Shown here one piece after another: positions 1-64,000 of a stretch of 64,000 bases of DNA. The DNA is taken from contig NC_086097.1 in the NCBI RefSeq assembly GCF_963921235.1, positions 142,416,001 through 142,480,000 of the forward strand, in the 5' to 3' direction. The DNA comes from Mobula hypostoma. Taxonomy: Eukaryota. The translations under genes and the position numbers were made by a program. Each line of letters begins with the position of its first letter. Positions within the stretch are counted from its first letter, which is position 1. The notes under the pieces are model-generated. The model worked only from the letters and a program-made list of their open reading frames with translations. It was not told the origin of the DNA and made no database searches.

Positions 1-563
1 CAAATTAATAACATTTTAATTATTGTGCTTCTCTCAACCCTCAATAGTTATGTCATTACAATATTGTTAGCTTGATAAATATATACAGTACTTTTGTTTT
101 ATGGTTTGCAAATTGATGTCTGAAAGTATGGAGCAGAACTAAAGACTAGCTATTTAAGATGATGAGACAGAACTTGCATTTATGTCACACATCTAAAAGA
201 ATCAGAGTCATATGTGCTAAATTGTTTCACAGAAAGGTTCAGAAAAGTGTATAGCCATGAACTTGAAATATTAGTTCAGATGACAGAAAGATTAGTCAAA
301 AGTTGGTGGTTTTAAAGAATAGCTGAAAGGGGATTTGGAGAGAGAGAAGCAAATTGGGGCCTGGCTTTATAGCATATTCAGAAAAGAGATGAGCTAAATG
401 AAGGACAGATATAATTATGCTGAGAGCTGACAAGAGTGAATGCAGATACACACAGTCTGTTGCTGTAATGTTTGTCTACAGTTTGTAAGAAAGTAAAGCA
501 ATACACAGCAACCTCAAGAAATCAAGCAGTGTGAACTATATTGGGAAGCACAGCAAATGGCAT

Positions 564-997
564 TGTCACAACCCACAGACTCTGCTATGGAGACTGGCCA
601 CCTCGCAGGCGAGTTGCTGAATGAGGTTGCCATCATGCTCGTGATATGGACGTTCCAGCTAATTAGTGTTTCATTGTGGTGGTATTCAACTCTCTTTCTT
701 TTGTTTTAATCTTGACCAAAGCACAGTAACATTCCCACATTCCCCACTTACTTTAATCCTCATTCTGGGAAAGAAGGCTACAACTTAGATTGACACTGTA
801 AGGATGGGAATTCATTTAGTATTAAATTACTGCTTCCAAGCTGCAGTATTGGCATTAGCTCTGAGAGTTTTATTTAATTGTCCTGTTGTCCTAGTGTTTA
901 TTATTTTTCCTTTCGTTTCACACAAAATTCAGTGAATTGTTCAGTCTGCTTCAGTGTCTCTCCCTCTGCATCTGGGCCGTCACCAAACATCATGTCA
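564..997 (+). repeat. 5' LTR
   Basis: Starts TGTCA and ends CATGTCA; aligns by eye with 4301-4712. Confidence 0.88.
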
Positions 998-3900
998 GCA
1001 AGACTTGACCACCAAAATGGACCCAGAGGAGAGAGAATAGCTGACCATGGCTCTGACATTCATTGGTCAACTGGGAGAGAAATTAAAGTCAGTGGAGACT
1101 GGATTGGCAAAGGTGGCCCATGCAATGCGAGAACCACTCTCAGAGTGGCAAGCCCAATCCAAGAAGGAAGAACAAGTGTCAGCACTTGTAGCAACAGTAC
1201 AGAAACTAAACACAGGCTGCCAGAATCTGGTGGTAGTTTTTAATGCTCTCACTGCTGCCACTCAGCTGCTCATAACGGACAGCCAGAATCAGATGGCACC
1301 CATTACTGCTCTCACTGATGCTATTCAGCAGCCTTCTGCCAGGAGAGACCCAATCCCAGCACCAGGACCTACCATATCCTCTTCTGTAGCATTCTCATAA
1401 CCCTCACCCACTAATGCCCTGGTTTCCATGGCTTTTCCTGGACCTGAACTGAGTATTCCTCCATCAGGTAGATACTCCAGTGACCCCAATGGCTACGGAA
1501 TCTTTACTGCCCAGAATGAACTGACTTTCCAAGCTCAACCAGGTCAGTTTGGTGATGATGCACGCAAACTGGCTCACATGGTGAATCTCTTAGCTAGGCC
1601 TCCACTCAGCCTGTTCAGTTCTCTATGGGAACAGGGTTCTTCTGCAGCCCAGTCTTTCTAGTGACCTGTAGTTGAGTTCAAGAGTGTTTGATCTTCCAAT
1701 ATGGGGTCTTTCCCCCCCTCTCATCATAAGAGTGGCCATGGAAGAATACATCAAGGAGGCATTGGCCTTGGGATTTATTCATCCATCAACCTCGCCAGTA
1801 GGTGTGGGCTTCTTTTTTGTGAGCAAGAAGAATGGCAGCTCCACCTCTGAATTGATTATTGGCCCCTCAACAACATCATGGTGAAGAACCACTTCCTTTC
1901 TCCTCTTCATTTGAACATCTCCAAGGAGCAACCATATTTCCAAGATAGATCAGCACAATACTTACAACTTCTTTTGCATCCAAGAAGAGGACGAGTGGAA
2001 GACAGCATTCAACACCTCCACTGGCCACTATGAATACCTCGTGATGCCATTTGGTCAGGTCAAGGCCCACAGCTGTTGTTCAGACCCTGGTCAATGATAT
2101 GCTCTGGGACATGTTGGATCAGTTTGTTTTTGTGTATTGGATGGCATTCTCATCTATTCCCACTCTTGCCAGGAACACATCCATCAGATCCAGAGGGTTC
2201 TCAGATGACTCCTCGAGAATGGTCTTCATGCCAAGCCAGGGAAGTGTAAACTCCACAAAAGCAGGTGTCATTCTCGGGCTACGTCCTCACCGCATCCAGA
2301 GTTCACATGGACCCATGTAAAGTTCAAGCAGTCACAGAGTGGCTTAGATCATTGAGGGTCAAATAGGTGATGAGTTTCATGGGGTTTGCACTTTTATTGC
2401 TGTTTCATCAGAAACTTTGGTTCCATTGCAGCCCTCATAAATACACTCATCAAGAAGATCTCACCTGCATCCTATCCAAGCATTCTCAGAACTTCACCAC
2501 TGCCCCAGTGCTGCAACCTTCAGACCCATCCCACCCATTTGTCATCGAGCTTCAATGCATCAAGTGTCGGCATTGAAGTTGTACTCTTTCAGTGCTCTTC
2601 TGTAGATAATCGGCTACAGCCCCTGCGCTTTTCTTTCCTGTTGCTTGACTCCTACACAGTGTAACAAGTTTTTGGGAACTGGGAACTGAGAACTTTTGGC
2701 TATTAAGGAGGCTGTGGAGGCTTGGCGACACTGGCTGGAGGGGGCAGAGCATCCTTTTCTGCTACAGATGGATCACAAGAATCTCTCATACATCCCTGAC
2801 ACCAAGAGACACAACTCCTGCCTCACCTGATTTAATTTCACTCTCACTGCCATCCTGGCAGCAGGAATACTAAACCTGATGCTCTCTCCCGCCAGTTTGA
2901 CATCTTTGAGGACAGCACCCTCCAGATCCCATCCTTCCTTGCTTGTGCATAGCTGCTCCAGTGATTTGAGACATAGAAGTAGAGGTTAGAACTGCCCAAC
3001 AGTTGGATCCAGGTCCAAGTGGGCTGCCACTGTGCACCCCAGAGTATTGGAGTGAGGTCACTCTTCCCATCTGGTTGGCCATCTGGGAATTCAACAGACC
3101 CTGGAAGTTACAAAGAGATGATTTTGGTGGCTGTCTATGTCCCAAGCTGTCCACGACTTTGTCTGTGCCTGTCCCATTTGTGCCCAGAACAAGACATCAC
3201 ATCAGCTCCCTGCTGGTTTGCTCCATCCACTGCCTGTGCCTCTCTGCCCCAGGTCTCAACTCTCAATGGATTTCATCGCTGGTCTGTGTCCGTCAGATGG
3301 GAACACTACCATCCTGGTTCTCTAAAGCAGCCCATTTCATTGCTCTCCCCAAGCTCCCATCGGCTCATGAAACTGCCACTTTCTTGGTTCAGCCTGTGTT
3401 CAGGCTGCATGATTTCCCTCAGGACAGTGTCTGACTGAGGACCACAGTTCATGTCCCACTTTTAGAAGGTTTTCTGTTCTCTTTAGAGAGCCACAGCCAG
3501 CCTCTCATCAGGTTTCCACCCCCAATCTAACAGCCAGACTGAGAGAGTGAATCCAGAGCTGGAGACAACCCTGCACTGCCTTGTCTCATCCAACCCCATG
3601 ACCTGGAGCTCCCAACTCGTTTGGGCAGAGATTGCTCACAATGACCTCCAGTTGTCCTTCACTGGCATGTCACCCTTTGAATGCCAAAAGAGATTCCAGC
3701 CACCACTTTTCCCTGACCAAGAGATTAACATGGGAGTTCCTGCTGCTGAACAGTTGGTACAATGCTGCAAGTGCACTAGGAGAAGTGCCAGGGGTTCTCT
3801 GCTGTGCACTCAGAAACAATATGCCCAGCAGGCTAATCAGCTCCACCGACAGGTGAGGCTTCTCAAGCTAGGGGAGAAAGTCTGACCCGCACTTAGAGAC

Positions 3901-4300
3901 CTTCCTTTGAAAATTGGCCCCACGCCATGACCATTCATAGTGGAGAAGGCTATCGACCACGCGTCCTATAGACTGTGCTTACCATCATCGATGAAGATTC
4001 AACCAGTGTTCAATGTTTCTCAGCTCAAGCTGATGACTTCCTCCTTCCCTTTCTCCATTCATCCCCCCCCCACCCCTCCTCCCCACTTGGTAGATGGCTC
4101 CCTTGTCTATTCAGTGTGGTACCACCTGGCACCTTTGCGAGTGCAGGACAGGGTCCAGTACCTCGTGGATTGGGAGGGATATGGCCCTGAGGAACATTCT
4201 TGGGTTCTGGCTCATGACATTCTAGGCACGTCTTTCATCCCAGACTTCCAGCAGGCACAAGTCTCTAGCATGTCAGAGCTGCACCTAGGGAGGGGAACCC

Positions 4301-4712
4301 TATCCCAACTACAGACTCTGCCGCAGAGTCTGGGCACCCTAGCAGGGTGGCCAGTTGAACATGGTCTCAATGGTGGTTGTATTGTAACTCCCTTTAACTT
4401 CAGTCTTATTTAGTCTTGACCAAAGCACAGCAACGTCTATTCTCCCTGCTTACGTTAGTCCTCATGTGGGAAAGAAGACTACAGTTTAAGTTGATGGAGT
4501 AAATGAGCAGAATTATTTAGCATTAAGTTACTGCTTTGAAACTGCAGTGTTGGCATTAGCTTTAGTTGAGAATTTTTGTTAATGGCCCTGTTGGCCTAGT
4601 GTTTATTATTTTTCCTTTTTTTCTACACAGTTCTTATTAAAATACAAAGAACTGTTCAATCCGCTTCAGTGTCTCTCCATCTGCACTTTGACCATCACTG
4701 AACACCATGTCA
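4301..4712 (+). repeat. 3' LTR
   Basis: Follows the polypurine tract, ends CATGTCA, followed by TSD GGCAT. Confidence 0.88.
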
Positions 4713-7148
4713 GGCATAGTACAAGAGATTGCAGAGCATCACTACTGATCAAATTGACTGAGCCCTGAAAGACATTGCCAACAAGAGTGAGTTTTAATCA
4801 CCTCCCTTTAAGGGTCAATGCTATTACCATTGCTAATTCCTCCATTATCACTATAAACCATTATTGTCCAAAAACCCAACAAGACCAGTGATATACTAAA
4901 TATTTTGTTACAAGAAGTAGCCAGTAGGCATCTGTGGCAAGTGACTTACCTCCTGTCACCCCAGAGCCATTCCTCTATCAACAGCGTATTGGACAAGACC
5001 ATGATGGAACATCCTATACTACATCAACAAACAGAAAACTAACGTCATCTAGAACAATGAAGGTTCCTCCAGCATGATCAGCATTCATTCCCTCTATCAC
5101 TGGCTCACCATGTCTACAGAGTATAGAACCTTCAAATTGTACGGCAGTTATTCACCTTGGCTATTGCAACAGCACAGGCCCACATACTTTGCCATGAAGC
5201 AAGACAGTATGGTTGAGGACTTTGTAATTACTTTGAAATAAATGAGGATTTTCTAACTCACGTTTCCTCACCTTTCACTGAAATTTATGTAGTGCAGGTG
5301 GACACAGCTTGAAAAGAGATGTGAAATCTTCTGACAATGTTTCAGCACAAACTGAATTGTATTAGTTAGAACAAGTGAAAAAATTATGTGATGGTTTGTT
5401 TATAAATAAAGCAATATTGGTTAAATGCTAACTTGTAGCATTTAAGTTTACTTAAAAACTATATGCTTGCTTTATCCACATTAGGAGGGAATGTGGGAGT
5501 AGTTGAAAAGAAAAGGTTCCTTTAAGAGACACCACAATTGCTTTGTCATTGTTCATCTAGTGACTGCATGATAGCAGCAATGAAAATGCCTTTGCTTACA
5601 GCAGTAAGTGCTGAAACTGCTGTAATGTAGCTATTGTTATTGCTTTGTTTGCGTGATCAAAATACTGTTGTCATGATACAAAGGCACCCCGTTAAACAAA
5701 GAAAGCTTACAGTGAATGACAGCATTCCTGTTGTGACTTCCACAATGGCAGACCAAGTCACCACTAAAACAATTGTACCAATGTTATTGACATGCTTCAA
5801 TCCTTAAAGGTGTACCCACCAATAACACTCCACAGAGTTTTAGGAGTGGGGGAAAAAAAACTAAGGAAAATTGCAGGAAGAAGAAGCAGGGAAGACATGA
5901 AAGCATTTGAATACTATAATATTTTTTTAATTGTAATGTTGATTAATCAAGGGTCTATTGAAGTAAATAGCTAGACAAATATGAGTTTGACTGAGGTATA
6001 ACAAACAAGGCAGGCACTGTTCTTTGTTGGAATAACGTCACGGAATATTTTTCTTTCAGAATAAGTGGAGCTGAGTCATCTTCAAAAGGCAGGATGTAAA
6101 GGAGTGCTGCATTCTGTCAGCACTGATGAGGTCAGTCTAGATTGTGTGCTCAAATCTTTGGAGTAGGTCTTTAACCCACAACATTGATGTAGAACTGAAA
6201 GAGTTATCTGAAACCTTTCCCTTCAATTTAGAGCTGCCTCTTCCTTGTTTAACATCCTTTCAGAATTGATAAAAGGTCCTGGGAGGCAGTGCATTCTGAA
6301 TTGGTGTTCTTAAAACTTTTTGTATACTTTCATAGAGCCATAATTTGAACAACATGCAATTTCCACTGCTAATATCCACCTTTCTGTTAGTTACTAAAAC
6401 TTCCAAATGTAAGCTTAGAGCTAATAATGTACGACATCGTGGTGTATTGGGAAATGTTTACATGAGGTATAACAGCTGTAAGAAACATCCTGCAAAAACA
6501 ACTTTTAATTAGTGCTTTTCCACAGGTCACAAATGCCATTCAGTTAAAAAGATTATATAAGACAGCTGTGCCTAGAAAATGGATTTCATCCTTTTATTGG
6601 TGCACAAGTAGACATTGTGTTGAGTTGCAATACCGACAAGCATCATCAAATTAGCTAAAAACACCTATTTGTGGAGATTAGCATCCAGGGCCTATTCATT
6701 ATGCTTTAAAATGGGCTTTGTACTGTTCCCACAGACTTCAGCCAATTTAGTGCATTTATCAACAATTATTTGTATGCTGATAGGGGATTGAACAACAAAT
6801 TATATAATGGTTACTAATGAGGAGAGAAGGGCTCTGATGGAGAGTGAAAGAAAGTGGAGTTGAAGGAACTAAGAAATTCAAGAGATAAAATTTATAGGGC
6901 CAGAGGAATTTTCAGAGGTAGAGAAGGACAAGACCACAAGGGATTTGAACATGAAGATGTCAATGAGAGTAAAGATACAGACAAATTGAAGGATTGTGGA
7001 GAAATGTTGTAAACCAACTGTGCATCTGGAGATAGTTGTAAATATCCTCAAAGAACTGCTACTAGCTCTTCAGGCCAGAAAATTATGAATTCAGTACTGG
7101 AGATGTCTACACTGAAGATTCATTATTCTAAAATCCTAGCATTGCAAG

Positions 7149-7255
7149 AATATATTAACATAATTTATTGTATTTATAAATTAACGTACAATATATTAAC
7201 ATAATTTATTGTATTTATACATTAACATATGCAAGAATGTATTAAAATAAATTAT
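7149..7255. repeat. AT-rich tandem duplication, 41-bp unit
   Basis: AATATATTAACATAATTTATTGTATTTATA at 7149 and 7190, plus a degenerate partial third copy. Confidence 0.8.
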
Positions 7256-7317
7256 CTGAATTTGGTATTGTAAAGCATTTATCCTCTCAGGTGGGGGAAT
7301 CCCATGGTTCTATTCTT

Positions 7318-7706
7318 TTCAGAATCAGGTTTATTATCACTGACATATATCATGAAATTTGCTGTTTAGTGGTAGCAATACAGTGCAGAAAATAAAAATG
7401 GCTAGAAGTTACAATAATAAATCAATACTGCAAAAGAGGAACAGTGCAGCAGTGTTTCATGGGTTCATGAACTGTTCAGAAAATCTGATGGCAGACAGGA
7501 GAAGCTCTTCCTGAAACAATGAGTGTGGGTCTTTGGGCTCCTGTACCTCCTCCCTGATGATAGCAGTGAGCAGAGGGCATGTCATGGGTGGTGAGAGCCC
7601 TTAATAATGGATACCACCTTCTTGAGGCACTGTCTTTTGAAGATGTCCTTGATGGTGTGAAAGCTTCTGCCCATGATGGAGCTGGCTGAGTCAACGACCC
7701 TTTGCA
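7318..7706 (-). mobile_element. Rex1/Babar-type LINE 3' fragment
   Basis: Minus strand encodes remnants of the HALFSLLPSGRRYRSL-type C-terminus and ends AATAAACCTGATTCTGA. Confidence 0.65.
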
Positions 7707-8837
7707 ATGTTACAGCAATGCTGCATTGCACTTATACTGTGTGGCATGTTGACTTCCCTTTCAGACTACCTAAAATGCTTTACAGCCAATAAATAACTTT
7801 TATTCAAGTACAGTCACTTTTAGTGTGGGAAGCAGAACATTTATTTGCAGTCCCCAAACTGCAACATGATAATGATCACCCAAAATGCTTTGTTTTTGGC
7901 AAAATTGATTGAGGGATAAGTGTGGGTAACCCACACATTATGGGTTGGAGGTTGCTTTCCTAGAAAATGGTGATTTTCTGTTATGCAGCATACCACATGC
8001 ATCTGCCTCAAGAAACACTGAACACAAAATAACTTATGTTTATTTATATATTTTTCTTTTCGTATAACTTCTCAGAAAGTAAATTTTATTGTACATCTCA
8101 AAATTTTGGGTAGTGATTAGAGAATGTTGTAAGGGCAAATTTCCATTACCTGAGAGGCTATAACACAGGTACACCTGAATTGGTTAGGACTCTGGAAGGA
8201 TCTCAACTGCTTCAAAAGAGCACCAATCATAGTTATGATCACTTGAAGGAATAGGTAGAGTATCAGTTTAAAATCTTATCTGAAATTCAGCCCTCCAGCA
8301 AAGCAACATAACACTTGGTTATCAAACTATACTTCTGGGGCCAACCAACATCATTAAAGTAGATTATAAAGCCATTAGCTCATTGTTGTTGGGTGTGAAG
8401 TTTCCTGTGAGAATTAGCCACCTAGTTCCTGCATTGAAATAGTGATTACATTTCAAAGAACACACATCATGAAGAGTCACCACCAAAGGGGCAAATTTCA
8501 TTCAAAACTAGAAACCTCTGAAGCTATGGGGCTTGGTTATAAGTGAACGAACGTTTCAGGAGAAAAATTATACAGTCAGCGGTTGGTGAATCACAGGCAG
8601 GAACCAAAGGAATTAGGTGCATAATGATTTACAATTAGTTGTTCAAAGCCACACAAAGTACGTGTATTATTGGATCACCAGGCCTTGCACATATTGACCA
8701 CATCTCAGATTCTTTTGCCATAATTTCTAACTATTATTTTGTTCAACCACTTTCTTACCCAAAGTCATATATAGGAGTGGGAAGCATCAACTTCCCCCAC
8801 CCTCCCAACCCCATTAATATTTAAGCATATTAAATAT

Positions 8838-9112
8838 ATAGAAACATAGAAACATAGAAAATAGGTGCAGGAGTAGGCCATTCGGCCCTTTGAGCCTGCA
8901 CCGCCATTTATTATGATCATGGCTGATCATCCAACTCAGAACCCAGCCTTCCCTCCATACCCCCTGACCCCTGTAGCCACAAGGGCCATATCTAACTCCC
9001 TCTTAAACATAGCCAATGAACTGGCCTCAACAGTTTGCTGTGGCAGAGAATTCCACAGATTCACCACCCTCTGTGTGAAGAAGTTTTTCCTAATCTCGGT
9101 CCTAAAAGGCTT
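8838..9112 (-). mobile_element. CR1 LINE 3' fragment
   Basis: (TAGAAACA)n 8-bp tail and CR1 3' UTR similar to the copy at 14727. Confidence 0.8.
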
Positions 9113-9485
9113 GTGTAAGATTAATTGGTATACCTGTACACTCCTCCATCTGTTGTCCTCACTTCAACATTTCCTAATCTTTAGTTTCCCATGTTAATTT
9201 ACCAGTACAGCAAGCAACTGTACAGATACAATAAGCTGAATATTTTACTGGTGTTAAAAATTGCATGGTTATTACTGTTCATAAGTTCATGTGAATTCCA
9301 TGCATTTTCCCCCCAAAATAGTTTGATTACTTCCAAGTGAGAGGGCTTTGACATCTCAGTCAAAAAAGTTGTACAACTTGGCGTAGTTAATGTACTCCTG
9401 TTTCTGGAACAGAGCCTGAATTCACTCAATGTTTCCCAGACTCTAGAAACATCTCAGCAGTTGAAGGCCAGCAAACCCAGTGATA

Positions 9486-10972
9486 CAGTGCCTATGAAAA
9501 GTATTAAAATATTAATTACAAATATAAAACACAAAACAATAGATTGCATAAGTATTCACCCCCTTCAAGTCAATATTTAGATGAAGTTTGGCAGCAATTA
9601 TAGCCTTGAGTCTGTGTGGATAGGTCTATCAGCTTTGCACATCTGGACCCTGCAATTTTTCCCCATTCTTCTTTACAAAACTGCTCAAGCTCTGTCAGAT
9701 TGTATGGGGATCGTGAGTGAACAGCAATTTTCAAGTCCAGCCACAAATTCTCGATTGGATTGAGATCTGGACTCTGACTAGGCCACTCCAGGACATTAAC
9801 TTTGTTGTTTTTAAGCCATTCCTGTGTAGCTTTGGCTTTATGCTTGGGGTCATTGTTTTGCTAGAAAACAAATCTTCTCCCAATTCACATGTACACTGCA
9901 TCAGGGTTTCCTCCAGGATTTCCCAGTATTTTGCTATATTCAGTTTACCCTCTACCTTCACATTGCCTTGTAGGGCCTGCTGCAGTGAAGGCTCCTCACA
10001 ATACTTATGCAGCCACCATCAGAGATGGTGTGTTTTTGATGATGTGCGGTGTTTGTCTTTTGCTAAACATGGTGATTAGTCGGATGGCCAAAAAGCTGAA
10101 TTTTGGTTTCATCAGACCATAGAACCTTCTTCCAGCTGATTTCAGAGTCTCCCACATGCCTTCTGGCAAACTTTAGCTGAGATTTCATGCGAGCTTTATT
10201 CAGCTATGACTTTCTCTTTGCCACTCTCCCATAAAGCTGCGACTGGTGAAGCACTCAGCCAACAGTTGTTGCATGTGCAGTCTCTCCCATCTCAGCCACT
10301 GAAGCTTCTAACTCCTCCAGAGTTGTCATAATTCTCTTGGTGGCCTCCCTCACTGATGACCTTCTTGCAGGGTCACTCAGCTTTCAAGGACATCCTGCTC
10401 TAGGCAGATTTACAGCTGTGCCATATTTCCATTTCTTGATGATTGACTTAACTGTACTCCACGAGATAGTCAGTGAGTTGCAAATTTTCTTGTATCCATC
10501 TCCTGACTTGTGCTTTTCAACAACCTTTTCAGAGTTGCTTGGAGTGTTCTTTTGTCTTTATGGTGTAGTTTTAACCAGGATACTGACTCACCAGCAGTTG
10601 GACCTTTCAGATACAGGTGTATGTTTACAATCAATTGAAACACCTTGACTGCACACAGGTCTCCAAAACAGATCTCCACTTAACTAATTATGTGACTTCT
10701 AAACCAATTGGGTGCACCAGATGTGATTTGATGTGTCATATTAAGGGGGGGGGGGAGAAGAGTGAATACTTATGCAATCAATTATTGTGTTTTATATTTG
10801 TAATTAATTTAGATCACTTCGTAGAGATCTGTTTTCACTTTGACACCAAAAAGTCTTTTTCTGTTGATCAGTGTCAAAAAGGCCAAATTGAATCTACTAT
10901 GATTCAATGCTGTAAAACAATGAAACATGAAAACATTCAAAGGCGGGGTGAATATTTTTTAAATCGGCATTG
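9486..10972 (-). mobile_element. Tc1/mariner DNA transposon, IR/DR type (Passport-like), with transposase pseudogene
   Basis: TA|CAGTGCC...GGCATTG|TA ends; inner repeats TTGCATAAGTATTCAC (about 9544) and GTGAATACTTATGCAA (about 10762); broken minus-strand transposase starting near 10561 (KTKEHSKQL), start codon mutated to ATA. Confidence 0.88.
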
Positions 10973-10989
10973 TAGATGTAAGGTTAACA

Positions 10990-11662
10990 AGCACTGTGGA
11001 TGAAGACCAGCATCCCCATGGTCAATGACCAAGGTCGGTTGGGCCCCATGGACGAGGTTAACCCGCACACGCCCCTCAAGACTGTTGAGTCCTTCCAGGT
11101 CAGAGGGTCACAGGATCAGAGGTCTATGCAGGTAGGAGGCATGAGGCCAGTTGATGCCCCAGCTCAGCGAGTCCTGGGTAAGAGGTCTGTGCGAGTCTGA
11201 GCTCAGAGCCTGGAGTTCAGGGACCTGTCATTCGTGAGTCCAAGAGTCAATACTGAAGATCAAAGCCCCAAGTCGGTGAGTCTGGAAGTCAAGCCTGATT
11301 GTCGATGCCCTGGGTCGGCATATCTGGAAACTGAAGGCTGAAGTCTGCAGTCTGCGAGTCTGAGAGTGCTCTATAGCAATTAAAGGCCTGATGTCCTGCA
11401 AGACCATGATTCCACTGGAGGATGGAGGCCCAGAGGCAGCCCATCCTGGGCCCAGAGACCTATCTGTGTGAGTGTGAGTATGAGTGTGTGGGAGGGGAAA
11501 AGGGGCTTGGTTCGCTGTTGTTATCACTTGTATTGTTCTGTTGAACATTGTGACACTTACAGAATGCGTCCTTAGATTGTGTTGGTTGTTAATGTAAACA
11601 ATGCATTTCACTATGTTTCAATATACATGTGACAAATAAGTGAATCTGAACTAATCTGATCT
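10990..11662 (+). mobile_element. Unclassified non-autonomous retroposon with a LINE-like 3' tail
   Basis: GAGTC-rich body, then CATTTCACTATGTTTCAATATACATGTGACAAATAA, which recurs at the end of the SINE at 49180-49378. Confidence 0.45.
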
Positions 11663-11939
11663 GTACTCTTTGAGAGTGTTTATTAGGGAGGATAAAAGGT
11701 TATTTAACATGTACAGTTAATCTCCATGTTATGGCCATTTGGATCAGAGAAATGTGCCTTTTTGGAAGTCAAAAATAAACACCCAATATTCAGAGAACCA
11801 GAATAAAATTCATTCTTAATACTTTTCTGTGGGAGAAAATTAAATAAATGAAGACAAACTGTGAAAAATATAATAAATTTAGTCCAGGTTTTCAATTTAG
11901 ATTTCTTTTTTTTAGCATGGTGAATTCATTTTAATTTTG

Positions 11940-12305
11940 GATGGCAGGGTGGAGATGGCCAAGGTGTAAGGCATTCCTTCCCTCCACTAGCCTGAGGTCA
12001 CCCTTGGGTAAGGTGTAACACTTGTTTAGCCTCCCCCCCCCCCCACCGTGAAGTTATGGGAGCAGGTGGTGGGTGGTCGTATAGGCAGCTGGTGCATATC
12101 ACAAGTCCTGGTTTTGCGACCACTGACACTAGGCAAACAATCTCTGAAGAGTATTGACAATGGCTGGGGCCAGCCTCCTGGCGAAGACACTGCCCAGAAG
12201 AAGGCAATGGCAAACTACTTCTGTAGAAAAAAATTGTCATGAACGGTCATGGTCATGGAAAGACCATGATCACCCATGTCATATAACACAGCATATAACA
12301 AACAA
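11940..12305 (+). mobile_element. RTE-related SINE-like element
   Basis: Contains GAAGAAGGCAATGGCAAACTACTTCTG, which resembles the motif of RTE/BovB-derived short elements (recalled, not searched). Confidence 0.45.
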
Positions 12306-13300
12306 AATTAATTTTGCTGTCTAGCAGCTTTTTTTATCCAAGCATTTTCAATACTGTTTTTCACAAGATATTTGAAACAGTGTTAGCAAGTTTAAGTGCA
12401 AGTTGTAAATTCAAACTGAAGACTGGAAGTTGAAAGGTGGAGACACAAAAGGCTGCAGATGTTGGAAGGTGACAAGTGGAATTATAGCATCTGCTGCCAT
12501 TTCTGTCCCCAAAAATATCTTAAAGAGATTTGCTTAGAAAACTAACAAGGCAATTTCCTAAGTGGCACCTGCCATGAACCAGCATCTGCATTACTATCAT
12601 TACTGCCAAAAGAAAAACATTCTGTAGGCATGCATCCTCACATATAAAATTGAAATTAACGTAAAAGAGGACTTAGATTCAGAATGTTTTTCTAGGGATG
12701 TAACCACTATATAATACAAGGGTTGCCTGTAGTTGCATTGCATATGTGGCAGAGTTTGGACATTCAACCCAAACAGTCTGTGTCAGGGTTGTTACGCCAC
12801 TGATCTTTCTTCAACTCAATCTACTGGCATAACACATTACTCCTTTCTCCTTCATATGCTTATCCAGCATCCCAGTAATGCATTAACCCCATTAACTCAA
12901 CTGTGCCAGCGAGTTTTACATGCTCACTACTCTTGGGAAATATCATATATTAACTTTCTAGATATGTTCTTCTTTCCATATGGAAATATTCCCTATGTAG
13001 CCAGTCTGTCAAGAACTTTTACAATTTTGAAGGCCCTGTATTAAGTCATCCTTAGAACCTTTTTCTTCAGTTGAAGAGATCTGGTCTATTGAACCTTTCC
13101 TAAAATCCTTGCATTGTTTGCTTCCATTCTTTTAATTCTTTCTCGACACGCTCTCCATTGCTTCCATGTCATTTTAACAATATGACACCATAACTCTGCA
13201 CAATAAGATAAATGTGATAAGCAAATTCAAGATACATTTAACACATCTTCTCTACTTCTGAATTCTATCCTTCTTAAAATAAAGTCCAGTGCTTGGCTCA

Positions 13301-13393
13301 AAAAATAAATTGCTGTAGGAACTCAGTGTGTCAAGCAGCATTTTTGGAGGCAAAAGGATTCCTAACATTCTGGGTCAAGACTCTGCTTAGACA
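13301..13393 (-). mobile_element. 93-bp Penelope-terminus mini-insertion
   Basis: Homologous to 51165-51246; flanked by the perfect 15-bp direct repeat CCAGTGCTTGGCTCA (13286-13300, 13394-13408). Confidence 0.75.
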
Positions 13394-14726
13394 CCAGTGC
13401 TTGGCTCACTCCCTTAAAGGCTTTGCTAATCTATGGTCAACAATCTGCTTCATTAACTGTTTTTCCATAGATGCTGCCTGACGTGTTGAACTAACACTTT
13501 TGGCTTTTATTTCACATTTCCAGTATCTGAAGTTTTTTTTTTGCTTTTTGTACAATGTTTAGTGATTTGTGCATTTTTACTTCAAAATGCTTCTCTCCTC
13601 TGCTATCTAGATCCAGATCTTCCAAGTAACAAAGTGTAATTAGATTTTGAAAAGACTTTGAATAGCCACTTAAAATTTTACTCAACGCAATAAATGCTGG
13701 TTGTATTAAGACCAATATATTAGCTGAGAGAAAGGTTTAAGTGGGTTATTTCCATATTGGCAAACTGCGACTTACTCCTGTTTCTATTTCTTGTGTTCTT
13801 ATGACCACAAATGCTTCTGTTTCAGAGCCAAGAGTGCTACTGTTTACAGCATTTCTATTGAATTTTAAATGATATCACGTAGCATTGATTTTACTGCACA
13901 GGATTTAACAAATTGTAGGATGTGCAACTGGTATTAATTTACCAGTTTCAACCATTAATCACCATAAAAAGCAGCATAATTTTAAAGTGCTATCTGGATA
14001 TTTTGTCCTAGATTATTGAGTAAGATGTATTTAACATATTAAAATTTGACCCTGTCATTTAGATGCCCACATATTTTTCCAGTGTCTTGATCACTAAAGC
14101 AGTAAATTTCTTTCCCAACCACGAGATAAAATGACTACAATGCTGCTGGTGATCTTTTGTAAGCTTTGTGGAAACATGTTGAGACTTTCCTTATTTATTC
14201 AGTTAGATACATTAGATTAAAGAAGGAAATGCATTTATAGTTTTCCCCCCCCCATCTGCATGACATCAAAATAGTTTACAGTCAATCAAGTGCTCCTTAA
14301 TTTAGTGAATGTTGTAACGTGGGGATACTTGGCAGTTAGGGTACCTATACCTTCTAAAAGTTCCAAAAATGGCAGTGACAAGGGCATTTGGAGTGGCACA
14401 TTAAACAAGCTTCATGTTATAGGCATGCATGTCCTCTGTGTGGTTTATTGGTGGAGCCTATGCCCTTCATGGTCCCTTCCTGTGCTTGCTTCAGACAATG
14501 AGAAAATGAATCTATCCAACTAGCCAGAGAGCAAACAGGAAAAGAAATATGATTTCCTCTCCAAATGGAATTGAATTTGTGAGAGTACATTAGAAAAACA
14601 AAGAGTAAAATTCACATTAAAAGTAAGCCAATGAATAACTGACTGTAGGTGCAAGCTTAGATCTTCAGTGTGTGAATCCGTAATGGTGTAAATAAACCTT
14701 TCCAGAGAGTGCAAAAAAAGAAATAT

Positions 14727-17700
14727 ATAGACCATAAGACAAAGGAGCTGAAGTCGGCCATTCGGCCATCGAGTCTGCTCCGCCATTGTATCATGAGCTG
14801 ATCCATTCTCCCATTTAGTCCCACCCCCTCGCCTTCTCACCATAACCTTTGATGCCCTGGCTACTCAGATACCTATCAATCTCTGCCTTAAATACACACC
14901 CAATGACTTGGCCTCCACTGCCGCCCGTGGCAACAAATTCCATAGATTCACCACCCTCTGACTAAAAAAATTTCTTCACATTTCTGTTCTGAATGGGCGC
15001 CCTTCAATCCTTAAGTCACGCCCTCTCGTACTAGACTCCCCCATCATGGGAAACAACTTTGCCACATCCACGCTGGCTATGCCTTTCAACATTCGAAATG
15101 TTTCTATGTGGTCTCCCCTCATTCTTCTAAACTCCGAGGAATACAGTCCAAGAGCGGACAAACGTTCCTCATCTGTTAACCCTCTCATTCCTGGAATCAT
15201 TCTAGTGAATCTTCTCTGTACCCTCTCCAACGTCAGCACATCCTTTCTTAAATAAGGAGACCAAAACTGCCCACAGTACTCCAAGTGAGGTCTCACCAGC
15301 GCCTTATAGAGCCTCTACATCACATCCCTGCTCCTATACTCTGTTCCTCTAGAAATGAATGCCAACATTGCATTCACCTTCTTCACTACTGACTCAACCT
15401 GGAGGTTAACCTTAAGGGTATCCTGCATGAGGACTCCCAAGTCCTGTTGCATCTCAGAACTTTGAATTCTCTCCCTATTTATATAATAGTCTGCCCATTT
15501 TTTTCTTCTACCAAAGTGCATAACCATACACTTTCCAACATTGTATTTCATTTACCACTTCGTTGCCCATTCTTCCAATCTATTCAAGTCTCTCTGCAGA
15601 CTCTGTTTCCTCGGCACTACTGGCCCCTCCACCTATCTTCGTATCATCAGCAAACTTAACCACAAAGCCATCTATTCCATAATCCAAATCGTTGATGTAC
15701 AACGTAAAAAGCAGCAGCCCCAACACGGACCCCTGTGGAACACCACTGGTAATCGGCAGCCAACCAGAATAAGATCCCTTTATTCCCACTCTCTGCTTCC
15801 CGCCAATCAGTCAACGCCCTATCCACGTATGTAACTTTCCTGTAATTCCATAGGCTCTTATCTTGTTAAGCAGCCTCATGTGTGGCACCTTGTCAAAGGC
15901 CTTCTGAAAATCCAAATATACAACATCCACTGCATTTCCATTGTTTAGCCTACTTGTAGTTTCCTCAAAAAATTGTAATAGGTTTGTCAGGCAGGATTTT
16001 CCTTTAAGGAAACCATGCTGAGTTCTGCCTATCTTGTCATATGCCTCCAGGTACTCCGTAACCTCATCCTTGACAATCGACTCCAACAACTTCCCAACCA
16101 CCGATGTCAAGTTAACAGGTCTATAATTTCCTTTTTGCTTCCTTGCCCCCTTAAATAGCAAAGTCCAATCTTCCAGTCCTCCAGAACCATGCCAGAATCT
16201 ATCAGCTTTTGAAAGATCATCGCTAATGCCTCCACAATCTCCACAGCTACTTCCTTCAGAACACGAGGGTGCATTCCATCTGGTCTGGGAGATTTATCTA
16301 CCTTTAGACTATTCAGCTTCCTGAGTACTTTCTCTGTCGTAATTGTGACTGCACACACTTCTCTTCCCTGCCACCCTTGAGTGTCTGGTATACTGTTATC
16401 TTCCTCAGTGAAGACTGATGCAAAATACTCATTCAGTTCCTCTGCCATCTCCTTATCTCCCATTACAATTTCTCCAGCATCATTTTCTATCGGTCCTGTA
16501 TCTACTCTCACCTGTCCTTTACTCTTCATATACTTGAAAAAGCTTTTAGTATCCTCTTTGATATTATTTGCTAGCTTCCTTTCATAGTTAATCTTTTCCC
16601 TCTTAATGACCTTCTTAGTTTCCTTTTGTAAGGTTTTAAAAACTTCCCAATCCTCTGTCTTCCCACTAATTTTTGCTTCCTTCTATGCCCTCTCCTTTGC
16701 TTTAACTTTGGCTTTCACTTCTCTTGTCAGCCATGGTTGCATCCTTTTTCCATTCGAAAATTTCTTCTTTTTTGGAATATACCTGTCTTGTACCTTCCTC
16801 ACTTCTCGCATAAACTCCAGCCACTGCTGCTCTGCCGTCCTTCCTACCAGTGTTCCTTTCCAGTCAACTTTGGCCAGTTCCTCTCTCATGCCACTGTAAT
16901 TTCCTTTACTCCACTGAAATACCGACACATCGGATTTTGGCTTCTCTTTTTCAAATTTCACAGTGAACTCAATCATGTTACGATCACTGTCTCCCAAGGG
17001 TTCCTTCACCTCAATCTCTCTAATCACCTCTAGTTCATTACACAATACCCAATCCAGTACAGCCAATCCCCTAGTGGGCTCAACAACAAGCTGTTCTAAA
17101 AAGCCATCTCGCAGACATTCTACAAATTCTCTCTCGAGATCCAGTGTCGACCTGATTTTCCCAATCCACTCACATGTTAAAATCCCCTACAATTATCATA
17201 ACACTGCCCTTCTGACAAGCCTTTTCCATTTCCTGTTGTAATTTGTAGTCCACATCACTGCAGCTGTTTGGAAGCCTATATATAACTGCCATCAGGGTCC
17301 TTTTACCCCTGCGATTTCTTAGCTCAACCCATAAAGATTCTGCACCTTCTGATCCCATGTCACCTCTTTCTAATGATTTGATATCACTTATCAATAAAGC
17401 CACGCCACCCCCTCTGCCTACCTTCCTATCCTTCTGATACACTGTGTATCCTTGGACATTCAGCTCCCAGAGATATGCATCCTTTAGCCATATCTGTGAT
17501 GGCCACAATATCATACCTGCCAATCTGTAGCTGTACAACAAGATCATCCACCTTATTCCTTATGCTGCGCGCATTTAAGTATAACACCTTAAGACCAGTA
17601 TTTGGTACTTTTCGCTTTGATTGCACTGCAACTCATCCCAATGGCTACAAATTTGCCCCATCACCTGTCTGTCTTTCCTGACATCTTTACTGCTCACTAT

Positions 17701-17967
17701 CTTAGATTTATTTCTGTTTTCCCCTTCCTCCCCGCTATCATTCTGGTTCCAATCCCCCCTGCCAAATTAGTTTAAACCCTCCCATAGCTCTATTAAGCCT
17801 TCCACCAGGATATTGGTCCCCTTCAGGTTCAGATGTAACCTGTCCATTTTGAACAGATCATACCCAGAAGAGATCCCAATGATCCAAGAATCTGAAGCCC
17901 TGTCCCCCGCTCCAGTCTCTCAGCCACGCATTCATCTGCCTGATCCTACTATTCTTGCCCTCACTAG
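14727..17967 (-). mobile_element. CR1 LINE, 5'-truncated in ORF1, ORF2 frameshifted
   Basis: APE (YLNARSIRNK, IIVGDFN), RT (YLDFQKAFDKVPH, GVPQGSVLG, KFADDTK), C-terminus (RPHLEYCGQFWSP); end of ORF1 (QMNAWLRDW) at about 17910-17940. Confidence 0.93.
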
Positions 17968-18104
17968 AACGATTAAGGAAAATTTTAAGGAAAAATTGAA
18001 TGGCATTTGAAAGAATTATGAAGGGTCAAATCATCCCTTACCTCTATGATCTCAGGAGAGATGTTAGGGAAGCTATAAATCAGTATAACACAGTAATTCC
18101 TTTA

Positions 18105-18305
18105 ATAATTTGAAAGGGTAAATTTATTTTACAGAAAAACAATTACACTTTCGGGAAATACAAGGAAATTCTTGGTGTTATTTGGATGAAGGCTTCAGTT
18201 CACAGGACGTTTCACAGATACAAATATTCAATGGAATTTTAGGGTTGCTGAGATCATTAAGAGCTGTAATGATGAATGTCTTGTCGGTCGAAAGAGAGGG
18301 CAAGG
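18105..18305 (-). other. Candidate non-coding last exon (3' UTR) of the MYL3-like gene
   Basis: Pyrimidine-rich acceptor TTTTGTTTCTTTCCCCCCAAGACTTCTCCAG ending at 18306 (alternative AG at 18338) and AATAAA on the minus strand at 18128-18123. Boundaries are inferred. Confidence 0.4.
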
Positions 18306-18429
18306 CTGGAGAAGTCTTGGGGGGAAAGAAACAAAAGCTGGAGTTACAGAGCAATAAAGTAAATAGGCAAGAAAAACATACACGAGTACTTCTAGGTTAC
18401 TTTATCTCATCAAGAATACTGGTGAGACA

Positions 18430-18900
18430 AAATAATCCCTTCTCACAACCTATCTTGTTCAAAACAAACCAATGCACTACTTGTCTCCTAATTTCGTAGT
18501 AGAGGATTGGGAACTATATCTTGCAGTCATACACTGGGCCAGAGAGTATTGGCTTCTAACAACCATAATCAACTTTCTTTGTGCATGGTACGAATCCAAC
18601 CAGTGGGTAGTGCTTCCTTTAATTCCCATAGACTTTAATTTTGCTAAGGTTGCACATTGCCATTTAGTCAAATATTGCCTTGCTATCATGTGTTAGGCAA
18701 TACTCACCTTATCTCTAGAATTCAGCTCTTTTGCCCATTTTTAGACCAAGGTTTCAATAAGATCTGGACCTGAGTGATCCTGGTTAAACTCAAACTGAAC
18801 ACTGCTGGGCAAAATCTTGGGAGTTAAATGCCATTTGATAAGTACCTTGTCAAGGGCATTTTCAATTACTTTGCTACTGATTGATAGTTAATCAATAGAG
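18430..18900 (-). mobile_element. Old CR1-like RT fragment
   Basis: Degenerate LAKLKSMGIKGSTTHWLDSYHAQRKLIMVV. Confidence 0.55.
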
Positions 18901-19360
18901 CACCTGTATCTCATCTAACTGCATTTAAAAAAATACTAAAAATATTGACCACATTATTGGTTAGATATCAATTTTGTACCTGTGTTGGTACTGTTTGATT
19001 AGAGCAGTTAACTAGTTATGGTACATCTTCAGCTTAACAGTCAAGACTTCTCTAGTTCCATTTTTCTTACTGTTTTTAGTTCTCTCTGCCATTCTCCTGC
19101 TATAATCTATTTCCTGAAGACTGGCTTTTTTGAGGAATCAATATGGTCCATCCACCCAGCCCAACTACTTCTTGCAGCAGTGGCTTCTTTAGAGTTGTTA
19201 GAAGCAATCAACTCCTATCAGGTCATGGAGAAATCCATCAAGATACCAGGCCTTAACAATACGGAATGCCAATTAGATTAACAAACAATGTCAATGGAAA
19301 ACATTTTATAATAAGCCAGTCTTCTCACCAAAGAAAATGCTGTTTTGCAGCTCCCAGTTT

Positions 19361-19389
19361 TCAGCCAGCCATGATGTGTTTTACAAAGG
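19361..19389 (-). CDS. MYL3: MYL3-like coding exon 6 (stop)
   Basis: tcttttcatag|CCTTTGTAAAACACATCATGGCTGGCTGA = (A)FVKHIMAG*. The exon probably continues as UTR to 19329, followed by donor GTGAGA. Confidence 0.92.
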
Positions 19390-19719
19390 CTATGAAAAGA
19401 AAACCACAAAGAAAGATTCATTTGAAAATGTTAAATATGGAAGAGTTCAGATAACAGCATTCATTAACTAGTCATTATCTAATTTATCCCCACCGTTATT
19501 CATTTTGATGAAGTGTTGCAATTAAGCTGTGGATTTTAAATCACTGGCAAGGCATTGGATTTATTAGACGGTAAAATCGGCGGGGTCGAGGGGAGTGTGG
19601 GCTGCTGCTGGAAGCTGGCTGTGTTTTGCTTGATGCGTGAGTGTGTTTTGGAACCTGTTGAGGGAAAGAGAGTGGGGAAGGAACGGAAATTGCTGGGAGG
19701 GGGTCGTGTGGGTCCGGTA

Positions 19720-20952
19720 ATGGCGGACAAGATAAGAGGCGGGGTTGAGGGAAAGAAAGTGGAGAAGGAGAGGGATAGAGACTTGGGACCAGAGGTAGGC
19801 AGCTGGGGAGAGGTGGATTATTGTGAAGGGAGAAATAAAGGGAATGAGGAGGTAGTGAGGGGTCGGATGAATAAAAACCAAGACAAAGGGAATAAAAGAA
19901 TAAGAAATGATAGTGGAGAAAGCTCTGAAAGTGAGGAAGATGAACAAGCTCAGAGAGGAGGAGTTGTCATAATTAGGTTTAATGAGAAGGCTCAGGGACA
20001 TATGAAGAAAATTAACCCGTTTGTGCTAACAACAACTCTTACAAATAAGATAGGGGAAATAGTATTTGCAAAAGTCCTGAATGATGGCAACTTATTGGTA
20101 AGATGTGCGAATGAGGAACAACTTGAGAAAGCACTCAAGCTAAAAGAGATAGGAAAATGCAAGGTGGAATACACTGGGAGGGTGGGAGCACAAAACAGTG
20201 GTTGTAAAGGAGTGATCACGGGGATACCAATGAGTATAAATATGGAGGAGATAAAGAGGAATATCAAAGGAGGGAAAGTAATGAATGTTCAAAGACTGAA
20301 AACAACAAAGGAGGGAGTGAAAAAGGAAAGTGAATCAGTATTGATTGAATTTGAAGAAGAAAGAGTGCCAAGGAAGGTGTTCCTGGGTTTCATGAGTTAC
20401 CCAGTAAGGGTGTATGTGCCAAAGCCATTGAGGTGCTATAATTGTCAAAGGTTTGGACACGTGGCTAAAAACTGTAAAAGGCAGAGGAGATGTGCTAGAT
20501 GTGGGGGTGATCATGAATATGGAAAGTGCGGAACAGGAGTTCAACCAAAATGCTGCAATTGTGGAGGAGCTCATAATGTTGCATATAGTGGGTGTGAGGT
20601 TGTGAGATGGGAGACTAAAATTCAAGAAATAAGAGTGAAAAGAAAGATCACTTATTCAGAAGTTGTAAGAATGTCAAGAGAACAGAATAATGCTCCTAAT
20701 GAACAGGGAGCAATAGGGATACGAGAGATGCAACAAAGAACAAATGACAGGATTTATGTAGACAAAAAGGCTCTAGTAACATTCATTGAAGGAGTGATTA
20801 ATAGTACTGCTGAGGTAAAGTCAAAAAGTGACAAAATTCAGCTGGTGGTAAAAGCAGCAGTAAACCATTTAGGGTTAGTAGGACTGACATGGGAGGAACT
20901 GAGAGAGAACCTCAGTAATCAGTCAAGCCAGGAAGTGTCATGTGTTGGTTAA
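19720..20952 (+). CDS. LINE ORF1p (gag-like, three CCHC zinc knuckles), intact frame
   Basis: Likely ATG at 19720 (MADKIRGG); CYNCQRFGHVAKNC, CARCGGDHEYGKC, CCNCGGAHNVAYSGC. Confidence 0.85.
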   Translation: MADKIRGGVEGKKVEKERDRDLGPEVGSWGEVDYCEGRNKGNEEVVRGRMNKNQDKGNKRIRNDSGESSESEEDEQAQRGGVVIIRFNEKAQGHMKKINPFVLTTTLTNKIGEIVFAKVLNDGNLLVRCANEEQLEKALKLKEIGKCKVEYTGRVGAQNSGCKGVITGIPMSINMEEIKRNIKGGKVMNVQRLKTTKEGVKKESESVLIEFEEERVPRKVFLGFMSYPVRVYVPKPLRCYNCQRFGHVAKNCKRQRRCARCGGDHEYGKCGTGVQPKCCNCGGAHNVAYSGCEVVRWETKIQEIRVKRKITYSEVVRMSREQNNAPNEQGAIGIREMQQRTNDRIYVDKKALVTFIEGVINSTAEVKSKSDKIQLVVKAAVNHLGLVGLTWEELRENLSNQSSQEVSCVG

Positions 20953-23900
20953 TACTAATTATGGTGATTCTTTTACAATGGAATGCAAGGAGCTTACTGG
21001 CCAATAGCCAGGAATTCAAGCACTTTATTAAAGAAATGGTTGTAAAACTGAATGTAGTGTGTATTCAGGAAACTTGGTTGAAACCAACTTTAGACTTTGT
21101 GGTATATGGGTATACAATGATAAGGAAAGATAGAAATCTAGGGGGAGGAGGAGGTTGTGCTATGTTAATCAAGCAAGGTATACCATATAGGGTACTGGAG
21201 AAAGGAGACGACCAGGAATACATAGTGGTGGAAGTGTGGGAGAGAGGGGAGGGAGTGGTTATAATTAACTACTACAATCCATGTAAAAGGTTGGATTTGG
21301 ACAGCCTATTAAAGATACAAGGACAAAACAGACATAAAGTAGTGTGGTGTGCAGATTTCAATGCTCATAGCACAATATGGGGGGATCAGATTACAGATCC
21401 AAATGGAAAGGTAATTGAAGATTTGATGGAAGAAAGGGATTTGGTGTGTATGAATGATGGTAGCGGCACAAGGATAGATATAACAACAGGAACTGAGTCA
21501 GTGTTAGATATTACGTTAGTGTCTAATACCTTGGCTGGCATTAGTAACTGGGGAGTTTGGACTGCTTCAACAGTAGGCAGTGATCACTACCCAGTTTTGT
21601 GTTCAGTGGGTGAAAGAGTTGAAGTAAGACCAGGTGGTGGAACCCCAAAGTGGGTGTTTGAAAAAGCTGATTGGGGTAAGTTCCAGAAGTTGAGTGAAGA
21701 AGGGTTGACAAAGATTGATATTTCTGGAAATGTAGATGAATTAAACAGTCAGGTGACTTCAGCAATTATCATGGCAGCAGAAGGATCTATACCTAGGAGT
21801 AAAAATAGGATGAATAGAAAACTGGTACCATGGTGGACAGAGGAATGTTGTCAGGCTGTAAAAAACAGAAATAGAGCATTCAGGCTAGTTAAAAGAACCC
21901 ATAATATGCAGCATTTGGTTCAATATAAGAAAGCACAGGCAGTGGTGAGAAGAACTATACGTCAAGCTAAAAGGGCAAGTTGGAGGAGTTTTTGCGACTA
22001 GGTAGGAAGAACAACACCTGTGGGAGAGATATGGGGAATGATTAAGAGGATGGGAGGAGATAGAAGGGAATGGGAATATCCAGTAATGATATCTGAGGAG
22101 GAAACTGCAGTCTCCAGTAGGGATAAGGCTGAGGTCATGGCCAAGTCATTTGTACTGATACACAGTTCAGAAAATTTGTCTGAAGAAGAAGGGAAAGAAT
22201 AATGAGCCAACACCCAGGTGTGTTAAGCAGGAGGGAAGGAACAGATGATATAATTGATGATCCATTTACATTAGCAGAAATGGTGAGAGCAATAAAGAGA
22301 TCGAAACCAACCTCCCCAGGGAAAGATCTGATATGCTCTGTGATGCTAAAAAATCTAGGAGAAGGAGCGCTCTTGAAGTTGCTGCATTTTTATAACAGAG
22401 TGTGGGAGGAGGGAAGATTACCAAGTGCATGGAAAGAAGCAGTAGTAATTCCAATAAGGAAGCCTGGCAAGGATCTGTCAAAACCCACTAGCTACAGACC
22501 AATTGCATTAACATCAAGTATATGTAAGATAATGGAAAGGATGATAACAGAAAGGTTATCATATGAGCTTGAGAAAAGGGGAATGCTGGCAAGTTATCAG
22601 AGTGGTTTTAGAAAGGGAAGGAATTCCATGGACTCAGTGATTATGTTAGAGACTGAAATAGGGAAGCCCAGGCAAATAGAGAGTCAGTAGTGGCAGTGTT
22701 CTTTGACATTGAAAAAGCCTATGATATGATGTGGAAGGAAGGATTATTAATTAAACTGCACAAGATGGGGGTTGGTGGGAGAGTTTTTAATTGGATTAAA
22801 GATTTTTTGTTTGGTAGAAAAATTCAAGTTCGGATTGGATCAGAATTATCAAAACAGTACATAGTGGAAAATGGCACACCTCAAGGTAGTGTGATTAGCC
22901 CATTACTTTTCATGATTATGATCAATGATGTCTTCACAAAGGTACCAGTGGATATAGGTAGGTCACTGTTTGCGGATGATGGGGCCTTGTGGAAAAGAGG
23001 CAGGAACATGGACTATATAATCAGGAAACTACAAGAAGCAATTGATGAAGTGGTGGAGTAGGGTTATGATTGGGGATGTAGATTTTCAGTAGATAAAACT
23101 CAAACTGTATTTTTTACCAGGAAAAGGGTTGAGGTAGGGAAGAAGTTAAGGATGTATGGGGTTGAATTAGAAAGGGTTGCATCATTTAAATTTCTGGGAG
23201 TTATATTTGATTCACGATTAACATGGGCAGACCATATCAGGAAAGTTGAGGAGAAATGTAAAAAAGTAATAAATGTGATGAGATGTTTGACTGGTAGGGA
23301 ATGGGGAGCAAGTTGTTCAGCTTTGAAGAGAATGTATGTGGCTTTAGTAAGATCTGTATTGGATTATGGAAATATAGTATATGGATCAGCAGCTAGGTCT
23401 CTTATAAGGAAACTGGATGTGATTCAGGCTCAGGCCTTGAGAGTGTGCAGTGGGGCTTTTAAAACGTCACCAGTGTCAGCCCTACAGGTAGAAATGGGAA
23501 TAATGCCTTTGGAACTAAGAAGGATGCAACTGATGGCAAACTACTGGGCTAACTTGCAGGGGCACAATGATTCTCACCCTACTAAAGGAGTGTTGCAGGA
23601 GTGCTGGGAAAATGGGAGGTTTCAGAGGGATACCTTTAGTCGGGTAGGGAATGATATCGCGAAAGAATGTGGAGTGTTTGATCTGAGGATAAGTCCTTCA
23701 GTAGTTTATCCGGTTGTAGCTCCATGGAAGCTTGTATGGCCTGACATAGACTGGCATTTGTTAGAGGTAAAAAGGAAAGAAAGATATAAAACAGATAACT
23801 GTCATGTGCTGGAAAAGTATAGTGATTATGCTCACATTTATACAGATGGTGCGAAGGAACCTGAAACAGGAGTGACAGGGTTTGGGGTGGTAATACCAGC

Positions 23901-24688
23901 AAAAGAAATTGGAATCAGCAGAAGAACATCTAATAAGTTAGGGGTGTTTACAGTGGAGATGCTGGCAGTGTTGGTTGCGTTGCAATGGGTGCAGAAAGCC
24001 AGACCATCCAAAGCATTGATATGTTCAGATTCATCCTCAGTTCTAGCAAGTTTAAGGTCTTTTCACACAAACAGTCGGCAAGATGTACTTTATGAAGTCC
24101 TTCAGTTAGTTACAAGAATTGCAAATCAGGGAGGTCAGGTAAAATTTCTATGGGTTCCAGCACATGTAGGGGTGAAGGGGAATGAGAGGGTGGATGAGTT
24201 GGCAAAGAGGGCGTTAAAGAAAGAAAATGTGGAAATGCACATTAGTATCAGTAAAGCAGAGGTTAAGTGTGTAATCTGGGAAAAAGTCAACCGAATGTGG
24301 CAAGAAAGGTGGGACAGGGAGGGGAAAGGGAGGCATCTATATCAAATACAAAAGAGTGTTGCAGTTACTAGGGTAAGTAATGGAAACAGAAGAGAGGAGA
24401 CTGTGGACTAGGTTAAGGCTGGGACACTGTGCATTAAACAAAACATTGAAAATGATAGGGAAACACCAGACAGGATTGTGTGAGGAATGTCAGGAAGAGG
24501 AGTCAGTAGAACATGTAGTTCTGAGTTGCAGGAAGTATGGGATACAGAGAGAGATGATGAGAATTAAACTAAGGGAATTGGGGATGCAGGAATTCACATT
24601 AAAAGGGTTGCTGGGCATGGGTGAGAGAGCACAAGTCCGGGTATTTTTAGTGTTTTTAAGGGGTACAGGGGTTTTTTATAGAATATGA
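20940..24688 (+). pseudogene. LINE ORF2 (endonuclease, reverse transcriptase, RNase H), disrupted
   Basis: LQWNARSL, ADFNAH, GSDHYP; FFDIEKAYD, GTPQGSVISP, LFADD; IYTDG, ICSDS, WVPAHVGVKGNERVDELAK; CEEC..EHVVLSC. In-frame TAG at 21999 and 23059; frameshifts near 22190, 22660 and 24400. Confidence 0.92.
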
Positions 24689-24743
24689 CGAATAAACAGG
24701 AATAGGATACTAGGATGGTCAAAGATGGGAGGGTGAAGTGTAG

Positions 24744-24747
<4 letters not shown>

Positions 24748-24778
<31 letters not shown>
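24748..24778. repeat. (TG)n microsatellite in the LINE 3' UTR
   Basis: Direct reading. Confidence 0.95.
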
Positions 24779-24780
<2 letters not shown>

Positions 24781-25699
24781 ATTGGGTGAAGGGATTTAGA
24801 ATGTATGTCTAGTGCACATTCTGGAGCAGAGGGTGGCGGTAATGCACCATTAAGCTGGATGCCAACCGCCGTAAAACAAGATACAGACAGACAGGATTTA
24901 TTAGACATATACTGGTCTCTGGAACAATCCTGATGTCCAATAAAGCTGGCATTGAATTCTGTACAAACCCAAGGAATTAAAGTAATTGTTGGATACTATT
25001 GAACTGAAACCAAAGGAATACTCTGCAGTACTCTGGTCATGGATACAAAAGATTCATAGTGTTGTCCTGTTGACCTTTTAAACAATGTAACTATCAGATT
25101 ATCACATTGAGCAAACTTTCTGTTCATTGTATCAGTGAGGCTTTAAAGCTACTAAGTTTATTTTGAACTGGACTCTAGTTTTATTAGTCAGCTGATACAA
25201 TTTGGCCCAAAATGTGTAATACTGGTGATTAACTATTGCTCTGGGTCAAGAATAACTCAGGATAAGTGTAGTATCCATTAATTCTGTCTCAACCATTATG
25301 AAATAGGACATAATCAATCTGAAAAGACTGATCGTTTTCACACAGTTCATCTCCGACCAGGAATGAATTAATAACTGTTGCCTGGAGAGGTATCTCGTTC
25401 ACCTGGATCTGAGAACATTCAGTTCACAAAGAAGCATTATAGACAGCTGTCAAAAAAAGGCTTACCTCTCATCAAATGCAGATGGATTAAAACACAGGCT
25501 CAGCTTTGTGTCAACTAAACTCCAAACATAAATGAAAGTGGAACATGTCTCTGAAGATTTGTGTGTAGCTATAGTTAGTTTAATACTGCCAATTGAAGGA
25601 AACTGTTACTGTGCTTTAACTCACTGCTCTACTCTCATGATGATATAAGTCAGCACAGCTCAAGTGCCATACATAAATTAACATATGAAACCCTATTGT

Positions 25700-26410
25700 T
25701 GGTAAAATCTCAGGTGGCGATGAGGAGGCGGGCAGGAGTCAGATAGCTTGGCTGGTTGAGTGGTGCCACAACAATATTGCACGCAATGTCAGCGAGACAA
25801 AGGAATTGATTATGAGCTTCAGGAAGTGGAAGTTGGGAGAGAGTTCTCATTAAGGGATCAGTAGTGAGAAGAGTGAGTAGCTTTAAGCTCCTGGGCCCAA
25901 CATACTGATGCAATCACAAAGACATGCATGGCTCTATTTCAACAGAAGTTTGAGGAGATTTGGTATATCACCAAGACTATTGTGAATTTCAATAGAAGTA
26001 TGGTGGAGGGCATTCTGACTTGTTGCATCACAGTCTGGTAAGGAACCTCCAACGCACAGGACTAAAAGAGGCCGCAAGAGCTGCAGACTCAACAAACTCC
26101 ATCATGGGCATTACTCTCCCCACCAGCAAGAACATTTTCAAGAGGTGATGTCTCAAGAAGTGTCATCCATCATTATGGACCCTCACCATTCAGAATATGG
26201 CCTCTTCTTGTGACTACCATCGGGGAGGAAGTACAGGACCCTAAAGATGCATACTAAATGATTTAGGAACAGCTTTTTCCCCTATGCCATCAGGTTTCTG
26301 AATGGTCCTCAACATTACCACATTATTCCTTTTTTTTACACTATTTATTTTGTAATTTATAGTCTTTGCACTGTACTGCTGCCACAAAACACACATCTCA
26401 CATCATGTAA
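25700..26410 (+). mobile_element. Rex1/Babar-type LINE 3' fragment
   Basis: Degenerate RT C-terminus (TKELIMSFR, VSSFKLLG, PSGRKYR, FRNSFFP). Confidence 0.7.
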
Positions 26411-27138
26411 GATACAATCACAAAGAAGGCATGCAGAGGCACTACTTCAAAGTCAGAGGAGATTTGGTATATTGAAATCTGATCCTGTGTTGCCTTTGTC
26501 AACATAACATTTTCCACCTCATTATTAACAAAATTTTCCTCTTGTAATTAATTTGGTGCTCTAACCTTCTCTGACCACATACTCAACCAAGGGGCTATTT
26601 TTCTTACGTTTAACCAAGGGGCTATTGTTTCTAATGTGAACCAGCACAGTGGGAGAGGTTAGCAGGGTGGGGGTGAGAAGGGAACAGTGTCACTGTCAGC
26701 TAGATATTCAGCTGTGAAAGGATATTACAACAAAATCTTACGACCACAGGAACACACATACTTTCCAAAGGGAATAACAGGCTGCCAATCAGGACAGGAA
26801 ACCTGGAGACATTTATCACTTAATCACAGAACATGTATTTAGAATGGCACAGAAATAGAACAGGTCCTTTAGCCCACAATGTCTGTGCCAAGCATGATAC
26901 CAAATTCAACTAATCCCTTCTGCCTGCCCACAATATATATATTCTCCATTCCCTGTGTATTTATGTGCTCATCTAAAAGCCACTTCATTTTGAAATGATG
27001 GGGCCATGTGGAGTAGAACCAATACAAACCACATTTGAGTCTGCTGGGGATTTACAAGACCATTATAGCTTAGTACGACAAAGCCCATTCTCTTTGTCCT
27101 ATAGAGCCCTGCTCTTGACGCTGTTATTAATGACTTGC

Positions 27139-27216
27139 CTTCATAGTTGATGCATCCATTTGCATCCTCTTGACCAGCCAACAGTTGCTCCACTTCATCC
27201 TCTGTCAACTTCTCAC
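27139..27216 (-). CDS. MYL3: MYL3-like coding exon 5 (GC donor)
   Basis: 78 nt, caacag acceptor; (G)[25 protein letters not shown]; donor AAG|GCAAGT. Confidence 0.93.
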
Positions 27217-30200
27217 CTGTTGGTGAAATTTGAAGGGAGATGTCAGCACAAGGATAGGCCCTCACTGGGAGTAATAACCACAGAGTCCAAATCCATTATG
27301 ATTACTTTTACTCTTCTCTCATTTTCTCCCCTCACACATGCCTACTCCATGTTGAAGATGAAGATGCTGTGGCAGAGAAAGTGGCAAATGTCATGCAGGT
27401 GTATCTCATGGAGGGTGCAACAAGGGTTGAAGGATTTGGTTCGGCTGCATGGGATTCCAGTGATTGAATCTCAGCCAGTCTTTAAGGTGGGTTAGCAAAA
27501 TTACTCTGGGCAATCTGAAATGGGAAATTAATTCAAAGTTTATCCACATCACAAGAATTAGTCTTTAAAAATGGTAGAAAACCCATTATTCTTCAGAGAG
27601 AATCTGAGAGCAGAGTTGAATTCGGTTAGCAAGATAAGGAAAAGAAAGGAAGGTGGGATCTTTACTAGGGTTCCTACTTAATAGCTCTAAAGTCATTAAG
27701 TCCCAATCACAAGAATTGCACCTTAATTGATGCATTTCTACAAAATTTATGGAATCAATAAGAAAATACTCCATCAGTAGAATTTATTGATATTTGGTAT
27801 TAATTTATGTGATCCAGATAAGCTCCCTCCTTCCCCTTCAACTAACACTGATCACCTGTCACCTTCTTCCAAAGAGCACCAACTGCCCCTCCCCCCCCAT
27901 TCTTGATGGGGAACCCACTGACTCTAAGTGTACGGAATTAATTCCTTCTGGGAGTGTCACCTGATATCATTAATCTTGCAGAAGGCAAGCTCCTTTCGTG
28001 GCATACCAAATAACTCAAAATTGACAGAACCCAGTTCATTCAGCTCCCTTCCTGTTTCAGGATGTTTGGTGGCGAATGTTTGTCCAAATATTTAATTGCA
28101 TTCCTCCTGTCCCGCCAGCTACAGCTGAAATATAACCAAAGACTTGTTTATTTATTTTCTTCTGGCAAGCAGACTGAAGCTAAAATTACTTACTAAAAGG
28201 ATTGTATGGAAATGAATACACATTCTCGGATGACACATTGTACAAAAGGGAGGGACATTCAAATATACTGTCATTTTGATGGTACCATTTGCCTTTTCAG
28301 CTAAAATTAAAAATACTGTATGCAGTCTTCAAAATACAACCGGGCGTTCACTTGTGCCTTTACTAATATTCCTCCCACAACTACAAAATAAGATGACACA
28401 GACTAACAAGTCATTCTTTCATTTTCTGTTTGAGAGACATTTCTGTGCACAAATTGATTGCTGTGCTACAGCTGTGACTATATCTCATTACCTGACTGAA
28501 GGGTATGAGAGATGAAAAAAATAATTTAAACACAATTTAGCAGCTCACTTTTTTTTCTAGGCTATTGGTAGTATTACAGTTTTGATGGGTTTATTGTATT
28601 TTATTTGTACTGGCTATATGAGCTGACGTCTGACCCATCAGCAGATTAATATTACTGACAGTGAGGCTGGAGTGCAAATATATTTGCTCCCATGATGTTA
28701 ATATACTCTATTAATCTTCTGAACATTTCAGGTGTTTGCAGAGAATGCTGTCTGCTGAGCCAGCAGTTTCTCTGTGGTTGATTGGTTGCTGTAACTTTCT
28801 GCAGCTTTTTTGATGGGGATAGAAATGTTAGCTTATATCTCAATCCTGGTTACCCTCTAATAAGAATGTGCAGGTACCTGTGGGTATCAAATTAATGAGA
28901 GGACTAGATTCTACTTTGATGTCCTCTGTGGTGCAATTGGAAGCTGAAGCTCAAGGGGCAATTGTACAATTAAAACTGGGTGACTCAGCTCTTCATGATT
29001 CTAATTTCTCCTTTTTTTTGGAACCTACTTTCTTAAGTGGGCAAAACGAAGATCTCCCTAAAGCTAAGTGTTCCTTCTTTAAACATGCATAGAGGGTCCA
29101 AATATGCCATTTCACTGAACTGATTGTAGAAAGACAAACCAAGCTAAAATTCTCTTTCAGTTTTTATTTTATATAGTGTGTTGTCTGATCCTATGGTCAT
29201 TTATTAACATTTCAGGATCTGCAAATCTAAAGTTAAAAGTGATTGCCGGTTTGAGAGAGATACTTGCATGCCCTTGTGTTTCTACTAAATTATTACTTCC
29301 CTTTTTAGTTGCAATGGCTCACAAATGCAAAAACAAAACTTTAAATGCATGAAGATTTCCCTGCTAAGCATTAGGCGACAATTCTTTGACATTACTTCTG
29401 ACTTTTTTTCAGTGAAAGGAGACACCATCACCTCCAAGTCTCAGCTATCCTGACTTAAACTTAGGCATTTCCACTGGGTTCAAGTCTGGGAAGTTCCATG
29501 TTTGTCAGCACTATGACACCCTCACAACATAGACTGTAGCAGTTCAAGAAGAAAGCAGACTATCATGTTCTACATTGTTCATTGAGAGTGAACAATTGAA
29601 CCTAATGGCATTTCTTTATTACTGTAAATATTAACACTCTCATAAACTAATAATATTGCAAGATAGAGTTGAAAAGGAATAATAATTACAATAACTGTTT
29701 CTGGTAACTAGGCTTTTGCTATTTATTATATATTTACCAACATTAAGTCAGTCATTAATACTGTATAGCTTTAGGTCACTGTCAATAATGTTGGACGACA
29801 TCTTGTCCTCATGTCTGCTGTGACGTAATTCCATTTTAGATACTCTGACTTAATACCCGAAACGGCTATTGTCCCCCCTCCCACTCCCTCTAGCATTAAA
29901 TTGGCAGATGTCTCAAGCAGGTGCAAGTAAAAGGACAGTCCTTCTAATCCATTCAAGGGCATGTCGATTCAGTAATGTCCTTCTTCCATATTGGGGAACT
30001 TTCTGAATGAGTTAAATTCTCAGGATCAACGAGGAATGGACATATCCTTGTAAGCTTGGAACAGAGCCCTGTTTGGGTTAATCTCTCATTATGGCAAAGC
30101 TTGGCTCTACCACTGTGCTAAATCCTTACTATAATCTCAGTGGGATCTCTTTTACAAGGAAGACCAAGGATAAGAAAAGCAATTGAGTATATTGAGGTCC

Positions 30201-30739
30201 ATTACAACCATGTCAATTATCTTCCTTTGAGTACCTTATAGTGTTCATTTCATTACCTTTCTTGCCAAGATATTCAAAACATTTGTTCAGCCTTGCCATG
30301 CAGAAATCTTTCAGTGTCTGTTCTAAATTTATATTCCACCTGTGTTCTTTTACAATGGCATTCAGAGTAATGAATAGCACATAGACAAACGTGGCCAGTT
30401 TTAACCCACACAGGCAAGGAGGTACGTAGCATACTTTCACAGACTTAATTTTGTTTCTGGACACCATTCTTATTGATTGCAAATTCTTCCAGCTTTCTTA
30501 AATAATTCTCAAGTGGAAATTAACAGCTAGTAGTCAAGGTGCTTGGCTTATTTGGAAAGGAATTCAATAATGATTTTAAAAGGAGCAAAATAAAGGATGT
30601 AGGGAAAGGCTAAAATGGATTCAGTACTGGCACCAGTGAAGTGAGCTGACTAGATTACTGTAACTTACGTGACTCTTTAGGGTTGCAAATTGTAAGCTCC
30701 TTCCAAAGATGCGGAGGTAGGCAGTGATAATGTTTTGGA

Positions 30740-33600
30740 GCAAATAATTAAGAAAATAATGGGTTTGCCTATGAAAAATTATGGGAAAATGGATGAAAGT
30801 TGGCATGAATTTGCTAAAGACAGATTAAGTCTGACCATCTTCACTAGGGTTTTGTTGAAGCAAAGGACTGGTATTGATGAAGATACAGTTATTGGAATTT
30901 TAAATGTCAGCATGATGCATCTCTGACCAACTGTGATGTCTTGCAGACAGCTTACAAAACTATTGAATACCCTCCTTCTTCCAGATGCCACTTCTTCTTC
31001 TGAACTGCGATTGATTGCAGCCTGCAGTTTCCCTTTTAAGAATGTATTTTTTTTTTGACTAGCTGAGCAATCTGGTGCTTCTGCTATCTCCTGAGCGATT
31101 TGGCATGAATTACAAGAATGGTCGTCCCTGGGTGTGGCTGTGTCGATTCCTAATGGTGGACCACAACCCTTGGTCAGCTCCATTACGCTGCGTCATTCGA
31201 AGCGTCGAGCAAGATTGAAATGAATGAGGATGAGAACATAAAACAAACAGGTGTTCAGTGCCATCCACCTGCATTTGACCAGTCTTCCCCTCGCTGCTGC
31301 CAGCTGAAGCAACAGGAGTCTTGGGTTCCATCTGCAAGATTTGATCACCTCGGCAACTCATGGATGTGGACTCACTTTTGGCTGCGGTTTGATGTTTAAT
31401 GTCCTCAGCACTGAATATACTTTACTATTTGCACAATTTGATCAAGGCACTTCATCGTGGAACTGGATCTGCGGCTGTGGCCTGCAGCCATTGACACAGT
31501 GCCAAACTGACTGACTCTGTGGCTGTGGCCACGGCCACCAGTTCCTGGATCGGCTTCACTCACCTCGGTGGCTCGTGGTTGTGCATGCACTTTTCGGGAT
31601 TCTGCAGTGTGGAGTTTAATCAAACACGAGTTATTTGTTCACTTTTTATTTTTGCACTTTTGATGGTCTTGTTGTGTGGGGTTTTTCCTTAATCGGGTTC
31701 TATGGTATTTCTCTGTTTTTTCTTTTGAAGTTTGAACTCAAAAGTAGTTCCCAAAAGTATCACATGATAGAATTTTAAGAAAAATAAAGACCATGGGATT
31801 ATAAGGGCAATGGTACAGTCGATATAAAGCAGGGGTCCCCAACCTTTTTTGCACTGCGAACCGGTTTAATATTGACAATATTCTTGTGGACCGGCCGATC
31901 CGCCGGGGGGGGGCGGGGGCAGTAGGATTGCCAACGGACAAGAGTAGCGGTCAAATACGTTGTGTTTACCCATTAAGACTACAATGACCATGAAGCCTTG
32001 CGCGGGCACCAGTGTGCATGCGCGTCGTAATGTACCGATTCCCCCCCCCCCCCGCACCACAACTCCTTTTTGGAGATTCTGTTCAGGGGTGGGGGGTGGG
32101 TAGTGTTAATCACGACCGGAATGTAGGTGATAAGTGGCTAATACACTCAATTTCGTTTCTAAAAGGGTTCATCTAACGAATTTAATATTAAACACACAGC
32201 GCATATTTTCCTTGCATGAATATAGTGATAAGTCAATTATCAGGGGAGCTTGAAGTAAGTGTTGAACGAACTTCCAGTAGGAATGGCAGAAGCAGTTTCG
32301 ATATTATCATTTAAAGAAAAAATAGATAGCTATATGGACAGGAAAGGAATGGAGGGTTATGGGCTGAGTGCAGGTCGGTGGGACTAGGTGAGAGTAGCGT
32401 TCGGCACAGATTAGAAGGGCAGAGTTGGCCTGTTTCTGTGCTCTAATTGTTATATGGTTATATAAGTAAGTCAAAAACATCATAACATTTTAAGTAACGT
32501 TTGGATATTAAACACACAGCACATATTTTCCCCGTATGAATATATAAATCATTGAAACACACCAATATTGCTGAATCAGTGGGAGCCCTGGGCTTGTTTT
32601 CCTGCAACAAGACGGTCCTATCGAGGGGTGATGGGAGACAGCGATACTCGAAGGGGGTTCCTTATGTCCAGTCTATTCCGCAATTTAGTTTTCGTTGCAT
32701 TCATTGCAGAAAACTCCGCTTCGCAAAGATATGTTGAAAATGGAAGCAACGTTTTCAGTGCTTTCGTGGCTATCTCAGGATATTTAGCCTTGACTTTGAT
32801 CCGGAATGCCAGCAGAGATGTTATGTCAAAACATACTTTTCAGCCCGCCATCATTTGCAAACTTGAGGAGTTCATCTCCTTCCCGCGCTGACACGCATGA
32901 CGCGCAGGTAAAGACCTCGCATGTGTAGTGGCTCAACAGTGCGTGACAGGGAATGAGGAAAGGTGCAGCTGACTCATATCGCCAAATCATATCGTTTCCT
33001 CGCGGCCCGGTAGCATATGCTTTGCGGCCCGGTACCAGTCCACGGCCCGGTGGTTGGGGACCGCTGATATAAAGGACAAAAGGAGTTGATTTTCCAACTT
33101 AAAGAAAATATGCAGTGGTGTTCCCATCAATTAGGACTGCTATTCATACTTATATACATTCATAAACTGGGCTTTAATATGTGGCATTATTTCAAGTCTG
33201 CACATGAAAACAGCTTGAAAATAAAGTATGTTCTGTGAAGAATAACAAACTTAAGGAAGATATAAAGAGTATTGACATGGGCCAACAGATGGCAGATGAA
33301 ATTTAGTGCAGAGGTAGAATGAATGAGGAGCAGCAAAATACATTACACAGTACAATTTTAAAGGAAATGCAGGAACAAAGATCAATACAAACCTTTGACC
33401 ATGTTTGAACAAGGATGTCAACTGGCTTCATTAAAAGACTTCAAGCACAAAATGAGTCTATAAATCTAATCTATTGAACATTAATTAGGCCTCAGTCGCA
33501 GCAATGTGTTCATTTCTGAGCATCACATTTCAGGATTGTTGCTAAAGTCTTAACAGATGCTGTCAGAAATGAAGATCTTAATTTTTATGACATAACTGGA
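30740..33600 (+). mobile_element. Very old CR1 fragment split by two later insertions
   Basis: Collinear CR1 RT remnants at about 30740-30905, 31740-31829 and 33067-33600. Confidence 0.5.
31830..33066 (-). mobile_element. Non-autonomous hAT (Charlie/MER1-like) transposon
   Basis: TIRs CAGGGGTCCCCAACC / GGTTGGGGACCGCTG (1 mismatch in 15), 8-bp TSD ATATAAAG (31822-31829, 33067-33074), minus-strand transposase C-terminal remnant (IKVKAKYPEIATKALKTLLPF) at about 32620-32860. Confidence 0.92.
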
Positions 33601-34029
33601 CAAGTAAGTGTTTTTCTCAGGTTGAATTAATCCAATGAGATAAAGAGCATTATAACGTTCTGTCAGCTTTATCCAGCAGTAGTGATAAATTGGAAGTTAG
33701 CTCATTTTTCTCAGAACCAGAGTTGGAAGTGGCTACGTGGTTGTAGTGAGATAAGAAACAACAGGTTCACACTGTGACATCTCTAATAGCATACAGAGCC
33801 TCAATGGTAGGCAGAAGAGCTGGATGTTAATATGGTAATAGGAGATCTAGAGGCTTAGGCTAAGACTCCAAAATATCCAGTGGTAAGACCTGGTCAAGGG
33901 ATCTATAATGGGGAGTGTAGTCTATGCATGAACTGTCAGGAGGAATCAATTCCATGCTTCTCTGTACCATACTGACCTTTGAAATTATGCATTTTGCATC
34001 TTTTATCACTTAATCCTAAAATTACATAC

Positions 34030-34203
34030 CCAATGTAGCTAAGACATGGCGAAGTTCAGCTCCCATTACTGTGCCATTTCCTTCCTTATCAAATACTCTC
34101 AGACCTTCAACGAAGTCTTCAAATGTTCCTTGATCCTTAACTTTGCAGATATGTTGATGCATTGGCAGAAAGGTGTCAAAGTCCAACAGCTTGTTGTTCA
34201 TAT
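34030..34203 (-). CDS. MYL3: MYL3-like coding exon 4
   Basis: 174 nt, tttacag acceptor and gtatgt donor; (D)[57 protein letters not shown](G), EF-hand region. Confidence 0.95.
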
Positions 34204-34954
34204 CTGTAAAATAAATGAAGACAAGATTACCTTACAAATAACATCCACATTATGCACAACATTGCATAAAGCATTTTTAGATTTCAATACTTGCACACTG
34301 GACAATGTCTTCCACTGTAACTAAAACAGAAGATACTGGAAATACTCAATAGGTCAGACAGTATGTCTAGATACAGAATGAGGTCAATTACCTATTGTAG
34401 CACATGTTTGTTTTGTTTCTCATTCCTCTATTTTCCCTCTATTTATATTTCCTTCAGAGAGAGTAGCATGAACATCTTCACCACTGTCCTTTAAATCAAT
34501 GCTATTCTAAGTCATCCATTTTCTCTTGGTCTTCACCCTCCCACATTTATCACTTTGGTTTTCCCCATCCCTCTCCTTCTCTGCAATTTAGAACATGTAG
34601 GCCCTTTCTAGTAATACCTCAATGGACAATCCCCTCTTCCAAGAATGAATTCATTACAATTGCCTATGTTCTTAGGTCTGGAAACCCAAACTGGACACAA
34701 TATTCAGCTGTGATTTCTCAGGGGCTACATGCTTGCAGTAAGAACACTTCAGTCTTGTACTTGCATCCTGTTACAATAAAGACCAAAATACCTTTTACCT
34801 CCCTAACTGCTATACCTGTATGTTAAATTTCAGCAATTTAGTAACACGGACATCTAGTTTTATTTAAACTAACACCTTTCAATCGCTTATCATTTAAAAA
34901 TGTCTCTGTTTTTATGCTTTTGTTTCTACTAAAGTGAATGAATTAATTTTTTTC

Positions 34955-36558
34955 AACACACACAAAATACTGGAGGAACTCAGCATGTCAGGCAGCATCT
35001 ATGGAAAAGAATAAACAGTCTACCTTTTAGCTGAGATCCCTCATCAAGACTGGAAAAGAAGGGTAAGATGCCAGATTAGGAATATTGACGTGGACTGGAC
35101 TGGCAGAAGGTGAGGGGATGGAAGATCAGCTAGACGGTGATAGATTAAGCCACTGGGGGGAGAGGGGGGATGAAGTAGGAATCTGTGAGGTGACTGGTGA
35201 AAATGGCAAAGGACTGGAGAAAAGGAATCTGATAAGAGAGGCGAGTGAACCATAGGAGAAAGGGGAATGAGGAGGGGTACCGGGGGTGGCAATAGGTAAG
35301 TGAGGAGAAGAGGTAAGAGGCCAGAGAGGGGAACAGAAGAAGATGGGGGAGGGAAGAAAAGAAATTACTAGAGAAATTGATATTCTTGCCATCAGGTTGG
35401 AGGCTACCTAGACGGAATATGAGGTGTTGCTCCTCCAACCTGAGTGTAGCCTCATCGTGGCGGAATAGGAGGCCACATGTTGAAATGGGAACAGGAATGA
35501 GGATAGGAATTTAAATGGTTGTCCACCAGGAAATTCCACTTTCTGATGTCCTTTCTCAGTTCCTTTGTCAAAAATACTATTCCCTTTTCTCAGTTCCTTT
35601 GTTTCCACTGCACCTGTTCCCAGGATGAGGCTTTCCTCTCCAGGACATCAGAAATATCCTCCTTCTTCAAAGATTGAGGTTTCCCTTCCTCCACCATTGA
35701 AGCTGCCCTCACTCGTATCTCCTCCATTTCCTGGATGTTTGCACTCAACTAATCTTCCTTAACAGGGATAGAGTTACTCCTGTCCTCACCTATCACTCCA
35801 TGAGCCTCTGCATCCAACACATCATTCTTCACAACTTCCACCATCTTCAACAGGACCCTATCAGCAAACACATCTTTATCTCCCCCTCACTCCCCACCTT
35901 TCATAAGGATCGCTCCCTCTGTGATTCCCTTGTCCGTTCATTCCTCCCCACATATCTCCCTCCCGGCATGCATCCCAGCAAGCGGCAAAAATGTTACACC
36001 TGCCCATTCACCTCCTCCCTCACTTCCATTCACCTCCTCCCTCACTTCCATTCAGTTCCTTCCAGTCGAGGCAACAAGTCACCTGCAAATTTCTTGGGTT
36101 CATCTACTGTATCAGTGCTCCCGACACAGCCTCCTCTACTCTGCTGATATCTGACATAAATTGGTTTTTGTCGAGCACCTCTGCTCCAACTGCAAAAAAT
36201 GGAATTTCCTGATAGCTAACCGTTTTAATTCCTATCCCCATTCCTGTTCCGACATGTCAGTTCATGGCCTGCTCTTCTGCCATGATGAGACAAATCATGA
36301 TCAGATTCTTCATCTACGGCCCTTTGACCATTTCACCTATCACCCCACAGCATCTTACATCACCCCACTCCCCCACCCACGTGGCTTCACCAACCACCTT
36401 TTAGCTGGTCTTCCCCCTCCCCCATCTTCTTATTCTGGCATCTTCCTCCTTTCTTTCTAGTCCTGACGAAGAGTCTCGGCCCAAAATGTTTACTGTTTAG
36501 TCATTTCCATAGATGCTGCCGAACCTGCTGAGTTCCTCCAGCATTTAGTGTGTTGCTG
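34955..36558. mobile_element. Penelope-like element, two 3' fragments in inverted orientation
   Basis: Minus-strand piece about 34955-35545 (EEQHLIFRLGSLQPDG) joined to a plus-strand piece about 35570-36558 (IQHIILHNFHHLQQDP, CYTCPFTSSL). Both end in the same terminal repeat. Confidence 0.85.
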
Positions 36559-36559
36559 T

Positions 36560-36915
36560 TTATAGATAGATAGGTATACTTTATTAATCCTGAGGGAAAT
36601 TTGGTTTCGTTACAACCGCACCAACCAAGAATAGAGCGTAAATATAGCAATACAAAAAACCCCAACAATCAAACAACAAAATGCAAAACTATGCCAGATG
36701 GAAAATAAGTCCAGGACCAGTCTATTGGCTCAGGGTGTCTAATCCTCCACGGGAGGAGCTGCACGTTTGATGGCCACAGGCAGGAACGACCTCCCGTGCC
36801 GCCAAGTGTTGTATCACGGTGGAATGTGGCCGAAGTCCAACAGTAAAAAGTTCAATACTCAGTCTGCAAACACGTTCCTTGATGGTAATATACCCCGGAT
36901 TGCACCATCCGTTTA
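36560..36915 (-). mobile_element. LINE 3' fragment (Rex/Babar-like) with (CTAT)n tail
   Basis: Minus strand ends AATTTCCCTCAGGATTAATAAAGTATACCTATCTATCTAT; a related stub lies at about 53195-53241. Confidence 0.5.
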
Positions 36916-37189
36916 TCAAACATGATTATAACCTTTCGTAAATCCACATTGACTTTGCCCAGCCCTGTTATTACTTTCTAAGTATTCTGTTACCATAATA
37001 ATTACTTACACTTTTTTACTACTGTGGATGTTCTGCATTTTATAGTCTTCTCCCCTCTTTTATAAATGGAATGGGATTATATTTGTTAACCTTCACTCTG
37101 TGGAAACTATTTTTTAAAAATCAATGGTATTTTGTATCCACCATCTCTGTATTTAACTCTTTCAAAATCTTGGGATATAGTCATTAGAT

Positions 37190-39590
37190 CCTAGAGTCAG
37201 AGATGAGAAGTACAGGACAGAAACAGGCCCTTCAGCCAATCTATCCCATGCTAAAACCATTCAAACCGCTTACTCCCAACAACCTGCACTGGGACCACAG
37301 CCCTTCATAGCCCTACCATCCACATACCTATCCAAACTTCTCTTAAGCGTTGGAATTGAGCTTGCATGGACCACTTGTACTGGCAGCTCATTCCACATTC
37401 TCATGACCCTCTGAGTGAAGAAGTTTCCCCTCATGTTCACCTTAAACTTCTCACCTTTCACACTTAAGCCATGACCTCTGCTTGTAGTTCCACCCAACCA
37501 CAGTGAGAAAAAGCCTGCTTGCATTTACCCCATCTATACCCCTTACAATTGTGTGTACCTCTATCAATCTCCCCCCAGTCTTCTACGTTCTAAAGAATAC
37601 AGTCCGAACCTCTTCAATCTTTCCTTATAACTCAGCTCCTCCAGTCCCAGCAATATTCTTGTAAATTTTCTCCATACTCTTTCAACCTTGTTTACATCTT
37701 TCCTGGAGGTAGGTGACCAAAACTGTACACAATACTCCAAATTAGGCCTAACCAACGTCTCATACAACATAACATCCCAGCTTCTGTACTCAGTACTTTG
37801 ATGTATGAAGGCCAATGTGCCAAAAACTTTCTTTATGACCCTATCTATCTGTGACGCTACTTTCAACAAATTATGAACCTGTATTCCTAGATCCCTTTGT
37901 TCTACCACACTACATAAGACCAGAAGACATAGGAACAGAATTAGGCCATCCAGCCCATCGAATCTGCTCCACCATTCCATCATGGCTGATCCCGGATTCC
38001 ACTCAACCCCATAAGCTGCCTTCTTGCCATATCCTTTGATGCCCTGACCGATCAGAAAACAATCAACTTCCACCTTAAATATACCCATGGATTTGGCCTC
38101 CACTGCAGTCTGTGGCAAAGCATTCCACAGATTGACTACTCTCTGGCTAAAAAAAATTCCTCCTTACCTCTGTTCTAAAAGGTCACCCCTCAATTTTGAG
38201 GCTCTGCCCTTTAGTTCTGAATACTCTCACCATAGGAAACATCCTCTCCACATCAACCATATCTAGTCCTTTCAACATTCGGTAGCTTTCAATGAGATCT
38301 CCACGCATTCTTCTAAATTCCCAGTGAGTACAGGCCCAAAACTGCCAAACGTTGCTCATATGATAACTCCCTCAATGCCGGAATCATCCTCATGAACCTC
38401 CTCTGGACTCTCTTCAATGACAATATATCCTTTCTGAGATATGGGACCCAAAACTGTTGACAATACTCTAAGTGCGGTCTGACGAGTGTCTTATAAAGGC
38501 TCAGCATTATCCCTTTGCTTTTGTATTCTATTCTCCTTGAAATAAATGCCAATATTGCATTTGCCTTCTTTACCACAGACTCAAGCTGTAAATCAACCTT
38601 CTGGGAGTCTTGCATGAGGACTCCGATGTCCCTCTGCACCTCTGATGTTTGAACATTCTCCCCATTTAGATAATAGTCTGCACTATTGTTCCTTTTACCA
38701 AAATGCATTATCATACAATTTCCAACACTGTATTCTATCTGCCACTTTTTTGCCCATTCTTCCAATTTGCCCAAGTCCTGCTGCAATCACATTGCTTCCT
38801 CAGCACGATCTACCCTTCCACCTATCTTCATATCATCCACAAACTTTGCCGCAAAGCAATTAATTCCATTATCTGAATCATTGACAAACAATGTGAAAAG
38901 TAGCAATCCCAATACTGATCCCCGAGGAATAACACTGGCAGCCAACCTGAAAAGGCCCCTTTTATTCCCACTCCCTGCCCCCTGCCTGTCAGCCATTCCA
39001 CTATCCATGCCTGTATCTTTCCTGTAGTGCCATAGGATTTTATCTCGTTAAGCAGCTTTATGTGTGGCACCTTATTAAAAGCCTTCTGAAAATCCAAGTA
39101 AATGACATCCACTGCCTCTCATTTGTTCACCCTGCTTGTTACTTCCTCGAAGAACTCTTAACAGATTTGTCAGCAAGATTTCCCTTCACAGAAACCATGC
39201 TGACTTTGACTTATTTTATCATTAGTCTCCAAGTACCTCGAAACCTCATTCTTAATAATGGACTCCAACATTTGCCCAACCACTGAGGTTAGGCTAACTA
39301 GCCTATAATTTCCTTTCTTTTGCCTTCCTCCCTTCTTAAAGAGTGGAGTGACATTTGCAATCTTCCAGTCCTCTGGAATCAAGTGCCCTACCGTTCACTG
39401 CGTAAGACCTACCCTGGTTGGTCCTACTGAAGTACAAAACCTCACACTTGTCTGCATTAAGTTCCATCTGCGATTTTTCAGCCCATTTTTCCAGCTGATG
39501 CAGATCCCCCTGCAAGCCACAACAGTCTTGCTTGTTGTTCACTACACCCTTAGTCTTGGTGTCATCTACAAATTTGCTGATCCAGTGGAT
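37190..39590 (-). mobile_element. Nested CR1 LINEs (one copy, about 37912-39378, inserted in another)
   Basis: The outer copy breaks at TCTACCACACT (about 37911) and resumes at AGTGCCCTACC (about 39382). The inner copy has its own 3' tail and RT motifs (YLDFQKAFNKVPH, KFVDD). Confidence 0.85.
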
Positions 39591-40289
39591 TTATTGCTTT
39601 AAGGCCTATTAATTTCTCCATTTTTTTTAAGCTGGTACTCTCTCTCTAAATCTGTTCTCTGCTACCATTGCAGTTTTTGCCTTAAATATTACTTTCAAAC
39701 TATTGATGAATTTTTGATGTTTGATGTTGTTTGCCTACCGTGAAACCTTTTAATCTACCATGGCCAACACATAACTCATACCTTCATGTATTGCCTTGTC
39801 TGTGTGGATTTAAGATCCTAACTTCAGATCAAACTAAATTACATTTTAGATTTAATAAAAAATTCTGATCAATATACAATAGGCTTGTGTAAAATGTTAT
39901 AAATTAAAAATATTAATTACCATGCATCTCAGCAAAAAGATTATTCATCATATTTATAGTCATCAAATAAATTTCCTCTGTTGGGACCCGCTCCAGTTTC
40001 CATGGGAAATGACCTGCTTATGCTGGCACCTGACAGCCAATGTAGAGGAGTTTCTGAAAGCTAAATACAGGCTGTCCTTTGGCTCTGAGTGATAATTTAT
40101 GCATTCTTTATATTGAGGTTCACATCCTCACCTTAAATTCTGAAATTGTTTGAGAAAGTAGTGATATTTTCTCTGTGGCACAGGTAGTCCATGTGATTAA
40201 TTTCTCACCACCTCCCAAGGCAGGTGACAGAGATTTAGAGGTTGAAATTAATCTTGAATTAATGTGTGGCACATTGGAATTCACATTTG

Positions 40290-40890
40290 TCTACTCTTCT
40301 TGTGGTGTGTTTTCGGGCCAATTGAGCAATCTGGCGCTTTGCTGTCTTCAAGGGGGTTTGATGAAGAAGTGTGCGGCCTTGGGGCCAAGAAGTCTGAAGA
40401 CGGGGGTGGGGGTGGGCGCGAGTCCATGATCAACTATGTTTCCCGCCAACTGGAACGTCGAGGAAGATTGAAATAATTGACGTGAGAACGGAATGCGAGA
40501 GGGTGTTCAGCGCCGTCTACTAGCTTCTTGCTGACTGCTGCTGGGGGAAGGTAACTGTGTGTGATGGTCTCCCTCAAGCTCAATGTTGCCGGAGGATTGT
40601 GTGAGAGGCCTGGAACTCGGCAAGGTTCAATGGTTTATGGATTGGACTCTGCAGTTCACCTTATGATGCCTGGACTCTTTCGATTTTGTGTTTTATATTT
40701 CTGTGTTTTTCACTTGTTTTTTGCCACTTTTTTTGTTATTTGTTTTTTTTTGTGCGTGGGGGTTGGGATTTGATGTTTTTCTTTGAGCGGGTTCCTTCGT
40801 TTTCTTAATTTCATGGCTGTCTGTTGGAAGGTGAATCTCAGGGTTGTATACTGCATACTTACTTTGATATTTGTACTTTGAACCTTTATT
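40290..40890 (+). mobile_element. Unclassified non-autonomous retroposon with Rex/Babar-like tail
   Basis: 3' end GAATCTCAGGGTTGTATA...TACTTTGAAC resembles the tail at 55000-55070 (minus strand); shares GAGCAATCTGG(C/T)GCTT with the insertion at about 30905-31740. Confidence 0.4.
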
Positions 40891-41244
40891 TTTAACCCTT
40901 GTGAGTTTGTGGTTGATTTAGTGGTTCATTTTTGAAAAGGTGGTTGGTTATTATTGTATTTAAATTTTAGATGATCATGTCACAAGGGAAATGTGGTAAC
41001 TGAAGAGAAAATAACTTCCATATTCAGCCCCAAATCTGATTTCCCACCCATCATCTGTGCCACTCTACGACATTTCACCTCCAGTCTCTGCCTCTTTGAT
41101 CCCTAACAGTATTTCCCTGCCTCTGGGACCTGTCCAAGTGCATCCCCTGCCATCTTTTAATCTCATATGTTTCCATGTGTTCTTCACTGAGACAGTTCCC
41201 TTCCTACTGAATTCTCTGGAGTTATGTCATTTGGCCACGTTCAT

Positions 41245-41281
41245 CTCTCTCTCTCTCTCTCTCTCTCACTCTCTCTCTCTC
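41245..41281. repeat. (CT)n microsatellite
   Basis: Direct reading, one interruption. Confidence 0.9.
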
Positions 41282-41299
41282 CCCAAGTACATATTAAGT

Positions 41300-41730
41300 G
41301 AACACGGTCTCTGCCTATATCACCCTTTCCATAGTGTCTTCCACCATGGAAAAAAAATTCCTATGGCTCCCCTTTAACCCTTCCTACCAATTGCTTTATG
41401 CTGATGCTTCTTGCTTTTAAGCCCCTCTGCCAAAAAAAAGGTTTTGTTACTTTTACTCAATCTAGGCCCTCACAATCTTGCTTACCTCTCCCTTCAGCAT
41501 CTCCTGTTACAAAGAAAACAACACCAGCCTATCAAACCTGTCTCCATGTCCACAATTTTCCTGTCCTCACCACACCTTTGCAGATCTCCTTTGGACTGTC
41601 TCCAGTGTAATCATATCCTTCCCGTGACCAGAATTGTACTTGCTCTGACTGCGGAATAACTAATGTATATAGTTCTAGATTAACCTCTGCGCTTTTATAT
41701 TCTCCTCCTTGGCTAATAAAGGAAAACGTC
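41300..41730 (-). mobile_element. Degenerate CR1 fragment
   Basis: FISQGGEYKSAEVNLELY..VQFWS remnant. Confidence 0.6.
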
Positions 41731-41737
41731 ACTTATG

Positions 41738-42068
41738 TATATCAATGACATTGAGCTGAGGAAGCAGGATATCTATAAACACTCACAGTATCCTATTGAC
41801 ATTGAACTGAAGAAACAGGATGTCTATAAATACTCAGATTGTATCACTGACATTTAACTGATGTAGAAGTATGTCTATAAATGCTCATTCTATATGACCG
41901 GTATTTAATTGAGCAACCATGATATCTATAATTGCTTAGATTATATCACTGACATTTAACTGATATAGAAGAGTTTCTATAAATGCTCATACTATAACAT
42001 GAACTAAGGAACCTGGCTCATGCTAAGAACACTGACGTTTAATCACCAGAGGAATATCTATAAATATA
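41738..42068. repeat. 51-bp minisatellite, about 6 degenerate units
   Basis: TCTATAA at 41772, 41823, 41874, 41925 and 41976 (exact 51-nt spacing), and out of register at 42057. Confidence 0.88.
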
Positions 42069-42414
42069 CCTTTATGACATGTCTGTGGTTTCTCATACTT
42101 GCTCACTCATCTCTAAATTAGGACTGAGTTCATGGGATTTAATGCAATAAAGGATTTTATAATTTTGAGGAGGATAAAGCATTTTCTGAAAGCAGGTCTC
42201 TGAACAGCTTTGTGGAAACTCCTTTTATTATACATTAATTCAAGAAACAGATCCACCACTGACATCTCCAACAAGAGATAGACGTTAAATACTAACCTTG
42301 TAACAGACATAGGAATGTTTTGTTTTTAATTTAAGAAGGGCCTGAGGAACAGCACCTGATGGTCTCCTCACTAATTTAATCTTTTCATTTTTTTTTGTAT
42401 CTTCAAACACTTAC

Positions 42415-42564
42415 CTTCTTGTTTTGGTCTTCCTAAGACCTTCATGACCTCTGAATTGGTGGGGTTCTGACCCAGGGCGCGCATGACATCACCACACTGG
42501 GCATAAGTAATCTTCATCTCTAAGTTGGGCGTTCTGTCAAACAGAGTGAATGCTTCCTTGAAAT
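42415..42564 (-). CDS. MYL3: MYL3-like coding exon 3
   Basis: 150 nt, tttcag acceptor and gtaag donor; (D)[49 protein letters not shown]. FDRTPxxEMKITY is typical of MYL3/MYL4; [11 protein letters not shown] favours MYL3. Confidence 0.95.
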
Positions 42565-43079
42565 CTGAAAGAAAGAAACAGTCTGAGAAGGAGCAAAGGG
42601 AATAATTGGAATTTTTTCCATGTCATAATTAGGCTGATATGGAATACTGCCAATTCCAGGTTCTTTTTACCCTCTTTACAGTGATTATATAACATATTAG
42701 TGTCTAAAGTGTACCTTTTCCCAATTATCAGCTTCTTGTTGACTGACACATTCTAGTGACCCATTTTAATTATGAATTTACTTGTTTCAGAGTGTAATTT
42801 CAGGAATAATATATGGAAAAGTATTAAATACAAAGTGAGTGAATCTCACTGCAGATATATCAGTAGACAGGCCTCAGCTGTGTGCCTGGGTCTGCATACT
42901 GTATCATTAATCTCAGTGGGACAATTTGAAACATTGGTAAAGGGAGCAGAGGTAACGTGGCCTCCGTGCTGTAATTTCATAATTCCAGATGATTACCAGT
43001 GCCGAAAGGAGATGTGCATTTGTACCTGAAAGTTGCAGCTGGAGTCATACACACCCCACCATAAAAATTCCTCATGGTA

Positions 43080-44105
43080 GACTGGTCCATAGGTCTTGGT
43101 AAATTGGATGCAAAATTGGCTTGGCCATACAAGACAGAGAAGGTAGTGGTGGAAGGGATATTTCTCTGACTTGAGGTCCGTGACCCAGGGGCATTCTAAA
43201 GAATCAGCACTGGGACCTGTACTGTGTGTGATATATGTGTTAGTTATCTGGTTGAAAATATAAGTGGTCGAAGTAGTAAGTTTGCAAAAACACAAAAATT
43301 GGTGGAGCCGTGGACAGCAAGGAAAAATGCAAAAGGAACAGCCGGATATAGATCAATCAGAGATCATGGCAGAGGGAATTTAAGCTGGATAAATGTGAGG
43401 TGTTGCATTTTGGAAGATCAAATACAAAAGGAAAATATGCAGAAAATAGCAAAACCCTTTGGGCTTCTGATGTACAGAGTGGTCTTGGGGTGAAAGTTCA
43501 TTGCTCCCTGAAAATGGTAAAGCAATAGGATAGGGTGGCAAGAAAGCATCGATGTTCTTGCCTTCATTGTTGGGACATTGATTATAAAAGTTGGGAAGTC
43601 ATTTTGCTGCTGTATAAGACTTCAGTTTGGCACATTTAGAGTACTGTGTGAAGTCTTGTTTCCACAGTAATAGGAGGCTTTGGAGAGGATACTGAAGAAG
43701 TCAGGCAAACTTGGATTGTTTTCCCTGGAGAATTGAAGGCTAAGGGGTGACCTGATGGAAGTATACAAAATTATAAGAGGCACAGAAAGGGTTCATAGTG
43801 AGAGACTTTTTGTCATGGTGGAAATTTCAAAAATTAAAGGACATGTCTTTAAGGTGAGAGGAAGAAAGTTTAAAGATGTATGAGGCGCAAGGTTTTTTTT
43901 AAACACAGTGAGTGATAGTGCCTGGAACACACTGCCAGGAGAAATCGTGGATGCAGATGCAATAGAAACATTTAAGAGACATTTAAACTGATACATGACC
44001 AGGTGTGAAACAGAAAGATACGGGCCATGTGCAGGCAATTAAGATTAGTTTAGATTAGCACCAGACTTGCTGGGATGAAGAGCCTAGGTTTGTGCTGTAC
44101 TCATA
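43080..44105 (+). mobile_element. Degenerate CR1 3' fragment
   Basis: SKFAKTQKL-like RT remnant through a CR1-type 3' UTR. Confidence 0.75.
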
Positions 44106-44486
44106 TGTTAAAACTTCTTTTATTATATTGCCTCTAAGTCTGTCAACAGATATGTGACTATCAATTCATTCAGAAATAACTTTGCAAAGCATATTTAAGT
44201 ATGAATGGTAGTTTTGATTGGAAGGTGCCACCTGAGAGGGTACTGAGACGTACATTCAATAGTAATTTTCAATATGTTATTGTTGTGGAGACTACGGTGA
44301 GTGTTGATAAAGAGGAAGTGAATGGAAACAATTGGAAAACTTTTTCAAATAGGTGGCACAGGTTTGATGGGTCAATGAGATCGATATTTGCTGTAATATT
44401 CTCTGATGGCATGAACAGCTTTTTATTAACCTCCCTCCTCTAACGATACTGAGCTCACACAATGTCCATGGTGCTGACGCACTCAC

Positions 44487-44514
44487 CTTCAATCTGATCA
44501 GCAGTGAATTCAAG
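44487..44514 (-). CDS. MYL3: MYL3-like coding exon 2
   Basis: tttcag|CTTGAATTCACTGCTGATCAGATTGAAG|gtgagt; 28 nt, LEFTADQIE(D); phases match both neighbouring exons. Confidence 0.93.
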
Positions 44515-45164
44515 CTGAAAAGGAAGGAATACTTGTGTTAGGCAAAAGATTTAACTTTTTTAAAAAGTTACAAGAATTATTTATTTTAAATATGATTAAA
44601 AATACACAATCGTACAGAATCATTTGTGCCTCTTATTGGAAATAATTAATTTATATGGTGCTTCAAATGAAATAAGGTATTTTAAGGGACATTACAGGAG
44701 CAGCATCAAACAATATTTGTCGTACAGTGATATAGAGGGTGATAAGAACAGATGAAAAGTTTATTCAGAGAGATAGCTTCTTTTTGGGGGGAGCATCATA
44801 AAAGGGGAAAGACAGGAAAATGTAGGAAGGGAGAGGTTCAGACTCTGGTAGCTAAAAGACAAGAGTCACTGATACTAGAAAGACTAAAATTAGTAAGAAA
44901 CAACTTGTGAAACATCAAGATTTCCTATACAGCCAAAAGTCTTAGAAATTTATTTCATATTGTAAGATCGGAAAGTATAGTAACCATTATGTATAGCTTC
45001 CCAAGAACCAGTAACTAACTGAGCAAACCATTTATGGTGATGGTTAAGGAATAGACATTTACTAGTACATGGTAAAAACCCCCTTCTTCTTTGCCAAATT
45101 TGTGGCATAATCCCCTTTTGCCTTTCTGATTACATTTTAGCAGTCTGACACTCAGACATCAAGA

Positions 45165-45485
45165 TGGCAGAGTCGATCATGCTGCTGCATCACAGCTTCA
45201 GCAACTGTGGTTCAGTCCTGACCCCTGGTGCTATCATAGTGGAATTTACAAGTTTGCTCTATGAATACACATATTTTTGCCTGGGGCTCTGATTTCCTTC
45301 CACATCCCAAAGATGTGCAGGTTGATATGTTATTTAGCTACTTTCAATCACCCTAGAGTGGATAGGTGGTAGGAGAATTGGGGTGGCACTGATGGGCACA
45401 TGAGAGAAGGAGGGAATGGAATTGATAGGATTGCTCTGAAAACTGGCACACACTTGATGGGCTGAATGGCCTCCCATCTGTGTAC
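45165..45485 (+). mobile_element. tRNA-derived V-SINE-like element with CR1-type tail
   Basis: Degenerate B box GGTTCAGTCC, V-domain-like GCTCTGATTTCCTTCCACATCCCAAAGATGTGC, tail GGGCTGAATGGCCTCC. Confidence 0.6.
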
Positions 45486-46079
45486 AGAGAAATTAAGAAA
45501 ATAGTGAATATCCTCTGTATATATGACTCATTCTTCACAATTTGTTATGTATTATTTTGCTCTATGTTTTATTGATCTTTTGTGCTTTATGAATGCAGAT
45601 TTAACAAGAAACAGAGTCACAATCAAACAGCACATAGAGAACCTACAGAGGTGACACCTAGTGTCAGGGTTAGAGTAGCAAAGAAAAACAGTACGAACTT
45701 GCCTTTGCAGCCTGGAATGAAGGCTTTACTATAGAAGTACGTATGAGAAATAGTCAAACAAATTGGTTGCTTTTCCATTTTAAATTCTGAGAGTAAGAAA
45801 GGAGTCATCAATTCAAATTTATAATAGATTATTCAGGAAGCACCAAGAAATGCTTCTTCACAGAAAGAATTCTCAGTGTCTAGAATGTGTCTGTTTCTTT
45901 CCTGTGTGCAGAACGGTTGTTTCATTTGTATTTAACTGCAGGACTGTTCTTCATTGAGGGAAGTGATTGGTTGTTCTTTCGCTATCAGGGTGTGAAATCA
46001 GTTTTAATAATAACTTCAACGTCATTCCTTTCTGTCAGCTTTGTAAAATTTAAATATCGTGATGCTGTAAATTTGAAAT

Positions 46080-46600
46080 AAAACATTAAATGTAGGTAAT
46101 ATTAATAGATCAGGCAGCAGCTGTGTAGAGAGAAAAATGCAGGAACATTTCAGGTCAGTGATTTTTCAACAGATTAAAAAAATATAAAAGCATGAAAAGA
46201 GGGCAGGGAGGAAAATGCAAAGGTAAAGGAGGAGAAATCAGATGAGAAAAAACTATGTCTGTGCAAGATGAAAACATATGTAAATGAAACAAGCAAAGGA
46301 ACAAAACAGGACAAACATTACTGGAAATCAGAAGAAAAAAATATATTACTGGAAATACTCAACAGATCAGATTACCTCTGGACATTGATGTCGTTAATGT
46401 GTAAGATCAATAACTTTTCAAATTCTTTAAATGTGATGTGAATGAGAATATTAGAATTACTATCTGAAATTGTTGAGTTAGTTCAGAAAACATCAGGTAT
46501 CTAACAGATGAGATACTGTTCCTAAAGTTTACAAAGGCCTTATTGGAGTCATGTTGGTAATCCAGAACAGAGAGCTCAGAGTGGGGGTGGGTGGAGGGAA
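46080..46600 (-). mobile_element. Highly degenerate Penelope remnants
   Basis: Terminal-repeat-like motifs at 46090-46170 and 46320-46400, plus an endonuclease C-terminal remnant at about 46460-46560. Confidence 0.4.
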
Positions 46601-47149
46601 AGAGGAGGGGGTGGGGGGGTGAAAATCTATAGTTAGAGATGACTGGAAGCTTAAGGGTCAAGTGCACTGGTTGAAATTAAGCATTACAAAAAATTGTCAA
46701 TTTGTGTTTTCAGGCCCTATATTGTGAGCTGTGAGAACAGTATATTACATTGAACTGGAGGAACTGTCCGATACCCTTGCTGTAGGGGAGGGAAAGAGAA
46801 GATTCAGGTGTTGCATTTCTTGTGATTTAAGGGTTTTGAGTGTTTAGGCTGGTAGGGTGGAAGACAGGAGGAACTCTGTCATGGTTCTCAGAAAGAGGGG
46901 AGCCATGAAGGTACAAGTAAGGAAATCTATTGGAGCTAGCAGGAAGCTTTGTAAATTACAGCAGAAGGAATTTGTAGTTGTAGAGAAAAGATTATGTATC
47001 AGAACAATTGATATGGAAAGTGGCTCTGGCAGAACAGATGCACTTGTAATTAGGGAAGTTATTCAGCTGAGCAGATCCTTAGCTCTGCAATCAACTCTTT
47101 AATCCTCTCTGGTGTTCTGTCTTTTGCCTTCCTTTCAGATAGCCGTAAA

Positions 47150-48012
47150 ACAAGTGCTTTTGCCAAATGTTTTGTCACTTGCAGATGGCAGTAAAATAGA
47201 TGGTGCCATTGTTAATATCAGGATGTACAGACGGATCTTAAACAGCTGAGTAAGTGGGCTAAGGAATGAGAAACGAAGTTTCATTCAGATACTTGTGAGA
47301 AGCTGCATTTTGGAAAAGCAAATGTGGATAGGATATTCACAGTGAAAGGTAGAGCCCTGGGGAACGTTGTAGAACAGAGGGATGTAGAAGCACAAGTACA
47401 TGGTTCCCTGAAAGTTGCACCACAGGTAGACAGGTTGATGAAGAAGGCTTTTAGCATGCTGGTCTTCATTAGTCTGGGCACTGAGTATGGAAGCTGGGAT
47501 GTTATTGCAGTGTACAAGATGTTGACGAGTCTGCTTTTGGGATATTGTGTTCTGTTTTGGCCGCCCTTCTCTAGGAAAGATACCATTAAGCTTGAAAGAG
47601 CGCAGAGGAAACCTACAAGGTGTTGCCAGGATTTGAGGGACTGAGTTACGGAAAGAAGGTGAGCAGTTTGGAGCTTTTTTTATTGGAGCATAGGAGGATG
47701 AGAGGCTTATAGAATCATGAAGGGCATAGATAGAGTCAATCCACAGTCTTTTCCCTGTGGTTCAGGAAATCAAAAGCTAGAAGGCATAGAGATAAGGTGA
47801 GGGGGAGATATTTAATAGTAACTTGAGGAGCAAAATTTTCACATGGAGGGTGGTCAGTATATGGAATAAGCTGCCAGAGGAATTAGTGGAGGCAGGTACA
47901 TTGGTGGATAGGAAAGGATTTAGAGAGATGGCATCCAAACACAGGTAAATGAGACAAGCTTAGATGGGAATCTTGGTCAGTATGGACAAGTTGGTCTGTA
48001 TGACTCTATGAC
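47150..48012 (+). mobile_element. CR1 3' fragment
   Basis: VEQRDVEAQVHGSLKVAPQVDR..YCVLFWPP; tail TATGACTCTATGACT. Confidence 0.8.
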
Positions 48013-48439
48013 TTGCACGAATATCTTTTATTGTGGCTTAATAAAAAGGATTGTTTGATAATGTTCCTCGGAAGTGAATTTGGCTGTTCAGCTACATAAA
48101 AGGCGCTATTTACAAGAATTGGGCAAATGTGACTCTTTCATTCTCTGCAGGAATTGGAGATGTTATTCTTGTACACAAGTCTAAACCTCATGGATAAAAT
48201 AAAACCAGATCTCTCAGTTTTAGTGATTCCATGCTTTGCAAGCAGAAGACTGAACTTGTTATTTATCCACTTCAGATACATAGTGTGAACATCAAAGTGC
48301 CAGAGACAGTAAAACATGCAATAGGTGTAGAATTAACCCGACCCCCACTCTTTGATCATCTTCACTGACGGGGAGTTTTGTGATCAGTGATTGATCAAAA
48401 TGGAGAAGGAACATCCAGGAAGGTACCAAGACCTTGAGA

Positions 48440-48449
48440 CTATTTATAG
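48440..48449. promoter_or_regulatory. Consensus MEF2 site in intron 1
   Basis: CTATTTATAG is an exact match to YTA(A/T)4TAR, in apparently non-repetitive intron sequence. Confidence 0.4.
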
Positions 48450-48924
48450 GGAGTGCACAGCCCAGCAAACATTGTGAAAGGACTGCACCACCTCCAAAAT
48501 TACCCAACCACCTCATTAATCACCTCCAGGAGTGAGGCAAGCTACCTCAGCGTCACCAACTACCCAAGTAAAGATGCTTCAGCATTATTTCTTTTGAATG
48601 TCTTGTCCAAGATTAACTTAGCCTCAACTCAAACCTCATATTTGAACCATCAGATTCACTATTTTCATATCAGCAATTTCTTTATCCATCTTGCAGCTGA
48701 ATGACATATTGATACCTCCCATCATGAAGCACAGACACCCAATATTCTCTATTTTTGTTTCTAGCTTGATTATAATTTTCATAAGTTTCTTCCTAGTTAT
48801 CAGGTGAACACAATGAAGTCATATTTATTCCTTGAGAAAGTTAAACTGGGCTTTCCTTTCAGATGGTAGCATTGGTTTTTGCAAATGGGTGGCTAAAAGG
48901 GCAGGTCAGTTGGAAGACAAAAGA

Positions 48925-49042
48925 GAGAAAATCTGCAGATGCTGGAAATCTGAGCAACACACACAAAATGCTGGAGGGCCAGGCAGCGTCTACGGAAAAA
49001 AGTACAGTCGACGTATCGGGCTGAAACACTTCGGCAGGACTG
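48925..49042 (-). mobile_element. Penelope-terminus mini-insertion with variant hammerhead
   Basis: Homologous to 57492-57633; minus strand AGTCCTGCCGAAGTGTTTCAGCCCGATACGTCGACT at 49041-49006. Confidence 0.75.
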
Positions 49043-49179
49043 AATCGAGGTCAGTTAGAACCAAGGTTCAGCAAAATATTCTCAAAGTGGCCAAAATGAG
49101 CTGAAGTGGCAAAGTATCTTCCTTACACTAATAAAGTAGCTCTCCTTTCACAGCAATCCAAGAGCTTTTATAATTATTT

Positions 49180-49378
49180 TTCTGGGTGCTTCGGTTTCCT
49201 CCCACATTCAAGAGATGTACGGTTAGAGTTAGTGAGTTGTGGTCACACTATGCTGGTGCAAGTAGCATGGCGACATTTATAGGCTGCCCAGCACAATCCT
49301 CATTGACTTTATTTGGCACAAACAACTCATTTCACTGTATGCTTCAATGTATATGTGACAAATAAAGCTAATCTTTAA
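49180..49378 (+). mobile_element. V-SINE-like fragment
   Basis: GGGTGCTTCGGTTTCCTCCCACATTC motif and tail TGTGACAAATAAAGCTAATCTTT. Confidence 0.6.
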
Positions 49379-49847
49379 CAATATATGTTTTTCTAAATGA
49401 GGAGAGTCCAAGTTCCAATTCACCTTTTACTATCTACCCTAGCAACCATATGACACAAACTTACCAGGCTTATTGAACACAATTACACACTTTGCCAGCA
49501 TCTGAGCTTCCAGTTTTCCTGAAGTGCACCATAACCACTAGAAGGAACAAACTACAAAATGCCAAATCTCTGTTGTCTACAACCTGTTCTACTCGAAGCT
49601 CTGTTCACTTACTGCTCCTGACTCTGACATCGAAACCTGTGTACTCATTGACAAGCCACTGCTCACTCTCCCCCTCAACAACCTCTAAGTAAAACTTTTA
49701 TAACTTCAGATGCTCAACATGGTGAACTCTTCCATTTTGTAGAGCATTTCCCATGCCAAAGTTTCTTTTATTTTCAGAATTAATTTAGAACCACACACTG
49801 AAAGGAAGTGATTAGATGCCCCTTGCTGATGGGGGAGATGTACTCAC

Positions 49848-49955
49848 AGTTACTGACTTGGGGTCGAATTCAGGCTCCTTGGGAACCTCTGGCTCAGGAC
49901 GCTTCACCTCCTTCTTCGGCTCCTCTTTTTTGGGCTCGGGTTTCTTGGGTGCCAT
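49848..49955 (-). CDS. MYL3: Essential myosin light chain (MYL3-like), coding exon 1
   Basis: ATG at 49955-49953; reads MAPKKPEPKKEEPKKEVKRPEPEVPKEPEFDPKSVT, with the MAPKK N-terminus of long essential light chains; ends at donor GTGAGT, phase 0; 108 nt. Confidence 0.93.
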
Positions 49956-50042
49956 GTTTAGGTGTCAGAAAGAAACGTCAGGACAACAAAGGGAAAGGAC
50001 AGAGGCTGAGCAGAGAATGGGGACACGAAGTCTGGGACAGAG

Positions 50043-50166
50043 GCCTTTTATCTCTTGTCAGCTCTCTCAAACATGCCACAGCACCATTTCCCCTTGCATT
50101 CCAGGCCTGGCAATACAATCTTCACTATAAATGGAAGAAGCATCTGTTGCTATTTAAGAGCAGCTG
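50043..50166 (-). promoter_or_regulatory. Proximal muscle-type promoter of the MYL3-like gene
   Basis: 90-210 nt upstream of the ATG: E-boxes CAGCTG (50161-50166) and CAGATG (50141-50146), A/T-rich CTTAAATAG (50150-50158), CArG-like CCATTTATAG (50125-50134), AGATAAAAGG (50044-50053). Confidence 0.6.
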
Positions 50167-51117
50167 AACTTACTATTGTTACCAACCAGTCTTAGGTAGA
50201 AGAGATTCTGAGTCGACAAATCACAAAGGTGACAAAGCCACTGTCTAGATTCTCTGTCACAGTAGCAACAACTTCAAAACTTTTATCAGCAGTTTTCTAC
50301 AAAATGTAGTTTTATATGAATTGTTTATTTCATTCTGGTTTTTAGTGTCACGGTGTAATTCAGCCCACCATGTTCATACTGAATATTAAGCACCCATTTA
50401 CATTAATCCTATGCATTTTCCATTTTATTCTCCCTGCATTCCTGTTTTATTTTCCCCACGTTGTCCTATTCTCTCCTCATGTTCTTTGCAAATGAGTTTA
50501 GAGAGTGAGTGTTAGTGTGATGATTTATTTAAACCCTCTGAATAAAAGATTGAAGACCCAGTCCAAGAATGGAGCATACCATCCAGTTCAGCGGTGCAAC
50601 TCAAACTTGTTTCTTATTCTCGTACTTCTTTCTGACTGAAGGTTCCAAGGCAGTTTTGGAGACTAGAGAAGTTCCGCAAATGCACTGACCAATATTTCTT
50701 CTTTAAATTATACTGGAAAAACTGCAGTTCAATTTATAGGCTCTGCACGTGTGTGAACTGCTGCTGCTTTTACACAAAACTGTTACATCTTTAGTTCTAT
50801 AAATGCCTTCCCTAGTTCTGTGGCATTAGGTGCTCCTTTAGCACAATTGTTGTCGGAGTCTATTCGCACTGTATACTTGGTGAAAAGCACGCTGGGGGGG
50901 GGGCGGCAGAAATACCTCCTTGTTATTTTATTTGGATATTTGAAGGTTTTGCAAGTGTATTTATTCAAAATTTAATGGTGGATTGAAGGAAAAGGAGATA
51001 CGGTGAAATTTTGATTTGAACTGAAATTTACTTGGTTTTACAGTAAAAGGAAAAGGTCATGGTGCATCTGTTTCAGCGTCCACATCGTGCAAATAACTAG
51101 AAAACAATAATAATGGA

Positions 51118-52722
51118 GACACAAAATACCCTGCAGATGCTGGGATCAAAGCAACACTCACAACATGCTGGAGGAACTCAGCAGGTCGGGCAGCATCCGT
51201 GGAAACGATGAGTTGACATTTCGGGCCGGAACCCTTCGTCAGGACTGTAGGGGGAAGGGGCAGAGGCCCTATAAAGAAGGTGGGGGAGGTTGGGAAGGAG
51301 AAGGCTGGTAGGTTCCAGGAGAAAAACCAGTAAGGGGAAAGATAAAGAGGTGGGGGAGGGGAAGCAGGGAGCGGATAGGCAGGAAAAGTGAAGAAGGAAT
51401 AGGGGAAAACACAATGGGTAGTAGAAGGAGGCAGAACCATGAGGGAGATGATAGGCCGCTGGGGGAGGGGGCAGAGGGGGAGGGAATTACCGGAAGTTGG
51501 AGAATTCTATGTTCATACCAAGGGGCTGGAGACTACCTAGACGGTATATGAGGTGTTGCTCCTCCAACCTGAGTTTAGCCTCATCATGGCAGTAGAGGAG
51601 GCCATGTATGGACATATCTGAATGGGAGTGGGAAGCAGAGTTGAAGTGGGTGGCTACCGGGAGATCCTGTCTGTTGTGGCGGACGGAGCGGAGGTGCTCG
51701 ACGAAGCAGTCCCCCAATCTGCGTCGGGTTTCACCGATGTAGAGGAGGCCACACCGGGAGCACCGGATGCAATAGATGACCCCAACAGACTCACAAGTGA
51801 AGTGTTGCCTCCCCTGGAAGGACTGTTTGGGGCCCTGAATGGTGGCAAGGGAGGAGGTGTAGGGACAGGTGCAGCACTTACGCTTACAGGGATAAGTGCC
51901 GAGTGGGGGATCCGTGGGGAGGGATGTGTGGATAAGGGAGTCGCGGAGGGACCGATCCCTGCGGAAGGCGGAGAGGGGTGGAGAGGGAAAGATGTGCTTA
52001 GTGGTGGGGTCCTGTTGAAGGTGGCAGAATTTGCGGAGGATAATGTGCTGGATCTGGAGGCTGGTGGGGTGGTAGGTGAGGGCAAGGGGAACTCTGTCCC
52101 TGTTGTGGGGTGAGGGCCAAAGTGCAAGAAATGGAGGAGATGCGGGTGAGGGCATCATTGATGACGATAGAAGGGAAATCATGATCCTTAAAGAAAGAGG
52201 ACATTTGAGATGTCCTGGAACGGAAAACCTCATCCTGGGAGCAGATGCAGTGGAGACGGAGGAACTGGGAATAGGGAATGGCATTTTTGCATGTGGCGGG
52301 GTGGGAAGAGGTATAGTCGAGGTAGTTATGAGAGTCAGTGCACTTGTAGAAGATGTCAGTGGACAGTCTGTCTCCAGAGATGGAGACTGAGCGATCTAGA
52401 AAGGGGAGAGAAGTGTCTGAGATAGACCAAGTGAATCTGAGAGCTGAGTGGAAGTTTGAAGTAAAGTCGATGAAATTGACGAGCTCAGCATGGGTGCAGG
52501 AAGCAGCACCAATGTAGTCGTCAATGTACCAAAGGAGAATTTGGGGAGCAGTGCCAGAATAGATTTGGAGCACAGACTGTTCCACATAACCAACGAAGAG
52601 GCAGGCATAGCTGGGGCCCATGCGATTTCCCATAGCTACACCCTTAGTCTGAAGAACCAGTTGACGGAACTGGTTCTCACACCTAATAACTTCTCTTTTG
52701 GCTCTTCCCACTTTCCTCAGAC
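51118..52722 (-). mobile_element. Penelope-like retroelement (RT + GIY-YIG endonuclease), 5'-truncated with an inverted 5' end
   Basis: KGVAMGNRMGPSYACLFVG, WYIDD, LPFLD; GVIYCIRC..LLYIGET..EHLRSV; frameshift near 52110; terminal repeat 51118-51486. Confidence 0.93.
51211..51246 (-). ncRNA. Minimal hammerhead ribozyme motif (CpG-decayed) in the Penelope terminal repeat
   Basis: AGTC-CTGACGA-A-GGG-TTCCGG-CCC-GAAA-T-GTC-AACT. Confidence 0.65.
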
Positions 52723-54999
52723 ATGATCGAATGGCGGTGTAGACTTGACAGGCTGAATGGCCAAATTCTGCTCTGTTTCATAGTCTAAAGTGGAGGTAGA
52801 TACACTTTTGAAAGATTGGAGAATTGAGAGTATATGGGGATCTGGCAGAAAGGAAGAGGTGAAGTCTGGATTAGATCAGACAAAAACCATGCTGAACACC
52901 AGGGCAGGGTTGAGGGACAAGTTAGCCTCCTGCTACTCTAATTTTTTTTAATGTTATTGTGTGTTTTCTTGTGTCTTTTTTCTCTGTATTACCAGAAGCC
53001 TGGAATTGGTGTTACCTATTAATCAAATTTATCTTTTACCCTTCTGCCACCTACCTTTTACTCTCCTTCACTGGAGCCTCCATTGGCCTTAAACTTGGAA
53101 ATGATTGCTACTGAAATTAAAAGAATAGGAACAGGAGCAACAATGAATGTGCACAGTTACTGCAAGATAAAGTTATCTAACCTTGTCTCCAGTTAGTCAT
53201 AGTCATAGTCATACTTCATTGATCCCGGGGGAAATTGGTTTCTGGATCAGATTTCCCAACTGAGATCTAATAGTTACTTTCCATCTTCCTGTTTAATGAC
53301 ATTTAACCCTTTGAAAGATACGTTTAAATCCAGTAACAATTTTCATATATATATATATAAGATCAAAGTACTCTGTAAAGAAAAGAAGTACAGACTTTAA
53401 ATTGTAGAGCAATTCTCTCATGTGATTATTGCAAATGATTTATTGTTATTTTTGACTAAATATTCAGCTTGAGAGGAAATCAATGATGTCTTGCAAGAGA
53501 AAATAAGAAAGAACCTTTTGTAAATGGCACCCCAGAGAGGTGATACGCAAATATTCTAATCTGTTCAGTCCATGAGTTCTTTGCTCCTTGCAAGTTAACT
53601 CTTTCAGTGATTAGAATTCTATCATTAAGCTCACTGTGCCTGGCCAAAGATGGTGAAAATCCCAATATAGTTCTTATTCCTAATCACGAGTGAGTCATTC
53701 TCGTGTCTTGACCTCAGGAAGGTGAGAGAATGTCAGCTCTAATATCATCCATTGGCTGAACAGCCAGACAACATTGTCTAGGTTCACACAGGGAGAATGA
53801 TCATTAAGAAAATATTTTGAGGATCACAAGAGCTGACAAAATAATACTTTAGAAAAGAGAATTGAATCCAGGTGTCATCCACCCTCTAAAACTTGTCTAC
53901 TGAAGGACTAGTTTTTAGTAAATGCTATATTAATATTTAAAAAATGGGTAAACGTAGATGAACAATATACTTCAGTGTTTGAACTTTCATTCCGACAACA
54001 GTTAATGTTTCACAGCGGGAAACCTAAAATGTGTCAAGTCTCTTTCGGCTCAAAATGATGTCACACCAAAGTCATCCAATGCTGCTGGAATTATCAAAAT
54101 GCTGGCACAAAATGCTCCTCCTCTCCCCTTCCCTTCCCTTGGAGCCTGTGACATGCCTGATGAAAGCTGTTTAAATAGCCTGCTCCACATCTTCAGTCCA
54201 ATTCTGGACTTTCCCCTGGGAGGCACCTGACATTTGTCCTCTCAAAGACATCCAGATTGATGACAACAGTAGTTACTACCCAGCCCCACAGCAAATGACC
54301 TTTTATTTTTAGTAAAAATATTCTGGAAGCTTCTGGCAGATTCTATGCTTTGTCTAATGTACTGAATAAAAGGGTAGCAAAGCATTCAAAATTCCAACAG
54401 ATTCTTCCCAATTTTTTATATTTCTTGATCACATTGCCCTCACTTTCCTCAAATTTTTGTTATTCTGCAAAGTCAGATTATCATTGCTATCTCACATTGA
54501 ACCCAATGGAAAATGTCATTATGATAGTGACATGGGTGAGAGTCCAGGCCAGAACATTCTCCAAGCCATGCCTCCATTCAGTGCAACTCCAGATGGAAAT
54601 TTACAGCTACAGATTTTACTGTCTGGACTCACTGTAAGGAACATGACTTACTCTTTTCCATTATCTGTGCTGTGAAACTCTTGCCTCAGTTTTCATTTTA
54701 TTGTATCATTTGCAGGATTTTAAAACCAAATGGAATTTTATTATTTTCCCCAAGATTCAGATGATAAGTTCTAAAAGCTGGTGTGTGCCTTGTATCACCT
54801 TCCCTTTGAGTTAACTTCATTTTGGGAGCCAACAAAGTAGCATCTCATTAAACAGAACAACCAATAAGCAATGACCAGTAACAATAATAAATTTTGCAAA
54901 CCTGCAGGGAGCACTGCCACGCGAAAGCAGCATCCATCATCAAAGACCCCACCATCCAGGCCATGCCCTCTTCTCACTGCTGCCATTAGGAGGGAGGTA

Positions 55000-57330
55000 C
55001 AGTTCAAAAGTTCAAAGTAAATTTATTATTGAAGTACAGACAGTATATGTCACCATCCTCAGATTCATTTTATTGTGGGCATACTCAATAAATACACAAT
55101 AAGGGAAAGACAGCACCAACTTGGGCATTCAACCACTGTGCAAAAGACAACAAACTGCAAATGCATAAATAAATAAACAAACAAGCAAGCAAGCAATCAG
55201 TAAGTATCAAGAACATGAGATGAAAAGTCCTTAAAAGTGAGTCCATAGGTTGTGTGACAGCTCAGTGATGGGGTGAGTAAAGTTATCCCCTCTGGTTCAA
55301 GAGCATGATGGTTAAAGGGTAATAACCTTTAACCTGAACCTGGTGGTGTGGGTCCTGAGGCTCCTGTATTTCTTCCTGATTGCAGCAGCAAGAAGAGAGC
55401 ATGGCCTGGGTGGTGGGTGGTGGGTGGTCGCTGATAATGGATGCTGCTTTGCTGCAACAGTGCTCTGAGTAGATGTGCTCAATGGTGGGGAGGGTTTTAC
55501 CCGTGATGGACTGGGCTGCATCCACTAATTTTTGTAGGATTTTAATTCAAGGGCATTGGTGTTTCCATACTAGGCTGTGATGTTACCGGTTAATATACAC
55601 TCCACCACACATCTGTAGAAGTTGGCCACAGTTTTAGATGTCATGCTGAATCTTCGCAAACTTCTAAGGATGAAGAGGTTTTGTCCTTCGTTTCTTCATA
55701 AAAGCACTTACTGTACATACTGGGTCCAGGACAGATCCTCTGAAATGATAACACCAAGGAACTTAAAGTGGCTGACCCTCACCACCTCTGATTCCCGATA
55801 AGAATTGGCTCATGGGCCTCCAGTTTCCACATCCTGTAGTCAATAATCAGCTCCTTGGTCTTGCCGACATTGAGTGAGAGGTTGCTGCTGTGGCACCACT
55901 CAGCCAAATTTTGAATCTCCCTCCTGCAGTATATGCTGAATCATCCCCACCTTTGATTCAGCCAGCGACAGTGATGTCAGGCGCAAACATAAATGAGGCA
56001 TTGGAGCTGTGCTAAGCCTCACAGTCATAAATATAAAGTGGGTAGAGCAGAGGGATAAGCAAACAAACTTGTGGTGCACCTGTGCTGATGGAGATTGTGG
56101 ATGACAATTGTTGAGGCAGGTTACCAAGTGTTTCTTAGGCATTGGTATAATTGAAGCCTGCCTGAAGCTGGTGAGTGCCTCTAACTGGTGATGCAAGAGG
56201 CCAAAGATATCAGTGAACATTCCAGTTAGTTGATCAGCACAGGTCTTTAGTGGTCAGCCAGATGCTTTCCATGGGTTCACCCTCCTGAAGGATGCTCTCA
56301 TGTTGACCTCAGGTTCTGAAATCATGGGGTCATTGGGGGCTGTGGGATTTCATAAAGGTTCTTCCATGTTTTGATGGTTAAAGTGAACATAGAAGGCATT
56401 GAGCTCACCTGGCGGTGAAGCCTTGTTGTCACCCATGTCATTTGATTTCACTTTGTCAGAGGTGATAGCGTTCAAATCTTGGAATAGCTATCGAGCATCC
56501 TTCAGTTATTCAAGTTTGATCTGGAATTGCCACCGCACATGAGGTGGTCTTCTGTGGATTGTACATGGACTTCTTGTATCTTACTTGGTTGCCAGACCTG
56601 AATGCCATTGATCTAGCCCTCAACAGATTGCTGAAATCATGATTCTTCCAGGGCTTTTGGTTGGGGAAGACTCTGAATGATTTTGTAGGGGTACACTCAT
56701 CTACAATTGTTTTTATAAAGTCCATGACAACCATGGTGTATTCCTTCAGATCTTCAGAAGCTTCCTTGAACACGGCCCAATCCACTGATTCAAAGCAATC
56801 CCATAACCACTCCTCTGCCTCCCGCAACCACCTCTTTGATGTCCTTATCTCTGGAGCTTTGCTCTTTAGTCTCTCCCTGTATGCAGGTAGAAGATCTGCC
56901 AAATGATCAGACTTCCCAAAGTACAGTCTACCCATTGCTATATGTTGTATAGCAGTGGTCAGGTGTGTTGGGACCGCTGGTGCTGCAGATATGTTGATGG
57001 TAACTGGGCAGAGATTTCTTCAAACAAGCCTGATTGAAGTCCCCAAATATGGTTTGAAATGTGTTGGAGTATGCTCTTTTTTGTTTGCTGATAACATTTG
57101 ATAGCATTCGATATTTTGAGTGTCTGATTAATGTTGGCTTTTGCTGGTATGTAAACTACGGTCAGGATTACAGAGGAGAACTCTCTTGGAAAGTCGAACG
57201 GTTGGCACTTAATCATTAGATGTTCCAGGTCAGGGAACAAGAGTGCAACAAGACCACTCCATCCAAGCACGACAAAACTTATTATGAAACACAGACACCA
57301 CCACTTTTTGCCTTCTCTGAATCAGTAGCG
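55000..57330 (-). mobile_element. Rex1/Babar-type LINE, long degenerate fragment (APE + RT)
   Basis: DLEHLMIKCQPFDFPREFSSVILTVVYIP, FGKSDH, CFESVDWAVF, FPNQKPW, ASIIPMPKK; tail TTTACTTTGAACTTTTGAAC. Confidence 0.85.
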
Positions 57331-57491
57331 CTTGAGGGGAAATTATAGGCTACAGGTAGCAGTGAGAATAATTCAAAAGAGGTATATTTCAAAGTTTTGT
57401 AAGCAGTCCACAACACATTACCGTGGTTCATCGGCATCAGCTTGGAACGTTTCAGGTCTCAGCCTGAAGCATCAAAACTTTATTCCTGCAA

Positions 57492-57633
57492 ACAACAGGA
57501 ATTCTGCAGATGCTGGAAATTCAAGCAACACACATAAAAGTTGCTGGTGAACGCAGCAGGCCAGGCAGCATCTCTAGGAAGAGGTGCAGTCGACGTTTCA
57601 GGCCGAGACCCTTCGTCAGGACTAACTGAAGGA
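57492..57633 (-). mobile_element. Penelope-terminus mini-insertion, CpGs largely retained
   Basis: Homologous to 51118-51246, with no adjoining coding sequence. Confidence 0.8.
57588..57623 (-). ncRNA. Minimal type I hammerhead ribozyme motif, intact core
   Basis: AGTC-CTGACGA-AGG-GTCTCGG-CCT-GAAAC-GTC^GACT: stem I AGUC/GACU, CUGANGA and GAAA boxes, short stem II, GUC cleavage triplet, palindromic ACGU at stem III. Confidence 0.8.
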
Positions 57634-59005
57634 AGTATCTTGTATCTAACACATGCTGTGAGATGTTTTGTGAAACAGTTATGCAGAACATGATGTACTG
57701 AATTTCCAGCTGGAAAATTAAAGAAAAAAAATCAGAGATATTGAGGAAGATCTAGTACAGAATCACTTTGCGTCTGAACTCAATGACTTTAGAGCAAAGT
57801 TCCTACATTCTTCCATGATTATTATGTGAAATTACTTCATCCAAATGTATAAGTAAAGTTTACCTTTAGAGTCCCTGATCCTGGTATACTTGCTCTAAGT
57901 TTATCTTTCCAATGTTAAACTGCACTGTCAAAAATCCCATCACATTGGCTCACAGATATACCATATATCACCGTTTCTTACATCTTGTAGATATATGAAG
58001 TACAAAGGAAAAATGAAAGCCTCATTATCTATTGAGGTCACAGGATGGCTTATCCCAGCCAGGCACCAATCATTAAATAAGCAAATAAGGAGTTATTTTT
58101 AAGCATTTGCTTATGTGAAATAGATATCACTGATAAAGTTAGTACTTTTGTTCATCCCAAATTGTCCTTGATAACCATTGCAGTTCTTCTGATGATGTTG
58201 GTTTGGATTTCCAGAATTTTGCTTCAGCAACATAAAGGAAAGGTAATATACTCCGAAATCAGGACACAGATTCTTCCCAGTTTATAAACTCCTCCCTTAT
58301 GCATAGCCTGTACATCTGAACAAGCATTTGGAGCACTGCTGGCTAAAAGTGCTGGCTGCTGGGGAGTTGGCAGGTGACGGTTCTTAACACTGGCTGGAAG
58401 TCACCACATTGCACCCAAGAAAAATACTTTCTAATTGACATGTTGATACCTGTTTTGCAAACCCTATAAGAGACGTGTCATTCAGGCCCCTGTCTACAGC
58501 AAAAATCTTTTAAAAGAATATCATAGTTAGCCAGAGACAGGCTTAGGATAAATTGTTAATATCAGCTTTGCCATTAAGAGCAAAACCAGAATTAAAATGC
58601 TTCTTCAGATTACCTATTCCTATGGGACAACCCACCTCTGTAGGCATCTTCTGCTGTGAGAACTTGGTTTGTTGCGACATTTCTAACTTGTGACCTGGTC
58701 AGATTAGGTACAGTTCTCAGGAATGGAACCTTTCTGTAACCTGGGGAGGATTAACTGGATGTTACTTTTAGTCTTGTTAATTTCTCCAATACCATTCTTT
58801 TAGTATCACTAATTTATTTCAGCTTTCATTTTAAGTGGACCTGCTGCTCTTCGATTTCCTCATCCCCCCCCCCCCCGTAGAACTGTTGCTTCAGTTTTAA
58901 AATTATGGGATTGATGTGAGCATATTTTTTCCAACAGACGGATGTATCTTGGAAAAATCAGTTGACACTGAAACCCAATGCTTTAATTTAATCTGCTTAT
59001 TGGAT

Positions 59006-59314
59006 TAAATTTAAAGGCATCCATTAGTCTTGCGAGACCATGGATCTGTGCCTGGAAAGTTTTCACTCTCCAGGGCGCAGGCCTGGGCAAGGTTGTATGG
59101 AAGACCAACAGTTGCCCATGCTGCAAGTCTCCCCTCTCCACGCCACCAATGTTGTCCAAGGGAAGGGCAAGGGCCGATACAGCTTGGCACCAGTGTCGTC
59201 GCAGTGCACTGTGTGGTTAAGTGCCTTGCTCAAGGACAACACGCTGCCTCGGCTGGAGCTCAAACTAGCGACCTTCAGATCACTAGTCAAATGCCTTAAC
59301 CACTTGGCCACGAC
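59006..59314 (-). mobile_element. tRNA-derived SINE with RTE-like tail
   Basis: Head GTCGTGGCCAAGTGGTTAAGGC (A box) ... AGTTTGAGC (degenerate B box), central GTCCTTGAGCAAGGCACTTAACC; probable TSD CTTATT(G/A)GAT (58996-59005, 59315-59324). Confidence 0.75.
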
Positions 59315-59509
59315 CTTATTAGATAGCCTGCCATATATGATGTAGACCAGAGAGGATGAAAATGAAAAATTTCAAGAATGCACCAAATTTTCAGTAAGTA
59401 GCAGAGTAAATTTGCTAAACATACCGCAGGCTACTTAAACTCCTTTTCTGTTAGCGTGATGAAACTCAGAAGCACGGAAGCCACAATCCCAGCCACACTA
59501 GTGCTGGTC

Positions 59510-61390
59510 CTAAAACATAAAACAGTGCAGCACAGCTACAGCTCTTCAGCCCACGATGTCTATGCCAAACACAATGCCAAATTAAACTCACCCCAGCTGC
59601 CTGCACAGGGCCTACATCCTGCACAACTGTGTAAGATTATTAAATGGCTCCCCGGTGTGAGGGGCTCTTGACCGCGCGATCCACCTTATAATGATCTTGC
59701 ACTTTGTTATCTACCTGCATTGCACATTCTCTGTAGCTGTTTGACTTTAAACTGAACTGATATTATTTTACCTTATTCTACCTCAATCCACTATGTAATG
59801 ATTTCATCTGTGCGAACAGTATGGAAGACAAACTTTTCACTATATCTCAGTACATATGATGATAAGCCATTTCCAAACCTTCCATATTCATGAGCCTGTC
59901 TAAATGACTCTTAAGCATCACTGTTGCATGTGCTTCCACTACCTTCCCTGGCAGTACGTTCCAGGTACTTACCACTCTCATACAGTGAATGAGTGATGAG
60001 TGTTCCGGACAGGGGGACCCATGTGCATGTGCAGTGTTTGCTGAAAGCAGCCTTACAAATAGACAGGGTGGTGAAGAAGCAACACACACAAAATGCTGGA
60101 GGAACTCGGCAGGCCAGGCAGCAACTAGGAAGAGTACAGTCAACGTTTCAGGCCGAAACCCTTCGGCAGAGTGGTGAAGCAAGTGCTCAGCATGCTGGTC
60201 TTCATCAGTTATGGCACCAAGTTTATGAGTAAGGACATTTATTGCAGTTATACAAAATACTGGTGAGGCCGCAGTTGAAGTATTGTGTACAGTTTTGGTC
60301 ACACTATTAGAGAAAAGACATTGTCAAGCTGGAGAGGGTGCAGAAAGACTACAGGGCCCAAGTTATAGGTGAGAGAGGGTAGTCACATTGGACCTTATTC
60401 CCTGGAGTGCAGGAGAAAAAGGGGTGAACTCATAGGTTCATAATACCATGAGGGGTGTAGATAAAGCAATAGCCTTTTCCCCCAGGACTGGGGAGTCCAA
60501 AACTAGATGGCACAGATGCAAAATAAGAGGGGAGAGACTTATGGAACCTGAGAAGTAACTTCTTTACACAGAGGATAGTGAGTACCTTAAATGAGTTGCC
60601 AGAGGAAATGGTCAGGGCGGGTACAATCACAACACTAAAGAGGCACTTGGATGGGTTGATGGAGGGGAAAGGCTAGGAGGGTTATGGAACAAACATGAAC
60701 AACTGGAACCAGCCAGTAAAGTGCTGTGGTCAGCATGGACCAGTTGGGCCAAAGGTCTTGTTTCTGAGCTGTACAACTCTTGACTATATAACTCTGGAAT
60801 AATCTTGCCTTCTAAACCTCCTTTAAGGTTTTCCCCTCTCAACTTAAAAGTTATACCCTCTGGTGTTTGACATTTCCACCCTGCGAAAATGGCTACCTAT
60901 GCTTCTCATAATTTAGTATACTTTATAAGTGGCCCCTCAGCCTCTGATACTTAAGAGAAAATAACCCAAGTTTGTCCATCCTCTTCTTATAGGTATACTT
61001 TCAAATCCAGGCAACATCCCAGACAGATCCTTCTGCACCCTTTCCAAACCCTCCACATTCTTCTTGTAAAATGACCCAACAGCAAACAATAATCAAAATG
61101 CAGCCTAACCAAAATTTTATACAGTTGCAACATGACTTCCGTATATTTACACCCAACTCCCTGACTGAAGGTTAGGGCACCTTGACCCTCCTTTGCCACC
61201 CTATACACTTGTGTTGCTATTTCCAGCGACTAAGGACTACTACCGCAAGATTACAATGTACACCAGTGCTCATAGGGTCCTGCCATTTACTGTATACTTT
61301 GCTCTTACACTTGACTCCCAATAATACAACATCTTACATACTTGTAGGCTTAAATTCCATTTTCCATCTGAATTTCCAACTGATTTTTAC
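59510..61390. mobile_element. Cluster of CR1 fragments in both orientations with nested inserts
   Basis: Minus about 59510-59990 (with a LINE-tail insert at about 59650-59855), plus about 60005-60795, minus about 60800-61390 (EVMLQLYKILVRLHFDYC). Confidence 0.7.
60077..60170 (-). mobile_element. 94-bp Penelope-terminus mini-insertion inside a CR1 fragment
   Basis: Flanked by the direct repeat GTGGTGAAG (60068-60076, 60171-60179); minus strand starts TCTGCCGAAGGGTTTCGGCCTGAAACGTTGACT. Confidence 0.8.
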
Positions 61391-64000
61391 TCCCTCGCAT
61401 TGTAGGATGGATAGAAGCTTTTCGATAAGTAAATTCTAATTAAATTCAAATTCTGATGTACATCCTACAGTATCATCTACATTTTTGATAAAAACTGAGA
61501 TTGATCCCATCAACTCTTAGTGACTTATGTCGTTCATGAAGCCCAACACCACCATCTCTGTGATATCAGCCCTCCTTAGGTTAAACCCTAGCGTAATAAC
61601 CTGCAGCCCTATCATGGAAGCACAAAGATTGCCACATACGGAAGTTTTCATTGAGTCCGAGATCCATCTGGTCACTCGTTCCAGCTATAGCACAACTACT
61701 TCCACTTACAAACTTTTCAAAACACTTCAGTTGAGCAATATCAAAAATTGATGCTGAGCCACAACTTACTGGTGTAGACATAATGCATTGTAAACCTGTA
61801 GGATTTAAGCAGGATTTTAAAGATGAAAATGTTGGCATGCAGATTTTTGGGTATTAAGCAAATAGAAGGATATGGAGTTAGAGTGAAAGAATTAGCAAAA
61901 TTATCTAAAATAAAAATACTGAACAGCAGATTAAGTGTTAATCTTGCTTGCACAGGTATAAGATCATGGAACTTACTAACACATGGAATTTCTGCATCCA
62001 AGGAAAGGTGGAAAAAGGGGTTAGAAGCATAAGAGCACACTGTCAGCACAGACCAGCTGAGCTCAGTGGCTGCTTTGTATGTGATAGATTTTATGGAATT
62101 CTTTACTAAATGATTGAATCTAGGAGATTTATGAAAAGGGAAACAGTTCTTCTACAGTCTGAAATAAATCAACTGACCAATGACAAGATGGCATTTGGAT
62201 TTAAAAGTGAAGAAAAACATGTAAAAATTAGGTAATGCAGACAGTGCTCCTACAATTTCAGAAATAAATATACTAATTACCACAGAGCAGACACCACAGA
62301 TTGGAAGCAGGTTAGAAGGAAGAAGTAATAGATGACTGTAGTTTACTTGAGCCATCTTATTAAGAGACAAAGACTGAGGATCTGTGCATACAAGGAATAG
62401 AATACTCCTAATTGCATGGTTTTCCAACACTTCCCACTGTTGGCCAACAATTTGAACTAAGAATACTGCTTACTAGACACCAATTTGTATATACTAGAAG
62501 GTTACACACCATGGGTGATTAAGCAATCAAACTTTGAGCTATAGTCCAAAGAACTGGTAACATCCTGCTAATAATAAATAAAACACAGATTCATATGATT
62601 TGGCTCAGTACGGATGCACATAATTTATTAGTTTTTACATTGAAAACATTCATGTATTTCAAAATAATCTGGTAATCAAGATACTGTTTACACCTCCGAG
62701 AAAGGATATATATTTCATTCATGAACTGAAGTGTGACCTATCATTTGCTAGGGGGTTGTCATAAACATACTACAAATAGAAATATGTTTCCATGTTGTCC
62801 ATATTCCATGCAAGAGATCTCCATTAGCCACTTTCTGATGGTGACAAACTTATATTTCCATCTTAATCTTTCCAAGTCAGAGAAATGTCCTCACGCTGGA
62901 TATGAGGAGGAATATGGAAGCACAGGGATCAAATTATCCTCACATTTCACCTTTCTATTGCACCTTTAATGTAGTAAAATATCCATAGACTCAAGAAAGA
63001 TCACACCTTGAACTGCAGTGTCAAAAATCAGAAAAGTCATTAAAGGAGTGTATTACGAATGAACAAGTTGTTCAGTAACATTGCTTCCCACAAGCTCCCA
63101 CTACAGTCCAGTAAAGGTCACTAGCTAAGGACTCAGTTCAGGTGTCCTGTGGAAAGTGCATTGTTCAGTTAATCTTTATCAACCACATTAAATGACAAAA
63201 AGATACAAGTGTAAGGTTAGTAGAATAATGACTAGAAAACTCATACAGACTCTCAAGTCTGATAGAACTAAACATTCTATAACATAAACACAGAAAAGTA
63301 CTTGTGTACCCTTAATTAGGTTTGAACTATCCTTCTGGGAACCTTACATTTAAAAGAAATTACATTGAACATAGGTCCCAAGCAGTGCAAAAAAAAATTA
63401 TGTGTTCCAGAGATAACTGCGTGGAGATTATAAAGTTTTTTTTTGTAACAAAAACTTTAATAGTTATTCCACACTGCAATCCATTTGGTAGAAGTCTCTC
63501 CCAGTCACATTTTCAAGTCTAATACTTAAAAATTTGAAGCAACATATGAAATGCAGAATGAATGAGAAGAATTTGTAATACCAACACTTTATATGAGAAT
63601 ATATTTAAAAAGGAAACATTCTGGATTGTAGGGAAAAAGCAGGAGAATAGGATCAAATGAATTAAGTACCTGCACAGTCATGATGGGCAGAGTAGTCATT
63701 TACTTTTTGATCTGAAGTTTTCTTTTTGATCTGAAATGAACTGTATTTCAATGAGATATAGTTTCTCTGGTGTATTTTATCAGATCTAACCAGTTGTGGT
63801 AGAGACCAATGTGCAACAACAGGCACACTTTGTGATGTGAATTAACCATTTCCAGCTGTTGAATGCAACCGTGATATCAACAAGACCCGAAAGTTATTTA
63901 CAAACAGAGCAAAGACAGGGGTAACAGATATCCAAAACTCCCCCCATGTGCAGGGAAGAGAATGACAGAAATCACTTCCATTTTTATTCATGAGCTAAGG

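Follow-up and report, generated by a model that had tools for sequence, protein, structure and literature searches.

A minimal hammerhead motif upstream of a MYL3-like gene, in a probable truncated copy of an abundant Penelope-like element

An intact-looking hammerhead ribozyme motif upstream of a myosin light chain gene raises the question of whether the locus holds a working ribozyme, perhaps in the service of the gene, or a piece left behind by a mobile element. We analyzed the motif in the window (the whole stretch of 64,000 nucleotides studied here) and its relatives in the rest of the genome. Very probably, it is the minimal hammerhead of an abundant Penelope-like element (PLE) and sits in a likely dead, 148-bp end-piece of that element; it is predicted not to cut itself, and its placing near MYL3 is likely a matter of chance.

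Layout and preservation of the motif

The minus strand of positions 57588 to 57623 reads exactly as reported in the first-pass annotation, with the CUGACGA and GAAA boxes and a GUC triplet that puts the predicted cut at 57592/57591, also as given there. Its parts are as follows.

57588..57623, minus strand: minimal type I hammerhead motif (from the sequence, with the stem II register set by pairing probability and alignments)
57620-57623 with 57588-57591, minus strand: stem I
57613-57619, minus strand: CUGACGA box
57612, minus strand: extra A
57608-57611 with 57600-57603, minus strand: stem II, supported register
57596-57599, minus strand: GAAA box
57593-57596, minus strand: palindromic ACGU replacing helix III, with no loop
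57592/57591, minus strand: predicted cut site

The earlier assignment to the minimal type I hammerheads of PLEs is supported. The core is CUGANGA, with GAAA and an NUH triplet; helices I and II are short (4-bp stems in the majorities of three subfamilies); a real helix III is absent, and positions 15.2 to 16.2 are palindromic (ACGU); one extra base, the A at 57612 in the supported register, lies between 9 and 10.1; and the motif sits in the pseudo-LTR (pLTR) of a PLE. The minimal hammerheads (min-HHRs) described from metazoan PLEs, including the fish elements Xena, Poseidon, and Neptune, are likewise of type I, with a short helix I, no helix III, a palindromic 15.2-16.2, and an extra base between 9 and 10.1, and they are mostly single motifs out of truncated copies (PMC4209133). 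The motif studied here differs from that description in its 4-bp stem II, in a G-U at 10.1-11.1 in the young family, and in being very uniform. This G-U is found in the window copy and in 161 of 181 young copies, with G-C in 17 of the 181 and in 18 of 32 older copies.

The earlier drawing of stem II, AGG/CCU, is out of register and is replaced here by GGGU/GCCU, which leaves one extra A behind A9. The pairing probability favors GGGU/GCCU (0.93 versus 0.02), and the C found at 11.1 in those 18 of 32 older copies keeps the pairing with G and loses the pairing with A. In the alignment, the GGGU/GCCU helix is paired in 89% of cells versus 71% for AGG/CCU, and 20 of 34 distinct relatives cannot form the A-U pair of the latter.

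As the first-pass annotation held, this motif is the best preserved of the seven listed for the window, as it alone combines an undamaged core with a full set of stem pairs. The motif at 51211-51246 has kept its core and lost one stem I pair and C15.2, those at 36459, 49006, and 60138 have one or two core changes each, and those at 35017 and 13355 are badly decayed. An Rfam scan of the window gave no hammerhead match up to an E value of 5, and the motif does not belong to the canonical Rfam type I hammerheads with a helix III. The 36-mer is as stable as its shuffles (z = -0.37). The motif at 57588-57623 is a real, textbook minimal hammerhead of a known kind, with nothing special in the lone copy.

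The parent element and its copies

The motif had been placed in a 140-bp solo insertion. An insertion is indeed present, but its length is 148 bp (57488-57635). It and its immediate neighbor are made up as follows.

57488..57635, minus strand: 5'-truncated copy of a young Penelope-like retroelement, reduced to its 3' end (the pseudo-LTR end and the tail); 1 difference in 148 positions from the pLTR of a tandem parent (L079)
57624..57635, minus strand: 12 nt of pLTR 5' of the ribozyme; by prediction they pair with the CUGACGAAGG segment, so that the hammerhead fold is blocked
57623..57625, minus strand: element positions 11-13, site of the 5'-end pile-up of plain short sister copies and likely start of the RNA
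57488..57524, minus strand: optional tail of about 37 nt between the two family 3' ends (from the 3' ends of 94 copies)
57454..57487, plus strand: older-subfamily hammerhead relic (3' half plus linker) adjoining the young copy (from contigs of four runs)

A search with 57470-57640 found at least 39 other places with 96 to 100% identity over about 150 nt, from 40 of 1,024 candidates scored. Longer copies continue upstream into an open reading frame (ORF) for a reverse transcriptase (RT) followed by GIY-YIG, an order pieced together from several copies, without one intact full ORF. In the domain search, the two domains came from two different copies, RVT_1 with an E value of 1.7e-5 (below the cut-off) and GIY-YIG with one of 4.3e-6 (above it). 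Of 30 loci retrieved with the ORF's 5' portion, 11 have the 148 nt just ahead of the ORF and on its strand. The parent consists of tandem units of pLTR, RT-GIY-YIG ORF, and pLTR, with the ribozyme in the 5' leader and the first conserved ATG 138 nt past the predicted cut. The partial tandems, 5' truncation, inverted 5' copies, and optional 30- to 40-bp tail known from PLEs all occur in this family. Rays and sharks supply its closest named protein relatives (67 to 90% identity).

The linker between RT and the endonuclease is CX4CxxC (CKRNKCYTC in locus L010), which fits the CX2-5CxxC linker that marks Neptune/Nematis elements (PMC8557442). Judged by this linker, the element is probably a Neptune-type, high-copy PLE. 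The endonuclease-bearing Neptune/Nematis elements of Craig et al. (2021, PMC8557442) also share the order of RT and GIY-YIG, the partial tandems, 5' truncation, and inverted 5' copies, a one-sided tail, and a pLTR hammerhead; unlike the insertions described there, those seen in the present family are not confined to microsatellites. Two rearrangements were seen in locus L034: the 5' part of the element ORF carries a 98-bp tandem duplication (3250-3450), and in one copy the tail is fused straight to mid-ORF sequence (1427-1456).

The exact 36-mer has 32,886 copies in the genome (16,386 + 16,500), or one per about 106 kb, and the reversed-pattern control has 0. Intact-core motifs with the same spacing number 98,832 versus 69 in the control, so the motif is far beyond chance. 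In 200 kb of unselected DNA, we counted 31 family matches. Nothing therefore singles out the window copy, which is one among 32,886 identical 36-mers, and its motif is intact because the copy is young. The approximately 99,000 intact-core motifs are about ten times the vertebrate counts published in 2014 by Cervera and De la Pena with a different descriptor (about 4,000 in coelacanth and 9,000 in Xenopus; PMC4209133). Supplements of published work may hold larger motif counts or examples from cartilaginous fish.

Cleavage, copy ends, and the start of the element RNA

The first-pass annotation suggested that the window copy may still cleave, which nearest-neighbor folding does not support. The isolated 36-mer is predicted to prefer a GACG/CGUC hairpin (probability, 0.97; -10 versus -6 kcal/mol) that hides the core and the cut site; when its own flanks are added, the core is predicted to pair with the 12 bases upstream, and the probability of stem I is at most 0.04. 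Its closest same-strand relatives, 2.5 and 6.3 kb away, are both damaged. Single min-HHRs were reported not to cleave, and dimers cleaved weakly (PMC4209133); for the anole hammerhead, cleavage is reported to require protein (PMC11167929). Since a misfold is predicted, the neighbors are damaged, and published monomers stayed uncut, we infer that the window copy is probably inactive alone. All of its core bases are intact, and it could in principle take part in trans cutting with another copy or the element protein.

If cut RNA had been copied, 5' ends would be expected at element position 45. Raw breakpoints counted with patterns of equal stringency were 270 at position 45, 86 at 47, and 48 at 43. 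From one set of seven contigs, we fetched 60, 20, and 19 loci for positions 45, 47, and 43, respectively. Half of the 100 matches listed for position 45 begin with CAG; 11 of these 50 were fetched, together with every listed match that lacks the CAG start. All but one of the 11 proved to be inversions in which two copies meet head to head at the 4-nt complement of stem I itself. Such junctions number about 120 in all, compared with 147 and 55 for two other 4-nt microhomologies. Plain 5' ends amounted to about 5, 4, and 5 at positions 45, 47, and 43 on the seven contigs; the script had given 10 plain loci for position 45, of which 5 were found by eye to be element derived, leaving 5. A by-eye tally of 100 rows from a separate listing likewise had no spike. 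We therefore rejected the raw excess as a fossil of cleavage, since stem I microhomology junctions explain it. Inverted junctions beyond the two main microhomology classes were somewhat commoner at the cut (about 20 versus 13 and 8, by eye), and a minor share of position 45 ends may derive from cut templates.

Head-to-head inverted pairs are frequent in the family (21 of 94 exact copies), with junctions on short microhomologies that include fold-backs at the ribozyme palindromes GTCGAC and ACGT.

Copy ends were surveyed in 94 exact-motif copies with flanks (loci L031-L070 and L290-L349 plus the window). The 3' ends fall into two groups, 44 at element positions 104 to 118 and 43 at 145 to 157, with 7 elsewhere; the window copy carries the optional tail. 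This spacing of about 37 nt matches the two RT starts and tail reported for PAc, the Poseidon element of Anolis carolinensis (Frangieh et al. 2024, PMC11167929). PAc also resembles the present family in having its hammerhead at the pLTR-ORF junction, two internal RT starts with an optional 30- to 40-bp tail, and uncut RNA as the main template, as suggested here, no sequence described in that report ending at the cut site. However, the ORF of PAc begins in stem II and both of its RT starts lie inside the ORF, whereas here the ATG comes 138 nt past the cut, both 3' ends are in the leader, and the CX4CxxC linker is of the Neptune type.

On the 5' side, 45 of the 94 copies are long, 21 are joined to an inverted copy, 20 are plain, and 8 are indel artefacts of longer copies. 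Half of the plain copies (10/20) start at positions 11 to 13, the 5' edge of the ribozyme; pooled with bystander copies, 11 of 24 do so within a range of -60 to 13 (P = 7e-10 versus uniform), and because the main sample was picked for an intact motif, starts later than 13 were impossible in it. Among unselected plain copies (n = 10), 2 start at 13 to 14, and the others are scattered from -34 to 53. By rough scaling, each site at 11-13 accounts for about 1,170 plain starts, versus 67 to 92 at 43-47. The window copy starts at position 1, outside the 11-13 class.

The pile-up of plain copies suggests an uncut RNA template starting at the 5' edge of the ribozyme, and element RNA likely starts at positions 11 to 13. 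At this place TTAGTCC matches YYANWYY, the initiator pattern; three further matches occur within 60 nt upstream. RNA starting at 9 to 13 is predicted to form stem I with a probability of 0.08 to 0.53, better than RNA starting at 1 or earlier, an advantage that is lost on extension to position 190. A G that might be untemplated precedes 3 of the 4 plain copies at position 13, in one case inside the target-site duplication, and 1 of the 6 at position 12, too few to call. An internal promoter is reported for Penelope of D. virilis, its start being 46 bp upstream of an intron that ends at helix I. A pyrimidine tract and CAG ending at position 10 give the present element a similar look, and the pile-up might mark a splice acceptor there; this is less likely, because several copies abut a target-site duplication without an upstream exon. 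In the main-text literature covered, we found no description of a strong-stop or start-site pile-up.

For the window copy, we favor origin by reverse transcription of uncut RNA. An element protein would nick the DNA and then begin cDNA synthesis at either of two internal positions, which lie about 65 and 105 nt beyond the predicted cut, and synthesis would proceed through the uncut ribozyme; the window copy would have halted, or been trimmed, 12 nt beyond stem I, beside an older pLTR relic. Cleavage in an active parent would require dimerization of the ribozyme or the help of the element protein.

A nested hairpin (TGCTG...CAGCA and AGCAAC...GTTGCT) is predicted 3' of the ribozyme (57488-57570, minus strand). 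The shorter of the family's two 3' ends coincides with the 3' foot of this hairpin. Its TGCTG...CAGCA arms are kept in older subfamilies, and the hairpin is a candidate RT-binding element.

Conservation and covariation of the stems among genomic copies had been proposed as a check on the motif. Conservation was found between subfamilies: the majorities of three subfamilies (239, 13, and 36 copies) keep all core and stem positions and vary only at N7, loop II, 11.1, and 17. As these majorities match while the 40 nt upstream have diverged (38% alike between two subfamilies whose ORFs are 77% alike), the motif has been conserved in active lineages. Covariation was not detected within this genome. 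In an alignment of 34 distinct copies, it did not rise above shuffles (352/500 and 107/500). Stem I position 2.1 is changed in 4,463 motifs, with its partner mostly unchanged among the 100 listed, and double changes at G10.2/C11.2 number 211 among the 98,832 motifs versus 47 in the control. The variation between copies looks mostly like decay, much of it at CpG.

The lack of covariation leaves some room, though not much, for a reading in which active elements keep the motif for a job other than cutting, as a promoter or an RT-binding structure, its hammerhead look being a leftover. The G-U in place of the usual G10.1-C11.1 in the young family and the initiator-like site in the 5' strand of stem I would suit this, as would the report that hammerhead cleavage is dispensable for insertion in vitro (PMC11167929). 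However, three subfamilies agree at all 11 core bases, in the NUH triplet, and in the ACGU palindrome, and related motifs are reported to cleave as dimers or with protein (PMC4209133, PMC11167929). For the window copy itself, this reading is compatible with the end-piece explanation that we prefer.

The family bears on the role of hammerheads in PLEs, called unclear by Craig et al. (PMC8557442), and the lone copy matters little. Integrated cDNA passes through the cut site and often stops where the ribozyme begins on its 5' side; should the RNA start there, cleavage could remove no more than the capped tip of the message. Tentatively, and with somewhat more doubt than confidence, we suggest that the mRNA begins at the first base of the hammerhead, that the ribozyme is a 5'-terminal switch, and that the short copies are run-off cDNAs. 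Read-through RNA from upstream would then be unable to fold the ribozyme and promoter-started RNA able to do so, a cut licensed by protein or dimerization would trim only the first 32 or so capped bases, and the thousands of 100- to 140-bp copies would be a fossil map of the transcription start and two RT start sites.

The locus upstream of the MYL3-like gene

The hammerhead copy lies, as the first-pass annotation stated, upstream of a myosin light chain gene, on the same strand and 7.5 kb from its ATG at 49955. The best PDB matches of the exons are to myosin light chain 3. Between the two lies intron-free upstream DNA with an older PLE copy.

27140..49955, minus strand: gene for a MYL3-like essential myosin light chain (coding exons located between the ATG at 49955 and about 27140)
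51131..52654, minus strand: older broken Penelope-like copy (RT end, GIY-YIG, and pLTR with the 51211-51246 motif), 77% identical to the young family

Pfam gave no match on the window's own broken PLE pieces.

Contigs of four sequencing runs match the window at 57454-57487 and then continue as older pLTR. There, an older hammerhead half (plus strand) lies beside an inverted fragment at 57443-57455; nothing more of the older pLTR is found on the far side of the young copy, which suggests that sequence was lost upon integration or later. No target-site duplication was found at 57488-57635, where the longest word common to the flanks is 4 nt; many sister short copies have duplications of 10 to 15 bp. 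This missing duplication is a point against the end-piece explanation. In organism B, contigs span both insertion junctions. A contig of organism C diverges from the window sequence at 57487, the 3' junction, which suggests an empty site; no contig bridging an empty site was found among the relatives' contigs.

Given the density of copies, the placing upstream of the MYL3-like gene needs no explanation and is likely due to chance. It is very improbable that the 148 bp serve as a working promoter and ribozyme cassette that yields a 5'-extended MYL3 transcript or tunes MYL3. The copy is on the strand of the gene and aimed at it, it retains the family's likely RNA start along with an intact core, and organism B shares both junctions. 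Among the data sets listed as containing this sequence, none was of RNA. Yet the ATG is 7.5 kb away, nearly all of the upstream pLTR is missing, such placing must be common at one exact copy per about 106 kb, the single difference from the parent pLTR reflects youth and not selection, and the organism C contig departs from the window at the 3' junction.

An independent, nonautonomous retrozyme or SINE-like unit moving by self-cleavage and circularization is just as improbable and largely refuted: many short copies do have their own 10- to 15-bp target-site duplications, and animal non-LTR retrozymes, proposed to be pLTR derived, are likewise short, protein free, and pLTR related, with a type I hammerhead and a cartilaginous fish example (Li et al., bioRxiv 10.64898/2026.07.22.740005), but theirs are tandem units with a hammerhead in each, whereas the window holds no tandem array but a lone truncation product of an autonomous element, the ends of copies do not map to the cut site, 45 of 94 exact copies reach more than 60 nt upstream, and the 29 best sister copies fetched share a common 3' end with 5' ends varying from 3 to about 1,190 nt upstream, into the ORF.

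Several other features of the window were noted. Decayed hammerheads lie within introns of the MYL3-like gene at 49006-49041 and 35017-35051 (minus strand) and at 36459-36494 (plus strand); two are in sense orientation, and all have core changes. The gene also contains five degenerate 51-bp tandem repeats (41738-41996). A near-complete, two-ORF non-LTR retrotransposon occupies 19540-24700 (plus strand), with a zinc knuckle ORF1 followed by AP endonuclease, RT, and RNase H pieces that are interrupted by a few stops or frameshifts. Two direct repeats in 766-4713, about 75 to 80% alike and 3.7 kb apart, enclose decayed RT, integrase, and chromodomain-like pieces and have the appearance of an old LTR retrotransposon. 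A tRNA-like head at 59249-59313 (minus strand; Rfam, 29.5 bits) probably belongs to a tRNA-derived SINE.
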